A stretch of DNA of 57,985 bases from a virus (taxonomy: Duplodnaviria; Caudoviricetes), in the IMG/VR virus record IMGVR_UViG_3300010397_000011, positions 1 through 57,985 of that record, one strand, 5' to 3'. This document shows, in pieces, positions 1-57,985 of the stretch (position 1 is the stretch's first letter; every line of letters starts with the position of its first letter). Below the pieces are notes generated by a model. It was not told the origin of the DNA. It ran no database searches and saw only the letters and a program-made list of their open reading frames with translations. A program made the translations under genes and the position numbers.

Positions 1-123
1 GGGCCGATCGTGATCGGCACGAGCAGCGGGCGCGGCTGGTAGTGGTCGTTCTGCCCGACATCACCGTCAGCGTGACCACGCTCGACGTCGTTCGCCTTCA
101 CGTCGGGAATGCCCAGGCCAGAC
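1..123. repeat. Terminal direct repeat, copy 1 (circular assembly overlap)
   Basis: 1-123 is identical to 57863-57985; an ORF reads in frame across the join. Confidence 0.97.
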
Positions 124-197
124 ACGTCACCGAGCCGGTACGGCGTGTCGTCACCGAGGAGCAGCCCGCGGATCAGGATCGTGCGGCACTGCGTCAC
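1..197 (-). CDS. Distal tail protein (Dit-like), 5' part; continues across the join to 57634
   Basis: GTG at 197 overlaps the tape-measure stop (GTGA); MTQCRTILIRGLLLGDDTPYRLGDVSGLGIPDVKANDVERGHADGD continues into the 57634 ORF; lies directly after the tape measure gene. Confidence 0.75.
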   Translation of the reverse strand, partial: MTQCRTILIRGLLLGDDTPYRLGDVSGLGIPDVKANDVERGHADGDVGQNDHYQPRPLLVPITIG

Positions 198-2323
198 GCC
201 GCCTCCATCCCGAACCGCCAGGCGAAGTGCTCAGCAATCGTCGACGCGACCTCGAGTGGCGACGCGTCAGGCGGCGACGGCACGATGAGTTGTTCCACGT
301 GGAACGTCGAGCCTGCACCGACGCCGACCGTCGCACCGCCACGCGACAGGTTGGCGAGCCGGTCGTTCGGCGTGATCGACGCACCCGCAGGCAGGCGGAC
401 GATCTCAGGCCCGCGCTCACCGACGAGCAGCGAGCCGCCGCTCAGCACCGTGCCACCCGTCGCACCGCCGAACAGATGCTTGGCTCCGCTGATGACACCG
501 CCGACGACACCCGCGCCCTTCTTGAAGAAGTCCACGACGTCGCCCGGTGTCGGGATGAACGAGAGGATCGCCTTCGTGATCTGCTCGCCCGACGACGTGA
601 TGCCCCGCACGACGCCACCGACCATTGCCGAGCCCGCGTCCACGAGGTCGGTCGCCGCGCCAGCCGCCGCGCTCGACACGGTGGTAGCGAAGGCGTTGAC
701 CAGGTGCTCGCCCGCGTGCGCGATCGCGCCGGGTGTCGCGAGGATCGCGTCGATGCCCGCGCCCACACCGTTGACGATCGCGAGGAACGAGCCCGTCACG
801 CGTGTGACCACACCGCCGACCCCGGCTTGTACCAGCCCAGCCCCTAGGTCGAGTGCGTTCAGGACACCATTGCCGAGACCGTCGCGGATGTGCTGGAACA
901 GGTCGCCGGGGTTGTCACCGAGGAAGCGGTCGATCGCGCCGAACGCGTCACCGATGATCTGCCCTGCCTTCGGCACGACGGCCGCGGTTGCGTTGCCGAC
1001 ATCGAGGATCGCGTTGCCGAGTGCTTCGCCGCCATGCGACGAGAGGAACGACGCGACCTCTTGCGACCCGGTGATGAAGTTCGTCTTGATGACGTCGAAC
1101 CCAGCCTTGAAGTTCTGATCGATCTGCGAGGGATGCACCTCGATGCCGAGGTTGAAGACATCGCTGATCGTGTTCGCGACTTTCGCTGTGACCTTGTCGA
1201 GGTTCGACGCGTTCTCGTCAGCAATAGCGAGGATCGTCTTATCGTGCTGCACGTCAGCGAGCGTCACGCCGAGCAGGCCGCCTTGCTGCGGTGCCGCGGG
1301 ACCCGCGACGCGTTGCTCGGGGATGCCGAAGTTCTTCGCGACCTGCGCGGCTGTCGCTGCGTTCTTCGTGCTGCGGCCGAGGAGGAACGCGTCGAACTCG
1401 TTCTGCACGACTTCGAGCCCGCGCTGGAAGTTCGACTTGCCGAGAGCGCCCTTGTTCGGATCGAAAATCTCAGCGAACAGCCCACGAGCCCCCTGCGCGA
1501 TCGGCTCGAAGATCGCGCCCGCCCCGCGCAGCACACTGGCCGCCGCGTCGAGTGCGACAGGGATGCCTTGCATCAGGCCGGTCTCGATCGTGTCGATCAC
1601 CGGGAGGAGCCGCGCACCCAGGTCCTCTTGCAACTCGTGGATGAACTCGTGGAACTTCGCGCCCGCTGTCGCCTGCGCCTGCGCGCTGCCCGCGAACTCG
1701 CGGTTCAACTCAGCGAGGATCAGCTTCTGCGCGCCGACAAGATCGCCGCTCGCTTGCAGCGCCTTGATCTGTTCCTTCTGCTGAGCAGTGAACGAGACAC
1801 CAACACGCGTCAGCGCGAGCAGGCCCTTCGTCGGGTCGTTCAACGCCTTGCCCAACTGGATCGCCGCGCCCGGCGCGTCCTTGCCGAGCGCCACGCTCAT
1901 GTCGAGCAGCGTCGTCGTCGTCTGATCGAAGATGTCGTTGCCCTCACCCGCTCGGTTGCGGATGTTCGTGAACGTGAGGAGCAGGTTCTCGGCCTTCGCG
2001 ATCGTGTCGTCCTCAACGCCGCTCATGTGCGACAGCGACCGCGCCAGTTTCTCGACCTCTTCGGCGCCGACGTTCGCCACGCCCTGCGTGCTCTTGATGA
2101 CAGCACCGGTCTGCGCCGCGATCTTGCGAGCCTCGTCAGCCGCCTTCACCGACTCCTTGCCGAAGTCGAAAATCTTCTCCGCCGCGAACGTCGCGGCGAA
2201 CGCGCCAGCCGCGACCTTCGCGACGTCCTTCATCTGACCCTTGATGCCGCTCTCGGCCTCGCGCGAGAAGTTCTTCGACTCGGGCTTGATCTCGACGAAC
2301 GCGTCACCGATGATCGTCGGCAC
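194..2323 (-). CDS. Tape measure protein
   Basis: 709 aa, Ala/Gly-rich and helical; N-terminus IGDAFVEIKP, AAIQLGKALNDP core, C-terminal LVGERGPE motif; follows the chaperone pair. Confidence 0.92.
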   Translation of the reverse strand: MPTIIGDAFVEIKPESKNFSREAESGIKGQMKDVAKVAAGAFAATFAAEKIFDFGKESVKAADEARKIAAQTGAVIKSTQGVANVGAEEVEKLARSLSHMSGVEDDTIAKAENLLLTFTNIRNRAGEGNDIFDQTTTTLLDMSVALGKDAPGAAIQLGKALNDPTKGLLALTRVGVSFTAQQKEQIKALQASGDLVGAQKLILAELNREFAGSAQAQATAGAKFHEFIHELQEDLGARLLPVIDTIETGLMQGIPVALDAAASVLRGAGAIFEPIAQGARGLFAEIFDPNKGALGKSNFQRGLEVVQNEFDAFLLGRSTKNAATAAQVAKNFGIPEQRVAGPAAPQQGGLLGVTLADVQHDKTILAIADENASNLDKVTAKVANTISDVFNLGIEVHPSQIDQNFKAGFDVIKTNFITGSQEVASFLSSHGGEALGNAILDVGNATAAVVPKAGQIIGDAFGAIDRFLGDNPGDLFQHIRDGLGNGVLNALDLGAGLVQAGVGGVVTRVTGSFLAIVNGVGAGIDAILATPGAIAHAGEHLVNAFATTVSSAAAGAATDLVDAGSAMVGGVVRGITSSGEQITKAILSFIPTPGDVVDFFKKGAGVVGGVISGAKHLFGGATGGTVLSGGSLLVGERGPEIVRLPAGASITPNDRLANLSRGGATVGVGAGSTFHVEQLIVPSPPDASPLEVASTIAEHFAWRFGMEAA

Positions 2324-2679
2324 TACTCAGGTCTCCGTTCGGGCCGCTTCATGTTCGGGTCACGAGGTGGTGCGGGTGGCAGCGCCGTCATTCTGGCATC
2401 CCACTCGGCCTCGGTGATGCCCCACCGCTTGCGGCTCGCGATCAGCGGCTTGGCGAAGTGCTCGCTGTAAGCCTTCAGCGCCTCGTCGAGGTCGGCCAAC
2501 GGATGCCCGTCGACGCGAATCGCGAGCGTGACGTTGAGGAGTTCGCGCAGGGTGAGGTCGTCGAGCCGGTAGCCCGCGAGGAGGAGCCGCCCTTCCACGT
2601 ACTGCGTGTGGGCCAGAGCCCACGTCGCTAGGTGGAGAGCGGCGTCGAAGGGTGGCCTGACTGCAACGGCGCGAGCCAC
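2323..2679 (-). CDS. Tail assembly chaperone, downstream (gpT-like) frame, probably reached by -1 frameshift
   Basis: Overlaps the 3' end of the 2628-3017 ORF in the -1 frame and sits immediately before the tape measure gene. Confidence 0.7.
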   Translation of the reverse strand: MARAVAVRPPFDAALHLATWALAHTQYVEGRLLLAGYRLDDLTLRELLNVTLAIRVDGHPLADLDEALKAYSEHFAKPLIASRKRWGITEAEWDARMTALPPAPPRDPNMKRPERRPE

Positions 2680-3017
2680 TGCACGACGTCACCGAGCAGC
2701 GACGCGCTCACCGCCTTGGTCCGGTCGCGTGCGAACCGCGCAAACCGTTCCTGGTCCTCGTCGACCACGACCGCTTGTAGGTATCCCATAAGGGCATCGG
2801 CGGGCCACACCTGATTGCCCTGCGCGTCGGTGAAGAACGTCGCCACGAAGTCAGCGGCGATGCCCGCAGGCACCGACGGGATCGCGGTGAACTCCTCGAT
2901 CCAGTCCACCTCTTTCGTCTCGCCGTTCTCGTCGACGACGCGCTGCTTGCCCTCGAGTACGAACACGAGCGGGTCGTCGTTCGGGACCAGCGGTTGCACG
3001 AACACTTTGCGGGGCAT
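2628..3017 (-). CDS. Tail assembly chaperone (gpG-like)
   Basis: 129 aa acidic protein, two genes upstream of the tape measure gene. Confidence 0.75.
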   Translation of the reverse strand: MPRKVFVQPLVPNDDPLVFVLEGKQRVVDENGETKEVDWIEEFTAIPSVPAGIAADFVATFFTDAQGNQVWPADALMGYLQAVVVDEDQERFARFARDRTKAVSASLLGDVVQWLAPLQSGHPSTPLST

Positions 3018-3487
3018 CAGTACCGACCTCTCAGGACTGCCAACGCTCGGATGAGGAAGCGGTTCGGCTTCGTGCCGGGATGCTGCACCGACTTGATGCG
3101 GATCAGCCGGTCGTACCGCTTCGAGAAGAACACGAGCATCGGCGCGCGGCGCGCGGTGATCGTGTGAGGGACGGTGCCCTCATGCACCCACAGGGAGACG
3201 GGATCGTCGGAGCCCACGAGCGCGGACGGCCCGCTCGGGCTGGTGACGATGCGCTTCACGATCGAGTTGCGCAGTTGCCCAGGCGGCCGTTGCCGATGCG
3301 ATGCCGTGTACGCGTCGGGCGGCACGAACACCGGGCACTCTTCCTTCGCCTTGATCTTCACGAGCTCCGCGTCCTCGATCAGTCGGCGCACGACGGGACC
3401 GCCCGGCCCGCGCAGCAGTTCGGCCAACTTCGTCGGGTTCATCACGACGCGCACACCGAACGTCCCGGCGCTCGACGTACTAGCCAC
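3017..3487 (-). CDS. HK97 gp10-like tail completion/neck protein
   Basis: GQLRNSI, VHEGTVPH and HPGTKPNRFL motifs; basic protein. Confidence 0.8.
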   Translation of the reverse strand: MASTSSAGTFGVRVVMNPTKLAELLRGPGGPVVRRLIEDAELVKIKAKEECPVFVPPDAYTASHRQRPPGQLRNSIVKRIVTSPSGPSALVGSDDPVSLWVHEGTVPHTITARRAPMLVFFSKRYDRLIRIKSVQHPGTKPNRFLIRALAVLRGRY

Positions 3488-3992
3488 TGACGAGGCCCAC
3501 CTTGACGCGCGTGTCGGAGCCCACGTGCCCGCCGCTCGGACCGACCACCGCCGCGGACTGGAACACGTACGAGTGGCAGGCGACCATGCCCGCCTGCACC
3601 GCGGCGACGAGCGCGTTGTGCACGCGGATCATGTCAGCGAACACCAACTCCGCGTCGCTCTGCTCCTCGCCCACTGACGGCACGAGCACCCGCTTGTTGC
3701 GCACCTTCGGCACTGCGTCCTGGCATCGCATCAGCCGGATGACGTACGTGCCCGACTGGCCGGCGAACGCGGCCGACGCGCTGTTCGAGTCGAACACGTC
3801 GATCGTCGGGTCGAGCGCGGACGGCGCTGTCGATTCGAGCCAGATCGCGAGCATCGGGCAGTCGTCGACGGCCTGGCCTGCCGACACGAACTGCCGCTCG
3901 GGGAGGTCGACGCCAGCGGTGTCGTACGCGTCGACGATCGCGTCGAGCATCGCTTCGGCAATGTCGAACGGTCGCTCAGGCGGGAGCGCCAC
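3480..3992 (-). CDS. Putative tail terminator
   Basis: Position; acidic 170 aa ending VGPSGGHVG as in actinophage tail terminators. Confidence 0.6.
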   Translation of the reverse strand: MALPPERPFDIAEAMLDAIVDAYDTAGVDLPERQFVSAGQAVDDCPMLAIWLESTAPSALDPTIDVFDSNSASAAFAGQSGTYVIRLMRCQDAVPKVRNKRVLVPSVGEEQSDAELVFADMIRVHNALVAAVQAGMVACHSYVFQSAAVVGPSGGHVGSDTRVKVGLVSG

Positions 3993-4179
3993 GGTCGTCC
4001 TTCAGGAGCAGCGCGGCGCGGGGCTTCGGTCGTTGCGCCTCGATCGCCGCGACCCGTGCCGCGCGCTTCGGCCACGGGCCGATCCACTGCCCGATCGTCT
4101 CGACGCTGTTGGTCATCACGAACGACGTGAGCCAGGCGTCGTTCGTCTCGGACGCGATGCGGGTCCGCACGTCAGCCAT
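3976..4179 (-). CDS. Small hypothetical protein
   Basis: ATG overlaps the upstream stop (ATGGCTGA); 67 aa. Confidence 0.5.
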   Translation of the reverse strand: MADVRTRIASETNDAWLTSFVMTNSVETIGQWIGPWPKRAARVAAIEAQRPKPRAALLLKDDRGAPA

Positions 4180-5134
4180 CGAGGAGGTCGAGGATCTGTC
4201 GTGCTGCACGTCCAGCGGCGTGGTCGTCGTGGTACTCGTAGCACCGGGTCACGGCAGCCGAGCGTAGTGCGCAGTGCGCAGCGGGGTCCTCGATCGCTTC
4301 GAGCACCGCGTCGAGGAGGTCGTCGGGCTCGTCGACCTGGCGGCCCGGCACGTGCGACCAGAACCGCAGCCCGTGCTCGACGTCGCGTCGGTACCACGGC
4401 GCGTTGAGCACCACGACAGGGATGCCGAGCGCGGCCGCTTCGTACATCAGCGACGTGTTGTCCGCGACGAGGACGTCAGCCTTCGCCAGGACCTCGGCCC
4501 CGTCACGCCAGTACGGGGCGCCCACAGCCGCCCACACGCCCTCATACCTCCGTGCCCCACGGGGATGGGCATGCCCGACCAGGGAGCCCCCAGCGGCGCC
4601 CAGGGCCTGCCCTAGCGGACGCAGGGCCCGCAGGTGGTGGGGCATCGCGGACATGGTCTCGGGGATCGTCGGGCAGTCCCAGTGGAACGTCACCGCCACG
4701 ACCCCCGTGCGTTCACGCTGCACCTCGCGAAGTCGGTCGAGTTTCGGGCATCCGACCACCGCGACACGCGCCGACGGGTAGCGGCGCAGCCAGTTCTCAC
4801 CGACGACGCGGTTCGGGCAGAGGAACAGCACGACGTGATCGAGGTCGTCGCCGCCCGAGTACGACGGTGACGACGCGAGCCGCTTGTCGCCGTAGTACGT
4901 CTGCCCCGCGCCGTGCTCGACCATCACGAGCGGCAGCTTCGGCCAGCGGTACGCGTCGACAGCGCCAGCGATGATGACGGCCTCGGGCTTGTGCGTGCCG
5001 ACCCGCTCACCCCACGTCGTGCCGCGCGGTGCGAGGAACTTCCCGCGCCGCTCGGCGGGCAGCGCGTCCCACACCGGCCTGATGTGCTCGGCGTAATGCG
5101 GGAACGACGCGTACGCGTCGATGCGCTCGATCAC
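4172..5134 (-). CDS. GT-B fold transferase, CDP-glycerol:poly(glycerophosphate) transferase (TagF)-like
   Basis: EHG, VVGCPKLD, HPR and ADVLVADNTSLMYEAAALGIPVV motifs; start re-called at the GTG overlapping the upstream stop. Confidence 0.72.
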   Translation of the reverse strand: MIERIDAYASFPHYAEHIRPVWDALPAERRGKFLAPRGTTWGERVGTHKPEAVIIAGAVDAYRWPKLPLVMVEHGAGQTYYGDKRLASSPSYSGGDDLDHVVLFLCPNRVVGENWLRRYPSARVAVVGCPKLDRLREVQRERTGVVAVTFHWDCPTIPETMSAMPHHLRALRPLGQALGAAGGSLVGHAHPRGARRYEGVWAAVGAPYWRDGAEVLAKADVLVADNTSLMYEAAALGIPVVVLNAPWYRRDVEHGLRFWSHVPGRQVDEPDDLLDAVLEAIEDPAAHCALRSAAVTRCYEYHDDHAAGRAARQILDLLDG

Positions 5135-6147
5135 ACGGCCTCCAACGCGGCACGCCATGTCGGGAGCAGCGCGTCCCACGAGTGGTCCTCGGCCCACGCC
5201 GCGACCTTGCGACGGTGCAGTTCGAGTTGCCCACGATCGCGAGCGAGGAGGTCCATCGCCGCGGCGATACTCGAGGGAAGCGGCGTCGCGATCCGCAACG
5301 GCCCGGCCTGCGTGAACAGTCGCCCGTTGAGCGCGGACTGCGTGAGCAGCGCGGGGTACCAGTCGTTCGGTGGCACCTTCGGCATGATCGGCACGAGGCC
5401 CGCGCCGATCGCCTCCTGCACCGGCAGGCACAGCCCGCCGTAGCGGCGCGGCATGACGAGCACGTCCTGGTCCTCGTACATCTCCCAGTAGTTCTCGGCC
5501 GCGGGTCGGATCGTGAGCGACGCGTTCGGCCCGACCCGCGCTGTCTGCCACGGGCGGCAGTCCTGGTCGATGACCGTGATGTCGATGGCCTCGTGCAGGA
5601 TCGAGCAGGCCCGCAGGAACGGCACCGTGCCGTTCCGATCAGCGGCGGCCTGGTGGCCGGCGACGTGGAGGACGCGCAGTGGGCCGTCACGGTTGAGCGA
5701 CGGCCACCGCCAACGGTCGAGCGGGATCGGGATCGGGATCACCCGATGCGGGCCTGCGTGCTCGGCGCGCCACGGTGTCGGCAGCCACACCTCGGTCGGC
5801 CGTGGCGTCTCGGGGCCCAGGAACTCGGGCATCGCGTGCAGCACCGTCTTGACGCCAGCGAGGTTGGCCCATCCCACGATGCGCGGGTCGTAGAACGTCT
5901 CGGCCGTGTAGATCACGTCGAGGCCGTCGATCCACTCGCGCACCGCGAGTTCGGGCAGGCGCCCGTCGCGGAACAGCCCGATCGTCGTGCGGTCCAGGTC
6001 GAACCGATCGTGGTGCATCGGGAACCCGCGGCCGAGCACGCCCATGTCGACGAGCAGCACCCTGTCAGGGACCAGGTGCCGGGCGACTTCCCACGTGAGG
6101 ATGCCCAGCCCGCGGTTCTCCGCGCGGGCTATCAGCCCGACCTTCAT
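5131..6147 (-). CDS. Glycosyltransferase (GT4-like)
   Basis: DVLVMPRRYGGLCLPVQEAIGAGLV matches the GT4 donor-binding region. Confidence 0.82.
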   Translation of the reverse strand: MKVGLIARAENRGLGILTWEVARHLVPDRVLLVDMGVLGRGFPMHHDRFDLDRTTIGLFRDGRLPELAVREWIDGLDVIYTAETFYDPRIVGWANLAGVKTVLHAMPEFLGPETPRPTEVWLPTPWRAEHAGPHRVIPIPIPLDRWRWPSLNRDGPLRVLHVAGHQAAADRNGTVPFLRACSILHEAIDITVIDQDCRPWQTARVGPNASLTIRPAAENYWEMYEDQDVLVMPRRYGGLCLPVQEAIGAGLVPIMPKVPPNDWYPALLTQSALNGRLFTQAGPLRIATPLPSSIAAAMDLLARDRGQLELHRRKVAAWAEDHSWDALLPTWRAALEAV

Positions 6148-6170
6148 CGGCACGGGTGCAGACTGCCGGT

Positions 6171-6431
6171 ATGCGCAGAGCACTGATCGTTCTCGCCGTC
6201 GCAGTGGCAGCCGCGATTCCGGCTGTCGCCGCGCAGGCAGGCACTACTCCACCCGAGCCGAAGACCTCGACCATCGCGGTCGCGATCGACTCGCACCTCG
6301 GTGACACGACGGCTGTCATCGACTGCGGTCCGTTCGGCGTGCAGACCGCACCGGCCGGTGACGGCACGCTGATCCTGGCGAACGTGTACGCGCCGTCGAA
6401 GGTGCGGTGCACGATCACGCTGAAGGGCTGA
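6171..6431 (+). CDS. Small secreted protein (antisense insert)
   Basis: Signal peptide MRRALIVLAVAVAAAIPAVAAQA, two Cys; fills the gap between minus-strand genes. Confidence 0.65.
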   Translation: MRRALIVLAVAVAAAIPAVAAQAGTTPPEPKTSTIAVAIDSHLGDTTAVIDCGPFGVQTAPAGDGTLILANVYAPSKVRCTITLKG

Positions 6432-6433
6432 CA

Positions 6434-6958
6434 TCACCGAACGCCGATGACGACGAACGACTCGGACGCGCGGGCGCCAGCCCAGGTCGAGGTTTCCAGA
6501 ATCTCCGAGGCGAGCAGGCCGCGACGGTGCAGCCGCTCGACGACTGACTCGCCCGACCACATCGAGCGTCGACTCCCGTGCCACGTCGCCCACCGCAGGA
6601 TCTTCCCCTCGTCAGTGGGCTCGACGTCATCGCTCACGAGGTCCTGCATCTCGGGCGCGAAGTACGAGCCGATGCGCCACGAGAAGATGACGTCGATGAT
6701 GTCTGCGTCGACAACGATCAGCGTGCCGCGCGGCTCAAGACACTTCGCGCACTCGTCGAGCACCTGGTCGGCGTCGTCGTAGGTGAACAGATGCAGCACG
6801 TGATTGAGCAGCACCGTCTCCGCGGAGCGGTGCCACCGTCGCAGGTCCCGCGCGCTGCCCTCGCTGACGTTCGGGCCGAAGTAGCGAGGGTCGGTGTCGA
6901 TGTTCACCCAGCCGTCGCGCACGTCCTCGCCGCATCCCACGTTCAGCCTCACGCCCAT
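6434..6958 (-). CDS. Class I SAM-dependent methyltransferase
   Basis: RLNVGCG...GWVNID, HVLH and LEPRGTL motifs. Confidence 0.82.
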   Translation of the reverse strand: MGVRLNVGCGEDVRDGWVNIDTDPRYFGPNVSEGSARDLRRWHRSAETVLLNHVLHLFTYDDADQVLDECAKCLEPRGTLIVVDADIIDVIFSWRIGSYFAPEMQDLVSDDVEPTDEGKILRWATWHGSRRSMWSGESVVERLHRRGLLASEILETSTWAGARASESFVVIGVR

Positions 6959-7623
6959 TCCCAGTACCTCTCGGGTGTCATCACACAGTTGTGGCCGAGG
7001 CCGTTGCCCTCGTTGCCGATGACAGGCCACTGCGATCGGTACTGCTCGCACGCCTGAAGCTTCAGACCAGCCTCGCCCGTGCCGACGAACGTGCGCTGCA
7101 GCATCGCGTTGTGCCGCTTCGACTCAGCGGCGATCGACGCGTGACGGTACAAGATCGACTCGGGATCAGTCACCGAGCCGGGCAGGTCCGCGTAGAACCG
7201 GAGCCGGTCGGCGCTCACCGTCCGAATCGCGAGCGACGTCACGCGGTAGTGGTCGGGGTGCAGCACACCGAGCGGTGCGAGCACGTAGTCAGGGTTCACC
7301 GCCGCGACGATCGACGAGACCATGCTCGACGCGGCTTCCCAGTCGAACGCCTGCCCGTACTGCACGTCGCAGAACGGGAGGTGCATTGCCGCAGCGTTGA
7401 GGACCGAGAGCGCGGTGATGTCCTCCTCGCGCCGCGTCTTGATCGCATCAGCCGCGTGACGGAACCCGCAGTGCTCGTCGTACGGGGTCGTCACTCGGAA
7501 CGGGGCAGGCGGGTACCCGGCGAAGACGGTCGCCACCACGACGTCGGGTCGGCCCGCCATGAACTGCCCGCACGACAGCACCGCGTCGTCGAGGTGCGGA
7601 GAGAGGATCAGTACCGGGTCCAC
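6949..7623 (-). CDS. PIG-L/LmbE-family N-deacetylase
   Basis: SPHLDDAVLSCG, RREED and HPDH motifs. Confidence 0.9.
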   Translation of the reverse strand: MDPVLILSPHLDDAVLSCGQFMAGRPDVVVATVFAGYPPAPFRVTTPYDEHCGFRHAADAIKTRREEDITALSVLNAAAMHLPFCDVQYGQAFDWEAASSMVSSIVAAVNPDYVLAPLGVLHPDHYRVTSLAIRTVSADRLRFYADLPGSVTDPESILYRHASIAAESKRHNAMLQRTFVGTGEAGLKLQACEQYRSQWPVIGNEGNGLGHNCVMTPERYWEWA

Positions 7624-7838
7624 CGGCCCCGCATCTGCCGTTCCCTCACCCGACGCTGACGCTGGACGTACAGCGCGATCGACGAGCCCACGACCGTGGC
7701 GAACGCGACCGCGAGGACGAACGCGTTGTACGGCCCGAGCCCGTGCGTGCCGATGTCGCCCCCGACCATGACGAACGACAGCGCCCCCATCCCGAGGGCG
7801 CTGCCGAACATCACATCAGGGACGAGGTCGCCCCTCAC
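7608..7838 (-). CDS. Small membrane protein
   Basis: Two hydrophobic segments and a basic tail. Confidence 0.55.
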   Translation of the reverse strand: MRGDLVPDVMFGSALGMGALSFVMVGGDIGTHGLGPYNAFVLAVAFATVVGSSIALYVQRQRRVRERQMRGRWTRY

Positions 7839-8596
7839 GCCGCCCGCATACGGCGGACCAGGAACGCGCCCACGCCGATGAGGCCGAGGCCCGCAGCGGT
7901 GAGCGGCACCGTGTCACTGCCGGTGTGCGGGAGTTCCGTCGGGGTCGCGACTGGCGCGGCCGGGGTGACGACCGGCGCGGCAGTCGTGGGCGGCGCGACC
8001 GTGGTCGTGCTCGCCGGGACTGTCGTGGCCACCACGGTCGTCGTGGCAGCGGTGGTCGCTGTCGTCTCGGGGATCGAGGTGCAGTTGTGCAACACGTCGC
8101 ACGGGACGGTCGTCGTGGTCTGCGGCACCGTCGTCGTGGCGGCCGTAGTGGTCGCACCTGTCGTGGTGGTCGCGATGGTCGTCGTGGCCGCGGTCGTCGT
8201 CGTGGCCAACGTGGTGGTCGCACCCGTTGTCGTCGGCGCGGTCGTCGTCGTGGTCGCGTAGCCGTAGCAGAGGATCGCGTGGCTCAGCGTCTTCCCCGAC
8301 GAGTGCGAGTACGACTCCCCGACCTCGGGGTTCGTGAACGTCTCGTTCTCGTGCTCGACCGACTGGTCACTGCCCGCCTTCAGCACGAGCAACGTCCACG
8401 TCTTCCCATCGGGAGGTGCAGGCACGGTGAACGACGTCGAGTTGAGGTTGTCGTACTTGACCCCCATGTCGGAGCCGCCGCACCAGTAGGCGACCTCGTT
8501 CGTGTTCGGGGGTGGACTGCCTGTCGCGCCCGCGGTGACCGCGAGCCCGAGCGTGAGTGCCACCGCACTCATCGCTATCAGTAGGAACCTTCGCAT
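7835..8596 (-). CDS. Secreted Thr-rich protein with LPXTG sortase anchor
   Basis: Signal peptide, Cys-containing domain, long poly-Thr linker, then LPHTG + hydrophobic helix + RRMR; strong RBS GAAGGAGAGAGACC. Confidence 0.85.
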   Translation of the reverse strand: MRRFLLIAMSAVALTLGLAVTAGATGSPPPNTNEVAYWCGGSDMGVKYDNLNSTSFTVPAPPDGKTWTLLVLKAGSDQSVEHENETFTNPEVGESYSHSSGKTLSHAILCYGYATTTTTAPTTTGATTTLATTTTAATTTIATTTTGATTTAATTTVPQTTTTVPCDVLHNCTSIPETTATTAATTTVVATTVPASTTTVAPPTTAAPVVTPAAPVATPTELPHTGSDTVPLTAAGLGLIGVGAFLVRRMRAA

Positions 8597-8663
8597 GGTC
8601 TCTCTCCTTCGTGTTTGGGTGTTGGTGTCAATAGGGTGCCGCACTAGGGGGGTAAAGCGCACG

Positions 8664-9326
8664 TTAGTACCGCGACCAGTAGAGCAGCCCGCCACGCGCG
8701 GGATGGCCGAACGTCTCGACGCGACCAGCGTCAGCGAGCAGCATGAACAGCCGCGCCAACTCGTCGCCTTCGAGCCATGACAAATGCGGCGACGCGGGCC
8801 CGTGCCACTCCATCGCGATGTGCTCCACACGTCGCAACGCGTCGACGGGCACCGTTGCGAACGCTGAGAACTCGCCGCCCTCGATGTCCACCTTCAGCAT
8901 CTCGACCGGGCCGTACCTATCGAGGAGCTCGACGAGCGAGACGGTCTTCACGTCGCCCGCGCCAGCGACCTGCGCGCCACCGCCATCACCCACGATGCCG
9001 ACCGACGCGCCGCCCCTGCCCGTGACCGCGACGTCGAGCACGGTCACCTGGTCGGCCACGCCGTTCAACGCGACGTGATGCAGCAGCCGCTCACGGTTCG
9101 CCTCGGCTGGCTCGATCGCGATCACACGCTCAGCCCCGGCCTTCGCTGCCAGCACCGTGAACGCGCCGACGTTCGCGCCGACGTCGATCACCGTGCCCGA
9201 GAACCCGGTCACCCGGTAGTCGTTGCGGTCCCACACCTCGACGACGACCACGAAGTCGTCGCCTGCCATGTCGATGTCGCGTGGCTCGAACACGGCCGAC
9301 CAGTCACCGAGTTGCGCGTACGTCAC
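8664..9326 (-). CDS. FkbM-family methyltransferase
   Basis: VIDVGANVG, AIEP and LKVDIEGGE motifs. Confidence 0.9.
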   Translation of the reverse strand: MTYAQLGDWSAVFEPRDIDMAGDDFVVVVEVWDRNDYRVTGFSGTVIDVGANVGAFTVLAAKAGAERVIAIEPAEANRERLLHHVALNGVADQVTVLDVAVTGRGGASVGIVGDGGGAQVAGAGDVKTVSLVELLDRYGPVEMLKVDIEGGEFSAFATVPVDALRRVEHIAMEWHGPASPHLSWLEGDELARLFMLLADAGRVETFGHPARGGLLYWSRY

Positions 9327-10243
9327 GCTGCGACGGCCAGGTGCTCGAGGACGGACTGCATCCGATGGCGGTAGGTGTCACGGCCCAGCACGGTCGCCTG
9401 TCCCATCGCCGCGATGTAGCGGCGCTCCACGGGATGATCGAGCGCCCACCGCGCGACGTTCACCGCGCCTTCGGTCATGCCCGCCGTGTAGGTCATCAGG
9501 TGCTCGCCGTGCGCGTACCACTCGGGCATCCCGTCGACCTCGGGGTGGATCAGGAACGCGCCGCGCCCCAGCGTCTCGGGGATGCGATCGGACCAGTACC
9601 TCGACGGCGCGCCGATCAGGCACGAGTCACCGAGCACGACCGGCACCGTCGAGTACAGCGCCTGCAACGCTGGCCCGCGCAGCGGACGGTTCGGCGCGGG
9701 CAGCACAGCGAACCGCTTGCCGAACGCGCGCTTGAACGCGTCGATCAGCCGGGTGCGCACCGGCTCCCACTCCTTGTGCGGGTACGGGTGCGACCCGACG
9801 AACACCACATCCCACGGCCAGCGTCCCGGTCGTGCTGGCTTGCGGTCGCACTCGGCGTGATACACGCCAGGCGGCATCCACACGTGAGTGACCCCGTACT
9901 TCTCCCACGGCCCGTCGTCAGGGGAGAAGAGGACGTCGGTGCGGAAGAACGCCTCGGTGCCGATCAGGTACTCGCGGTCGAGGCCGTGGAAGCGGTCGAG
10001 GTGGAACGACGCTGACGGAACGCCGGCCGCGCGGAAGCGCGCGAGGCACGCGAGCGCCGCGTCGTTGTCGACCTCCCACGTGCGCGTCCACAGCAGCAGG
10101 TCGTAGCGGGGCTGCACCCGTCCGAAGTCGAGGCCGTTCTCTTGCAGCGGGATGACCTCGTGGCCGAGCGACGTGAGCGAGCCCGCGACGTGGACCTCGG
10201 TGCACCACGGTCGACTGAAGTTCCCGATGTAGCCGATCCGCAT
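9323..10243 (-). CDS. Glycosyltransferase (CgeB/Glyco_trans_1_2-like)
   Basis: DVVFVGS, YWSDRIPETLGRG and DTYRHR motifs. Confidence 0.82.
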   Translation of the reverse strand: MRIGYIGNFSRPWCTEVHVAGSLTSLGHEVIPLQENGLDFGRVQPRYDLLLWTRTWEVDNDAALACLARFRAAGVPSASFHLDRFHGLDREYLIGTEAFFRTDVLFSPDDGPWEKYGVTHVWMPPGVYHAECDRKPARPGRWPWDVVFVGSHPYPHKEWEPVRTRLIDAFKRAFGKRFAVLPAPNRPLRGPALQALYSTVPVVLGDSCLIGAPSRYWSDRIPETLGRGAFLIHPEVDGMPEWYAHGEHLMTYTAGMTEGAVNVARWALDHPVERRYIAAMGQATVLGRDTYRHRMQSVLEHLAVAA

Positions 10244-10998
10244 CAGAGCACGCGCTGCGCCTGCCGAGCGGTGGGACGGGACGCGGTCGCCCGTCGAGCC
10301 TTCGCACCGAAGCGAAGAGATGCCAGCCACGAGTCCGTGATCCCGACACCGGTGAACCCCTCGGTGAGCAGGTCACGCGGGTTCGGCATCGTGATCGTCA
10401 GGCCCTGCCGCACGAGGGTCTGCACCTCGTCGGGGATCGAGCACGACGCGCACGTCCCGCCGTTGCACGCCATCGCGTAGTCGCGGGCGAGCATCACCGT
10501 GGGCAAGACCGAGCCCTCAGGCGGGAGGTTGCCGTACGCGTAGTCGAACCCGTAGGTGCCCTGTTCGGTGAGCGGCAGGTCGAGGTTCTGACAGCACAGC
10601 CACGCGCGGATCGGGTCGGCCGCGGTCGCACGCACGAACCCGACCTCGCGTCCTCTGAACAGGCCGATCTCGTCGTCGGGCACGACCTCGCCGTCGAGGT
10701 GCACGACCAGCGAGTCACGGTCGACGGGGCCGTTGCTGAGGCGCACCGTGCGGAGCGCGCAGCACCCGCAGTCAGCGTGCGAGTGCGGGCCGCACGGCCG
10801 CTCGCCTGTCACGGTGCAGAGGCCCGGCCAGCGGCGGCCCGTCAACTCGAACAGCACCTGCGACGCGAGCGTGATGGAGTACGCGCGGTCGGCCTCGGAG
10901 ATGGCCGTCAGGTCCGTGTCGCACGCAGCGCACCCGTCCGTTAGCTGCGCGTCCGTGATCCAGTCGGAGCAGAGGGACCAGGCGCGGACGGCGGGCAC
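10243..10998 (-). CDS. Head-to-tail adaptor
   Basis: ASQVLFELTGRRW...RPC, Cys-rich, RQGLT and TGVGITDSWL motifs as in actinophage adaptors. Confidence 0.75.
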   Translation of the reverse strand: MPAVRAWSLCSDWITDAQLTDGCAACDTDLTAISEADRAYSITLASQVLFELTGRRWPGLCTVTGERPCGPHSHADCGCCALRTVRLSNGPVDRDSLVVHLDGEVVPDDEIGLFRGREVGFVRATAADPIRAWLCCQNLDLPLTEQGTYGFDYAYGNLPPEGSVLPTVMLARDYAMACNGGTCASCSIPDEVQTLVRQGLTITMPNPRDLLTEGFTGVGITDSWLASLRFGAKARRATASRPTARQAQRVL

Positions 10999-11007
10999 GT
11001 GCGAACG

Positions 11008-11115
11008 CTAGTACGGCCGTCGCCGGTAGTAGTGCTTCGCCAGGTTCCACAACGCGAGGAGCACGACGGCGACCAGCGTCCACACCAGGAGGAACGCCAC
11101 GACCATCGGCCACAT
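11008..11115 (-). CDS. 35-aa single-TM peptide (not in ORF track)
   Basis: MWPMVVAFLLVWTLVAVVLLALWNLAKHYYRRRPY, preceded by a TACGGT -10 box. Confidence 0.5.
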   Translation of the reverse strand: MWPMVVAFLLVWTLVAVVLLALWNLAKHYYRRRPY

Positions 11116-11131
11116 GGTGTGCACCGTAGGG

Positions 11132-11443
11132 CTAGGCGAACACGCTTGCAGCCACGCACCACGTCACTGATTGCGCGCCCGTCGCGCCGCCCGAGACGAT
11201 CCACCGTCCGCGCCACACGCCGTCGTCGTCGGCGGGCACGATCGTCCGGTACAGGCCGGTCCCGTCGTGGAGGATCAGCGGGTCGCCAACAGGGATGACG
11301 ACGTGCGAGGTGTCGGGCTTGTAGTACTCGAACGAGACGGCAGGCGGGTCGGTCAGCGTCTTCACGCCGAGCGGGTACGTGTAGAACCGGCCGATCACCT
11401 CGGCCGCGCCGCCCACCTCGATCGGGTCAAGGACCGTCGTCAC
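11132..11443 (-). CDS. Virion-associated Ig-like beta protein
   Basis: DP...GTGLYR...GVWRGRW pattern; follows the fibre genes. Confidence 0.55.
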   Translation of the reverse strand: MTTVLDPIEVGGAAEVIGRFYTYPLGVKTLTDPPAVSFEYYKPDTSHVVIPVGDPLILHDGTGLYRTIVPADDDGVWRGRWIVSGGATGAQSVTWCVAASVFA

Positions 11444-11456
11444 GGACGCCAGTCTC

Positions 11457-13892
11457 TCATGCCCGCCGCGCGGTGGCCGCGATCGACCACATGTCCCGCA
11501 CCTCGGTCTCGATCGCGACCTGCGCTCGCACCCGCACGGTGATCGGCACCTGCGCGCGCACCTCGGCGTCGATCGTGAACGTCGTCGGCACGACGCCCGG
11601 CACCTTGACCGCGACCAGCGTGGCGGTCGGGTGCAGCACGGCGAGCAGGACCAGGCGCACGTTGTCGCTGACGACGCCACTCGAGGTGACCGTGCCAGTG
11701 AGGAGGAGCGTGTCGACGGTCGCCTGGCCCGAGCCGCCCGACGAGGACACGCTGCCGTCGAGGTTGAACCCGACGAGTTTCGCGATCGTGCCGTGCGGCG
11801 TGATCGCACCCGTCACCGTGCGGGTGACGAGCACGTCGAGGTTGCCTGCCGGTGCGACCGTCCCGCCGACCGTGATCGTGCTGCCCGTCTGCGCGTTCAG
11901 CGAACCCGTCGACGAGACGGAGCTCGTCAGTGTGCGCGTCACGAGACGGGTGACAGAACCGACAGAACTGACAGAACCCGTGAGCGACTTCGGCTGCTGA
12001 TGTGTGAGCGTGCCGGTCGGATGCTCCGTGGCCGTGAGCGTGCGGGTCACGAGGACGTGCAGGCTCCCGCTCGGCGTGATGTTCCCGGCGAGGGTGACCG
12101 TCGAGCCCGACTGTGTGCTCAGCGTCCCGGCCGGGGTCAGCGCGCCGCTCAACGCGTGGGTGACGAGCCGCGTCTCGGTACCCGCAGGAGTGAGGGCGCC
12201 GGCCAGCGCCTTCAGCACCCGTCTCGTGAGCGCGCCCGCCGTCGCGATCGTGCCAGTCAGCGTGCGAGGGAAGGTGCGGGCGACGGTGCCTGTCGGGGTC
12301 TCGCCCGCGGTGAGCGTCCGCGTGACGAGCCTGGTCTCGGCCCCGCTCGGGGTGAGGCCCCCGCCGACAGCCTTGATGACCAGCCGTGAGAGGGAGCCTG
12401 TAGGCGTCAGGGAGCCCGTGAGAGTCCTGGGGTGTGTGGCCCCCGTGGTAAGGGACCCCGTGGCCCCCAGCGAGCCCTGGGCCGCCTTCCCGACCACCTT
12501 GGCCACGGTGCCCGTGGGGGTGATGCCACCCGTGCGGGTGAGGAGCACCAGCCGCGCCAGGGCGCCCGTCGGGGTGATCGCACCGTCGACCGACTTGTTC
12601 GTCGTGTGACTGCCCGCGATGAACGACGTGGAGAGCGACCCCGCAGGTGTGAGCCCGCCCGTCAGCGCCTTCAGCGTGAGCCGTGCGACGGTGCCGGTCG
12701 GGTGCTCGGTGCCCGACAGCGCGACCTGGTCGCCGTACACCAGCGTGCCCGACGGGGTGAGCCCGCCCGTGAGGGTCTTCGTCACGAACTTGCTGAGCGT
12801 GCCCGCAGGAGTGAGCGAGCCGGTCAGCAGCTTCGCGTCGCCCTCGGACTCTGTGCCGGTCGGCGTGATCGAGCCAGCCGGGTTCTTGTTCGTCCGCTTC
12901 GCGATCGTGCCGCCAGGCGTGAGGCTCCCCGTGAACGTCCGCGGGATCGACTTCGTGAGCGTGCCCGCAGGCGTCAGGCCACCGGCCACCGCCTTGATCA
13001 CGAGCCGTGTCAGCGTGCCCGCGGGGGTGATCGCACCCGACGCGGCGACGTTCTTGATCAGCGCCGTCGTCAGCGTCCCGACGATCATGTGTGTCCCGCC
13101 GCCGCCACCGATGAACAGCGTCGAAAGCGCACCCGCAGGAGTCAGACCTCCGGCTGGAGCCTTGGTCGTGAGTCGTGTCTCCGTGCCCGCGGGGGTGATC
13201 GCTCCGGAGACCGACTTCGGGGTGGTCGTGCCCGACGCTTCCTTGAACGTGGCGAACGCCTGAGCGCCGAACGACCCGCCAGCATCCGACCACGAGGTGG
13301 ACGGTGTCGGGGTGCCGGTCTCGTTGATCTTGTAGGCGGAGAAGATGTCGGCACCGGCGATCGCGCCGCCCGCGTCGAAGATGACCGAGTAGCCGGTAGG
13401 CGGCGTGTACGTCCCGCCGTTGCCGTTGTCGTCAGGGCTGACGCCGACGATCGCGATCTGATTACCGCTGATCGCTGCCGCCGCGGTGACGGTGTATGGC
13501 GATGACGCGTCGTTGTTGTTCGCGTGCGTCGTCGCGTCCGCCGCTGCACCCGCGTTCTGCCCGGTGATCTCGCACACGGCGACGGAGCAGCAGCCGAACC
13601 CGGTGCCGCCGGGGGTGATCGTGCCGGTGATGATGTGCCCAGCGCCGCGGGTGCCGCCGTCGTTGTACCAGATGCCAACCCCGCCCGAGGCGGGACCGAG
13701 GTAGCGGGATTCGAGCAGCGTGTACGTGTTGCCCTTGTTGTCGGTGATGTCGCCGTTGGCAGGTGTGTTCGTCGCGTCGTAATGCGTGAGGATGACGACG
13801 AGCAACGAACCGGAGACCGTCGTGATCGACGGAGCCGCCGTCGACGCGGTGCCAGCCTGCGTGCCGGTGACCTGATTGACAGCGAGGCTCAC
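11457..13892 (-). CDS. Long Thr/Gly-rich repeat fibre protein (virion appendage)
   Basis: N-terminal beta domain followed by more than 20 copies of a ~19-aa repeat (K/R)xLxGxLTPxGTL. Confidence 0.72.
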   Translation of the reverse strand: MSLAVNQVTGTQAGTASTAAPSITTVSGSLLVVILTHYDATNTPANGDITDNKGNTYTLLESRYLGPASGGVGIWYNDGGTRGAGHIITGTITPGGTGFGCCSVAVCEITGQNAGAAADATTHANNNDASSPYTVTAAAAISGNQIAIVGVSPDDNGNGGTYTPPTGYSVIFDAGGAIAGADIFSAYKINETGTPTPSTSWSDAGGSFGAQAFATFKEASGTTTPKSVSGAITPAGTETRLTTKAPAGGLTPAGALSTLFIGGGGGTHMIVGTLTTALIKNVAASGAITPAGTLTRLVIKAVAGGLTPAGTLTKSIPRTFTGSLTPGGTIAKRTNKNPAGSITPTGTESEGDAKLLTGSLTPAGTLSKFVTKTLTGGLTPSGTLVYGDQVALSGTEHPTGTVARLTLKALTGGLTPAGSLSTSFIAGSHTTNKSVDGAITPTGALARLVLLTRTGGITPTGTVAKVVGKAAQGSLGATGSLTTGATHPRTLTGSLTPTGSLSRLVIKAVGGGLTPSGAETRLVTRTLTAGETPTGTVARTFPRTLTGTIATAGALTRRVLKALAGALTPAGTETRLVTHALSGALTPAGTLSTQSGSTVTLAGNITPSGSLHVLVTRTLTATEHPTGTLTHQQPKSLTGSVSSVGSVTRLVTRTLTSSVSSTGSLNAQTGSTITVGGTVAPAGNLDVLVTRTVTGAITPHGTIAKLVGFNLDGSVSSSGGSGQATVDTLLLTGTVTSSGVVSDNVRLVLLAVLHPTATLVAVKVPGVVPTTFTIDAEVRAQVPITVRVRAQVAIETEVRDMWSIAATARRA

Positions 13893-14854
13893 GTGAAGAC
13901 CCCCGTCACGGTCTTACCGATCACTCGAGTCTCAGCACCCGTGGGCGTGGAGCCCCCGCCCTTCGGCGCGGTGCGCTGCTTCACGAGCGTCCCGCCAGGA
14001 GTCATCGCCGCGGTGATCGCCTTCAGCGCAGGCTTCGACAGCGTGCCGCTCGGGGTCATCGCACCGGCCGGAGTCTTGTTCGTCTGCTCCGCCTCGACAC
14101 CCGCAGGGGTCAACGCACCCGACGGCGTAGCCAGGTTCAGGGTGCTCGCCTTGCGTGTAGCGACGACCGCCTGCACCGCGCGCAGACCCGATGCGATCGG
14201 CGGGTCCTCGACAAGATCAGGGGTGCCCGTGATCACCCAGTTCACAGCGAGGCCGAGGTCGCGCAGGCCCGCGCCGCCCGCCTCCATCGGCACGAAGAAG
14301 TTCGGGATGCCGCCACGCCACAGCACCGACCAATCGCCCTGACGGAACCGCTCCACCTCGTCCGCAGTCATCGCGAACGGGACGCTGAACGCCTGCGCTA
14401 TGTCGCCGTTCACGGCGCTCGTCGCGGTGCCGGACTTGCCGATCTGACCGGAACTGTTGGTGGTCGCGGCGCCGACACCGTTCGTGTCGGACTGGTGCGT
14501 CTGCGCCGCCATCGCTGACGACTGCGAGCCGGTGTAAATCTTGTTGTTCGCCGCTGTCAGGTTGTCCGTGCACACGCCGACAACACAGATCCACGCGCCC
14601 GTAGCGGGGGCGGTTACCTCGCACACCATGTGCGTCGTCGCGTTCAAGCAGCGCAGACCGAACCGCTGCGCGGTCGACGCTCCCGTCTGAAGACCAGAGT
14701 GCGACGAGTTCGTCGTGCCCGCACCGGCGATGATCCTGCCGGTCGCGTAGGCAATCATCTTGATCCAGCAGCCGATCGAGAACGGCGGGACTGTGGAGCC
14801 GCTGACGGTCGCGATCTTGTCGGTCGCGCTCCCGCCGTCGAAACGCCGGGCCAT
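13889..14854 (-). CDS. LamG/concanavalin-like domain protein with C-terminal fibre repeats
   Basis: FSIGCWIK, WICVVGV and NGDIAQAF LamG-like strands; C-terminal TPAG repeats. Confidence 0.68.
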   Translation of the reverse strand: MARRFDGGSATDKIATVSGSTVPPFSIGCWIKMIAYATGRIIAGAGTTNSSHSGLQTGASTAQRFGLRCLNATTHMVCEVTAPATGAWICVVGVCTDNLTAANNKIYTGSQSSAMAAQTHQSDTNGVGAATTNSSGQIGKSGTATSAVNGDIAQAFSVPFAMTADEVERFRQGDWSVLWRGGIPNFFVPMEAGGAGLRDLGLAVNWVITGTPDLVEDPPIASGLRAVQAVVATRKASTLNLATPSGALTPAGVEAEQTNKTPAGAMTPSGTLSKPALKAITAAMTPGGTLVKQRTAPKGGGSTPTGAETRVIGKTVTGVFT

Positions 14855-14856
14855 CG

Positions 14857-15387
14857 TTACGTCGTCGTGTACTCGAAGGTCGCGGCGATGAGGCACGCGT
14901 CCGACGCGTTGGTGTCCGACGCGTTGTCCGCGTCGCGGCCCACCATGATGATGATCGGCCGGTTCGCCGCAGCGTTCGTCATCGTCAACGCGAGCGTCGT
15001 CTGCGTCGTCACGCCCTGCGTCGCGTTGCCGTTACCCGACCCGGTGACCACCGTGTCGAACACGATCGCGTCCATGTCGGTCGTGCCGACCACGCCGATC
15101 GCAGCCGCGCCCTTCCAGAACACAGCGTTCGTGCTCGTGCCCTTCGTCGCCCACGTGAGCCGCAACGTCCCGCCCGACGAGTAGTCCGACGGGAGCGTGA
15201 AGTCCCACAGCCAATGCTCGTCCGTGGACGGGTCGAACAGCAGCCAGACCGTCGACGCCTTCGCTGAGTTCGTCGTCTGCGTGCCCGACGAGACCATCAT
15301 CTCAGGGGTCGCCGGGTTGTTCCCCGTACCCGACCCGTCAGGTGCGACGCCACCGGGGATCGGCAGCACGACGTGCCCGGTAGTCAT
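14857..15387 (-). CDS. Virion structural beta-sandwich protein
   Basis: LLFD...LPSDY...GRDADNASDTNASDA; within the structural operon. Confidence 0.55.
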   Translation of the reverse strand: MTTGHVVLPIPGGVAPDGSGTGNNPATPEMMVSSGTQTTNSAKASTVWLLFDPSTDEHWLWDFTLPSDYSSGGTLRLTWATKGTSTNAVFWKGAAAIGVVGTTDMDAIVFDTVVTGSGNGNATQGVTTQTTLALTMTNAAANRPIIIMVGRDADNASDTNASDACLIAATFEYTTT

Positions 15388-15396
15388 GCGCCGATC

Positions 15397-15858
15397 CTAA
15401 GCCGCAGGCCGACCACGTTCTCGGACCCGCTCGAGGAGCTGCGTGACACGTGCGGGGTCCACGTGCAGTTCAGCGGCGATGGCGCGCAGCATGACGCCCT
15501 GCGCGGCGCGGCGGATGATGAGTGCGCGGCGCTCGTCGAACTGCGCGGCGTATCGGTCCACCTGGTCGGCGTCGTCGACCGCGTCGAGGTCGGAGCGTGA
15601 CGGCGGCTCGTGCTCCTCGGAGAGCGGCACCTGCCGCACGCCAGCACCGTGCGAGCGCCACGCCGTGAGCCGTCGGAGTTCGTCGATCGCAGCCGACCGT
15701 CCCTGCCGGTACGCGACAGCAGTCGTGAGGCAGGGCCTCGTGACCAGCCGCTCGACGGCGGCCTGCTCCACCTCCTCGCGGTGCCAGCCGAGCGCGTGGA
15801 TCGAACGGGCCCCGGCGATGGTCGCGGCCAGCATCTGGCTGTCGACGTCACTCGGCAT
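15397..15858 (-). CDS. Truncated sigma-70-family (FliA/WhiG-like) regulator
   Basis: Region 2-like AAIDELRR and region 4 HTH LRAIAAELHVDPARVTQL. Confidence 0.65.
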   Translation of the reverse strand: MPSDVDSQMLAATIAGARSIHALGWHREEVEQAAVERLVTRPCLTTAVAYRQGRSAAIDELRRLTAWRSHGAGVRQVPLSEEHEPPSRSDLDAVDDADQVDRYAAQFDERRALIIRRAAQGVMLRAIAAELHVDPARVTQLLERVRERGRPAA

Positions 15859-16432
15859 CGTCGCTCTCGTCGTGGCCGTTCGCTTGCTCGATCTGCGCGC
15901 GCAGCGCCTCGACGGTGTGCCCGCCGTCGAGTTCGTCGAGCCGAGCGAGGACGTTCAGGGCGCCGGCCGCGACGACCTGCGCGAACTGCTGGCCTCCCGC
16001 CACCTGCTTGTCGAGGATGTCAGCGAGCCGGTCCCGTTCGGCCTTCGCTTCGGCAAAGCCTTTCTCGACTGACTGGGCCAGCGCCTCGGTCTTGATCTCG
16101 TGCGCCTTGATCGCAGCACGAGCGAGGACTGCCTGCGCTGCCGCCTCGCGCGCCTCGGCTGCCGCGGCGTGGAGTTGGCCGATGATGTACTCGTGCGACC
16201 GCACGAGGGTGTCGTACGGCGACGGCGGTGTCGGCTCACCCGTCGCGGTGTCCACGTGGCCGTTGGGCTGGGTGTTGTGCACGGCAGCCTCGGCCGCGGC
16301 GCGAATCCGCTTCAGCGACGAGACGAGGAGCAGCACCACCGGGCCGATGATCGCGGCGAACGCGGAGATGAGCGCCACGAGGACCGCCGCATCCCCAGCG
16401 GAGAAGGTGGCGATGACCGATGCCATCGCCAC
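15848..16432 (-). CDS. Membrane-anchored coiled-coil protein
   Basis: N-terminal TM segment, NTQPNGH, Ala-rich coiled coil. Confidence 0.55.
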   Translation of the reverse strand: MAMASVIATFSAGDAAVLVALISAFAAIIGPVVLLLVSSLKRIRAAAEAAVHNTQPNGHVDTATGEPTPPSPYDTLVRSHEYIIGQLHAAAAEAREAAAQAVLARAAIKAHEIKTEALAQSVEKGFAEAKAERDRLADILDKQVAGGQQFAQVVAAGALNVLARLDELDGGHTVEALRAQIEQANGHDESDDAE

Positions 16433-16436
16433 CGGC

Positions 16437-17153
16437 TCAGCCGCCCGACGTGAACGTCAACTGGTACGTGAACTGGATGCCGTCACCCGACGCGAGGTTG
16501 ATCGCGCTGAACACCGAACGGTCGAGCATGGTGCCGCCGCCCGTCGCGGCCTGGCTGAAGATGCCGTGCTCGGTGACCGCGGGCGTGCCGCTGTCGATCG
16601 TGTTCGTGCCGACCGTCTGATACACGTTCGTCGGGCTGGTCTGAACTCCCGTCGCACGGGTGCTGTTCGGGTTGTACTCAGTCGTCAACTCGGTCGTCAA
16701 GGCAGTCTGCGACGCGGCCTCAGCGGTCGTGCCGGTGCCCATGCCGTGGAAGTTCATGTTCTCGGCTTCGACGGTGTTCGTGAACGCGTCAGCGATGAAC
16801 GCGACACCCGCGTCTGTAACGACGCGCAGTGACGCCAGCCCGAGCTCTTCGACGTCGCCGCACGCGTGAATCTTCGCGACGTACAGCGCGCCGAAGTGGG
16901 TCGGGATGCCGTGCATGTCCGCGATCGCGACGCGGTCCAGGCCACGGTGGAAGTTCTTGCTGTTCGCCGCGCGCCACGCGTTGACCGCGTCGGACAGTCC
17001 ACGTCGGGGCTCGGCGTGCTCGCGCACGAGGGCCAGGTCGACGCGGCGCCGGTCGTTGATAACGGGCTCCCACGCGCGGACGATCTCGGGCTGCCTCCGC
17101 ACAACACGGGTGAGGAGGTCGCCGCTCGGCTGTGACGTGTGCATGGTCTGCAT
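16437..17153 (-). CDS. Virion structural protein (fibre base/collar-like)
   Basis: GTGTTAEAASQTAL, TEHGIF and INLASGDGIQFTY motifs; follows the major tail gene. Confidence 0.6.
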   Translation of the reverse strand: MQTMHTSQPSGDLLTRVVRRQPEIVRAWEPVINDRRRVDLALVREHAEPRRGLSDAVNAWRAANSKNFHRGLDRVAIADMHGIPTHFGALYVAKIHACGDVEELGLASLRVVTDAGVAFIADAFTNTVEAENMNFHGMGTGTTAEAASQTALTTELTTEYNPNSTRATGVQTSPTNVYQTVGTNTIDSGTPAVTEHGIFSQAATGGGTMLDRSVFSAINLASGDGIQFTYQLTFTSGG

Positions 17154-17162
17154 GTTGGCTCC

Positions 17163-17813
17163 TTATGAAGCGACGAGCGCCTGCGGACCGCAGACAGCCT
17201 CGGGGATCGTGTTCGTCGGCACCCATTGGAACGCCGACGATGACGTCGACGGCCAGTCGTTGAGCGGGCCGTCGAACCAGTTCGGGTTCTCGAACGCCTG
17301 CCCCACGTACTCGGGGAGCAGCGCGCCCGCGCTGTGCTCGTAGGGGTTCAACTTCAGGTTCTTGACCTTCGGATAGGCCCACCACGCGTACGGCGAGTCT
17401 GAGTCCTTGTCGCCCGCGTTGATGCGCCACTCCCACAACTCGATGCTCACACCGTTGCCGCTGATGACACCGAGCCGAGGAGCAGCGAACCCGACGCGTG
17501 CACCGTCGAACCCCGACAGCACCGACCCCTGCGACAGCATCGCCGCGAGGTACGGGTCGGGCGTCGTGAACCGGAGCGTGACGTCAAACCACTTCAGTGT
17601 CGGGTCGCCCTTCAGCGACACCTGCACCTCGCCGCACCCGTTCTTCTCCTCGATCTCGTCACCGTCGGTGTAGTTCGGGCTCACCGACATGATCACGAGC
17701 GCGTTGCTGACGTACACGTTGTCCGAGCCGGGCAACGGCACGCCGTCAGTGTCGAGGTCGGCCAGCCGCACGCGGCACGCGTGGGCCTGCGCCAGACATG
17801 CGTTCTCAGCCAT
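17163..17813 (-). CDS. Major tail (tube) protein
   Basis: RLADLD..G, GDEIEEKNGCG, SIELW and NPNWFDGP motifs of actinophage major tail proteins. Confidence 0.82.
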   Translation of the reverse strand: MAENACLAQAHACRVRLADLDTDGVPLPGSDNVYVSNALVIMSVSPNYTDGDEIEEKNGCGEVQVSLKGDPTLKWFDVTLRFTTPDPYLAAMLSQGSVLSGFDGARVGFAAPRLGVISGNGVSIELWEWRINAGDKDSDSPYAWWAYPKVKNLKLNPYEHSAGALLPEYVGQAFENPNWFDGPLNDWPSTSSSAFQWVPTNTIPEAVCGPQALVAS

Positions 17814-17831
17814 TGGTCACTCCTTCGTTGG

Positions 17832-18695
17832 TCATGTCGTGAACACGTGCGCGGTCCCGAACGAGGTCGCGTCGTGCAGTGCTTCGGTGATGGTCTGAAT
17901 CTCGGCAACCGTGAGCCCGCGGTCGAACAGCGCGAAGTCCGACATCGAGTGGACCGCGTACCCCCAGAACCCGTCGTCGCTCGCGCCGAGCGTCAGGTTC
18001 GACGGACCGATGAGCCCGCCGTTCTGACAGGCGCCGACGACGACTCCGTCGAGGAACAGCCGTGGCTGGGTCTGCACCAGACCGGAGATTGCAGGGACGC
18101 ACGTGCGGCCGATGATCGCAGCGTCGGCCGCGTACATCGCGTGATTGATCGCGGACTCTTGCCCGACGATGGTGTAGAAGTCGCCGGCCACCGTGTTGCA
18201 GATCACGAGCGGCGAACCGACACCACCCGTCGTCTCGCCCACGAGCACCGACGCCTGCGCTGGCGAACCGGAGCCGTGGAACGTCGTCACGTGCTCCAGC
18301 CAGATGATCGCCCAGTCGTTGCCGCTGTCGAGTTGGAACGGCTTGGGGATGACGAAGTACTTGCCCTCGAACTTGATCGACTTCGACCGCTTCGACGTGA
18401 GGCCCGGCTGGCTGTAGGTGATCGTGCCCGCGCCGCCCGTCGATGTCGCGTGACGCCCGTTCCCCGACGCGTCCTGGATCAGCCCCGACGCGTCGTCCAT
18501 CGGGTAGTAGGACCAGGGGCCGAGCCCATTGATGACCGTCGCCACGACGCTCGCGTTCGCGTCGAACGCGTACGGCTCGTAGTCGTGCGAGCCGCCAGGC
18601 GCTGGGCCGCCCGAGCCCGACCAGTCGTCGCCGGTGAAGTCGGCCTGCACACCCGTCGCGGCCTCGACCTCGTAGTCCACGTTGACGATGCTCAC
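17832..18695 (-). CDS. LamG-like domain virion protein
   Basis: YYPMDDASG..QDASGNGRHAT, LFLDG and MSDFALFDRGLT motifs. Confidence 0.75.
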   Translation of the reverse strand: MSIVNVDYEVEAATGVQADFTGDDWSGSGGPAPGGSHDYEPYAFDANASVVATVINGLGPWSYYPMDDASGLIQDASGNGRHATSTGGAGTITYSQPGLTSKRSKSIKFEGKYFVIPKPFQLDSGNDWAIIWLEHVTTFHGSGSPAQASVLVGETTGGVGSPLVICNTVAGDFYTIVGQESAINHAMYAADAAIIGRTCVPAISGLVQTQPRLFLDGVVVGACQNGGLIGPSNLTLGASDDGFWGYAVHSMSDFALFDRGLTVAEIQTITEALHDATSFGTAHVFTT

Positions 18696-19555
18696 GAGTT
18701 ACCGCCCAGCACGCAGACCGGCACGTCGACCTCGGCCGCGAGGTGGCAGCAGTTGTCCCACTGCACAGCGACGACCTGATACGCGGTGACGAGCAGGTCG
18801 TTCACCGAGCGGTCCATCTGCATCTGCATGTCCTCGTCCGACGCGGGGATCGTGAGGATGTCCGACGAGCGCAGGCCCATCATCGAGGTGCCGTACATCC
18901 ACTGCGTGTCGCCCGCTGGGGTGCCGCCTGGGCCGCTGCCGTCGTACCCCGCGTCAGGGATCACCACGTGACCGTTCGCGGTCACCCACGTGCCGCCGCT
19001 GAGCATCACCGCGTTCGGGAACGCCGACAACTCCGACAGCAGCTGCGGCGTCATGTGGATCAGCCCGACGCATCCCTGGCAGCACTGCCCGAGCGCGCCT
19101 TCGAGACACGCGAGCGCGTGCCGTACTGCCATCGGTCCCGTGCCCACCGTCGTCGAGGTCGGGTCCGTCAGCGGGATGTTCGACAGGCCCGCCGACGTCG
19201 TGAGGACACCGGACCACACTTCCTTCGCGATCTGATACGAGCGCGTCGCGATCAGTTGCCGCTTCGCCCTGCCCTGCCAGTCGCGTGCCTGCCAGCCGAA
19301 CGACGAGCAGCGGTCCTCGCTGAACACGACGAACGGGTCACCCTCGACGACGGACGGGCCCGTCAAGTCGGGCGCGTCGGGCGTCGTGCCCGCGCACTCC
19401 AACTCGAGCGCGCCGCTGATGCCGCACGCTTCGGGCAGGAACTTGAACCCGAACTCCCACCGCCCATCGGTGAGTGCCTGCGCACCGCCGAGCGCGGCGA
19501 AGATGCCGAACTTCGGAGGCTTGGCCGGTACCGCTGCGACAGGCTCGTGGATCAT
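18692..19555 (-). CDS. Major capsid pentamer protein
   Basis: Directly after the hexamer gene; RWEFG, PFVV...C, ALACLE, IHM, TANG..V..DAGY and WMYGT motifs. Confidence 0.7.
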   Translation of the reverse strand: MIHEPVAAVPAKPPKFGIFAALGGAQALTDGRWEFGFKFLPEACGISGALELECAGTTPDAPDLTGPSVVEGDPFVVFSEDRCSSFGWQARDWQGRAKRQLIATRSYQIAKEVWSGVLTTSAGLSNIPLTDPTSTTVGTGPMAVRHALACLEGALGQCCQGCVGLIHMTPQLLSELSAFPNAVMLSGGTWVTANGHVVIPDAGYDGSGPGGTPAGDTQWMYGTSMMGLRSSDILTIPASDEDMQMQMDRSVNDLLVTAYQVVAVQWDNCCHLAAEVDVPVCVLGGNS

Positions 19556-19573
19556 GCGGGTTCTCCTTGTGGG

Positions 19574-19614
19574 GTGAGGGCTGGGCTAGTCCGAGCGACA
19601 CGCCCAGCCCTCAC
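19574..19614 (-). terminator. Perfect 13-bp-stem hairpin between the two capsid genes (attenuator/terminator)
   Basis: GTGAGGGCTGGGC-N15-GCCCAGCCCTCAC; no poly-U tail. Confidence 0.6.
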
Positions 19615-19625
19615 GACCAGTGGGG

Positions 19626-21374
19626 TTAGGAGCCGACGGTGCAGGGCTGGATGTCGATCAGCGCCGACGCCGAGCCGTCAGGGCAGACGTCCGACTCGAT
19701 GCGCATCGTCGTGTCGGGGTCACCGTGGAAGTGGGTGCCCTCGAACGACTCAGCGAACAGTTGGAAGTCGTTCGTCGAGTTGAGCGTCGAGTCGCGCACG
19801 ATGCCGAGGTCGAGCATCCCGCCGTCGAGGAACAGCCACGAGCCCGTCGGGAACAGGTACTGCACCACGTGGTCGGGCCACCCGAGCGCAGGGCCGTCAC
19901 CCTGCGGACCGAAGATCTGGCCGTCCGCGGTCTCGCCGTCGTACAGCCACACCGGCGTGAGACCACGCACCGCGAACCAGCGGCCGATCGACGCGTCAGC
20001 GAGCGCCAGGGTCTCGTCGAGCGTGCCGACAGGCATCTGCCGCGCGATGTCCGTGCGGATCATGTCGAGCAGCCAGTACGGCGCCGCGTAGGTCCAGCCG
20101 ATCGAGTAGTCACGGTGGTAGGACCGGCGCGCCGCGAGGATGCGGTCGAGCGTGGTGAGGATGTCGCGTGACGTGCCGAGGATCTGGCCCGCCGACACCT
20201 GCGTCGAGTCTGTGCCGACACGAGTGATGTGCTTGATCTCGGCCTCACGCGCCCACTGCACAGCAGCGAGACGCATCCACGCTTCCAACTGCTCGGGGAA
20301 GAAGCGCGCACGGAAGTTGCCGGTCTTCAAGCAGCGCACGATCGCGTCGACGAGGTCTTCGTCCTCCTCGGGGCACGTGATCGTGAGGCACGGCTTCGTC
20401 GTCGGTGACGACGGGTTCCGGTCGTTCGCCTCGGTCCACACGCTGATCGCGCCGTCGAGGTCCGTGAGCGTGGGCGGCGGGATCGTCGCGACGCCACCGC
20501 GCTCGGCGCCGAAGCGGGTCAGCGCCCGGTCACGGAACGGGCGGCCGTCGTCGCCCAGGGTCGGGAGGTCGTACGACACATTGATCGGCGCGCAGATGCC
20601 GCCCGACGCCTGCACCGAACGGAACGACTGCGACCGTGCGTTGACGACCTCACGGATCTTCTTCTCGTTCGCCTTCGCGTTATCGGTGAGCGTGCGTGCC
20701 TCGCCGTACATCGCCTGCGGCGTGTTCCACCCGCGGCGGGCGAGTTTCATCTGCATCCCCTGGCCGCTGAACCCGCGCGTCGCCTGCCATGCGGACTCCA
20801 ACAGATCGCACAACTGCTCGGGCCGATTGATGCGCGCACCGGCCTGCACGCCCGGCGCGTTCGCCGCGGCCACGAGGCCCCAGTCCGCGAACGTGTCAGG
20901 GAGCCCGCCAGTGGGACGGGGCTGGGTCGAAGCGGGCCGACGAGCGTTGACCCTGCTCACCCGTGCGGGCGGCGTGGCCGTCGCGGCGATGGGCTCGGCG
21001 GTGTCCTCAGCCTCCGCCTCATCGACGACCTCGGTCTCCTCGTCGGCCTGGTCCTCGTCGGTCGCGTCGTCAGCCTCGTCGGCCTCGGACGTCTCCTCCT
21101 CGGTCGCCTCGTCGGTCGTACCGGCGAGCCGGTCGAGCGCGTCCTGCTGGCGAGCCGTGCGCTCGGCGGCCTCGGTCTCGCGTGCCGTCTGCATCGCGCG
21201 CACCTGGTCGGCCGCGTCGGCGGCCTGCACGATGAGGTCGACGGTCGCGTCGTCGGGGTTGTCGGCAGCCGCGGCCTGCGCCGCGCTCTGCAAGTCGGAC
21301 AGGTAGTCGGCCAACTCGGCGTCGGTCATCGACTCGATGTTGGCGAGTAGTGCGAGCAGCTCCTCGAGCGTCAC
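19626..21374 (-). CDS. Major capsid (hexamer) protein with N-terminal scaffold region
   Basis: Acidic helical N-terminus; ASGGICAP..YD, RGG, KPCL..CP, LDLGIVRDSTLNSTND and FAESFEG motifs. Confidence 0.88.
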   Translation of the reverse strand: MTLEELLALLANIESMTDAELADYLSDLQSAAQAAAADNPDDATVDLIVQAADAADQVRAMQTARETEAAERTARQQDALDRLAGTTDEATEEETSEADEADDATDEDQADEETEVVDEAEAEDTAEPIAATATPPARVSRVNARRPASTQPRPTGGLPDTFADWGLVAAANAPGVQAGARINRPEQLCDLLESAWQATRGFSGQGMQMKLARRGWNTPQAMYGEARTLTDNAKANEKKIREVVNARSQSFRSVQASGGICAPINVSYDLPTLGDDGRPFRDRALTRFGAERGGVATIPPPTLTDLDGAISVWTEANDRNPSSPTTKPCLTITCPEEDEDLVDAIVRCLKTGNFRARFFPEQLEAWMRLAAVQWAREAEIKHITRVGTDSTQVSAGQILGTSRDILTTLDRILAARRSYHRDYSIGWTYAAPYWLLDMIRTDIARQMPVGTLDETLALADASIGRWFAVRGLTPVWLYDGETADGQIFGPQGDGPALGWPDHVVQYLFPTGSWLFLDGGMLDLGIVRDSTLNSTNDFQLFAESFEGTHFHGDPDTTMRIESDVCPDGSASALIDIQPCTVGS

Positions 21375-21537
21375 GTCTTGGCTCCTTCGATCACACGGTG
21401 AGTGGGTGTGAGCGCAGTGGTGCGGAGCCTCGAACTAGGGCGAGGACAACATCGGCGGCTATGACGTCGACGGCCTGACTGGCTTCTGGCCGGGCATCTT
21501 AGACACGAGGTACGCGCGTGGGGCGCGGATGTACCGC

Positions 21538-21609
21538 TCAGATCCGTTTCGCGAGGTAGACGATCGCGAGGATCACGAGGATCAAGAGCAGCACCGCCCA
21601 CACGGTCAC
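21538..21609 (-). CDS. 23-aa hydrophobic peptide (not in ORF track)
   Basis: GTG overlaps the protease stop; MTVWAVLLLILVILAIVYLAKRI. Confidence 0.4.
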   Translation of the reverse strand: MTVWAVLLLILVILAIVYLAKRI

Positions 21610-23213
21610 GACGCGAGATCACCCCGCAGCGAACGCCACGCTTCGAGGTAGTGGTCCTCGTCGATCTGTGCTTGGTCGACCATGCGCGAGAGGGCCGCGG
21701 TCATGGCTTCCTTGCCGAGCGAACGGGTGCGCCGTTCCAGCACGTTGAGGATGCGCAGCACCTCATCGTCGCTCCGAGCGTTGGCAGCAGTGAGCGAGCC
21801 GCCGAGCCGCTGGCGCTGCTCGCACTCGGGGCACGCCGCGTGCACGACGTTGAGCGCCGACGCCCGCAGCACACGGCCCTGCTCGTCGTACTGCACGAAG
21901 GGCTGGGGTGCCGCCACGGTGAGCCCTGAGGCCGCGAGGGCGTGGCGGGCGATGGGGAACCCCGGCCGTGAGACCGTGAGGACAGCGACGAACTGGGCGC
22001 CTTGCTCGCCGGGCACTTCGCGCCAGTCGCCCGACAGGGCCGAGGCGCGCAGCACGCGCAGTTGCTCGGGTGTGATGTCGGGGTTGAGCGCGCCCGCGAC
22101 CCACACGCCGATCGGTGACTGCGTGACGCGGCACTGCCCCCACTGCAAGCCGGTGTGCGCGTACTCGTCCTGCGCGTCAGCCGAGAACATCCACCCGTCG
22201 GGATGGTCAGCCGACAGCACGACGGGCATGACAGGCACGTCGGTCCCGTCGTCGACGCGCAGCACACCCGTCAACGCGCCGTGCGTCTTCACGTCGCCGT
22301 GCTCGTCGAGCACACGAGCTCGTGCCAGGAACTCGTCGCTTGAGAGCGGCGGGCTCACGCAGTCGTCGAGGTAGCCGATGTGGCACTGGCCGAAGTAACA
22401 GGCGTGCCCGTAGAACTGTCCGCTGTCGAGGATCGTGAGCGGCACGGCCCACGACTGCCCGTCGGGCTGTAGCACCCACAGGTCCGACGAGTCGTCGGGC
22501 TCGGGCATGAACAGCCACGAGCGGGGCGGTGCGAGCGGGAACGATGCCGACGCGATGACAGGCTCGGCCGGTGCGGCCTCCGACGCGCCGAGTTCGATGC
22601 GCGCGTCGACGAACGCTGGGACGTCCACGAGCGTGATCGCGCGGAGGCGACTGCGCGTGTAGCGGTAGATCAGCGAGTCCGACGAGTCCTCGAAGAGGAC
22701 GTCGCCGGCGTCGGGTGCAGGGTCGCCGGCCGCGGCGAGGAGGACGCCACCGTTGCGGGTGAGGAGCCTGGCGATGTGCGGCGGTGCGTTCACGACGGTC
22801 GTGCCGCGATGGTCGAGGCGCAGGGTCGCGGACGCCATGACCACGACCGACTCCTCGGCGCCGTCAGGTGACGTGCCCGAGTTGTCGACGATCTCGACCG
22901 TCACGTCGTCGTACACGACCGACACGCCAGACGCGAGGCCCTGCTCCATCCGCTGCACGAGTTCGTCCGCGCGGGGCAGCGAGTCGTCGAACGGGCCCTC
23001 GGCCTCGATGCGGTTATCGACCCGCTCGATGCGGTCCGCGTTGCCGAACGTCAGCGTGCCCTCGTGCGAGGAGTTGTCGTCGGGGTTCCACTGCAACGGC
23101 ACGTCAGCGGGGTTCTCCCACGACCAGGCGCCATCGGTCCACACGCGGCCGTCGCCGGTCTGCACGTTCTCGAAGACGATGCCGCCGTTGTTGACGGTCT
23201 TCCATCGGCGCAT
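21606..23213 (-). CDS. Capsid maturation protease
   Basis: TGDGR, GVSV, TLVDVPAF, GH...CHIG, GVWVAG and LSGDWR motifs; lies between portal and capsid genes. Confidence 0.78.
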   Translation of the reverse strand: MRRWKTVNNGGIVFENVQTGDGRVWTDGAWSWENPADVPLQWNPDDNSSHEGTLTFGNADRIERVDNRIEAEGPFDDSLPRADELVQRMEQGLASGVSVVYDDVTVEIVDNSGTSPDGAEESVVVMASATLRLDHRGTTVVNAPPHIARLLTRNGGVLLAAAGDPAPDAGDVLFEDSSDSLIYRYTRSRLRAITLVDVPAFVDARIELGASEAAPAEPVIASASFPLAPPRSWLFMPEPDDSSDLWVLQPDGQSWAVPLTILDSGQFYGHACYFGQCHIGYLDDCVSPPLSSDEFLARARVLDEHGDVKTHGALTGVLRVDDGTDVPVMPVVLSADHPDGWMFSADAQDEYAHTGLQWGQCRVTQSPIGVWVAGALNPDITPEQLRVLRASALSGDWREVPGEQGAQFVAVLTVSRPGFPIARHALAASGLTVAAPQPFVQYDEQGRVLRASALNVVHAACPECEQRQRLGGSLTAANARSDDEVLRILNVLERRTRSLGKEAMTAALSRMVDQAQIDEDHYLEAWRSLRGDLAS

Positions 23214-23224
23214 GGCCGCGCAGC

Positions 23225-23440
23225 CTACGCCGTGACGATCCCGTCGGCCGTGAACCTCACGTCCACGTCGACGCGACCCTGCTGCTTGCGCGCGTAGTTC
23301 AGGTAGCCCAGCGCCCACGGCGGCAGGTCTTTCCTCGCCTGGGCCGTCTCGACAGCGCCGAGGATCAGCGCCTTCTCGAACGGGCGCAACGGCACGAGAT
23401 TGAACGCACGTGCCGTTTCACGGCTGAGTTCGACGAGCAT
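23225..23440 (-). CDS. Small hypothetical protein (candidate immunity partner of the portal ART domain)
   Basis: 71 aa, starts immediately after the portal-fusion stop; immunity role inferred from position only. Confidence 0.5.
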   Translation of the reverse strand: MLVELSRETARAFNLVPLRPFEKALILGAVETAQARKDLPPWALGYLNYARKQQGRVDVDVRFTADGIVTA

Positions 23441-26400
23441 TCACACCTCCCACGCGGCACGCTCGTAGACGGTCGCGCCGCGGTTGAGAATCACCTTGTA
23501 GGTCGAGGTCGCGTCGATGCCGTCGTAGCCCATCGCCACGGCCAGCCGCCCCTCGTCGTAGATCAGGTTCCGCAGGTACGTCGCACGGTCGATGATCGCC
23601 CGGCTGACTTCCTTGCGCGTCTCCATGTCGAGCGCGCTGTTCAACTGCACGTCGTAGCCCATCCCCTCCCACTTGCTCAGCAGCTTCGTCAGTGACTGCT
23701 GCACGTTGCGCAGGAGGTCGTGTTCGACGAAGCGCGCGTCGGGGCTCATGGCGAGATGCATCACCTGATGCTCCTTCATGCCCGCGTAGCCCAGCGCCTC
23801 GTCGAACACCGTCGAGGAGTAGGTGCCGTTGCCGTACACGCCCTCACCAGCGAAGTACGGCCCCTCACGGAAGTCCGCGATCAGTTGGTCCGACGCCTCG
23901 CCCGCATTGATGCCACGGTGCAGTTCGAGCCACCCGTCCTGCTTCAACGCGTCGATGCCGCCGGGGTCGACGACCTCGGGTAGCGCGTCGAACCCGCGGT
24001 TCTTGTAGAGCATCGACAGCGCGCCGTCGGCTTGCTTGTACCCGTCGACCTCACCCATGCGCTGGATGAAGTACCAGTCCTTCAGGTCCTGCGTGCTGAT
24101 CGTGTCGAGCGAGCGCAGCGCCTCGGCCGTGAGGTGCTGTTCGTACTCGGCCTGCGACGAGAACTGGCGACCGCTCAACTCGAGGTCGGGCAACGCGCCC
24201 GTCGTGGACGGCCCGACCAGCAGGTCCATCTGTGACCGATTGATCGGGATGCCATCGGGCAGCGACAGCACCTCACCGAGCGACCCTGCGTTGGCGATGA
24301 TGTCAGCGGGCGGCAGGTACTCCATGCGCACGAACGGCAGGGCGCCTCTCGGCGTCTCGACCATCTCCCACGACGAGACCCGCCAGTTCGTGCCGCGCGT
24401 GACGACGAAGTCCGTCTCGTTGAGGAACGCGGCGGGCGCGCCTTTCGGCACGACGAACTGCATCACCGCGTTCGGCTTCCCACCGAGCGCGTACTGCGGG
24501 TCGAGCACGGGTTCGAGGTAGCCCTTGTATTGGATCGAGTCACCGATCGTCGGCACCGACGACACGGGCATGTACGCGAACACCGGCTCCTCGGGGCCAC
24601 CGGCACGCGCCATCACCGCGTCGAAGTCGTCCGCGTACTGGCCGACGACCGAGTCGAGTTTCCCGTACTGGTTGAGGGTTCGATTGATGTAGTTCTTGCG
24701 TGACGTGAACTCGTCGACGATCGCCTGGTCCGCGTCGCTCAGCAGCCCGTACTGCGTGGCGAGAGCCTGCTCCGACTCGCCAGCCAGCACGCCCATCGCG
24801 TCGTACACCGCGGTCTGCGACACGGCGGGCGGCGCGAGGATGTCGGCCGCCATCCGAGAGAACGGGTCATCCTCGGCTGCCACGGCTGGCGACTCACCCG
24901 CCGGTGGCCCAGCGAGGAAGTCCTCGACCTCGACCTGGGTCGGCTCCTCGATGACGGCCTGCTCCGTCGCCACGCCCGCGTCGGCCGCGCTGAGGATCAC
25001 CGGCTCGAAGTCGCAGATGCATCCGTTGTGATCGCCGGGAAAGTAGAAGTCCGTCTCAGGGAACGAGTCGCCGTTCGCCAACACGTCGTCGTCGAAGTTC
25101 ACGAACTCGATGCCGTCGAGCTCCACGTGCGGCTCGAAGTTCGTCTTGCGCCGAGCGGGTCCGTACACCCACACGTACCCCTCGATGCCAGCGCCACCGT
25201 CGGACAGCACCTCGTTCACGAGCACGCCCGTGCCGATCCCACCGTCGGGCGCGCCGTCCGTGCCGCGCAGTGCGACGAACGCAGACTGTCCCGTGTTGCC
25301 GATCTGCCCGGTCGGCCCGGTGCTGATGCCCGTGCTGCCGCCCGCGCGTTGGATCGCCTGGCGCACGAGGCCGGTCGGCACCGTCGCGTTCGGGTCGAAC
25401 TCACCGATGCCCGGCTCGGTCGGGTTCGGGTTGAACAGCCGCTCGCCGCCCAGCGCGGACAGCGACCCCTTCATCCAGTCCCACGCCTGGTCGAGGTCAC
25501 CCGCCTGCCGTAGCGACAGCGCCTCGCGCTCGGCCGTGCTGAGCCCGCTCGTCACCTCGGCCGCGACGTCGAGGGCCTGCGCCTGCGCCGCGCCGCCCCA
25601 GTCCTTGAACTGCTTCTCAAGCGAGTCCCATGCCCCCTCGAACAGATCACCGTCGTCGCCGGCCGCGGCCAGGACCGTCGTGCGCCCGAGCACCGACGCC
25701 ACCTCGCGTCGAGGGACGTCACGTGTGATCGCACGGTGCGCGGACGCCTTCGTCCGCAGCACGTTCCCGATCTTCTCCAGCGCCCGCTCCATCGCCGCCG
25801 ACGAGGCGACGGTCAGCCTGACGAGAAGGTCACGGTCGATCGCGGCGAGCCGCTTGCCCGCGTCCGTTCGGTGACGGCCCCGCGTGCGCGGCGGGCTGCC
25901 AGCCCCTAGGGCTCCCTGGGCCGTGATCGACGCTCCCCCTGGCCCCTGGGGGGCGCCCTCCGTAGGGCGGCCTGGGGGGCTCCCTGGCGGTTCCCCTGCC
26001 TGCCCTGGGGGTAGGGCCGCGGGCTCGGTGGCCGCGATCAGGGCGAGCACCCGGCCCAGCGCGTCGAACAGCGTCGAGGCGGGCGGTGCCTGGTCCTGCT
26101 GGTCCTGCTGCGACTGGCCGTCGATCGGGTTGCCCTGCGCGTCGACGGCCTGCTTCGCGGGCAGCGCCTCGATCTGAATGTCCGGTGCCTCTGGCATCAG
26201 GCGCAGGAGTGCGAGCGTCAGGTCGGCCGTGAGGATGCCTCGGCGCAGGCCCGCCGACACCAGCAACTCGAGGGCGTCGGGCGCGTCGTCCTCGGTCCAG
26301 TTCTTCGCGCGCCGCCACGCCTCGCCGGAGATGAGGCCCTTCTCCACGCCGTAGTCCGCGGACTCCTCGGGGTCGGGCTGTGCGATCAGCGCCGACGGGT

Positions 26401-27604
26401 CGTAGCCGATCACGAGCCTGTCGGCCCACGGCTTCGTCGTCGGGTTATCGAGCAGCTGCGGTCGGTAGTACGCGTAGAGCAACGCGTCCATCAGGATGTC
26501 CGCGCGTGGGCCGAGGTAGTCCTCGAACTCGTCCTCGTCGATCTGCGCCGCGTTCGCGAACGTGGTCTGCATGTGGCCCATCGTCTTCTCGACGGGCAGC
26601 GGCAGGCCGCGTGCGATGCGTGCGATGCACCCCTCGATGCGGGTGAAGATCTCGGGGTCGGTCGTGCGGCCGTACGCGAGGAACTTCACCTTCTCGATCA
26701 GTTCGGCCATCATCCGCACGACCATCGGCTGGACCTGCGCGCTCGACGAGTTGTCGGTGATCGGGTCGAGGATCGACGCCTCGAACTCTTCGAGGAAGAC
26801 GTCGCGCTTCTCCTCCTCGCCGCCTTCCGATTCGGTCTCGTTGTCGGGACCGAACGACGCCTCGATCGGGAGGAGCAACATGCCCGCGCCGTGCCGTGAC
26901 AGGGCCTCCGCGTACACCTGCTGCGACAGCGCCGACGCGGTGCGCCCGTCGACGATCAGCGCGCGCATGAGCGAGTCGGCCAGCATCTGATGGCGGGGAT
27001 GTTCGAGCCACACGCGGATGATCGTGTCCTCGGTCGTGACCTCACGGCCCTTGCCGCTCGTGTCGGTCGGGTCGTCGGTCACCCAGTACGTGCCGCTCTT
27101 GTTCTCGACCTCGTCGATCGACCGGACCTGCCAGTCCTCGGGGATGTCCACCGTGGACGTGACGCCCTTGTCGTCGGTCGTCGTGATCGTCGTCGCGTGC
27201 CACCCGACGATGTAGCACTCGCCTACGACTTCGAGGTTCATGTCGAGTTTGCGGAGGATGTCGGCCTGCCCGCCGCGCGCGGACTTCAGCCGGGCCAACT
27301 CCTCCTCGGCCGCGGTCGCAACGTTCGACGGCACACCCGAGTCCGCGTCGAACGCTGACACGACGACGCCCTCGACGATCACACCGGGGAACAGCCGCAA
27401 CTTCGCGAACTGGTTGCCGAGGTACCAGATCGCTTCCTTGACCTCAGGCACCTCGTCGAACACTTCCCACGCGTCGGGCTGCCACGCCTGCGGGCGGGCT
27501 CCCTGCTTCGCCGCGATCTTCCGCTCAGCGAGATTGATGCGCGTGGCCGACGCGATGAACGCCCGCGTCTTCACCGGCCGTGGTGTGTCTTGGCGCCCTG
27601 CCAT
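23441..27604 (-). CDS. Portal protein fused to MuF-like and ADP-ribosyltransferase-like domains
   Basis: Portal N-terminus (WQPDAW..FDEVPE, LEVVGECY, RVWLEHP); MuF end (PGDHNGCICD); VIP2-like scaffold; C-terminal LHRG..GVYGNGTYSS..GYDGI. Confidence 0.82.
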   Translation of the reverse strand: MAGRQDTPRPVKTRAFIASATRINLAERKIAAKQGARPQAWQPDAWEVFDEVPEVKEAIWYLGNQFAKLRLFPGVIVEGVVVSAFDADSGVPSNVATAAEEELARLKSARGGQADILRKLDMNLEVVGECYIVGWHATTITTTDDKGVTSTVDIPEDWQVRSIDEVENKSGTYWVTDDPTDTSGKGREVTTEDTIIRVWLEHPRHQMLADSLMRALIVDGRTASALSQQVYAEALSRHGAGMLLLPIEASFGPDNETESEGGEEEKRDVFLEEFEASILDPITDNSSSAQVQPMVVRMMAELIEKVKFLAYGRTTDPEIFTRIEGCIARIARGLPLPVEKTMGHMQTTFANAAQIDEDEFEDYLGPRADILMDALLYAYYRPQLLDNPTTKPWADRLVIGYDPSALIAQPDPEESADYGVEKGLISGEAWRRAKNWTEDDAPDALELLVSAGLRRGILTADLTLALLRLMPEAPDIQIEALPAKQAVDAQGNPIDGQSQQDQQDQAPPASTLFDALGRVLALIAATEPAALPPGQAGEPPGSPPGRPTEGAPQGPGGASITAQGALGAGSPPRTRGRHRTDAGKRLAAIDRDLLVRLTVASSAAMERALEKIGNVLRTKASAHRAITRDVPRREVASVLGRTTVLAAAGDDGDLFEGAWDSLEKQFKDWGGAAQAQALDVAAEVTSGLSTAEREALSLRQAGDLDQAWDWMKGSLSALGGERLFNPNPTEPGIGEFDPNATVPTGLVRQAIQRAGGSTGISTGPTGQIGNTGQSAFVALRGTDGAPDGGIGTGVLVNEVLSDGGAGIEGYVWVYGPARRKTNFEPHVELDGIEFVNFDDDVLANGDSFPETDFYFPGDHNGCICDFEPVILSAADAGVATEQAVIEEPTQVEVEDFLAGPPAGESPAVAAEDDPFSRMAADILAPPAVSQTAVYDAMGVLAGESEQALATQYGLLSDADQAIVDEFTSRKNYINRTLNQYGKLDSVVGQYADDFDAVMARAGGPEEPVFAYMPVSSVPTIGDSIQYKGYLEPVLDPQYALGGKPNAVMQFVVPKGAPAAFLNETDFVVTRGTNWRVSSWEMVETPRGALPFVRMEYLPPADIIANAGSLGEVLSLPDGIPINRSQMDLLVGPSTTGALPDLELSGRQFSSQAEYEQHLTAEALRSLDTISTQDLKDWYFIQRMGEVDGYKQADGALSMLYKNRGFDALPEVVDPGGIDALKQDGWLELHRGINAGEASDQLIADFREGPYFAGEGVYGNGTYSSTVFDEALGYAGMKEHQVMHLAMSPDARFVEHDLLRNVQQSLTKLLSKWEGMGYDVQLNSALDMETRKEVSRAIIDRATYLRNLIYDEGRLAVAMGYDGIDATSTYKVILNRGATVYERAAWEV

Positions 27605-27642
27605 CCCGCCGCAGCGTAGACGGGATGGCAGACGTCAACGTG

Positions 27643-28098
27643 TTACGGGGTCGGCGTGCCGCCGTCGCCCGTGTCGGCCGGAGGCGTGGCGCTCGGCGTG
27701 TTGTCGACGACGGCCTGCGCGAGCCGCGCAGTGTTCGCGTCGAGCGAGTCGGCCAGGGCCTGCAACGCGGCAGGGTCCGTCGACAGGTCGCGAATCTGCT
27801 GCGACAGCGAGGAGAGCAGCGTGACGGCGCTGTCGACAGCATCGCCGTTCTCGGAGACTTCGTTCGTGAGTGCGGTCAGGTCGGTTGCCACTGTGTCCTC
27901 CAACGTGTTGACGGATTGAGCGAGCGCGAACGTACCGATGCGCAGAGCCGTGATCGAGTCTGTGTTGGCGTCGAGCCCGGCAGTGTTCGCATCGAGTCGT
28001 GCGTTGAACTCGTCGAGGCGCGCCAGCACGTCGCCGTTCGGTGCCTCGTGGAAGTGGAAGTGAATCTCCGGCCAGCGGTGCTGCGGGTGATCGTCCAC
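27643..28098 (-). CDS. Coiled-coil hypothetical protein
   Basis: SAVTLL...TDPAALQALADSLDANT..LAQAVVDNTP, a motif I recall from other phage genomes. Confidence 0.6.
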   Translation of the reverse strand: MDDHPQHRWPEIHFHFHEAPNGDVLARLDEFNARLDANTAGLDANTDSITALRIGTFALAQSVNTLEDTVATDLTALTNEVSENGDAVDSAVTLLSSLSQQIRDLSTDPAALQALADSLDANTARLAQAVVDNTPSATPPADTGDGGTPTP

Positions 28099-28128
28099 GA
28101 GGCGGACACTACCCCGGCTGAAGGTTGC

Positions 28129-28524
28129 CTACTCGTGAACGGCGAGGAGCCCAGCGGCCTCGGACATCGCGAGGACGCGGGCGACGCGGTTCCATGCGTG
28201 AGGTGCGATGCCCCGCATGATGACCACGCCGCCCGCGATCCACACACCAGCACACCACGGGCACGTGATGAGCCGGGCGACCTTCGGCGGATGCTCGTCG
28301 GTGCGCACCACCTCGGCGGGCGGTGGCGCGTCACGTGTCGCTGAGCGCGGGTCGCCCGACGGGTCGTACTCCCAGTCACCCTCGAGTTCGTGCCCTCGCC
28401 CGTCACGGCGGTACGACCAGCGGATCACCGCGTCGCGTGGCCCGACCGTGATGATGTCCTTCGTCACGAGCCGTGCGAGGCGTGCGACTGCGAGCGCGTC
28501 GACGACGAGCTCCGTCTCGTTCAC
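28129..28524 (-). CDS. DUF1360-like membrane protein
   Basis: LAVARLARLVTKDII and LITCPWCAGVW motifs. Confidence 0.72.
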   Translation of the reverse strand: MNETELVVDALAVARLARLVTKDIITVGPRDAVIRWSYRRDGRGHELEGDWEYDPSGDPRSATRDAPPPAEVVRTDEHPPKVARLITCPWCAGVWIAGGVVIMRGIAPHAWNRVARVLAMSEAAGLLAVHE

Positions 28525-28688
28525 CGCTGGCATCCGATGTGGGTGAGGTGGCCGTCGGACCACACGTGCACGACGTGCCCGCGCTCGTGGTCACCGTACT
28601 GGATCGGCGGGAGCAGCCCGCCGCACACGACGCACGTCTCGTCGGTGTCGCGGCCTGCGCGGGTCTGCACGATGCACAGCGTCGTCAT
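28521..28688 (-). CDS. Small Zn-binding protein (not in ORF track)
   Basis: 55 aa, CxxC...HxxC; 4-bp overlaps with both neighbours. Confidence 0.5.
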   Translation of the reverse strand: MTTLCIVQTRAGRDTDETCVVCGGLLPPIQYGDHERGHVVHVWSDGHLTHIGCQR

Positions 28689-28909
28689 GCTCCACCGCCT
28701 AGTAGCGCGGTGACGGTCGCGGACGTGCAGCGGTCAGCCTCGGAATCCCACTGTTTGCCGCACTCAGCGCAGTGCTCGAAGCCGTGCGTGATGAAACTTC
28801 GGTCCTTGCCGCGCGTGTGGCAGGCGAGGGCGGCGGCGATGTGAGCACGGGCAGCGTCACGCTCGGCGATGGCCTCATCGAGCACGGCCTGCATCTTCTC
28901 GTCGCTCAT
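28685..28909 (-). CDS. Hypothetical protein (CxxC)
   Basis: H...CAEC..W...C..T motif; translationally coupled. Confidence 0.55.
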   Translation of the reverse strand: MSDEKMQAVLDEAIAERDAARAHIAAALACHTRGKDRSFITHGFEHCAECGKQWDSEADRCTSATVTALLGGGA

Positions 28910-29220
28910 GCCGTCTCCGTCACGAGGCAGATCACGACCGTGCCCTGCTCGATCACCCGGCAGTCGTTCCCGATCCACGTCACCCCGTGGTACTCGTGCC
29001 GTTCCTCGCTCGCCGCACGAGCCGGTCGCAGCAACGCCACGGCTGCCAGCGCGATCAGCGCGAGCAGAGCGATAGCGACCAACAACGCGACAGTGGGTGA
29101 GGACGCCCTGGGGTTCGCGCCCTCACCCACGATGTCGTCGAACGAGCGGTGCGGTCCGTCGTGGGGCTCCGGTCTGAAGCACCACGACGGGCACTGCTCT
29201 GTGTCCTCGGTAGGTGTCAT
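28906..29220 (-). CDS. Hypothetical membrane protein
   Basis: CxxxC..HDGPH then a TM helix; leaderless -10 TACGGT. Confidence 0.55.
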   Translation of the reverse strand: MTPTEDTEQCPSWCFRPEPHDGPHRSFDDIVGEGANPRASSPTVALLVAIALLALIALAAVALLRPARAASEERHEYHGVTWIGNDCRVIEQGTVVICLVTETA

Positions 29221-29268
29221 GCCGCGCACCGTACTGCTGTAGGGCACTACGTGCGAGCCATCAAGACG

Positions 29269-29616
29269 TCAGTCCTCGACGGTCACGCGCCAGTCGCCAG
29301 GAGTCGACTCGACGACGTACGACGCGCCACCGGGGTCCATGTACATCACGTACTTGCCAGCAGCCCGGGCCTCGTCGATGCGGGCCAGCGCCTCGCCCTC
29401 GGTGTTGTAGCCGTACTGCGTCCCGACGAACTCCTTGGTCGGGCTGACTGCGTCGTCGACCCAGCGGGTGTGCGGGCTGAACTCGCGCGGGTAGGTCGCG
29501 GATGCTGACGCGGCAGCGGCGCGCTCGGCCTCTGCCTTCGCCTCTGCCGCGGCCTCCTCCTGCTGGTGCTTCGTGAACTCGGCGCCGCCCTCGACGGCCT
29601 TCTCCATGTCCGACAT
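29269..29616 (-). CDS. Hypothetical protein
   Basis: 115 aa with RBS AGGAGAGAC. Confidence 0.6.
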   Translation of the reverse strand: MSDMEKAVEGGAEFTKHQQEEAAAEAKAEAERAAAASASATYPREFSPHTRWVDDAVSPTKEFVGTQYGYNTEGEALARIDEARAAGKYVMYMDPGGASYVVESTPGDWRVTVED

Positions 29617-29623
29617 GTCTCTC

Positions 29624-29872
29624 CTATCCAGTGCAGCCGCAGCCGCGGTCGAAGATCAGGTACGTGCCGTGAGCCGTGTCAACGGCCCACCTCTGCTGGC
29701 TGATGTAGCGCACACCAGCAACGTTCTCCTCGAGCACCACGGTCTGTGCGGTGCGACCACGACCCTGCCGTGCGAGGAACGTCTGGCGCTTCGTCGTCAC
29801 GACCAGGTGCTGGTGCACCACGCCTTCAGGGTCGGTGACGTCTGCGTCGACGATGCTCAATGCTCGGGCCAC
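29624..29872 (-). CDS. Hypothetical protein ending GCGC
   Basis: 82 aa, leaderless -10 TAGCCT. Confidence 0.55.
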   Translation of the reverse strand: MARALSIVDADVTDPEGVVHQHLVVTTKRQTFLARQGRGRTAQTVVLEENVAGVRYISQQRWAVDTAHGTYLIFDRGCGCTG

Positions 29873-29881
29873 GACGTGAGG

Positions 29882-30217
29882 CTAGACCGCGCGGCACTTC
29901 ACTGTGAGGGTGACGTCCTCGGTGACGTCGAGCGTCAGCGTCTCGGGCCACCACGTGAGGGGCAGGCGGCGAAGCTGATCGAGCGCGTCCTCGACGATCG
30001 GCCGGTACCCGCCGCCGACCGCGTGCATGATGCGCGCTGCGACAACGACGAGCGCGACGTCCTCGGCTGACCAGCGGCGCGCGCTACCCGACCCGCGTGC
30101 GTCGACGGTGGGCTCGACGAGGTGGGTGCGCACGAGGTAGTCCAGGGTCCGGTAGGAGATCGACGCCTCACGTGCGACTTCGAGGGACGTCATCGTCTTA
30201 ACGGTGGTGCCGTTCAC
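29882..30217 (-). CDS. MerR-family HTH regulator
   Basis: EVAREASISYRTLDYLVR..LVEP...GSGSARRWS..DV; leaderless GTG 7 nt after TAGCGT. Confidence 0.85.
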   Translation of the reverse strand: MNGTTVKTMTSLEVAREASISYRTLDYLVRTHLVEPTVDARGSGSARRWSAEDVALVVVAARIMHAVGGGYRPIVEDALDQLRRLPLTWWPETLTLDVTEDVTLTVKCRAV

Positions 30218-30320
30218 CCCTGTAACGCTATCGCCGCGCACGCTGCCGCCTGCGGTTATGCCGACCGCGCGTCACATGAACTGTGCGTGGCGCGCGGGTG
30301 CCCGTAAGGTTCACGGCCCT

Positions 30321-30872
30321 ATGAACCGATGCGCCCTTGTGGCGTGCGTGTTCGTGGCGACCCTTGCGGGTCCGTCGAGCGGTGCCGCTGCTGAGGCAGT
30401 GGAACCGCCGAACGCGCGCGTCCACATCATCTTCGGTGAGTACGACGCATCACCGCCGAGCGAGGAGGCCCAGCCCGATCCACCACCTGATGTCACACCG
30501 GCGCCTGTACCCATCGCGCCGGTGGTCGATCCGTCAGTCGTGAACTACATCCTGCGCACGACACCGCCCGACGAACTGATCCGCTACTACTTCCGTGACA
30601 CGCCCGTCGTCGACAGGATGCTGGCGATCGCGCGGCGTGAGAGCGGGCTCGGCAAGCGAGGGACCGCGGTGCCGTTCGACCCTGCGTGCAGCGCGGACAA
30701 CCCGCACTCCTCAGCGGCCGGTCTGTTCCAGACGTTGAGCGGCTGGTCGGGCCTCGCCTCGACGCTCGACCCGCCCGTCACCTGGGCCGAGGTCGCAGGC
30801 CCTGACTGCCTGGGCGACGTGCGCCTTGCACGAGCGATCTACGCGAGGTCAGGGCTCGCCCCTTGGCAGTAG
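30321..30872 (+). CDS. Secreted lytic transglycosylase (SLT/Rpf-like fold)
   Basis: Signal peptide, Pro-rich linker, IARRESG, SSAAGLFQ and GLAPW motifs. Confidence 0.8.
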   Translation: MNRCALVACVFVATLAGPSSGAAAEAVEPPNARVHIIFGEYDASPPSEEAQPDPPPDVTPAPVPIAPVVDPSVVNYILRTTPPDELIRYYFRDTPVVDRMLAIARRESGLGKRGTAVPFDPACSADNPHSSAAGLFQTLSGWSGLASTLDPPVTWAEVAGPDCLGDVRLARAIYARSGLAPWQ

Positions 30873-32508
30873 ACGTTGCCTTACGCGGCAGCGCGGCCTT
30901 CGGTGCTGACACCGTGGCCGCGCTGTTGCTGAGGCGCTTCAACGCCTGACTGCACGCGTCGATCCAGTCGTCGTGCGATCCGTTCGGGAACGCCGACGCC
31001 TGGTCGAGGAAGTGGGGCACCCACGCTCGGCGCCCATCGAGGTGGACGTCGCCCGCCTCGATGCGGCCCGAGTACGCGCGCATCCGCACGGGCTTCGAGC
31101 CCTTCGGTGTTTCCTTCAGCAGTCCCGACATGCCGCGGCGCATCTGCTTCTCGACGGCGGCGCGTTCGTCGACTGCCACGCCGACACGCGCGGCCATCTC
31201 GTCGGAGCACGTCCAGCCGGGCTGTGGCCGGCGCAGTTCGGTGTAGACCTCGGGGCCGTAGCCCGCGTTCTCGATGACGTGCTTCTCGACCCACGGGTAG
31301 CGCACCTTCATCAGACACATCGCGACGCGGGTCTCGACCTGATTCCACTGCCCGCTGATCGCGTCGAGGAACCAGAACTGCGAGCCGACACGCGTCCACA
31401 GTTCGCCGACGCACCAGTCGCCGGCCTCCTTCTCTTTCAACTTCATGTCCCACGACGTGAGCGCGTCGTCGAACCGTTCGGGCACGACGTCGTCGACGCG
31501 CCACCACGCGCGCTTCAACTCGGTGCCCTCCTCGGGTGCGGGCTTCTGCTGCTCCATCGCTGACGCGAGGTACGAGCCCATCTCCCGATGCGCGTCGAGG
31601 ACGATGTGTTTCGGGAACCGCTCCTCCTCGATGACGTCACCGAGCGCGCGGCCGAGCGGGTCGTTCGCCTCGGCCAGCGCGGGGATGCGCACGACGTCCC
31701 ACGCCATGCCCGTCTCGTCCTCGGACTGCTTGACGAGGCGGCCGGTGAGGTCGTCCTCGTGCCAGCGGGTGTGCACGACGATGATCCACGCGTCGGGGTC
31801 GTCGAGGCGACGGCGCAGCACCGAGCGGTACTGGTTCCACACGTGGTCACGGCCGTGCGCCGAGTGCGCGTCTTGCCAGCCCTTGAACGGGTCGTCGATG
31901 AGGAGCCCGCCGCCGTGCCCGCAGCCGAACCCGGTGATCGCGGAGTTGATGCCAGCGGCGAGGAGCCCGCCGCCCTGCTGCGTGACGAAGCGGTCCATCT
32001 TCTGCCGGTCCACTCGGAGCTGCGTGCGCAGTTCGTCGCGGTGCTCACGCAGACGGTCACGCACGAAGATCGCGTCCTCGTTCGCGAGGTCGTCGCCGTA
32101 CGACGCGATGATGATGCGGGCCTCGGGTCGACGGTCGAACACCCACACGAGACCCCAGCCGCCGAACAGCAGGCTCTTGCCGAAGCGGGCGGGCATGTTG
32201 ACGATCAGCCGCGCGCCTTTGCCCTCGACGGCCTCTCGCAGTTTCGCTGAGAGGTAGCGGACGTACGGCCAGAGTTTGTACTCGCCCTTCGTGAGGTGAT
32301 GGGCCATGAGCGCGGGGTCGGACCGCCAGCCGACCGAGTACGCGTCGGCCATGACACCCTCGACGGTCTGCGCATCCTGCCGAGCCAACTGCGCGGACCA
32401 GCCTTCGAGGATGTCGACGCGGTCCTTCAGCGCGAGTGCGAGTTGTGCGAGGTCGGCTGGCCCGTCGTCGAGCGCGGGCGGGACGATCAGCCGGGGTCGG
32501 CGCGCCAC
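30778..32508 (-). CDS. terL: Terminase large subunit
   Basis: Walker A MPARFGKS, Walker B LLIDDP, TRWHEDD, nuclease SWD...FPNGSHDDWID; start approximate. Confidence 0.93.
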   Translation of the reverse strand: MARRPRLIVPPALDDGPADLAQLALALKDRVDILEGWSAQLARQDAQTVEGVMADAYSVGWRSDPALMAHHLTKGEYKLWPYVRYLSAKLREAVEGKGARLIVNMPARFGKSLLFGGWGLVWVFDRRPEARIIIASYGDDLANEDAIFVRDRLREHRDELRTQLRVDRQKMDRFVTQQGGGLLAAGINSAITGFGCGHGGGLLIDDPFKGWQDAHSAHGRDHVWNQYRSVLRRRLDDPDAWIIVVHTRWHEDDLTGRLVKQSEDETGMAWDVVRIPALAEANDPLGRALGDVIEEERFPKHIVLDAHREMGSYLASAMEQQKPAPEEGTELKRAWWRVDDVVPERFDDALTSWDMKLKEKEAGDWCVGELWTRVGSQFWFLDAISGQWNQVETRVAMCLMKVRYPWVEKHVIENAGYGPEVYTELRRPQPGWTCSDEMAARVGVAVDERAAVEKQMRRGMSGLLKETPKGSKPVRMRAYSGRIEAGDVHLDGRRAWVPHFLDQASAFPNGSHDDWIDACSQALKRLSNSAATVSAPKAALPRKATSTAKGRALTSRRSLVQGARRPGSQGLRPRPR

Positions 32509-32888
32509 TGCCACACGGTCCGCCGCGTGATGAGGACTTCGTCGCCCGCGTCGAGGAGTTCGACGTCGAGCCGCCACTGGCCGGCGCCCGCGCCACGGGC
32601 GACGCGTCGCACGACGGACAGCGACCCGAGCGCGACGAGGTCTCCGACCTGCGGGCAGGGGCCGTCCCACTCCGTCGACCGCAGGGTCCGGCGCTCGGGC
32701 TGGGCCGGGTCTTCCCACTGGGCTGGCTGGGCAGGGGCCAGGGCGCCGCCTGGGGCTCCGTACGCTCCCGCCCCTCCAACCCCTACCGGGCCGGGGTTCG
32801 GGGGCCCTGGGGCCACCTGGGCGGCTCCCTGGGCGGCCTCGGGCTGAGGCTCCTCGGGTGGCCTGCGGAGCCAGCCGCCGCCCGTCAC
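32487..32888 (-). CDS. Pro/Gly-rich hypothetical protein
   Basis: Coupled ORF between terS and terL; 5' half lies in a phased-repeat island. Confidence 0.5.
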   Translation of the reverse strand: MTGGGWLRRPPEEPQPEAAQGAAQVAPGPPNPGPVGVGGAGAYGAPGGALAPAQPAQWEDPAQPERRTLRSTEWDGPCPQVGDLVALGSLSVVRRVARGAGAGQWRLDVELLDAGDEVLITRRTVWQWRADPG

Positions 32889-33097
32889 CGGAGCCCCCTG
32901 CGGAGCGAGCGGCGACTGGTCACCACAGTCGCGACCGACGGACGCGCGTGCGCGGGCTCGGGCTCCTCGCCCGGCTCGTCGAACGTCGCGTGCCAGTCAG
33001 CGATGATGTGCGAGGCGGCCTGCGCGTAGGACACCTCGTGGTCCGCGGCGAACTGCTTGACGATCACCTCGGCCTCGTCGTCGAGGCGGCACTGCAT
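32885..33097 (-). CDS. Small ribbon-helix-helix-like protein
   Basis: MQCRLDDEAEVIVKQFAADHEVSYAQAASHII. Confidence 0.45.
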   Translation of the reverse strand: MQCRLDDEAEVIVKQFAADHEVSYAQAASHIIADWHATFDEPGEEPEPAHARPSVATVVTSRRSLRRGLR

Positions 33098-33222
33098 CAC
33101 TGCTCGTCGTCCGTCCACGGCACGCGGGTCGGCTTGCCATGCGGGCCGTCGTGTCCCTCGTCGAGCCCGCATCGGTACGCGTGCTTCACCACCGGCAGCC
33201 GGATCACGTGCGCGCACCTCAT
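33097..33222 (-). CDS. 41-aa Zn-binding peptide (not in ORF track)
   Basis: MRCAH...RCGLDEGHDGPH; ATG overlaps the terS stop. Confidence 0.45.
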   Translation of the reverse strand: MRCAHVIRLPVVKHAYRCGLDEGHDGPHGKPTRVPWTDDEQ

Positions 33223-33872
33223 CGGTGGCCGTTGCCGTTCGTCTTCGCCTTCCGGTCCTGCGCGTCCTCCGCGTCAGCGATCCCTTGCATGTACGCGCGC
33301 AGCGAGTCGGCCAGGTCGCGTGCCCGCTCCTCGGCAGACACACCAGCCGAGTCGGACGTCTCCAACTCGTAGCGCCTGCGGTACTTCTCGGGGAAGCGCC
33401 GCTCGAGGAACCACGCAGCTGCCGTCCACTGCGGAGCCAGCGTCTCGGTCCGCTCGATCTCCTCGACGACGACCATGCGCGGCCGGTTCGGGTCCGACGT
33501 GTCGAGCCTGCGCTTGACCAACCGCTTCGTCACGACCGCGCCGCCCTCGCCAGCACGGGTCACGACGAACAGACGCGACGCCTCGACCTCGGCCTCGGCT
33601 GTTTCAAGTGCGTCAAGAAAATCTGCGTACCGCTGTTCGCGTTCGTCGAGGTCGTGGCCGTTGGCTTGCTTGGCGCGTGCGTTGCCGCCTGCTCGTCGCC
33701 AGTTCCAGAGTGTTTGGCGGGTGATGTCTGCGCCGGCGGTGGCGTCGTCGAAGTCGGCGCCGAGTCTGATGCGGTCGAGGATGTGGTCGGCGGCTGTGAC
33801 GGGTGTGCCGTCCTTGCGGGTGCGGATGACGCGGTCGAGGGTGGGGGGTACTCCGCGGCGGCCGTCGGGCAT
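33219..33872 (-). CDS. terS: Terminase small subunit
   Basis: HTH ITRQTLWNWRR, YADFLDALETAEA and WTAAAWFLERRFP motifs; upstream of terL. Confidence 0.78.
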   Translation of the reverse strand: MPDGRRGVPPTLDRVIRTRKDGTPVTAADHILDRIRLGADFDDATAGADITRQTLWNWRRAGGNARAKQANGHDLDEREQRYADFLDALETAEAEVEASRLFVVTRAGEGGAVVTKRLVKRRLDTSDPNRPRMVVVEEIERTETLAPQWTAAAWFLERRFPEKYRRRYELETSDSAGVSAEERARDLADSLRAYMQGIADAEDAQDRKAKTNGNGHR

Positions 33873-34121
33873 GGAGGGGGAGCGTAGTCAGGGGTGCGGG
33901 GTGGGGGTGATACGGGGTGGGGCCTGGGTGCTCTGTGGGGGCCGGTGGCGTCAGGGGTGGCCGGGGGTGGGTCGGGTGGAGTGGGGGCCCCTGGGCGGCT
34001 CCTGGGCCTGTCCTGGGACGCGAGGACGCCCGGCCCCTGGGGGCCCTCGGGGGTGAGGGGCCAGGGGCCGGGCGCGTGGGGCGCTGGCTGGGCTAGGTGA
34101 GAGTGAGCGTGGCGTCTCGGT

Positions 34122-34565
34122 TCAGTCGAGTGGGGTGCGCAGGTACTCGGACACTTTCGCGGGTGACAGGCCGGTCGCCTTGATGATGAGGCGGGGTGTC
34201 TTCCCTTCGGCGTGGAGTGTGTGGACTCGGGCGTGGTCGCGTCGTTGGGAGGCGAGGGTCATCGCGTACTCCGAGGGGCGCATCCCCGCGCCGGGCCTGC
34301 CTTGCGGGATGACGTCCATGTCGATGACGTCGGCGGGTCGGGGTTCGGGTTCGGTGACACCGGCGAGGAGTTGCGCGAGACGGTAGGCCGAGTCGCGGGC
34401 CTCCTCACGGGTGGTGTGCTGGTCGGGCAGGTGGTGCATCGCGCCGTCGACGGTATGCACTCGCACCTGCCAGCCTCCCGCGACCTGCACGGGAAGGAGG
34501 GCGGTGATGTGGCGCGCGGAGACGTAGCCGTTGCGCACCTCCACCCAGTCTTTGAGCGTGGTCAT
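34122..34565 (-). CDS. Hypothetical protein with C-terminal HTH
   Basis: LHAEGKTPRLIIKATGLSPAKVSEYL. Confidence 0.6.
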   Translation of the reverse strand: MTTLKDWVEVRNGYVSARHITALLPVQVAGGWQVRVHTVDGAMHHLPDQHTTREEARDSAYRLAQLLAGVTEPEPRPADVIDMDVIPQGRPGAGMRPSEYAMTLASQRRDHARVHTLHAEGKTPRLIIKATGLSPAKVSEYLRTPLD

Positions 34566-34786
34566 TGTCGTGTCCCTTCGAGTCGGGCCAGAGCCCTGAG
34601 GGCCTGGTCGTGTGTGTTGTCGGTTGCGAGGTGCAGGAGTGACGGCTCCCACACGACCCGGTGCTCGGGGTGCCAGCCGGGCACGGTGGCGATCACTCGC
34701 CACATCCCGTCGTGGTCGCCGCGCACGACGCAGAGCTCCGTCACGAGGTGAGCGGGGATGGGCTCGGTGGTGCGGTAGTCCATCAT
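34562..34786 (-). CDS. Hypothetical early protein
   Basis: ATGA-coupled at both ends. Confidence 0.5.
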   Translation of the reverse strand: MMDYRTTEPIPAHLVTELCVVRGDHDGMWRVIATVPGWHPEHRVVWEPSLLHLATDNTHDQALRALARLEGTRQ

Positions 34787-35040
34787 CGCTCGGCCTCCTC
34801 GTCGTAGCGGGCCTCGGCCGTGATGCCGTGGACCATCTGTCGGGCGAACGTCTGTGCCGTGAGGAGGTCGTCGATCGCGAGGCCGAGGTACGTGTCGACC
34901 GCGGCCCACGACGACGCGTTCATCGGCTGGGCGCGTCGGCGGTTGAGTGTCGTGGTCGCGCGGCGCAGGGAGGCCGAGGCTCCCTGCATCCGCTCGATCG
35001 TCTGGACGTGGGCTCGGTGGGTTGTGAGTTCGTCAGGCAT
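34783..35040 (-). CDS. Hypothetical early protein
   Basis: GAGAGAGACCATGCC start motif. Confidence 0.6.
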   Translation of the reverse strand: MPDELTTHRAHVQTIERMQGASASLRRATTTLNRRRAQPMNASSWAAVDTYLGLAIDDLLTAQTFARQMVHGITAEARYDEEAER

Positions 35041-35377
35041 GGTCTCTCTCTTCCTTCTCGGTGACGATGTCCATGAGGGCATCGAGGATGTCGTGGGGGT
35101 CGACGTCGTGGGGCCAGCCCTGCCGTTCGAGCGGGGTCGGTCCGTGCGTCGACAGTTCGGGGTCTTGCTCCCAGTCGTAGGGGGCTGGGGTCGGGGTGAC
35201 GATGCGGAGGTGGGATCGCGGGAAGGTGGTCGTCGCGTTCCGCTCCATCAACGCGAGCGGCGTGGGCCGGTGGGCCTCGCACGAGTACCACACCTTCGGT
35301 CCCGTGTTCGGCGCGTCGGCCTGCTCGATGTGGACTGCGGGCTCGTCGCAGCCGGGGTAGTCACAGAGGCGAGTCAT
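35033..35377 (-). CDS. Hypothetical protein (CDYPGC...C..H zinc finger)
   Basis: Zn-ligand pattern; translationally coupled. Confidence 0.55.
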   Translation of the reverse strand: MTRLCDYPGCDEPAVHIEQADAPNTGPKVWYSCEAHRPTPLALMERNATTTFPRSHLRIVTPTPAPYDWEQDPELSTHGPTPLERQGWPHDVDPHDILDALMDIVTEKEERDHA

Positions 35378-35526
35378 CGTCCGCCCTCCCACACGAGGGC
35401 GCAGTCAGCGCACGGGCACGTCACGTGGAACGGGTGGACCGGCGGCAGTAGTCGCGGCCGGACCGAGTTGTCGAAGCGGACTTCGACGCCGCGCTCGAGG
35501 GCGGAGAGAAGGTCGGTGAGTGTCAT
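35374..35526 (-). CDS. Small hypothetical protein (not in ORF track)
   Basis: RBS GAAAGGGA; H...CPCADC motif. Confidence 0.45.
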   Translation of the reverse strand: MTLTDLLSALERGVEVRFDNSVRPRLLPPVHPFHVTCPCADCALVWEGGR

Positions 35527-35540
35527 GGTCGTGGTCCCTT

Positions 35541-35849
35541 TCAGATCGGGTTCCCGGCTGAGCCGGTGAGGTCATGGACGAACACGAGGTCGCGGTCGCA
35601 GACCTCGTGGCACTCGGCAACGTGGACGGTCATGCCCGTGGTGTTGCGCACACGGTCGGCCCACTGCTCCGCGGCCCGCCTGCCCATGTGAGCGGCGGCC
35701 CTCGGGTTCGCGGTCCACGCGAAGTCACCGACGGACGGGTAGTGCTTGACGAGGTACCGCTCGGGCCACACGCGCCGTTGCAACGTGTAGGCGGGGTACT
35801 GGACGACTTCGTCGAGGACGACGATGTAGGGGTTCTTCGGCTTGGTCAC
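35541..35849 (-). CDS. Hypothetical early protein
   Basis: GTGA-coupled ORF. Confidence 0.55.
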   Translation of the reverse strand: MTKPKNPYIVVLDEVVQYPAYTLQRRVWPERYLVKHYPSVGDFAWTANPRAAAHMGRRAAEQWADRVRNTTGMTVHVAECHEVCDRDLVFVHDLTGSAGNPI

Positions 35850-36196
35850 GACTGCACCTCCTCGTCTGCGAGCAACGGGTTCGGCACCCACTCGCCGTCG
35901 ATCTTCACCTCGGGTTCCAGCACGACCGGCCTGGCCGCGTGCTGCTCGTCGAACTGCGCGGCGCGGGCGCCGTCACCCTTCGATGTCAGGCGCGTCTTGC
36001 GGGTGCGCACCGGCTTGACGTGCTCGACGGTCATCGTCGCGTCGACGACTTCGTACTCCCCCTCGTCGACGGTGATCGCGTCGAGGTTGTCGATGTCGAT
36101 CGCGTTCTCGATCTGTTCCGCGATCGCGTCGTTGCTCGCGAACTTGCCGGAGGTGAACTGCACCTCGATGTCGATGGTCACTGTGAACCTGGGCAT
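35846..36196 (-). CDS. Hypothetical early protein
   Basis: 116 aa acidic protein with RBS AGGAGA. Confidence 0.6.
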   Translation of the reverse strand: MPRFTVTIDIEVQFTSGKFASNDAIAEQIENAIDIDNLDAITVDEGEYEVVDATMTVEHVKPVRTRKTRLTSKGDGARAAQFDEQHAARPVVLEPEVKIDGEWVPNPLLADEEVQS

Positions 36197-36197
36197 C

Positions 36198-36365
36198 TCA
36201 TTCTCCTGTCTCTGTCGTGATCGTGTTCTCGGTGAGGATGCGGTCGCACGCGTCGAGGAAGACGTCGGCAGCTACGACCAGCGGGTGAGGTGGACGGGTG
36301 GACTTCACCAGCGGCTCGACCCGTTCGGTCGCGCGCGCGGTCGGGGTGATGGTCGGTGATGGCAT
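36198..36365 (-). CDS. 55-aa hypothetical protein (not in ORF track)
   Basis: GAGAGAGACCATGCC start motif directly after RNA-motif copy A. Confidence 0.55.
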   Translation of the reverse strand: MPSPTITPTARATERVEPLVKSTRPPHPLVVAADVFLDACDRILTENTITTETGE

Positions 36366-36382
36366 GGTCTCTCTCTCTTTCC

Positions 36383-36443
36383 AGAGCCTGAGGGCTCCGT
36401 GCGGGGCACCGATCCCGAGGAGGGACCGATGCCCCGAGGCGCA
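36383..36443 (-). ncRNA. Repeated intergenic two-hairpin RNA motif, copy A
   Basis: UGCGCCU-CGGGGCAUCG..CGGUGCCCCG-CAC-GGAGC-N6-GCUCU. Confidence 0.7.
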
Positions 36444-36494
36444 ACCTTCAGGGGCGCCCAGGGGTGCCGCTAGGGCGCCGCTGGGGGGGCCGAA

Positions 36495-37451
36495 CTACAG
36501 CCCACGGACAAGGGCCACTGCCTTCGCCTTCAGGGGCTCAGGGCGCAGCAGGGTCCGACCGAGGTAGGTGTCGGAGTTCCGGTAGCCACGGGCGTGGTCG
36601 AGGTACTCGACGGCCGCGTCCACGAGGCCGAGCCCCGTGCCGCGGTGCCCGTCCGTCGTCAGGCTGTCCATGTAGATGTGGCGGAAGATCGAGCGGGCCT
36701 CCTCGATGTTGTCGCGGACCCGATCCGAGAACGTGCCCTCAGGCGGGGCGGGGATGAAGTCGCTGACGAAGTGGTTGAACTTCACCTCGTCGATCTTCAT
36801 CCCGAACAACTCGGTGGCCAACTCCTGCCACGCCTTGAACTCGTCGCGCACACCGGCCATCGCCGCCTTCGCCTCGTCGATCCGACCGAGGACGTCGCCG
36901 GTGTGGCGGAACACGAACTGGCGGCCCGTGCGGTCGCCCTCCATGCTGGCGGCCTGGTAGGTGTTCCAGCAGACGACGCGCACTGAGGTCGGGAGGACCT
37001 TGCACGCGCCCTCGCCGTTGTGGGAGTTGAGGAACGCGATGAACGGGTAGGTCTCGGTGTCGTCACCGCAGATGACTTCGGGCTCGTCGAGGTAGGCGAC
37101 GGCCCACACCTGCGCTCCACCCTTGCATGAGCCGGCGGTCTCGAACTTCGCGCCGAGGCCGAGGATGACCTCGATCACTTCGCCCATCACTCGGTTGGGC
37201 ACGAGGCCGAACGTGTCGGACACGGGGCCGAGGGGTGCTTGCGTGTCGTCACGCACGACGACCTGATGGTCGGTGAGGGCGACGAAGTCGTCGCCGATCT
37301 TGTGGTACAGGGGCCGGAGTTCCGGCTCCCACGTCAGGCCAGCCTTGACCCTGGCGTCTTCCCAGTCGGTCGGGTAGTCGTCGAGCACGAGCCCTTCGCC
37401 GTGCCACATCGGCTGACGAACGCTGAATCCGGTGTCGAAGTATGCGGGCAT
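36495..37451 (-). CDS. DUF932 (phage/plasmid TIGR03299-like) protein
   Basis: MWHGEG, AGLTW, FETAGS..GG..VW, NSHNG, TSVRVVCWNT and FRHT motifs. Confidence 0.88.
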   Translation of the reverse strand: MPAYFDTGFSVRQPMWHGEGLVLDDYPTDWEDARVKAGLTWEPELRPLYHKIGDDFVALTDHQVVVRDDTQAPLGPVSDTFGLVPNRVMGEVIEVILGLGAKFETAGSCKGGAQVWAVAYLDEPEVICGDDTETYPFIAFLNSHNGEGACKVLPTSVRVVCWNTYQAASMEGDRTGRQFVFRHTGDVLGRIDEAKAAMAGVRDEFKAWQELATELFGMKIDEVKFNHFVSDFIPAPPEGTFSDRVRDNIEEARSIFRHIYMDSLTTDGHRGTGLGLVDAAVEYLDHARGYRNSDTYLGRTLLRPEPLKAKAVALVRGL

Positions 37452-37470
37452 GGTCTCTCTCCTTTTCGGT

Positions 37471-37527
37471 GGAGCCTGATTGCTCCGTGCGTGGCACCGA
37501 CCGATCAGGCCGGTGCCACGAGGCGCA
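37471..37527 (-). ncRNA. Repeated intergenic two-hairpin RNA motif, copy B
   Basis: UGCGCCU-CGUGGCACCG..CGGUGCCACG-CAC-GGAGC-N6-GCUCC. Confidence 0.7.
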
Positions 37528-37531
37528 ACAA

Positions 37532-38116
37532 TCACGCGGTCTTCTTCGCTGCTCCCTTCTTCGGAATCGGGGTGACCTCGCGCTTGCTGGCCGGGGTCTT
37601 CTTCGCCGCGGCCTTCGCCGGGGTCTTCTTCGCCGTCTGCTTCGCGGCGGGCTTGCGGGTGACCTTCTTGACCGGCTCGGCCTCGGTGGTCTCGGCGCTG
37701 GTCGCCTCGTCGGTGGAGGGCTCCTCAACCTTCTGACCCTTCACCGTCGCGATCCCGTGGGCCGCGTTGATCGCGTCCAGGTTCGGGGTGTCGGGCAGGG
37801 GCTCGCCGTTCGCCTTCGCGGTCTTCAGTGCGCGGGCCTCGGCCATCGCGAGGTTGAGCACCTCGACCGGCGCGACCTTCCGTGCCTTCTTGCCACCGCT
37901 GCTCTTGCGGCCCTCGCCGCGGGGTGCGGGCTCGGGCAGATCGATCGGGGTCCACTTCTTCCCGTCGCGGACGAACATCTCCCGCATCGGCTTCTGGACC
38001 TTCTTGCCGGTTGCCTCACGGCACTCGTAGCAGTGGGGGGTCCGACTGGCCGGAGGCTGGTCGGCCTCGACCTCACGGGAGTGTCCGCACGTCATGGTGA
38101 ATCGGTAGGTGGGCAT
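37532..38116 (-). CDS. Zn-ribbon protein with histone-H1-like Lys/Ala tail
   Basis: CGH...CYEC; KKTPAKAAAKKTPA tail. Confidence 0.65.
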   Translation of the reverse strand: MPTYRFTMTCGHSREVEADQPPASRTPHCYECREATGKKVQKPMREMFVRDGKKWTPIDLPEPAPRGEGRKSSGGKKARKVAPVEVLNLAMAEARALKTAKANGEPLPDTPNLDAINAAHGIATVKGQKVEEPSTDEATSAETTEAEPVKKVTRKPAAKQTAKKTPAKAAAKKTPASKREVTPIPKKGAAKKTA

Positions 38117-38152
38117 GGTCTCTCTCTTTCGTAAGCCGTCACTGTGACGGTC

Positions 38153-38208
38153 GGAGCCTGAGTGCTCCGTGCGTGGCGCGGACCCGAGGGCCCGTGCCAC
38201 GAGGCGCA
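38153..38208 (-). ncRNA. Repeated intergenic two-hairpin RNA motif, copy C
   Basis: UGCGCCU-CGUGGCACGG..CCGCGCCACG-CAC-GGAGC-N6-GCUCC. Confidence 0.7.
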
Positions 38209-38212
38209 CCAC

Positions 38213-38728
38213 TCAAGCGAGGGTGTCGGTGGAGGGGTCGTACGTCGTGGAGCCCACGACTTCGAACATCGGGGCTCGGACGATGGGCTCGAATCGGTTC
38301 GGGTACAGCCGCTTCACTTCGGCCTCAGCCTCGGCCCGTGTCGCGTGGGTCGCGATGTGCAACTTCCTCCACACAACCCTGGTCGAGGAGAGCCGACCCG
38401 ACGCGTACCACGCGGCGGTCTCGTCGTCGTCGTCTCGGCCGAGGATCTTCACTGCTCGCACCGTGGTCTCGGTGGCGGCGCGGACTTGCATCGGGTTGCG
38501 CCGCACCTCCTCTTCCCGATGCTTGCTCGCCGTCATCAGGCCGACGAGGAGGACGTGGACTTCACGCTTCGTCAGGACCAGGGGCTCACGGGTTGAGTAG
38601 TCCGCGATCCACACGACCCACCGCTGGGCTCCCGACCTCGTGGTGCGCGGGAACCACTGGTCGATCTGCCCCGCGTCCACCGCTAGGTCCAGTCCGTTGC
38701 TTACAGATTCGTTCGTCAGATTCGGCAT
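38213..38728 (-). CDS. Hypothetical early protein
   Basis: AGGAGAGAGACCATGCC start motif. Confidence 0.65.
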   Translation of the reverse strand: MPNLTNESVSNGLDLAVDAGQIDQWFPRTTRSGAQRWVVWIADYSTREPLVLTKREVHVLLVGLMTASKHREEEVRRNPMQVRAATETTVRAVKILGRDDDDETAAWYASGRLSSTRVVWRKLHIATHATRAEAEAEVKRLYPNRFEPIVRAPMFEVVGSTTYDPSTDTLA

Positions 38729-38738
38729 GGTCTCTCTC

Positions 38739-39215
38739 CTATCGGTTGCGCCGCTGTGCTGCGCGGCGGGCTTTCGCGTCTGCTGCCACTCTGTCCTTGC
38801 GGTTCTGAATCATCGCGGCGGCCTCCTCGGCCACTGCCCTGAACGCGTCATCGACCGAGACCTCCTCGTCTCCGATGAACGCACGGATCGAGGTGATCTC
38901 CCCGCTGTCGATGTCCCGCTCAAGGGAGTCGAGGGCGTCAGCCTTCGCGGCCCGCTCGACGAGGGACCGAAGGATGCGGTGCTCCCTCGCCAGGTTCTGC
39001 CGCTCTGCCGCGAACGCCGCGGCCTCAGCCGCGTGCCGGGCAATGAATGCGGGGTCGGTGGTGATGTTGAACCCGCCCTCGACTTCGGTGAGGGTGCGCT
39101 CGGCAATGCTGATGACCTCTCGGAGCTCCCGCTTCAGGGAGTCCTCGCTCGCCGCTTGCTCGGTCGCCATTGCGTCGAGCCGTTCGGCAATCAGTCGGTC
39201 GGTGTTGGTCGTCAT
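38739..39215 (-). CDS. Helical hypothetical early protein
   Basis: 158 aa with RBS GAAAGGA. Confidence 0.65.
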   Translation of the reverse strand: MTTNTDRLIAERLDAMATEQAASEDSLKRELREVISIAERTLTEVEGGFNITTDPAFIARHAAEAAAFAAERQNLAREHRILRSLVERAAKADALDSLERDIDSGEITSIRAFIGDEEVSVDDAFRAVAEEAAAMIQNRKDRVAADAKARRAAQRRNR

Positions 39216-39228
39216 GGTCGTTGTCCTT

Positions 39229-39306
39229 TCAGAACAGGTTGCCCACCACGATGTGGTGGACGAGGTGGACGGTCAGGGCCAGGCGGTGCAGGGCGCACTG
39301 AAACAT
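39229..39306 (-). CDS. Possible 25-aa leader peptide
   Basis: GGAGAG RBS, MFQCALHRLALTVHLVHHIVVGNLF; stop overlaps the RBS of the next gene. Confidence 0.35.
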   Translation of the reverse strand: MFQCALHRLALTVHLVHHIVVGNLF

Positions 39307-39309
39307 TGG

Positions 39310-39763
39310 TGCTCTCCGATCGGGTGGTCGTGGTCGTGGTCGTGGTCTCTGTCGTGGAGTGGAAGCACTCCGTGCGAGGCACCGACTGGGCGCAGCACAC
39401 GGTCACTGGGAATCGGGGCTCTCTTGTTTCAGCCCATCTGCCGGTCGCCCGGTTTCTTCTCCGTCCCTACGTGTGCTGCACCCAGCCGATGCCCCGAGGC
39501 GCAGGGCTTCACTGGTGTTGCAGCGGGAGTGTCGTGACGTTCGGGGTCACACACACTCTCGACTTGCTCGACTCCGCCCCTCACGGGACTTCGGGTAACA
39601 CGTGCACCCCGTCGCTCGGCTGCACTTCCCCGGACCTCCTGCACTTCGGCTCAGCCCTTGCATCACGCTCGGCCTTCGCAGGTCCCAGTCCGCTCTCAGT
39701 AGGTGGACTTCCCTTTGGGGGCTCCATCCCTACCTACCTCTTTAGTTTTCAAGGTTCTTTACC
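39310..39763 (-). ncRNA. Large structured leader/ncRNA containing extended motif copy D (39356-39503)
   Basis: No credible ORF; many nested stems, GNRA loops (CCC-GUGA-GGG, CCGG-GCGA-CCGG) and G-U pairs on the minus strand. Confidence 0.68.
39741..39757 (-). promoter_or_regulatory. boxA-like antitermination element
   Basis: GAACCTTGAAAACTAAA resembles the Gram-positive rrn boxA (GTTCTTTGAAAACT); just downstream of the predicted start site. Confidence 0.55.
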
Positions 39764-39769
39764 CCCCTA

Positions 39770-39798
39770 AAGGTAGGGTCGGGGCTGGGGCGATGCCA
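39770..39798 (-). promoter_or_regulatory. Putative sigmaA-type early promoter
   Basis: TGGCAT-17 nt-TACCTT. Confidence 0.5.
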
Positions 39799-39995
39799 CC
39801 ACAGACGCACATCCCGAGGACTTTGTTTGGCAGCAGCTGCCGAAAGTTCGCGGCGCTCTGAGCAGGGGAAACGACCCAAAACGCCCAGCCCAGGGAGACC
39901 AACTTGACAGTTATCGGCGCCAGCGGAGAGCGGCTACAACTTGGCAGCCGCTGCCGAGAGCGACGAGCCCGGCAGATAGCGGGTGCTGTCTTTAA

Positions 39996-40478
39996 TCAGA
40001 CCGGAGTGAGGACCGCGGCGAGGAGCCCGCGCAGCGCGTCCATGTCGACGGCCCACGCCGCGCACGCGAGCGCGGACGTCGGCCAGTCGTCGTGCTTCCC
40101 GTAACCGATGATCGGCACGTCACGCTCGACCATCACGCTGGCCTCTTGCATCGTGCCGTCCGAGCCGGGGAGCACCACGCCGACCTCGGCCACTGACCCG
40201 ACGAGCGCGTTGCGAAACGGGATCGTCAGGCCCGTGCGGAGTGCGATCGACAGTCCGCTCGACGGCGGCTGATACGGAGACGCGGGGATCAGTCCGATCG
40301 CGAGCCCACCGACCGACGTCGCTCCTCGAGCAGCCGCGTCCATCACGCCGCCGAGCCCGCCGCACACGAGGGCCAGGTCGTCGCGCTCACCGACCACTCG
40401 GCCGACGTCGTACGCGTCGAGCTCTATCTCAGGGGGGCAGTTCTTCCCCTTGCCGATCACGCACACGACGCGCCTCAT
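39996..40478 (-). CDS. LOG/SLOG-family (TIGR00725-like) nucleotide phosphoribohydrolase
   Basis: CVIG, LVCGGLGGVMDAAARGA...GG..IGLIP, RNA and PGSDGTMQE motifs. Confidence 0.85.
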   Translation of the reverse strand: MRRVVCVIGKGKNCPPEIELDAYDVGRVVGERDDLALVCGGLGGVMDAAARGATSVGGLAIGLIPASPYQPPSSGLSIALRTGLTIPFRNALVGSVAEVGVVLPGSDGTMQEASVMVERDVPIIGYGKHDDWPTSALACAAWAVDMDALRGLLAAVLTPV

Positions 40479-40744
40479 GCGAGACACCCTGCGTGGCTGA
40501 GGAGCGCGTAGCAGAACGCGAACGTGAGTACCTCTTTGCGGATGCGAGGATCGTCGAGCGGGACTCCCTCCGCGCTCATGGCGGTGATCTTGTCAGAGCA
40601 CTTCGTCTGGATGATGGCGAGCACGGCCGCCTCGACGCCAGCGTCAGCAATCGCGGACCAGGCTTGCACCGGGCCGTGGATGTGCAGCGTGCATCCCTGC
40701 ACGCTCTGCCTCAGCCGATCGGCAAGGGCCTCGGCGTCAGGCAC
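40475..40744 (-). CDS. Small hypothetical protein in the modification operon
   Basis: Overlaps the folE stop and the LOG start. Confidence 0.55.
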   Translation of the reverse strand: MPDAEALADRLRQSVQGCTLHIHGPVQAWSAIADAGVEAAVLAIIQTKCSDKITAMSAEGVPLDDPRIRKEVLTFAFCYALLSHAGCLA

Positions 40745-41372
40745 CGAACACGTGAGGCTTCGAGGTGGCGAGGGACTGGAACTCCCGCCGCCACGGGTCA
40801 TCGCGCAGGATGCCCCGATACCCGGTGACGACGACGACCTCCTGGCTCGGCGCGTTGGACTTGCAGATCAGACACATGTGGATCGACGCGAGGGAGAGCG
40901 CGACGCCCTTCGGTTCGAGCACCGCTTCGAGCGCGTCGAGGGTGTCGACGAGCAGACGCTCGTTCAACTGCGGCTGGCGTGCGAGGTAGTTCAGTCCCTT
41001 CTTCACCTTCGAGTACCCCGTGATCTTCTGGTCGGGCACGTACGCGAAGTGGGCCACGCCGAGAGCGGGCATCAGGTGGTGCTCGCACATCGACACGTAG
41101 TGGCAGTCCGTCACGGTGATGAGGACGTCGTCCTTCGCTGGGTTCGGGAACGTCTTCCACGGGATCTCGATGTCGCACCACGCCGCGTTGATGATGTCGC
41201 CGTACATCTCCGCGATGCGCCGTGGAGTGTTCGCCATCACCTCGGCCTTGTCGGACTGGCCGAGCCCTTGAAGCAGCAGGGTCACGCCACGCTCAAGCGT
41301 GTCGAGGTCGACCGGCTTCGGCGGGAGCGGCGCGCCGACGGGGGCGTGGTCGTTGTTCGTGACGGTGGTCAT
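40737..41372 (-). CDS. folE: GTP cyclohydrolase I (divergent)
   Basis: TPRR, SMCEHHLMP and HMC Zn ligands; SK and ERL present. Confidence 0.92.
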   Translation of the reverse strand: MTTVTNNDHAPVGAPLPPKPVDLDTLERGVTLLLQGLGQSDKAEVMANTPRRIAEMYGDIINAAWCDIEIPWKTFPNPAKDDVLITVTDCHYVSMCEHHLMPALGVAHFAYVPDQKITGYSKVKKGLNYLARQPQLNERLLVDTLDALEAVLEPKGVALSLASIHMCLICKSNAPSQEVVVVTGYRGILRDDPWRREFQSLATSKPHVFGA

Positions 41373-42143
41373 TCAGGTTCCTTTCACCATTGCGTCGAGG
41401 GTGTCGGTCCAGAGTTGACGTCGAGCCATGACGGCCGCGACCGCGGCGCGCCGGGCTGACGTCCAGTCCTCCTCGGTTTCGCACACGGCCTCGACCAGCC
41501 CGCGGGCCAGCGGCCCGTGGCTCTCACCGTCGAGTTCGATGTGCCTGTCGAGGTAGTGGCGCAGGGTCGCGCCACCGTTGCTGAGCCCAGCGAGGAGGGG
41601 CTCGAACATGGCGGGGATCAGTTGCTCGCGTCCGAGCGTGAACGCCGCGGCGATGGCGGGCAGGTTGCCCGTGCCGATGATCCCGAACGTGGTCGTGAGG
41701 AACCGCTCGGCGCCCGGCGGTGCGCCGAACTTCCGTGCGATGCGGGGCACCTCGGGGAGATGCCACTGCTGGCCTGGCGCGTGGAGGTGGCGAAGGGTCG
41801 CGTCGATGGCGGTGAGGTTCGCACCGGCCTCGACCATCGCCAGCCGGTACATCGACACGTGGTCGATGAACCCCTCGCCGTAGGTGTCGCACTCCTCGCC
41901 GGTCTTGATCTCGTTCACGAAGCGGGCCGCGGCCGGCGACCGTGACGGGAGCCACGGGACGGACGTGCACGTCGTGCGCAGCTGCAACGCAGTGAGCAGA
42001 GACATGAAGTCCCACACGGCCCACACGTGGTGCTCCATGAACAGGCGCAGGCGGGGCAGGGAGTCGAGCGCGTAGTAGAGCGGGTGCCCGACCACCTCGG
42101 CGCGTGTCGGTGCGACCGCTTCGGCCAGGTCGTCGAACGTCAC
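41373..42143 (-). CDS. DUF3050 heme-oxygenase-like diiron protein
   Basis: HPLY, FMEHHVWAVWDFMSLL, NEIKTGEECD, AAAFTLGRE and YLDRHIELDGESHG motifs. Confidence 0.88.
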   Translation of the reverse strand: MTFDDLAEAVAPTRAEVVGHPLYYALDSLPRLRLFMEHHVWAVWDFMSLLTALQLRTTCTSVPWLPSRSPAAARFVNEIKTGEECDTYGEGFIDHVSMYRLAMVEAGANLTAIDATLRHLHAPGQQWHLPEVPRIARKFGAPPGAERFLTTTFGIIGTGNLPAIAAAFTLGREQLIPAMFEPLLAGLSNGGATLRHYLDRHIELDGESHGPLARGLVEAVCETEEDWTSARRAAVAAVMARRQLWTDTLDAMVKGT

Positions 42144-43030
42144 GCCGCTGCCCTCCGTTCGGCCAGGACCTGCACCGCGTTCTGTGGGAGGTCGAACCCG
42201 CCGCCGCTCACCGCGTACATCCGCAGGCCGGGTTCGTCGTCGGGCCTGTCGGCGCGCACGACGGGGCCGTGCCGTTCACGTGCCCACGCCTCGACCTCGC
42301 TGTAGGTCGCGAGGCCCAGCGCGTCACGCACGGGCAACGGTGGCCCGCCGCGTCGGCCGCCGTACAACTCGCGTGGCTCGAACCCGAGGCGGCGCAGGAG
42401 ACGGCCGTGCTTCGCCATGCTCACGTTGTCACCGATGCGGACCTGCTCGCTCCGTCCCGTCGTGGAGTCGAACAGCGGGTAGTAGCCCCAGCGTCGACCG
42501 GCCAGCCACGACGAGGAGTCCACGCTGTAGAGCGGGAGCCCGCCGAGCACCGCGTCACCCGTCGCGCCGAGCCCGTGCCACACGATCTCGCTGCCCTTCA
42601 CCCGCATCATCGAGTCGACCATCCACCGCATACACACCGACGGCGGGACACCCGTGCCAGCCATCCCACCGAGACAGCCGTACGGGTACTCGGCCGCGAT
42701 CTTGCGCAGCACCTTCGGGTCCTCGTCGCGCATGTGGTAGACGGGCAGCACCGCGCAGCCCAGCCGTTCGAGCGTGCGCTGGTTCGCCATCGTCCCTTTC
42801 GAGTTGCCGATGACGTCGAGGTTGCACGCCGCGCTGAACAGGTGCTCCCACTTGTGGAGCCAGGCCGCGTACTCGTCGCACGTGATGACCGCGCCCTTCG
42901 TCATCGCTGAGTAGGCGCCCGAGTCCGCCCACATGTCGGGAGGCTCCCCGTCGATCGAGCAGCGGCGCGCGAACTCGTCGAGGTCGTGGTCGCGGTAGTA
43001 CCAGTACGAGAGCAGCAGCCGAACCCTCAC
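42140..43030 (-). CDS. dpdA: DpdA-like DNA guanine transglycosylase (TGT fold)
   Basis: LLSYWY, DSGAYS, LDVIG, PVYH, LGG, HGLG and SVDSSSW motifs. Confidence 0.82.
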   Translation of the reverse strand: MRVRLLLSYWYYRDHDLDEFARRCSIDGEPPDMWADSGAYSAMTKGAVITCDEYAAWLHKWEHLFSAACNLDVIGNSKGTMANQRTLERLGCAVLPVYHMRDEDPKVLRKIAAEYPYGCLGGMAGTGVPPSVCMRWMVDSMMRVKGSEIVWHGLGATGDAVLGGLPLYSVDSSSWLAGRRWGYYPLFDSTTGRSEQVRIGDNVSMAKHGRLLRRLGFEPRELYGGRRGGPPLPVRDALGLATYSEVEAWARERHGPVVRADRPDDEPGLRMYAVSGGGFDLPQNAVQVLAERRAAA

Positions 43031-43656
43031 GACGTCAGCGCCTCAGCCTTTGCTACGTCGTCGGCGCCCTCGAGTGAGGACCACCACGCGTTCATCCGGT
43101 CGAGGAGGTGGGGCGGGAGACGCAGGCGGAACGCGGGCCACGCGTCGGCGGGGTCGTGCTTGCCGACCTTGTCCGCGAGGTCGTCGAGGATCGGCGGTGC
43201 GATCGACAGGCGCAGGTCGTCGAGGTCCATCGCCGTGAACCCGATCGCCTCGCCGTACTTCTCCACGAGGTCGTCGAGCGCGTCGGCCAACGTGCCCCGC
43301 TCCCACACTCCCTCACCGACACGGTTCAACGCGATGCCCGCGGCCTCGGCGTGCGCGTCGTCGACAGACGCCCAGCCGACAACGACGGGTGTGCACCACC
43401 GCCCGTCGATGATGCGCAGCGAGTCGTCGGCCAGGAACGGTGACGGGTCCGCGTCGTGGAGCTCTGCGTCGAGGAGATGGTCACGTCGGCCGTGGCCGCT
43501 GACGATCATGCCCGTGCGGTCGTCGAGCACGACGGGCTCGATCCACCCGAACGCGTCGACGGACTTCTCCATCGCTTCGGCGTCGTGGCCCTTCGCGTTG
43601 CGTGGCGCGGACACGAGGTCAGCGACGGGTAGGTAGACGATCCGCCGTTCGGCCAT
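43027..43656 (-). CDS. ParB-like N-terminal domain protein (DNA-modification associated)
   Basis: PRNAKGHD..M.KSV..FGWIEPVV...IVSGHGR; ALNR..E..WE. Confidence 0.82.
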   Translation of the reverse strand: MAERRIVYLPVADLVSAPRNAKGHDAEAMEKSVDAFGWIEPVVLDDRTGMIVSGHGRRDHLLDAELHDADPSPFLADDSLRIIDGRWCTPVVVGWASVDDAHAEAAGIALNRVGEGVWERGTLADALDDLVEKYGEAIGFTAMDLDDLRLSIAPPILDDLADKVGKHDPADAWPAFRLRLPPHLLDRMNAWWSSLEGADDVAKAEALTS

Positions 43657-43668
43657 TGGGCGGGAACC

Positions 43669-45306
43669 CTAGCCCCGACGCTTGCGCTGGGCGATGTGCC
43701 TGTCGAGCGCGTCGGACAACTCGCCGGCCGTCCAGTTCGGGTCGATGCGCAGGCGCCACTTCAACGCGGCCGCGATCTGCCGGTCGCTCGGTTCGCGGTG
43801 TCGCCACGGCGCGTCGAGGCTGACGAGCGCGCCGACGTTCTGCTTGCGGATGAAGTCCTCGGCCACGCCCTGCGCGGTTTCGAGTGCGACGTCCGCGATC
43901 AGGGTCTTCGGTCGTCCCTCGTGCGGGGCCACCTCCGCGATCCAGCCCCTGATGTCGTGGCGCACCACGACGCGGGGTCGGTTCTTCCCGCCGAGCGACC
44001 GTTCGTAGGAGACGACGTTGCCGGTGCGCCGATCGGTGATCCGCACCCACGCGATGCCCGTCCCTCGCAACTGCCTGAACATGTCGGCCTCGACCGCGGT
44101 GAGCCTGCCCAGCGCGACCAGTCTGTCGTCGCGTTCCTGAAGCACAACGCTCAGCGGTGTCGTCTCGGCCCGCTTGCGGTCCTCCTCCTCCTCGATCCCG
44201 AACAGCGACGGCACCGTGACGAGGGAGTGGGCGAGCGTGGCACCGACGACATCGAGGACCAGCAGGTCGTCCTTCTCGGGATGACGGCGCGTGCCACGGC
44301 CGACCATCTGCGCGTACAACGCGCGGCTCTTCGTCGGGCGGGCCACGACGATGCAGTCCGTGCGCGGGTCGTCGTACCCCTCGGTGAGCACCGCGCAGTT
44401 CGCGAGCACCTGCACCTCGCCGTTCGCGTACTGGCGAAGCAGAGCCCGCCGCTGGTCGAGCGGGGTCTCGCCCGACACCCACTCGGCTCGCACGCCGCAC
44501 CGCACGAAGTAGTTCGCGACCATCGCCGCGGTCGCGACGGTCGGGGTGAACACGAGGGTCTGCCTGTCCGACGCGTGCTGACGCCACGCGCGGTAGACGA
44601 ACTGGTCGACGTTGCCGTCCTCGAGTGCGGCGCCGACCTGGCCCTGGTCGTAGTCACCGTGCCGTGTGCGCACCGACCCGAGGTCGAGGCTGTCCATGTG
44701 GACGCGCAGCCCGCGCACGTCAGCGAGGTACCCGGCGCGGATGCCCCACAGCATGTCGGCCGTGAACGTGATCTCGTCGAACAGGTCGTCGAGGCCCTTG
44801 CCGTCGCCACGGTCGGGTGTCGCGGTCACGCCGAGGAGGAGCGGGCCGTTCACCTTCCCTGCGCCGAACGCGTCGAGCACACGGCGGTACGTCGCGGCCG
44901 CGGTGTGGTGGGCCTCGTCGACGACGACGAGGTTGAACAGCGGGGTCGCCGCCAGCCGTGCAAGCCGTGGCTGACGAGCGAGGGTCTGCACGGAGGCGAC
45001 GACCACCTGACTGTGAACGTAGTCGAGGTCTGCCTTGACGATCCCGACATCCACGCCGGGCCACACCTCGCGCACCTTCGCCGCGGCCTGCGCGACCAAC
45101 TCGTCGCGGTGGGCGAGGATCAGCGTGCGACCTCCTCGCCGCTCGGCCAGCGCCGCGAAGATGATGGTCTTGCCGAGCCCGGTCGCGGCGACGACCAACT
45201 GCTTGCGGCACCCGCGTTCCTCGGCAGCCGCGATGCGGTCGAGCGCGTCGACCTGGTAGTCGCGCAACTCGAAGCGCACGTGCGGTCCGAACGTCAGCGT
45301 GCTCAC
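43669..45306 (-). CDS. SF2 DEAD/DEAH helicase
   Basis: LRDYQ, ATGLGKT, DEAHH, TATP, LTEGYD and QMVGRG motifs. Confidence 0.93.
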   Translation of the reverse strand: MSTLTFGPHVRFELRDYQVDALDRIAAAEERGCRKQLVVAATGLGKTIIFAALAERRGGRTLILAHRDELVAQAAAKVREVWPGVDVGIVKADLDYVHSQVVVASVQTLARQPRLARLAATPLFNLVVVDEAHHTAAATYRRVLDAFGAGKVNGPLLLGVTATPDRGDGKGLDDLFDEITFTADMLWGIRAGYLADVRGLRVHMDSLDLGSVRTRHGDYDQGQVGAALEDGNVDQFVYRAWRQHASDRQTLVFTPTVATAAMVANYFVRCGVRAEWVSGETPLDQRRALLRQYANGEVQVLANCAVLTEGYDDPRTDCIVVARPTKSRALYAQMVGRGTRRHPEKDDLLVLDVVGATLAHSLVTVPSLFGIEEEEDRKRAETTPLSVVLQERDDRLVALGRLTAVEADMFRQLRGTGIAWVRITDRRTGNVVSYERSLGGKNRPRVVVRHDIRGWIAEVAPHEGRPKTLIADVALETAQGVAEDFIRKQNVGALVSLDAPWRHREPSDRQIAAALKWRLRIDPNWTAGELSDALDRHIAQRKRRG

Positions 45307-45662
45307 GGTTCCTCCCGTGCGTGTAGTTGTCGGGTCTCGAAGATGCCGTCGAGGTCGGGCTCGTGCAGCATGATGAGCCGCGCGTAGTACGACGTGTAGT
45401 TGTTGTTCAACTTGAAGTCGTCGCCTCCGGTGCGCAGCGCGACGTTCCACCGCAGCACCTCGAACAGCATCTTCATGCCGATGCGTCGCACGCCGCGCGC
45501 GTGGGCCTGGCGGGCGAGCGCGACCAGTTCCCGGTACACGTGCGGGTTGTCTTGGTGGAACGCGAGGAACGCCTGCTCGATCGTCAGTCCGTCAGGCGGG
45601 CCGACGTGCCCGGTCGGGTAGTCCACGACGGGGTACGAGGCGAAGTCCAGTTGCTCGTTCAC
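45303..45662 (-). CDS. Conserved phage hypothetical protein
   Basis: FHQDNPHVY...FEVLRW...FKLNNNYTSYYAR. Confidence 0.65.
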   Translation of the reverse strand: MNEQLDFASYPVVDYPTGHVGPPDGLTIEQAFLAFHQDNPHVYRELVALARQAHARGVRRIGMKMLFEVLRWNVALRTGGDDFKLNNNYTSYYARLIMLHEPDLDGIFETRQLHAREEP

Positions 45663-45883
45663 GTGCGCTCGACGTTCAACGTCCACTGCTGCCCGACGAG
45701 GGCCCCGGTCTCGGGGTCGTACACGTACAGGATCGTCATGCCGTGGATCGGGTTGTTGGCGAGGATGTTCACGTCGCCAGCCGGAAGGCGCTGGCCCTTG
45801 CGGTCGTGGACCGATTGCACGAAGTGCCCTTCGGTCTCGATCTCACGCATCGGGTGGAACTCGGTACGGCGCTCGACGGTCAT
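45659..45883 (-). CDS. Hypothetical protein
   Basis: Coupled 74-aa ORF. Confidence 0.55.
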   Translation of the reverse strand: MTVERRTEFHPMREIETEGHFVQSVHDRKGQRLPAGDVNILANNPIHGMTILYVYDPETGALVGQQWTLNVERT

Positions 45884-46107
45884 GCGGTGGACTCCTTCAG
45901 CGGGGTGTCACGGTCGGGGCGCAGCGCCAGTGAGACCGCGCCCTCCGACACACCGGCAGCCTGCGCGATCAGCCGGAGCGGGATGCCCTTCGCTCGGGCC
46001 TGCGCGTACAGCTTCCGTCGTACGTTGAACTCGGCGCGTTGCGTGCGCTCGATCTGCGCGAGCCGCAGGCGCGACTCTCGGATCTTGGTGAGCACGGGGT
46101 CTTTCAC
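45880..46107 (-). CDS. Small HTH DNA-binding protein
   Basis: ARAKGIPLRLIAQAAGVSEGAV. Confidence 0.68.
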   Translation of the reverse strand: MKDPVLTKIRESRLRLAQIERTQRAEFNVRRKLYAQARAKGIPLRLIAQAAGVSEGAVSLALRPDRDTPLKESTA

Positions 46108-46490
46108 AGTTCCTCCTCGATCGTGTTGATGTAGGCGGGGATGTCCCGCCAGCCGTAGGCCGCCTGGCCGAGCAGCGCGGGCAGTCGGTCAGTGATGTCG
46201 TCCGGTCGGATGACGTGCGCCTCGATGCCCGACGCGGCCAGGTCGCGCAGCACAGCGCGTTGCGCGTTGCTCGGCTTGTCGGGTGGCACCTTCAGTTCCA
46301 ACGCGAGGATGCGGCCCGGCTGGCGTGGCGACCAGCACGGCGCGAGGTCGGGCCAGCCGAGCACGTTCGTCGCGGTCAGATGTTGGTAGTGGCCGTGGAC
46401 CTTGCCGAGGGTCGTGCGCACGTGGAGGTGTTGCCAGCCGAAGATGCCGAGCAACGCGACCACCTGCTCCTGCAACTCGGCGTGCGTCAC
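46104..46490 (-). CDS. VRR-NUC PD-(D/E)xK nuclease
   Basis: LQ..V, GWPDL, ELK and Q..VL..L motifs. Confidence 0.78.
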   Translation of the reverse strand: MTHAELQEQVVALLGIFGWQHLHVRTTLGKVHGHYQHLTATNVLGWPDLAPCWSPRQPGRILALELKVPPDKPSNAQRAVLRDLAASGIEAHVIRPDDITDRLPALLGQAAYGWRDIPAYINTIEEEL

Positions 46491-46681
46491 CAGCGATACA
46501 CCGTCTCGATGTCGAGGTTCGGGTTGACCACCTTGTCGGCCTCGGCCGCGCAGTCGATCTTGCGCGCGTACCCCTCGCCTGCACCCGCGACCTTCTTGCC
46601 GTTCGGCGCGACGAGCCGCCACGAGAACTGCTGCGAGGGCTTCTTCGAGCGGGTCCGGTAGAACTGCAACTCGTACGTCAC
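46487..46681 (-). CDS. DUF1508/YegP-like protein
   Basis: FSWRLVAPNGKKVA..GEGY...DC. Confidence 0.78.
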   Translation of the reverse strand: MTYELQFYRTRSKKPSQQFSWRLVAPNGKKVAGAGEGYARKIDCAAEADKVVNPNLDIETVYRW

Positions 46682-47100
46682 TGCTCGACTGCCTTCAGCG
46701 CGCGCTTCGACGTCTTCTTCGCCGGTGCCTTCGTCGGCTTCTTCGGCAACTTCGGTCGCGTGCCTTCGAGGGTGAGGATGCCCGCTGCGTCTTCCTTCGC
46801 CTGCTTGATCCGCTCGGCCTGCTCGTCGAGCATCGCCGCCACGAGGTCACGCTCCACCACGATCGCGGTGCCCGCCTTCAGTTTGTGAATGCGCGTCGCC
46901 GCGTCGGGCATGTCGCCATCCCCGAACGTCACATCAGTCACCACACAGTCGAGGACCAGGACCAGCCGCTCGTGCCGCTTATACGCGACCGGCTCGATCT
47001 TCATCGCCTGCGACAGACCGTCGCCCGCGTTCGTCACCTTCACCGTCGAGGTCGTGACCTTCGACCCCTCGAACTCACCGAGGTTCGCCATCTTCACCAT
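46678..47100 (-). CDS. Hypothetical protein with Lys-rich tail
   Basis: FEG..V...VTNAGDGLS.AM.IEP. Confidence 0.62.
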   Translation of the reverse strand: MVKMANLGEFEGSKVTTSTVKVTNAGDGLSQAMKIEPVAYKRHERLVLVLDCVVTDVTFGDGDMPDAATRIHKLKAGTAIVVERDLVAAMLDEQAERIKQAKEDAAGILTLEGTRPKLPKKPTKAPAKKTSKRALKAVEQ

Positions 47101-47419
47101 GTCGCTCCTTCTTCAGCAGACCGACCACGTCGGCCAGCAGCGGGTTCCCGTGCGCCCACTCGTGATGTGCACGGCACACCATGCGGACGTTCTCGGGATC
47201 GAGGTGCCCGCCCGGCCGTCGACCGCGGGGCACGATCTCATGGGGGTCCAGAGGACCGAAGCAGTGGAGCATCGGGAGCACCTCGTGGCCGTAGCACACG
47301 GCACCGTCACGCTCGATCACCTGCGCTACGACTTTACGCCGCTGCGCGACCTGGCTGCGTGCCTTCACCGACTGCTGTCGCAGCGGGGTCTTCCGCTTGA
47401 GCGGACCGCCCCGCTTCAC
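47075..47419 (-). CDS. HNH endonuclease
   Basis: ERDG..C, DPHE..PR.R, N...VCRAHH..H. Confidence 0.78.
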   Translation of the reverse strand: MKRGGPLKRKTPLRQQSVKARSQVAQRRKVVAQVIERDGAVCYGHEVLPMLHCFGPLDPHEIVPRGRRPGGHLDPENVRMVCRAHHEWAHGNPLLADVVGLLKKERHGEDGEPR

Positions 47420-47739
47420 TCGGTGTCCTTGTAGGGCATCGAAGTCGTGACGGGCACGGCACGCTTCCGCCGGCGCACGAAGGACGGGAACCTCGTCGAG
47501 CACTCGGCGCACTCGGCCTCGTCGTGGTCCCGCTCGTAGTGCCCGCCAGCCCACCGGCCGAACCGTCTGCTGTTGTGGAACTTGCACGGGTACACGCTGT
47601 TGCGGAGCCCAGCCGCGCGCACCTCGTCGTCGGGGTTCTTCACGTGAGCACGGACGTACCCCTCGAGTACGAAGATCCAGCCGGTGCCTCCGCACCTGCA
47701 CTCGGATGGCTTCGGCGGGTCGTCGAGTTCGTCGGTCAT
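47416..47739 (-). CDS. Zn-binding hypothetical protein
   Basis: CRCGGTGW, YPC..H and CAEC motifs. Confidence 0.55.
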   Translation of the reverse strand: MTDELDDPPKPSECRCGGTGWIFVLEGYVRAHVKNPDDEVRAAGLRNSVYPCKFHNSRRFGRWAGGHYERDHDEAECAECSTRFPSFVRRRKRAVPVTTSMPYKDTE

Positions 47740-48023
47740 CGGCCCTCGATCCACATCGCCCACGTCTCTTTCCATCGGTTCGGGTTCTTCACCTCGTGCT
47801 GCTTGCGCTCCGGCTCGATCACCCTCGTCATCTGCACGAGCGACACGAGGTCTTGCAGTTCGAAGTTCGGCGCACGTCGAGCTCTGTTCGTGATCGTGTT
47901 GCGGTTGTGGTCCTTGTCGCAGTCCCACGCCCACGCGATGAGGGCTCGTTGCTCGGCGTCGTCGCGGTCCTCGGTGATGCAGGCGAGTTGGATCACCAGC
48001 GCGAGTTCTTCGTTGCGGGTCAT
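47736..48023 (-). CDS. Hypothetical protein
   Basis: ATGA-coupled ORF. Confidence 0.5.
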   Translation of the reverse strand: MTRNEELALVIQLACITEDRDDAEQRALIAWAWDCDKDHNRNTITNRARRAPNFELQDLVSLVQMTRVIEPERKQHEVKNPNRWKETWAMWIEGR

Positions 48024-48682
48024 GGCTGCTTCCTCCTCCTGTCGGGTCCGTTCAACCTGATGCCCACAGCGTCCGAGCCCACGATCCGACTGAACATCCG
48101 TGCGCCCACCTCTGCGGCGAGGTCCTTCGATTCGAGGTTCGTCGTCACTACTGTCGGCCGTTCGTCGAGCCACCTCCGGTTGACCACGAGGTACAGCCGC
48201 TCGGCGGTCCAGTCGGTCGGCCGTTCCACACCGAGGTCGTCGATGATGAGCCGGTCGCACTCGCACAGATCGTCGAGCGCGTCCTCCGGTCCGCCTGGTC
48301 GGAGCCGGTCGAACATCTCCACCGCTGGCACGAACTCGACGGTGAGCCCACGCTCTGCCGCGGGTCGGCAGGCCGCGACCGCCAGGTGGGTCTTGCCGAC
48401 ACCGACCGCGCCGAACAGGACGAGGTTGCGGCCGCCCGCGTGGTCGGCCCACTCGGTCGCCATCGCGTGCACCCGCTCGTCGGTCGCGAAGTCGTCGAGC
48501 GAGGCCCGCACGAACCGTTGCGGGACCATCGCCGCCCACCGCGCCCGTGCCAGCCCGGCGAGGTCGCGGACCTGCATCGCGTCGGCCTCCTCGGGAAACA
48601 GGTCATCCGTGTCGTCGACGGTGCCGTACTTCTCGCGGATCCGTTCGAGGTGCTTCGAGAGTTTCGAGGGCTCGTCACTCAT
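48020..48682 (-). CDS. DnaC/IstB-like helicase-loader ATPase
   Basis: GAVGVGKTHLA, LIIDDLG, TTN and SRI motifs. Confidence 0.9.
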   Translation of the reverse strand: MSDEPSKLSKHLERIREKYGTVDDTDDLFPEEADAMQVRDLAGLARARWAAMVPQRFVRASLDDFATDERVHAMATEWADHAGGRNLVLFGAVGVGKTHLAVAACRPAAERGLTVEFVPAVEMFDRLRPGGPEDALDDLCECDRLIIDDLGVERPTDWTAERLYLVVNRRWLDERPTVVTTNLESKDLAAEVGARMFSRIVGSDAVGIRLNGPDRRRKQP

Positions 48683-48860
48683 CGTCGACGTCTACCCGTA
48701 GGACGATCCTGCGGTGCTGGACAACACCGCACTTCGGGCACGGCTCGAAGGCCGCCCACTCGCTGCGGTGCAGCCCCGGCTCAAAGGGTCCGGTGTCCTT
48801 CAGGACGGGTGAGTCGTCGAGGAAGACTGAGACCGTCGTCGTTCGATCAAACCCGTGCAT
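48675..48860 (-). CDS. Small hypothetical protein
   Basis: CPKC motif; translationally coupled. Confidence 0.45.
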   Translation of the reverse strand: MHGFDRTTTVSVFLDDSPVLKDTGPFEPGLHRSEWAAFEPCPKCGVVQHRRIVLRVDVDDE

Positions 48861-49072
48861 CACTTCTCCTTCCGATGGTCGGCCGCGTTCGGGCACGTAG
48901 CAAAGTGGGACGTGTAGCGGTCCAGGTTCTTCGCGTCGATCACGCTGACTGCCACACCGCGTTCAAGGACGAACCGCCCCTCGGGGTCGGGCTCAGCGTT
49001 CAGTGGCATCCGCGCTCCGGTCGTCGTGCGGCACCACAGCACCTCGGCCCCGCACGACCTGCACCGGCTCAC
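48860..49072 (-). CDS. Small Zn-finger protein
   Basis: CRSCGA...W..T..G.RMP...SHFATCP. Confidence 0.68.
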   Translation of the reverse strand: MSRCRSCGAEVLWCRTTTGARMPLNAEPDPEGRFVLERGVAVSVIDAKNLDRYTSHFATCPNAADHRKEK

Positions 49073-49785
49073 AGTTCAACCTTGCCCGCAGGCAGCGCGC
49101 GCTGCGCACTGTCATCGACCACCGGCTTGCCACGCTTGCCTGGCCCGCCGTTGAGCATGAAGTCGAACGCGTTCTGAGAGAAGACCTTCATCGTCGGGAG
49201 CACACGTCGCAGCTCCTCCTCGGTGTGCCCGGCATCGAGGCACTCGATGATCCGCGCGCGCATCGCCATGAACCCAGCGACTGGCTTCACCTTGCGGCGC
49301 TCCCACTCGTCGCGCGCGATCGAGTCTGCGAGCGCAGTGATGGGATCGGGTGCTGGCCCGTCAGCGGCGGCAGCCGCAAGGGGGATACCGGGTAGGGATG
49401 GGATAGATCGGGTTTTCCTCTTACTAAGAGGGGTGCCACTGTGGCGCCCCTGCCGTGCCGTGGTGGTGGGGGCTGGGGTGTCACCGTGGCACCCCTGCCC
49501 TGCCATCGCGTCGAGGCCCGGCAGGACGATCGCGTACGAAGACACCGTGCGCCCGGTCCCTCGTTCGGTCACGACGAGTTCGCCGAGGGCGACAAGGTCC
49601 GCGATCGCCCGTGTCACCTGCCGCTCGCTCACCAACGTCTTCGCCATCAGATGTGCGCGGCTCCGCTTGTAGTGGTCGACGAGCCCTTCGCTCGATGCCT
49701 CGTCGGCCAACGCGAGGAGCACGAGCCGGGCAGCCCCCGTTGCCCGGCTGTGCTTCCACACCGCTGTCGTCGCGTAGACGCTCAC
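49069..49785 (-). CDS. Replication initiator (N-terminal winged HTH)
   Basis: ARLVLLALADEA...SERQVTRAIADL..LG; upstream of the DnaC-like gene. Confidence 0.78.
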   Translation of the reverse strand: MSVYATTAVWKHSRATGAARLVLLALADEASSEGLVDHYKRSRAHLMAKTLVSERQVTRAIADLVALGELVVTERGTGRTVSSYAIVLPGLDAMAGQGCHGDTPAPTTTARQGRHSGTPLSKRKTRSIPSLPGIPLAAAAADGPAPDPITALADSIARDEWERRKVKPVAGFMAMRARIIECLDAGHTEEELRRVLPTMKVFSQNAFDFMLNGGPGKRGKPVVDDSAQRALPAGKVEL

Positions 49786-51152
49786 TCGCCCAGCACGTGA
49801 TTCGCGAGGCGGGTGATCCGCACGTCCACCGACCCGCCCACCGGCAGCCCGGCCTCTTTCAGCGCGGCCGTCAGGTCGACGGGAGGCAGGGCACGCAGGG
49901 TCTCGACGTACGCGGCGCGCACGTCCGCTGCGGTGTGCTCGGGCGTGGGCTCCCCCTCCTCGGATGGCCTCGGGGCAGGCTCCTCTTCGGGCGGGGCCTG
50001 GGGCTCGCTGGGGGGGCCGGGGTCCGGTTCGGGGCCAGGGGTAGGGCCTGCCTCGGTCGGCGGTTCCTGGGGCTCCTGGGCGGCCTCCCTGGGGGCACCT
50101 TGCGGGGCCGCCGCATCGTGCCACCGCGCGGCCTCCGTCAGCCCGCACACAGCGCAGGTGGTCGGCGCGTCCTCCTCGACGGGAGGCTCCGGCTTGAACG
50201 GGTGAGGATCGACACCCACCGTGCCGCTCAGCCACGACCACGCCGCGGCCAGACGATCCTCCACGAGGAACGACGGATGCCCGAACTCGTTGAGCCACGC
50301 CTGTTTCGCCGCGGCCCTCGCCTCACCCGGCACCGTGTTCAGCGCGTCGCGGATCAGGTCGGCGTCAGCCTGGCGGACCAGCACCTCGCCCGCTTCGAGC
50401 CACTGCTTGTAGATCGCCGCGAACTCGCCCTGATGGTCCGCCTTGAACGCCATGCCCGCGAGGGCCTGGCACCGCGTCTTGCCGATCGACATCACGTGGT
50501 CCTGGTCCATCATCACGACGACCTGGAACTCGTACTCCAGGTCGGCGCGTTGGATCGGGGCCATGCCCAACTTCACGACCTCTTGCTTCGTGCGGCCGTC
50601 CTTCACGACCTCGTTCACTTCGTAGGCTTGCTTCGCCCGCGTGCAGAAGATCATGTGCATCGGTGAGCGGAGGATCGCGTCGATCAAGTCCTGCTGCACC
50701 GGGCTCGCGACCTTCCACCCGCTGAACCGCTGATCCGCGATGTCGAGCGTCCCGCCGTCGCCCTGCCAGAAGTGGGAGCCGCTGTCGACGACGCACACCT
50801 CGTAGCCAGGCTCGCCGGGCCAGAACCCGTCGGCCGGGCACGGCAACGTCGCCAACTCCTTGATCGTCAACGTCAGGTCACGCGGGTCGTACGGCGCGGC
50901 CCACTCGATCACGTCGAAGCGGAACGCATCCGAGTAGTAGCTAGACGCGGTCTGTCCCGCGTCGCCGGGCTCCGTGTCGATGAACACGACCCGCTGGCCC
51001 AACTGCTCAGCCACACTCAGAGCCGTCCAGGTCTTCCCCGAACCGGACGGCCCTGAGAGGGCCAACCGCGCGGAGCCCTGCTTGCGGACTGCGCGGCGGG
51101 GTTGACGGGCACGGCTCGTCGCGGTGCCCGTCGTGGTGTCTTGATTCGGCAT
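49782..51152 (-). CDS. Sak4-like AAA ATPase/recombinase
   Basis: GPSGSGKTWTAL, IDTE, VVDSGSHFW, EYEF and KTR motifs; C-terminal SAP-like helix pair. Confidence 0.85.
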   Translation of the reverse strand: MPNQDTTTGTATSRARQPRRAVRKQGSARLALSGPSGSGKTWTALSVAEQLGQRVVFIDTEPGDAGQTASSYYSDAFRFDVIEWAAPYDPRDLTLTIKELATLPCPADGFWPGEPGYEVCVVDSGSHFWQGDGGTLDIADQRFSGWKVASPVQQDLIDAILRSPMHMIFCTRAKQAYEVNEVVKDGRTKQEVVKLGMAPIQRADLEYEFQVVVMMDQDHVMSIGKTRCQALAGMAFKADHQGEFAAIYKQWLEAGEVLVRQADADLIRDALNTVPGEARAAAKQAWLNEFGHPSFLVEDRLAAAWSWLSGTVGVDPHPFKPEPPVEEDAPTTCAVCGLTEAARWHDAAAPQGAPREAAQEPQEPPTEAGPTPGPEPDPGPPSEPQAPPEEEPAPRPSEEGEPTPEHTAADVRAAYVETLRALPPVDLTAALKEAGLPVGGSVDVRITRLANHVLGE

Positions 51153-51179
51153 GGTCTCTCCTATCGGTTGAGGTCGGTA

Positions 51180-51587
51180 CTACAGGGGGGTAACGGTAGG
51201 GCACACCGCGGGTGCAGTGTGCGTTCGCTGAAGTCGCTCGGGCAGGTGCAGCACCTGCCGTTCGGAGATAGGCGGGAGCATCACGTGCACACCGATCTTC
51301 CAGCCCTCGACGTCCACAAGGTTGAACTGGTCGAGCCGCTTCAGTGTGCGTTGCACGACGGCCTGCTTGCCCGTCCCGCCGTGCAAGCCCACCATCCGGC
51401 CGACCTCCTCGATGTCGACGGTGAGCCCATCGGGCTCGGCTGCCAGCCACTGCACGAACCGTCGGTACAGCCACACACACGACGGCCCGACGGTCGGCAG
51501 CCAGTAGGTCTCCACGTACGGGGAGAACGGCGCGATCACGTCGATCGCTCGGACGGGTAGCGCCTCGACCCAGCGGTCCTCACTCAT
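51180..51587 (-). CDS. RepA/DnaB-like winged-helix protein
   Basis: YVETYWLPTVGPS..WLYR...RTLKRL.QF. Confidence 0.5.
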   Translation of the reverse strand: MSEDRWVEALPVRAIDVIAPFSPYVETYWLPTVGPSCVWLYRRFVQWLAAEPDGLTVDIEEVGRMVGLHGGTGKQAVVQRTLKRLDQFNLVDVEGWKIGVHVMLPPISERQVLHLPERLQRTHTAPAVCPTVTPL

Positions 51588-51945
51588 CGGACGCCTCCGT
51601 CAAGAACGCACCGACGCGCAGTTCCGCGACGGGCACGTCACGGCCGGGAGGCACCAGCACGATCAGCCGCTCCGTGAGCGCGTTCAACGTGAGCATCCCG
51701 AGGAGCATCACCTGCTCGCCCGCTTGCATCACCGCCTCGTCGCCGGGCTGCGTGAGGCCCTCGTCAACGAGCGCCGCTTCGATCGCGCCGCCCAGGTCGG
51801 CCGCCGCGTTGCACACACTCAGACACGCGGACAACGCACCGATGACCCGGTCGGGATGCTCGCTCAGCACCTCGACGATGACGCCGGCGATGGCCTGCGC
51901 CGCTCGCTCGATGTTGTTCGTCGGCTCCATGAGGAAGTCGCTCAT
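51580..51945 (-). CDS. Hypothetical helical protein
   Basis: ATGA-coupled ORF. Confidence 0.5.
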   Translation of the reverse strand: MSDFLMEPTNNIERAAQAIAGVIVEVLSEHPDRVIGALSACLSVCNAAADLGGAIEAALVDEGLTQPGDEAVMQAGEQVMLLGMLTLNALTERLIVLVPPGRDVPVAELRVGAFLTEASDE

Positions 51946-52673
51946 CGGGTCACCACCGTCGCCTCGGTGTGCGGCGGGACAACCTCGACGCCAGGCACGA
52001 CGACGTGGCTCTTGCCGAGGTACGCGGTCCACTGCTCGTGCGCGATGACCTCCTGCTCCATCACCGCGCCCTCGACGCCACACATCCGGCAGAACCGGAC
52101 GTCGGGCTCCGTCGTGTCGAACGTGTCACCGCAGTCCATGTGGACCGTGTAGATCGCGGGGTCACGCTCGACGCGCACCGCGTCCTTCAGCGTGGAGACC
52201 AGCACGTCTTCCTTCTTGCGGATCAAGTCCTCACGCTTCATAAAGTGCAGGTGCTGGATCAGGGCCGGCTCGTCGGTGATCTTGATCGTCGGCTTGTGGC
52301 CGGTCGTCTTCACGTCACCGGACGGCAGGCGCAGGGTCTTCGCGTCGTCGTCGATGGCGCGCCTCGCCAACGCGTAGGTGCGGAGCTGCCCGTCGAAGTA
52401 GTTCGACGCGCGGGACAGGGGCTTCTCCTCGTGTTCGAGCCAGTCGACGATCTGCTGCATCCACGCGGCGGCCTGCGTGCGCACGCCCTCGCGCTTCAAC
52501 TCGATGCTGACCAGCATCCGCATCGCCCACTCGGCACCACGGTCATCGCTGATCTGCCACCGGCTCGGGAGGTCGGTGCCCACCTCGACGACCTCGTCAC
52601 GCATGATGTCGCCGAGGGATGGCGCGTCCATAGGCGCCGTGAAATGGGCAGGTAGGGGAAGGATCTCAGGCAT
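51942..52673 (-). CDS. Gam-like host-nuclease inhibitor (DNA end-binding)
   Basis: AEWAMR.L, coiled coil, KTLRLPSG.V and VVPGVEV motifs. Confidence 0.75.
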   Translation of the reverse strand: MPEILPLPAHFTAPMDAPSLGDIMRDEVVEVGTDLPSRWQISDDRGAEWAMRMLVSIELKREGVRTQAAAWMQQIVDWLEHEEKPLSRASNYFDGQLRTYALARRAIDDDAKTLRLPSGDVKTTGHKPTIKITDEPALIQHLHFMKREDLIRKKEDVLVSTLKDAVRVERDPAIYTVHMDCGDTFDTTEPDVRFCRMCGVEGAVMEQEVIAHEQWTAYLGKSHVVVPGVEVVPPHTEATVVTR

Positions 52674-52888
52674 GGTCTCTCCGTTCTTGCACCGCACCGC
52701 GCGGTGCTGCCGTAACCCTACCGCAGGGGTGTGACATACCCCGCTAAAGCAGACGCGAGGCGGCCCCGCTACCACGCACCCGAGAGACCATGCCTAGTCA
52801 ACCGAAGGTGCGTAGGAACGGGGCCACCCGTGAGGTGCCGCCCCGGCCAAGGGGAAGGCACGCCCACGGTACCGCACTGCGCGTGCTG

Positions 52889-53236
52889 CTACGGGCCAGG
52901 CGGACCGACGAGCGGTGGCTGCTTGTTCGAGTCGGTGTTGTCGATCGACTTCGTGAGTTTGTAGAACGTGCTCCCGAGCGACGCGATCGACAGGCCGACG
53001 ATGATCTTCGTCGCGGTGTCGGCGTGGTCGAGCGTCGTCTTGCCGATCGTGATCGTGTCGCCCAACTGCGACTCGCCGTAGAGGAACACGGCCACGAGCC
53101 CGGCGACCCACGCGACCAACTGCGTGATGGCCGAGTTGTAGTCGTGGTCGGGCGGCGTGAGGTTCTTCAGGAAGTCGACGAACGTGAGTGTCAGAGCGGC
53201 GAGGCCGACGACGCCCATGATTCCGGTGAGGTCCAT
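52889..53236 (-). CDS. Putative holin
   Basis: Three hydrophobic segments; follows the endolysin. Confidence 0.65.
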   Translation of the reverse strand: MDLTGIMGVVGLAALTLTFVDFLKNLTPPDHDYNSAITQLVAWVAGLVAVFLYGESQLGDTITIGKTTLDHADTATKIIVGLSIASLGSTFYKLTKSIDNTDSNKQPPLVGPPGP

Positions 53237-53261
53237 GACGGACGATTCCTTTCGCTGGGTG

Positions 53262-53951
53262 TTAGGTGATCGTGATCCCGAGGTGCGCGATGACCGCGTC
53301 CATCTTCTCCTCGAGTGAGAGGACGCGTCCGGCCACGAGGTCGGCGTGGTCGTCGCCGTAGAGCCCGATGTAGTTCGCGTCGATCTTCGCTCTGATGTCG
53401 AGCGCCTTGCCCGTCGTCTTGTCGATCCCGAAGTAGCCGTCGAGGGTCGCCTGAAGATGGTCGATCTTCGCTTCCTGAGCAGGGGTCATGTCGTCTCCTG
53501 TCCCGCCCGCGAGGACGGCACTGATGTGGGAGGTGGTCAGCGTGAGCGCAGACGCTCGGGTCAACTCGACGTGCATGTGATTCTGGTGAAGCTTCGCGAG
53601 TGACACCGACACCGTTCGCCAGCCCGTGTCGCACCGCCACTCGTCGGACTTGTAAAGGATGCGCTGCACGCCCAAGTCGACGTGGTGCCAGATCAGGTCT
53701 TCGCGCCACCGCTTGATCGCGACGTCTGCCGGTGAGCCGACAGGGATCGCGTTCGACGAGACGGGCATCGCGGTGATGTCGAGCGCGCGCCCTTCGGCGT
53801 GCGTCGAGTAGCCCGACACCTGGAGCCGCGGCGGACGGCAGTTGTAGATGCCGAGCCCGGCGAGCGCGTGGTCACGGAGGATGTAGTCGTACAGCGCCCT
53901 CGCGCCCGGCTGCTCGTGCGAGCATCCCGTCGCCTTCTCGTAGCAACTCAC
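53262..53951 (-). CDS. Endolysin, M15-like Zn peptidase
   Basis: GIYNCR, STHAEGRALD and HQNHMHVE motifs. Confidence 0.78.
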   Translation of the reverse strand: MSCYEKATGCSHEQPGARALYDYILRDHALAGLGIYNCRPPRLQVSGYSTHAEGRALDITAMPVSSNAIPVGSPADVAIKRWREDLIWHHVDLGVQRILYKSDEWRCDTGWRTVSVSLAKLHQNHMHVELTRASALTLTTSHISAVLAGGTGDDMTPAQEAKIDHLQATLDGYFGIDKTTGKALDIRAKIDANYIGLYGDDHADLVAGRVLSLEEKMDAVIAHLGITIT

Positions 53952-54715
53952 GCGAGCCTCCTCAACACGGCACAGAAGTCTGTCACGTGGTCCTCGGGCT
54001 GGGCCGTATGACCCGGCGACAGGTCGGCCAGCGTCACGGCGCTCACCGCCTCGCGTGCCTCGTCGAACGTGTGCGTGGCGCGGCGCGGCTGGTCGGGACC
54101 GCCCACGTCGACGAGCACGTACGGCACGCCCGACCAGCGGGCCTCCCACGACGACGCCCAGCCCGCGCTCGTCACCACGAGGTCCGCGCCGACCATGCGG
54201 CGAGCGACGAACGGGCCGTGCAGGCTCACCACCACGGCGTGCGACGGCGCCCACCGCGCGACCGCGTTCTCGATCACGTTCACACGGGTCGCGTTCGACA
54301 TGATCGCCACGACCGGCACGTCCTCGGGCACGTCGAACAGGGCACGCACATCGACCCGTCGAGGGAGCGCCTGCCACGTCCACGGGTGAAGCGGCATCGA
54401 GTCGAGGTCCCACTCGCCGGCACCGTGCATCCCGAGCGTGATGTACGGCCGCCCGTCCGCAGCTGCCAGCGGCGCCCAGCACGCGTCAGCGACGAGCACG
54501 TCGGCCTCGGTCCGCGCGAGGTGGTGCTCCATCGAGTCGTCACCGCAGCACCCGACATGCACGAACGGCACCCGCTCCGCGATCAGCACTTCGTTGTCCA
54601 CCTCGGATCGCTGGCCCAGCACCACGCCCTCGACGTCCGTCCCTGGTCCCAGCACCGCCAGCGCCCGCATCGCCGGGCCCCACGTCGGCGCCTCGCACAG
54701 CCACGCGACGCGCAT
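53948..54715 (-). CDS. GT-B glycosyltransferase-like protein (GT28/GT1-like)
   Basis: WGPAMRALA, DVLVAD, ADLVVTSAGWASSWEA..GVP and DQ..RA motifs. Confidence 0.65.
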   Translation of the reverse strand: MRVAWLCEAPTWGPAMRALAVLGPGTDVEGVVLGQRSEVDNEVLIAERVPFVHVGCCGDDSMEHHLARTEADVLVADACWAPLAAADGRPYITLGMHGAGEWDLDSMPLHPWTWQALPRRVDVRALFDVPEDVPVVAIMSNATRVNVIENAVARWAPSHAVVVSLHGPFVARRMVGADLVVTSAGWASSWEARWSGVPYVLVDVGGPDQPRRATHTFDEAREAVSAVTLADLSPGHTAQPEDHVTDFCAVLRRLA

Positions 54716-55257
54716 CACACACCCGTCCCGCCGATGGGCGGCGAGCAGCCCAGCGAACCCGACCGTGTGTAGAACACGTGCGCGAGGAGCGCGCCGCTCA
54801 GCCAGGTCAGCGTGCCGCCCGCGTGATTCGCCACCTCGAGTGTGACTGCCATGTCGGAGCCCATCGAGAAGTCGACAGCGACCATCGGCGCGACGCTCAC
54901 CCGGTCGCCAACCGCCGCGGCCTGGCTCCGCTCCGTGATGCGCGGGTCGTAGAACGTCCCGCCGACACTGATCCGCCCGCCGAAGAACAGATCGGTGTCG
55001 GCCGCGAGCATCGCCGCTGCCGTGCCCCACACGAGCACCCGGCCTCGCATCGCCCGCTTGATGTTGAACGTCAACGTGCCCGTCGCGCCGGGGGTCAGCG
55101 TCGAGGACCCCGACTTGAAGGCGCAGTACGTCATGCAGCACCCGTCCTGCACCGCTGCGTCGTCGTCGAGCCGCGACTTCCGCTCGAGTTCGTACAGCCG
55201 CTCGTTCTGCTTCGCCTGCTCCTTCACGTCAGACGGCATCCCGCGGTGGTCACTCAT
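54715..55257 (-). CDS. Minor tail protein
   Basis: ERLYELER N-terminal coil followed by a beta domain; after the tail hub gene. Confidence 0.6.
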   Translation of the reverse strand: MSDHRGMPSDVKEQAKQNERLYELERKSRLDDDAAVQDGCCMTYCAFKSGSSTLTPGATGTLTFNIKRAMRGRVLVWGTAAAMLAADTDLFFGGRISVGGTFYDPRITERSQAAAVGDRVSVAPMVAVDFSMGSDMAVTLEVANHAGGTLTWLSGALLAHVFYTRSGSLGCSPPIGGTGV

Positions 55258-56998
55258 CGCTCTCGGCCTCCTCGATCGCGGTGATGGGGATGACGTCGAT
55301 CGCCGCGACGCAGGTGTTCGGCGTGGCTTCGACGGCAACGATGAGGCAGACCTCGTGCACGTGGATCGGGCCGAAGTCGATGTTCACCATGACCTGTCGG
55401 CACGGGAGCAGATCACCGATCCACAGCGACTCGATCGGGTCGAACACGAACGCGCCATCCCACGCACGATGCGCGAAGAGACGGAGCACCCGTGCCCGCT
55501 TGATGACGGCCAGCACACCGTCGGCCGCGTCCTGCGTGGCGATGCTCGCCTCGATCGTGGCGAAGATCACCTTCTCCCAGCCGACGTCGGTGTCGGGGTC
55601 GTTCGCGAACGCCTCGTTCACGAGGTCGCCCGAGCCACGCCCGAGGTAAGCGACGATGTCCGCGCGGCGCGGCGTGTCCCACACCCACTGGAACTGGTTG
55701 ACGTTGTGCCCGTACGTCAGCGTCTTCATGTTGCCGGTGTCGAACCCGCGACGCGGGTACGTCGTGAGCACCGCCTGGCCGAGGGCGGGCTCTTCGAGAT
55801 GCCAGTCAACCGACCTGTTCAACTGGCTGATCTCCTGGATCGCGGTGAGGATGTTCGCCCGCTCCGCGTACTTGTACCCACGCGCCAGCGCGACCTCGCC
55901 CGAGGAGTTCGTCGAGTCGACGGTGATGCCCACGTTGGTCTTGCCGATGCTCTCGTCCTGTGCGTGGCGCACGAGCGCGCCGATGATCTCCTCGGGTCCG
56001 CCCGTCGCGTACAGCCGCTCCTCGCGCCTGATGTAGACGTCGTCGTACAGCACCGACTCGGTGACGGGTGAGTGCAGTTGCACGTTCAGCACCGAGGTCT
56101 GCCCGCCAGGGATGTAGACCTTCAGCACGACGCGCTGCCACACGCCGCTGCGCTTCCAGTCGAGTTGCGTGCCGTCGATGAAGACGTTGACGCCGCTCAC
56201 GCTCGCGACGACCTTGATGGCGAGCTCCTCGCCGGGCATGTGCCCGTCAGCAACAGCGGCCGGCAGACGCGCCCACACCTCGATCCACACGAACGTGTCG
56301 AACGGCTGGCTCGGCACGGTGATGTTCTGCTGCATGTAGTTGTCGCCCGTCGACGACGCGACGAGGCTCGCTGCGCCAGGCTTCGCGTGGCCCTCGGTCG
56401 GTGCCCACGTCAGGCCCGCCGACCCGACGACGGTCCACCCGTCGACGTCGGTGTCGAACGCGCCGTTGGTCGCGAGGTTCGGCTGCGCGTTGTTCCGCCC
56501 GACGAACTTGCGGGACAGGTCGTACGCGCGGCCAGCGCCGTCGATGTCGAGCGTGTGCGCGTCAGCGTGCGGTGACGGCACGAAGGTCTTGATGAAGTTC
56601 GTTCCCCGGTAGACAGCGACGAGCCGGTTGTCGATCCAGTTCCCCTGCGCGTCGAAGAACGCGTGCAGCAACGGTGACGTGATCGGCCCCGCGATCGTGC
56701 CGCCACCGAGGCCGTTGCGTTCCCATCGCAGCGACGTGCAGGTGAAGTCGGGAGTCAGCGTCTCGTGTGTCGCGCCCAGCCTGTCGACGACGGTGATGAC
56801 GTACTCGTCGATCTGGAACATCGGCTGAGGGAGGATGCCCTGCACGATGGGACCAGGACCGTCGAACGACGGAGCCGTGTTCGCGCGGAAGTCGAACCCG
56901 AGGTCGACGGGTTGGATGCGCACCGACTGCGGCGTCATCTTCCCGCGCAGTGCGGGCTCGTCGAACCCGATGTCGATGGGCGAGAGGCGAAGGTCCAC
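55250..56998 (-). CDS. Tail hub/Tal-like minor tail protein with inserted carbohydrate-binding module
   Basis: WERNGLGG, NLATNGAFDTDVDGW...YDDV (CBM4/9-like) and LTYGHNV motifs. Confidence 0.72.
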   Translation of the reverse strand: MDLRLSPIDIGFDEPALRGKMTPQSVRIQPVDLGFDFRANTAPSFDGPGPIVQGILPQPMFQIDEYVITVVDRLGATHETLTPDFTCTSLRWERNGLGGGTIAGPITSPLLHAFFDAQGNWIDNRLVAVYRGTNFIKTFVPSPHADAHTLDIDGAGRAYDLSRKFVGRNNAQPNLATNGAFDTDVDGWTVVGSAGLTWAPTEGHAKPGAASLVASSTGDNYMQQNITVPSQPFDTFVWIEVWARLPAAVADGHMPGEELAIKVVASVSGVNVFIDGTQLDWKRSGVWQRVVLKVYIPGGQTSVLNVQLHSPVTESVLYDDVYIRREERLYATGGPEEIIGALVRHAQDESIGKTNVGITVDSTNSSGEVALARGYKYAERANILTAIQEISQLNRSVDWHLEEPALGQAVLTTYPRRGFDTGNMKTLTYGHNVNQFQWVWDTPRRADIVAYLGRGSGDLVNEAFANDPDTDVGWEKVIFATIEASIATQDAADGVLAVIKRARVLRLFAHRAWDGAFVFDPIESLWIGDLLPCRQVMVNIDFGPIHVHEVCLIVAVEATPNTCVAAIDVIPITAIEEAESDE

Positions 56999-57424
56999 CT
57001 ACGTGATGCGCCACCAGCCGTCGGGCGCGGTGACCACGAGGTCTTCGCCCGTCAGCGTGAGGAGCGACCCGAGGTCGTGCCACGTCAGGATGCGGTCGCC
57101 GGCCACGGTGTCATCCCACATGAGCGCGTAGCGCACCGTGTCAGTGAGGCCCGTGATCGTCGGCATCGACGCGGCGAAGACGATGCGGTTCGAGACGATC
57201 GTCAACGTCTTGCTCGTCAACGTCGGCCCGCCCGCGGCGTACGACCCACCTGCGAGTTCGCCCGCGTTCCACGGTGCGACGTTGAACGCGGTGTCGGTGC
57301 TCTTCGTCGGAGTCACGGTGTCGTCGAACCACGCGACCTTGATCGTGTCGGCCAGCGGCGCGACCGCGAGTTGCGTGGCGTCGAGGATGTCGAGCCACGT
57401 CGTCAGTGCCGGGTCGCTGCTCAA
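56999..57424 (-). CDS. Tail-associated structural protein
   Basis: DTIKVA...E..GGSYAAGG.TLT motif. Confidence 0.6.
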   Translation of the reverse strand: MSSDPALTTWLDILDATQLAVAPLADTIKVAWFDDTVTPTKSTDTAFNVAPWNAGELAGGSYAAGGPTLTSKTLTIVSNRIVFAASMPTITGLTDTVRYALMWDDTVAGDRILTWHDLGSLLTLTGEDLVVTAPDGWWRIT

Positions 57425-57624
57425 CGCTCTCCCTTGATGTCGACGGGTGCGAGCGTGACGTGCACCTCGGACTTGCCATCGGGATGCACGTGCCGCTCGG
57501 TCACCGCGTGCTCGCTCTCCGACAGCTTCGTCACGCGTGTCTTACCGCCAGCGATGACGCCGACGGACAACAGGTCCTCGCGGTTCTTCGCCTTGCCGTG
57601 CTCGTCGAACAGAGGCTCGCGCAC
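57421..57624 (-). CDS. Small hypothetical protein
   Basis: 67 aa; leaderless TAGCCT. Confidence 0.5.
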   Translation of the reverse strand: MREPLFDEHGKAKNREDLLSVGVIAGGKTRVTKLSESEHAVTERHVHPDGKSEVHVTLAPVDIKGER

Positions 57625-57633
57625 GGGCGCAGG

Positions 57634-57862
57634 CTAGTAGCGGGTCGGGTCGAGGCAGCGGAACGACGCCTGGATGCGCAGGAGCGCCTTGCCCTCCGCC
57701 GCTTGCGAGTCGTCGACGATCGCCCCACGAGGACGGCCCAGGAAGGTCCACACGCGGCCTGGCAGGGTGATGACGATCGGGATGTCGATCGACGACTTCG
57801 CCCACGCGACCTCGAAGTCATCCCACCTGTCCCACGCCTCCTCGACGGTCGGTGTCGTCGGC
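57634..57862 (-). CDS. Distal tail protein (Dit-like), 3' part
   Basis: Ends ...FLGRPR...ASFRCLDPTRY, resembling actinophage Dit C-termini. Confidence 0.75.
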
Positions 57863-57985
57863 GGGCCGATCGTGATCGGCACGAGCAGCGGGCGCGGCTG
57901 GTAGTGGTCGTTCTGCCCGACATCACCGTCAGCGTGACCACGCTCGACGTCGTTCGCCTTCACGTCGGGAATGCCCAGGCCAGAC
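57863..57985. repeat. Terminal direct repeat, copy 2 (circular assembly overlap)
   Basis: Identical to 1-123. Confidence 0.97.

Follow-up and report, generated by a model that had tools for sequence, protein, structure and literature searches.

Our analysis of a complete tailed-phage genome reveals a module in which a divergent GTP cyclohydrolase I (GCH-I) paralogue, here termed FolE*, is encoded together with a DpdA-like transglycosylase, a DUF3050 iron enzyme, a small CxxH protein, and a SLOG protein. The window, the whole stretch of DNA that was analysed, comprises 57,985 nt (58 kb) and carries direct terminal repeats. The reading that we favour, and consider somewhat more probable than its negation, is that FolE* cleaves the imidazole ring of GTP and starts a non-preQ0 route to a guanine-derived free base, which DpdA would then insert in the phage DNA. 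The genes concerned are as follows.

43027–43656, minus strand: ParB-like protein, directly upstream of DpdA, with a 4-nt overlap with DpdA
42140–43030, minus strand: DpdA-like DNA/tRNA-guanine transglycosylase homologue, 296 aa, overlapping the DUF3050 start by 4 nt
41373–42143, minus strand: iron enzyme of the haem-oxygenase-like type (DUF3050), stop codon abutting the FolE* ATG
40737–41372, minus strand: FolE*, divergent GCH-I paralogue, 211 aa, ATG start
40475–40741, minus strand: small helical CxxH protein, 88 aa, GTG start overlapping the FolE* stop codon
39996–40487, minus strand: SLOG/LOG-like protein (Pfam LDcluster4, TIGR00725-like)

Homologues suggest that the true start of the SLOG gene is the ATG at 40478, and the stop codon of the small-protein gene overlaps this likely ATG (ATGA). 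Judged by these junctions, the five genes from DpdA through DUF3050, FolE*, and the small protein to SLOG are a translationally coupled operon. The ParB-like gene adjoins DpdA in 4 of the 11 other loci of the FolE* clade described below, and its membership of the module is uncertain. The window contains no Rfam family or tRNA match, and positions 39,000–46,000 contain no promoter-like site. A nucleotide search of 50,697 cultured-phage records returned no kin of the module, and the SLOG protein has no match among the same records. For DUF3050, the only matches among cultured phages are in Ralstonia phages RP12 and RP31; these were rejected as instances of the same system, DUF3050 lying there in a different context, with three radical-SAM genes and without FolE*.

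FolE* matches the Pfam family GTP_cyclohydroI (PF01227) over residues 27–199 (E = 1.2e-37; 129.5 bits, cut-off 27) and aligns with the solved GCH-I chains 4uqf (E = 2.3e-26) and 1wm9 (E = 3.3e-26). In a residue-by-residue alignment, the Zn ligands C96, H99, and C167, the catalytic residues H98 and H165, the guanine-binding residue E138, the pair S121-K122, and R52 are all kept. Comparison with the solved chains thus bears out the earlier note, which had described the zinc and catalytic motifs (CEHH and HxC, the latter being H165-x-C167) as intact. The Thermus equivalents are described as C108, H111, and C179 (Zn), H110 and H177 (His), E150 (guanine), and S133 and K134 (ribose and phosphate) (PMC4005822). 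Within the FolE* clade, the Zn, catalytic, Glu, and Ser-Lys residues are kept at 99–100%. FolE* falls below the cut-off of every NCBIfam FolE model: NF006826 (131.6 vs 162), NF006825 (119.8 vs 174), TIGR00063 (116.4 vs 181.6), and NF006824 (102.6 vs 202). On the evidence of its sequence, FolE* is a specialised GCH-I paralogue and not an ordinary FolE.

Three motifs are altered, and they read exactly as had been claimed: FolE* has GYSKVKK, QLNERL, and HMCLICKS at the positions where the solved Listeria, Thermus, and Yersinia chains and 11yz have GLSK..R, Q.QER., and H.C...RG. Residues K125 and K171 align with Thermus Arg137 and Arg183, both reported as triphosphate contacts (PMC4005822), and the equivalent residue of human GCH-I, R216, is reported to hold the β and γ phosphates (PMC7750480). 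The proposal that the altered positions contact the triphosphate and the base therefore stands for the two arginine sites, which are documented phosphate contacts, but not in full, since the Gln-to-Asn change (N137) adjoins the base-binding residue E138 and does not fall on the Glu itself. All four documented phosphate-binding positions are basic in FolE* (R52, K122, K125, and K171), and the idea that the R-to-K changes alone abolish triphosphate binding was dropped, the charge being kept at these four contact positions.

An alignment of 122 clade sequences with 94 ordinary FolE sequences from bacterial genomes and viral contigs shows how sharply the two groups are separated. Position 120 is Tyr in 122/122 clade sequences vs Leu, Ile, or Val in 94/94 ordinary sequences; position 125 is Lys vs Arg and position 137 is Asn vs Gln, again without exception on either side. 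Position 171 is Lys in 110 and Arg in 12 of the 122 clade sequences vs Arg in 94/94 ordinary sequences, and position 172 is Ser, Ala, or Thr in 121/122 vs Gly in 94/94. Each of Y120, K125, N137, and K171 occurs in 0/94 ordinary FolE, and the actinophage Bipper, whose FolE is linked to QueD and QueE, has the ordinary motifs GLSKLAR, QVQERI, and HDCMRLRG; the substitutions are therefore not common in ordinary FolE, the finding that the earlier note had named as one that would count against it. Further replacements fixed in the clade include Glu to Gln at position 39, Gly-Leu to Val-Met at 45–46, Arg or Lys to Glu, Asp, or Gln at 55, Met and Phe to Ala at 101 and 103, Ala to Lys at 124, Arg or Lys to Gln or Gly at 133 (Q133 in FolE*), and K/R-K-P-G-S to A-P-A/S-Q-E in the loop 174–178. 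Clade sequences are 56–97% identical, and the signature residues are nonetheless invariant; fixed across 122 sequences and found in 0/94 ordinary FolE, the substitutions are not drift. In a tree built from 32 clade sequences (of 122) and 47 ordinary ones (of 94), the clade forms a single branch with SH-aLRT support of 100, apart from ordinary FolE. Identity to FolE* is bimodal, with 11 loci at 57–97% and 169 loci at ≤38%, and a metagenome scan added five short clade contigs and nothing else.

The clade is also distinguished by its neighbours. We compared the 11 other clade loci with the 169 ordinary folE loci by tblastn (E ≤ 1e-4). SLOG, the most constant neighbour, is found near 10/11 clade loci vs 0/169 ordinary loci; DUF3050 near 7/11 vs 0/169; and the small protein near 4/11 vs 0/169, with two further cases (L007 and L023) identified by position and motif. 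DpdA is found near 5/11 clade loci, with a sixth, weak match in L107; in every viral contig, the window and 5 others, only a few kb separate DpdA from the rest of the module. The genes are arranged differently from one lineage to the next, and the linkage is therefore not simply inherited synteny. Gene fusions connect the same partners: the small protein and DUF3050 form one ORF in clade loci L005 and L006 and in 8/8 long family members, and a fusion of the small protein with NUDIX occurs in 2 further family members (protein clusters). In addition, a NUDIX pyrophosphatase gene follows the module in L005 and L006. The GMP or GDP substrate suggested in the earlier note is accordingly disfavoured, since the recurrence of NUDIX in the module fits a triphosphate-level intermediate.

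The SLOG protein matches PF18306 (E = 3.6e-25) and aligns with LOG structures with E-values down to 3e-6. The LOG motifs are defined as GGxGxM and PGGxGTxxE, and the SLOG protein contains GGxGGVM and PGSxGTxxE. Residues R92 and E115 correspond to the catalytic Arg/Glu pair of LOG enzymes; 11/11 module copies retain both, 23 residues apart, the spacing reported for the PtnC pair R95 and E118 (PMC7109123). The DUF3050 protein has a Pfam match of 231.7 bits, and its nearest solved structure is HamA (9VWB; E = 4.6e-36); the candidate metal-ligand residues H39, E83, H95, E173, H201, D205, and H209 are invariant among 6 aligned homologues, and E84 is invariant as well. The small protein is predicted to be a helical bundle and carries an invariant C-x2-H-x2-G motif. 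It has no family match in Pfam, PHROG, or NCBIfam, no Foldseek match in the PDB at E ≤ 0.001, and, in the ESM Atlas, only helical-repeat noise below 0.9. Among 10 homologues of the small protein, none is named PtnB or bears a name more specific than 'hypothetical', which three carry, one of the latter being from Acidimicrobiales. The predicted complex of DUF3050 and the small protein scored 0.00 and was counted neither way.

The DpdA-like protein matches phrog_887 (E = 4.1e-35) and is recovered with Bipper DpdA as the query (3e-32). Its motifs DSGAxS and YSxDxS are invariant in 7 aligned homologues, and the best fold matches of its predicted model, which is of modest confidence (pLDDT 61.7), are TGTs. 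Its nearest relatives are actinophage DpdA proteins (30–37% identity). To our knowledge, 7-deazaguanines, made by FolE, QueD, QueE, and QueC, are the only bases that DpdA-type transglycosylases insert. The complete phage genome contains no match at E ≤ 1 to QueC (PF06508), PTPS/QueD (PF01242), or Radical_SAM (PF04055), and Bipper QueD and QueE, used as queries, reach only noise level there (best E = 2.0 and 0.076, respectively), the search for a QueE-type protein having consisted of PF04055 and Bipper QueE. The Pfam TGT model, for its part, does not match the window DpdA, which makes the lack of a Pfam match a rather insensitive test of absence where phage proteins are concerned. The QueD, QueE, and (usually) QueC genes that a preQ0 system has in the phage or its host were not found in the phage genome. 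DpdA without the 7-deazaguanine pathway is described for many phages, actinophages above all, in an account that lists 76 DpdA-encoding phages without precursor genes that may rely on the host (Hutinet 2019). Q-pathway genes are reported to be missing from mycobacteria, and 7-deazaguanine from Orion, a phage that has DpdA only (PMC6884629).

From these observations we infer the following chemical steps, the nature of the base, and its insertion into DNA. The remodelled pocket of FolE* would divert the reaction away from dihydroneopterin triphosphate (H2NTP), and 2,5-diamino-6-ribosylamino-pyrimidinone nucleotide, or a derivative of it, would be passed on. The DUF3050 iron oxygenase, aided by the small CxxH protein, would modify or re-close this intermediate; a pyrophosphatase (NUDIX in some lineages; for this phage presumably supplied by the host) would convert it to the monophosphate; the LOG-like SLOG protein would cleave the N-glycosidic bond and release the base; and the DpdA-like transglycosylase would swap the released base for guanine in phage DNA. 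The pattern of a kept catalytic core, with residues of the pocket and the phosphate loop replaced and fixed, argues for such a pathway. Against it, FolE* lacks none of the residues that the late steps are known to require. In particular, H98 and S121, equivalents of the residues implicated in ribose opening in Thermus, are kept, and normal H2NTP formation could thus still occur. A NUDIX gene beside a GCH-I gene also fits classical pterin chemistry.

Two GCH-I paralogues provide precedents. PtnA acts with the LOG-like protein PtnC in the synthesis of 8-azaguanine (PMC7109123), and AzaE gives free 2,5,6-triamino-4-hydroxypyrimidine while also making some H2NTP (PMC13749301); both keep the catalytic residues listed in their respective papers. 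With these precedents and the LOG-like neighbour, the suggestion in the earlier note that a ring-opened product is supplied to a LOG enzyme gains plausibility by analogy, though the product is not something that can be read from the sequence. FolE* shares the trait that sets PtnA and AzaE apart, namely a branch separate from housekeeping GCH-I together with a cluster of enzymes that free and process a base, here the LOG-like gene near 10/11 clade loci vs 0/169. As described for the Streptomyces ptn/8-azg cluster (PMC7109123, PMC7674941), the likeness to PtnA–D extends to a GCH-I paralogue on its own branch with Zn and GTP residues kept, an adjacent small orphan protein (PtnB binds iron), a LOG-like NMP nucleosidase with Arg and Glu 23 residues apart, a pyrophosphatase (the PtnD N-terminal domain there vs NUDIX in some phage-module lineages), and, if the preferred reading is right, an end product that is a free guanine analogue exchangeable by TGT. 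The differences are that the phage module has DUF3050 in place of a nitric-oxide synthase and a DpdA transglycosylase, with no efflux pump, and that PtnA is reported to keep Arg165 vs Lys171 in FolE* (PMC7109123). AzaE likewise keeps its catalytic framework and diverts the ring-opened intermediate, and an oxygenase then acts on the free base (PMC13749301). As that paper describes it, however, AzaE itself removes the phosphoribosyl group, whereas the phage module has a separate LOG-like enzyme; the azacitidine oxygenase is a metal-independent cupin, unlike the haem-oxygenase-like iron enzyme DUF3050; a phosphoribosyltransferase, rather than DpdA, re-attaches the base; and AzaE is reported to keep Arg vs K171 in FolE*.

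The DUF3050 proteins HamA and MgoB, of fragin and mangotoxin-regulating clusters, offer a further comparison: the residues aligned with HamA His40, Glu84, His96, and His199 are kept in the window protein, and HamA belongs to the N–N-bond-forming fragin pathway. The substrate of HamA, however, is valine held on an NRPS carrier domain, whereas the phage DUF3050 has nucleotide enzymes as its partners and no NRPS. The module resembles the phage 7-deazaguanine system in that DpdA lies beside a gene of the GCH-I family in a region of replication genes (Hutinet 2019, 2023), and differs from it in having no QueD, QueE, or QueC match and a FolE outside the ordinary clade. Hutinet 2023 does not mention an oxygenase, and DUF3050 and LOG enzymes do not seem to feature in it.

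The simplest competing explanation is that FolE* is an ordinary GCH-I making dihydroneopterin triphosphate and boosting the host preQ0 or folate supply, the substitutions being neutral drift and DpdA inserting host-made preQ0. All catalytic residues are indeed kept, the Pfam score lies far above its cut-off, R-to-K and Q-to-N count as conservative changes, and the 76 DpdA phages without precursor genes are perhaps host-reliant (Hutinet 2019). The invariance of the substitutions across 122 sequences of 56–97% identity and their absence from 94 ordinary FolE, the scores below all NCBIfam FolE cut-offs, and the association with SLOG and DUF3050 nevertheless make this explanation quite improbable. 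Host-made preQ0 may also sit poorly with the actinophage kinship of DpdA, given the reports on mycobacteria and Orion (PMC6884629). A pterin product, in which FolE* makes H2NTP and NUDIX, DUF3050, the small protein, and SLOG convert the pterin to a new DpdA base or a cofactor, appears rather unlikely. It draws on the folate-pathway logic of a recurrent NUDIX beside GCH-I, on the match of SLOG to 2iz5, a carrier protein of LOG fold for the pterin-type molybdenum cofactor (E = 6.6e-6), and on the reported binding of pterins as inhibitors to eukaryotic TGT (PMC8136771). It does not account for a refashioned and fixed FolE pocket; moreover, 11/11 SLOG copies retain the Arg/Glu pair of LOG hydrolases, H2N-monophosphate has no N-glycosidic bond to cleave, and no PTPS/QueD-type pterin enzyme was found in the genome.

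The bacterial clade locus L023 bears on another possibility, that FolE*, the small protein, SLOG, and DUF3050 yield a nucleobase or nucleoside that diffuses as an antimetabolite or signal and does not enter DNA, the adjacent DpdA being separate. This locus contains all four genes and no DpdA within 8 kb, and the module can therefore work without DNA insertion. Beside the four genes lie a GME-fold gene and a glycosyltransferase-like gene whose CGA synthase match is weak (E = 1.4e-7; 31 bits vs a cut-off of 300); neither the window nor the other clade loci contain counterparts of the genes flanking L023. Both precedents, 8-azaguanine and azacitidine, are also secreted antimetabolites. Yet DpdA is never more than a few kb away in the viral contigs (the window and 5 others), the window genes and DpdA form one overlapping operon, and a transglycosylase consumes exactly a free base. 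We accordingly give this possibility little credence and retain the ring-opening route ending in DpdA as the preferred reading.

A more specific form of the preferred reading would make the five genes a new DNA hypermodification pathway with a product other than a 7-deazaguanine: FolE* would remove C8 of GTP, DUF3050 and its CxxH partner would close a new five-membered ring containing a heteroatom or an N-oxygenated group, SLOG would free the base, and DpdA would write it in place of guanine. We regard this form as possible but unlikely in all its details. The most concrete candidate for the base is 8-azaguanine, a triazole, whose synthesis would here involve no nitric-oxide synthase; TGT is reported to exchange 8-azaguanine reversibly (PMC8136771).

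The module is a concrete, testable candidate for a second DpdA precursor pathway. A base other than a 7-deazaguanine, if true, would extend transglycosylase DNA modification past deazapurines, and a new DNA base would bear on restriction and CRISPR evasion, sequencing, and biotechnology. GCH-I paralogues with an altered outcome are a very small set (PtnA in 2020 and AzaE in 2026), which FolE* would enlarge; if the reading holds, the FolE* clade would be the third natural GCH-I paralogue that halts before the Amadori step. The signature comprising Y120, K124/K125, N137, K171, and the 174–178 loop could provide a handle on the commitment of GCH-I to the Amadori rearrangement. Finally, DUF3050 gains a genomic context outside NRPS clusters, and the orphan CxxH helical domain gains one through its fusion to DUF3050 or NUDIX.

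FolE*, the divergent GTP cyclohydrolase I (GCH-I) homologue, scores 129.5 bits against the Pfam GTP_cyclohydroI model (cut-off, 27), matches PHROG 2197 and 15 GCH-I sequences of known structure (best E value, 2.3e-26), and falls under the cut-off of each of the four NCBIfam FolE models. Aligned with the GCH-I of Listeria, Thermus, and Yersinia and with a fourth solved chain, 11yz, FolE* has intact zinc and catalytic motifs (CEHH and HxC), as the earlier note had stated; it also retains the glutamate of QxxER, the Ser-Lys pair, and the arginine of TPxR. The three altered motifs are likewise present: GYSKVKK in FolE* stands against GLSK..R in the solved enzymes, QLNERL against Q.QER., and HMCLICKS against H.C...RG. 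These readings, together with the mapping onto Thermus residue roles described in PMC4005822, bear out the initial observation.

Residues of FolE* aligned with functional residues of Thermus GCH-I (roles from PMC4005822)
Zinc ligands: Thermus C108, H111, C179; FolE* C96, H99, C167
Catalysis: Thermus H110, H177; FolE* H98, H165
Guanine N1/N2 contact: Thermus E150; FolE* E138
Ribose hydroxyls: Thermus S133; FolE* S121
Triphosphate: Thermus K134, R137, R183, R64; FolE* K122, K125, K171, R52

The suggestion that the changed positions are substrate contacts holds for two of them, aligned with Thermus R137 and R183, which are documented phosphate contacts, but both are still basic in FolE* (K125 and K171).

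At E ≤ 1e-10, a word-indexed search matched 217 proteins; the best 120 of these share 56–97% identity with FolE*. Among contigs from viruses, genomes, and metagenomes, at least 11 further loci lie at 57–97% identity and at least 169 at or below 38%; none of the matches listed falls between 38% and 57%. We compared a clade alignment of 122 rows (FolE*, the best 120 of the 217 proteins, and the product of L023, a Microthrixaceae MAG locus) with the folE products of 94 loci of lower identity (L008–L022 and L024–L102, all kept). Core catalytic and ligand residues are conserved at 99–100% in both sets, and the differences between the clade and ordinary FolE are fixed.

Positions (FolE* numbering) that distinguish the clade from ordinary FolE
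55: clade E/D/Q 122/122; ordinary R/K 75/94
120: clade Y 122/122; ordinary L/I/V 94/94
124: clade K 122/122; ordinary A 79/94
125: clade K 122/122; ordinary R 94/94
133: clade Q/G 122/122; ordinary R/K 94/94
137: clade N 122/122; ordinary Q 94/94
171: clade K 110/122, R 12/122; ordinary R 94/94
172: clade S/A/T 121/122; ordinary G 94/94
174: clade A/G/S 121/122; ordinary K/R 85/94
175: clade P 119/122; ordinary K 81/94
178: clade E 121/122; ordinary S 73/94

Consistent differences are present also at positions 39, 45, 46, 101, and 103. The residue aligned with human R216, which lies in a region that becomes ordered on the beta and gamma phosphates (PMC7750480), falls in the loop after the second zinc cysteine, where the clade has lost two basic residues and gained one acid. 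A maximum-likelihood tree was built from 79 rows: FolE*, L023, and, to save time, one in four of the 120 proteins and one in two of the 94 ordinary sequences. A branch with SH-aLRT 100 sets the clade apart in it. FolE of the actinophage Bipper, encoded beside QueD and QueE, retains the ordinary motifs. The substitutions are thus not common in ordinary FolE; had they been, the earlier note would have counted as refuted.

With direct repeats at its termini and a G+C content of 68%, the 57,985-bp window is a complete virus record. Nearly all genes are on the − strand, and its large terminase, portal, major head, and tape-measure proteins, recognised by PHROG, identify a tailed phage; searches of the window for tRNAs and Rfam families found none. 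FolE* sits within a series of − strand genes that overlap or abut:

43027–43656, −, ParB-like protein, overlapping the DpdA start
42140–43030, −, DpdA-like transglycosylase
41373–42143, −, DUF3050 protein
40737–41372, −, FolE*, 211 aa
40475–40741, −, small 88-aa ORF, its GTG start overlapping the FolE* stop
39996–40487, −, SLOG/LOG-like protein, its likely ATG overlapping the stop of the small ORF

The ~780 bp downstream of SLOG (39216–39995) contain no ORF with gene-like codon bias, and yielded no Rfam family and neither a convincing terminator nor a convincing promoter. A further match of the ParB-like protein is to the N-terminal portion of a PHROG with a DNA methyltransferase annotation, and its gene accompanies DpdA in four other loci (L003–L006); it may help to target DNA modification. 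The same early-gene region encodes a DUF932 protein (36495–37535, −) and a Mu Gam-like end-protection protein (51942–52775, −), which look like ordinary phage accessories.

The closest solved structure to the DUF3050 protein is 9VWB (E value, 4.6e-36), HamA, a haem-oxygenase-like iron enzyme of the fragin diazeniumdiolate (N–N bond) pathway (PMC12522199). Residues aligned with HamA His40, Glu84, His96, and His199 are retained, and six module copies share the full E/H/E/H/D/H set without change. The small protein is confidently predicted to be a helical bundle (pLDDT 91.8), for which structure and family searches gave no match. Its invariant residues L10, C17, H20, G23, and A27 contain a C-x2-H-x2-G motif, present in 58 of just 62 relatives that a profile search recovered from 1.84 billion representatives. 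All eight family members of 342–369 aa (P0121, P0127, P0129, P0137, P0138, P0146, P0147, and P0162) are fusions to DUF3050, and in another phage lineage the two proteins form a single ORF (L005 6600–7682; also L006), with a NUDIX hydrolase gene directly 3′ of it (L005 7652–8101; same arrangement in L006). Two members of ~230 aa (P0136 and P0139) are fusions to NUDIX; in the window, no gene matches NUDIX. SLOG matches LDcluster4, TIGR00725, and several LOG structures, and an Arg and a Glu spaced 23 residues apart are kept in 11/11 copies. DpdA is 30–37% identical to actinophage DpdA proteins, and its modest model (pLDDT 61.7) has archaeosine and bacterial TGTs as best predicted folds. The DSGAxS and YSxDxS motifs, which we take to hold the two catalytic aspartates of TGT, are kept in seven aligned homologues.

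The module neighbours follow the clade. By tblastn (E ≤ 1e-4) against the 11 clade and 169 ordinary folE loci among the matches listed, SLOG is near folE in 10/11 clade loci, DUF3050 in 7/11, and the small ORF in 4/11, versus 0/169 ordinary loci for each; DpdA is near folE in 5/11, with a weak match in L107, versus 9/169. The small ORF is present also in L007 and L023, recognised by position and motif. Five clade loci are contigs of 1.5–3 kb, so absent neighbours there say little. Gene order within the module varies between lineages.

The preQ0 pathway has no counterpart in these searches: the complete phage genome has no QueC, PTPS/QueD, or radical-SAM domain at E ≤ 1, and Bipper QueD and QueE give noise-level matches only. 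Bipper DpdA matches the window at 3e-32. The Pfam TGT model misses the window DpdA entirely, and Pfam-based absences are therefore soft.

We infer the chemistry, in every step, from these sequence and context observations. FolE* would bind GTP, open the imidazole ring, and release formate; the remodelled pocket and phosphate loop would then work against the Amadori and ring-closure steps, which are slow and, according to PMC7750480, rate-limiting, so that a ring-opened nucleotide would be handed on. The four documented phosphate positions are all basic, and the recurrence of NUDIX argues for an intermediate at the triphosphate level and against the GMP substrate that the earlier note had offered. 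DUF3050 and its CxxH partner would oxidise or re-close this ring-opened nucleotide, NUDIX or a host enzyme would trim it to the monophosphate, and SLOG would free the base, in an order that the proposal does not fix. DpdA would finally swap the freed base for guanine in phage DNA.

Two described GCH-I paralogues, PtnA and AzaE, stop short of dihydroneopterin triphosphate (H2NTP) (PMC7109123, PMC7674941, PMC13749301). Within the 8-azaguanine cluster, the role proposed for PtnA is removal of C8 from GTP with no rearrangement afterwards, PtnB is a small, iron-binding orphan protein, PtnC is a LOG-like 8-azaGMP nucleosidase (Arg95 and Glu118), PtnD carries a pyrophosphatase domain, and the new nitrogen comes from a nitric-oxide synthase (PMC7109123, PMC7674941). 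AzaE yields mainly free 2,5,6-triamino-4-hydroxypyrimidine, alongside some H2NTP; the ring is subsequently remodelled by an oxygenase (PMC13749301). Compared by the text of the papers, the order ptnA, ptnB, ptnC appears to be repeated by the phage FolE*, small protein, and LOG-like genes, and NUDIX may play the role of the PtnD domain; in contrast, the phage module has DUF3050 in place of the nitric-oxide synthase and DpdA in place of the exporter, and PtnA and AzaE keep Arg where FolE* has Lys171. 8-Azaguanine is exchanged reversibly by eukaryotic TGT (PMC8136771).

By term search, Hutinet 2023 contains no "oxygenase" and just one word beginning "log"; none of the seven papers found on DUF3050 deals, by title and abstract, with phage DNA modification; and no literature joining SLOG, GTP cyclohydrolase, and transglycosylase was found. 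On these grounds we rate the module as a variant both of DNA modification by DpdA and of GCH-I paralogues whose outcome is diverted, each a kind already known. That its product is a truly new DNA base is a real but unproven possibility.

L023 is the only clade member among the genome-contig matches listed. Its module (6652–11559) comprises FolE*, small, SLOG, and DUF3050 genes, and DpdA was not found within 8 kb. Its FolE* belongs to the clade minority with Arg at 171 (12/122), its small protein reads CATHxAG, not CTxHxHG, and its SLOG reads DGSHGT where other copies read PGSxGT; these variants may define a bacterial subgroup. Flanking genes encode a 423-aa GME-fold protein (dimethylargininase-like, weak) matching phrog_25854 and a glycosyltransferase, likewise of 423 aa, that weakly matches cytosylglucuronate (CGA) synthase, and the module and its flanks may form a nucleoside natural-product cluster.

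Among 50,697 cultured-phage records, only Ralstonia phages RP12 and RP31 have DUF3050. In these phages the DUF3050 gene ends an operon (in RP31, L183, record 79830–86742) with three radical-SAM genes and two genes of no assigned role, and a 16.6-kb RP31 stretch has no match to FolE*, SLOG, the small protein, or DpdA; this looks like a different, undescribed pathway.
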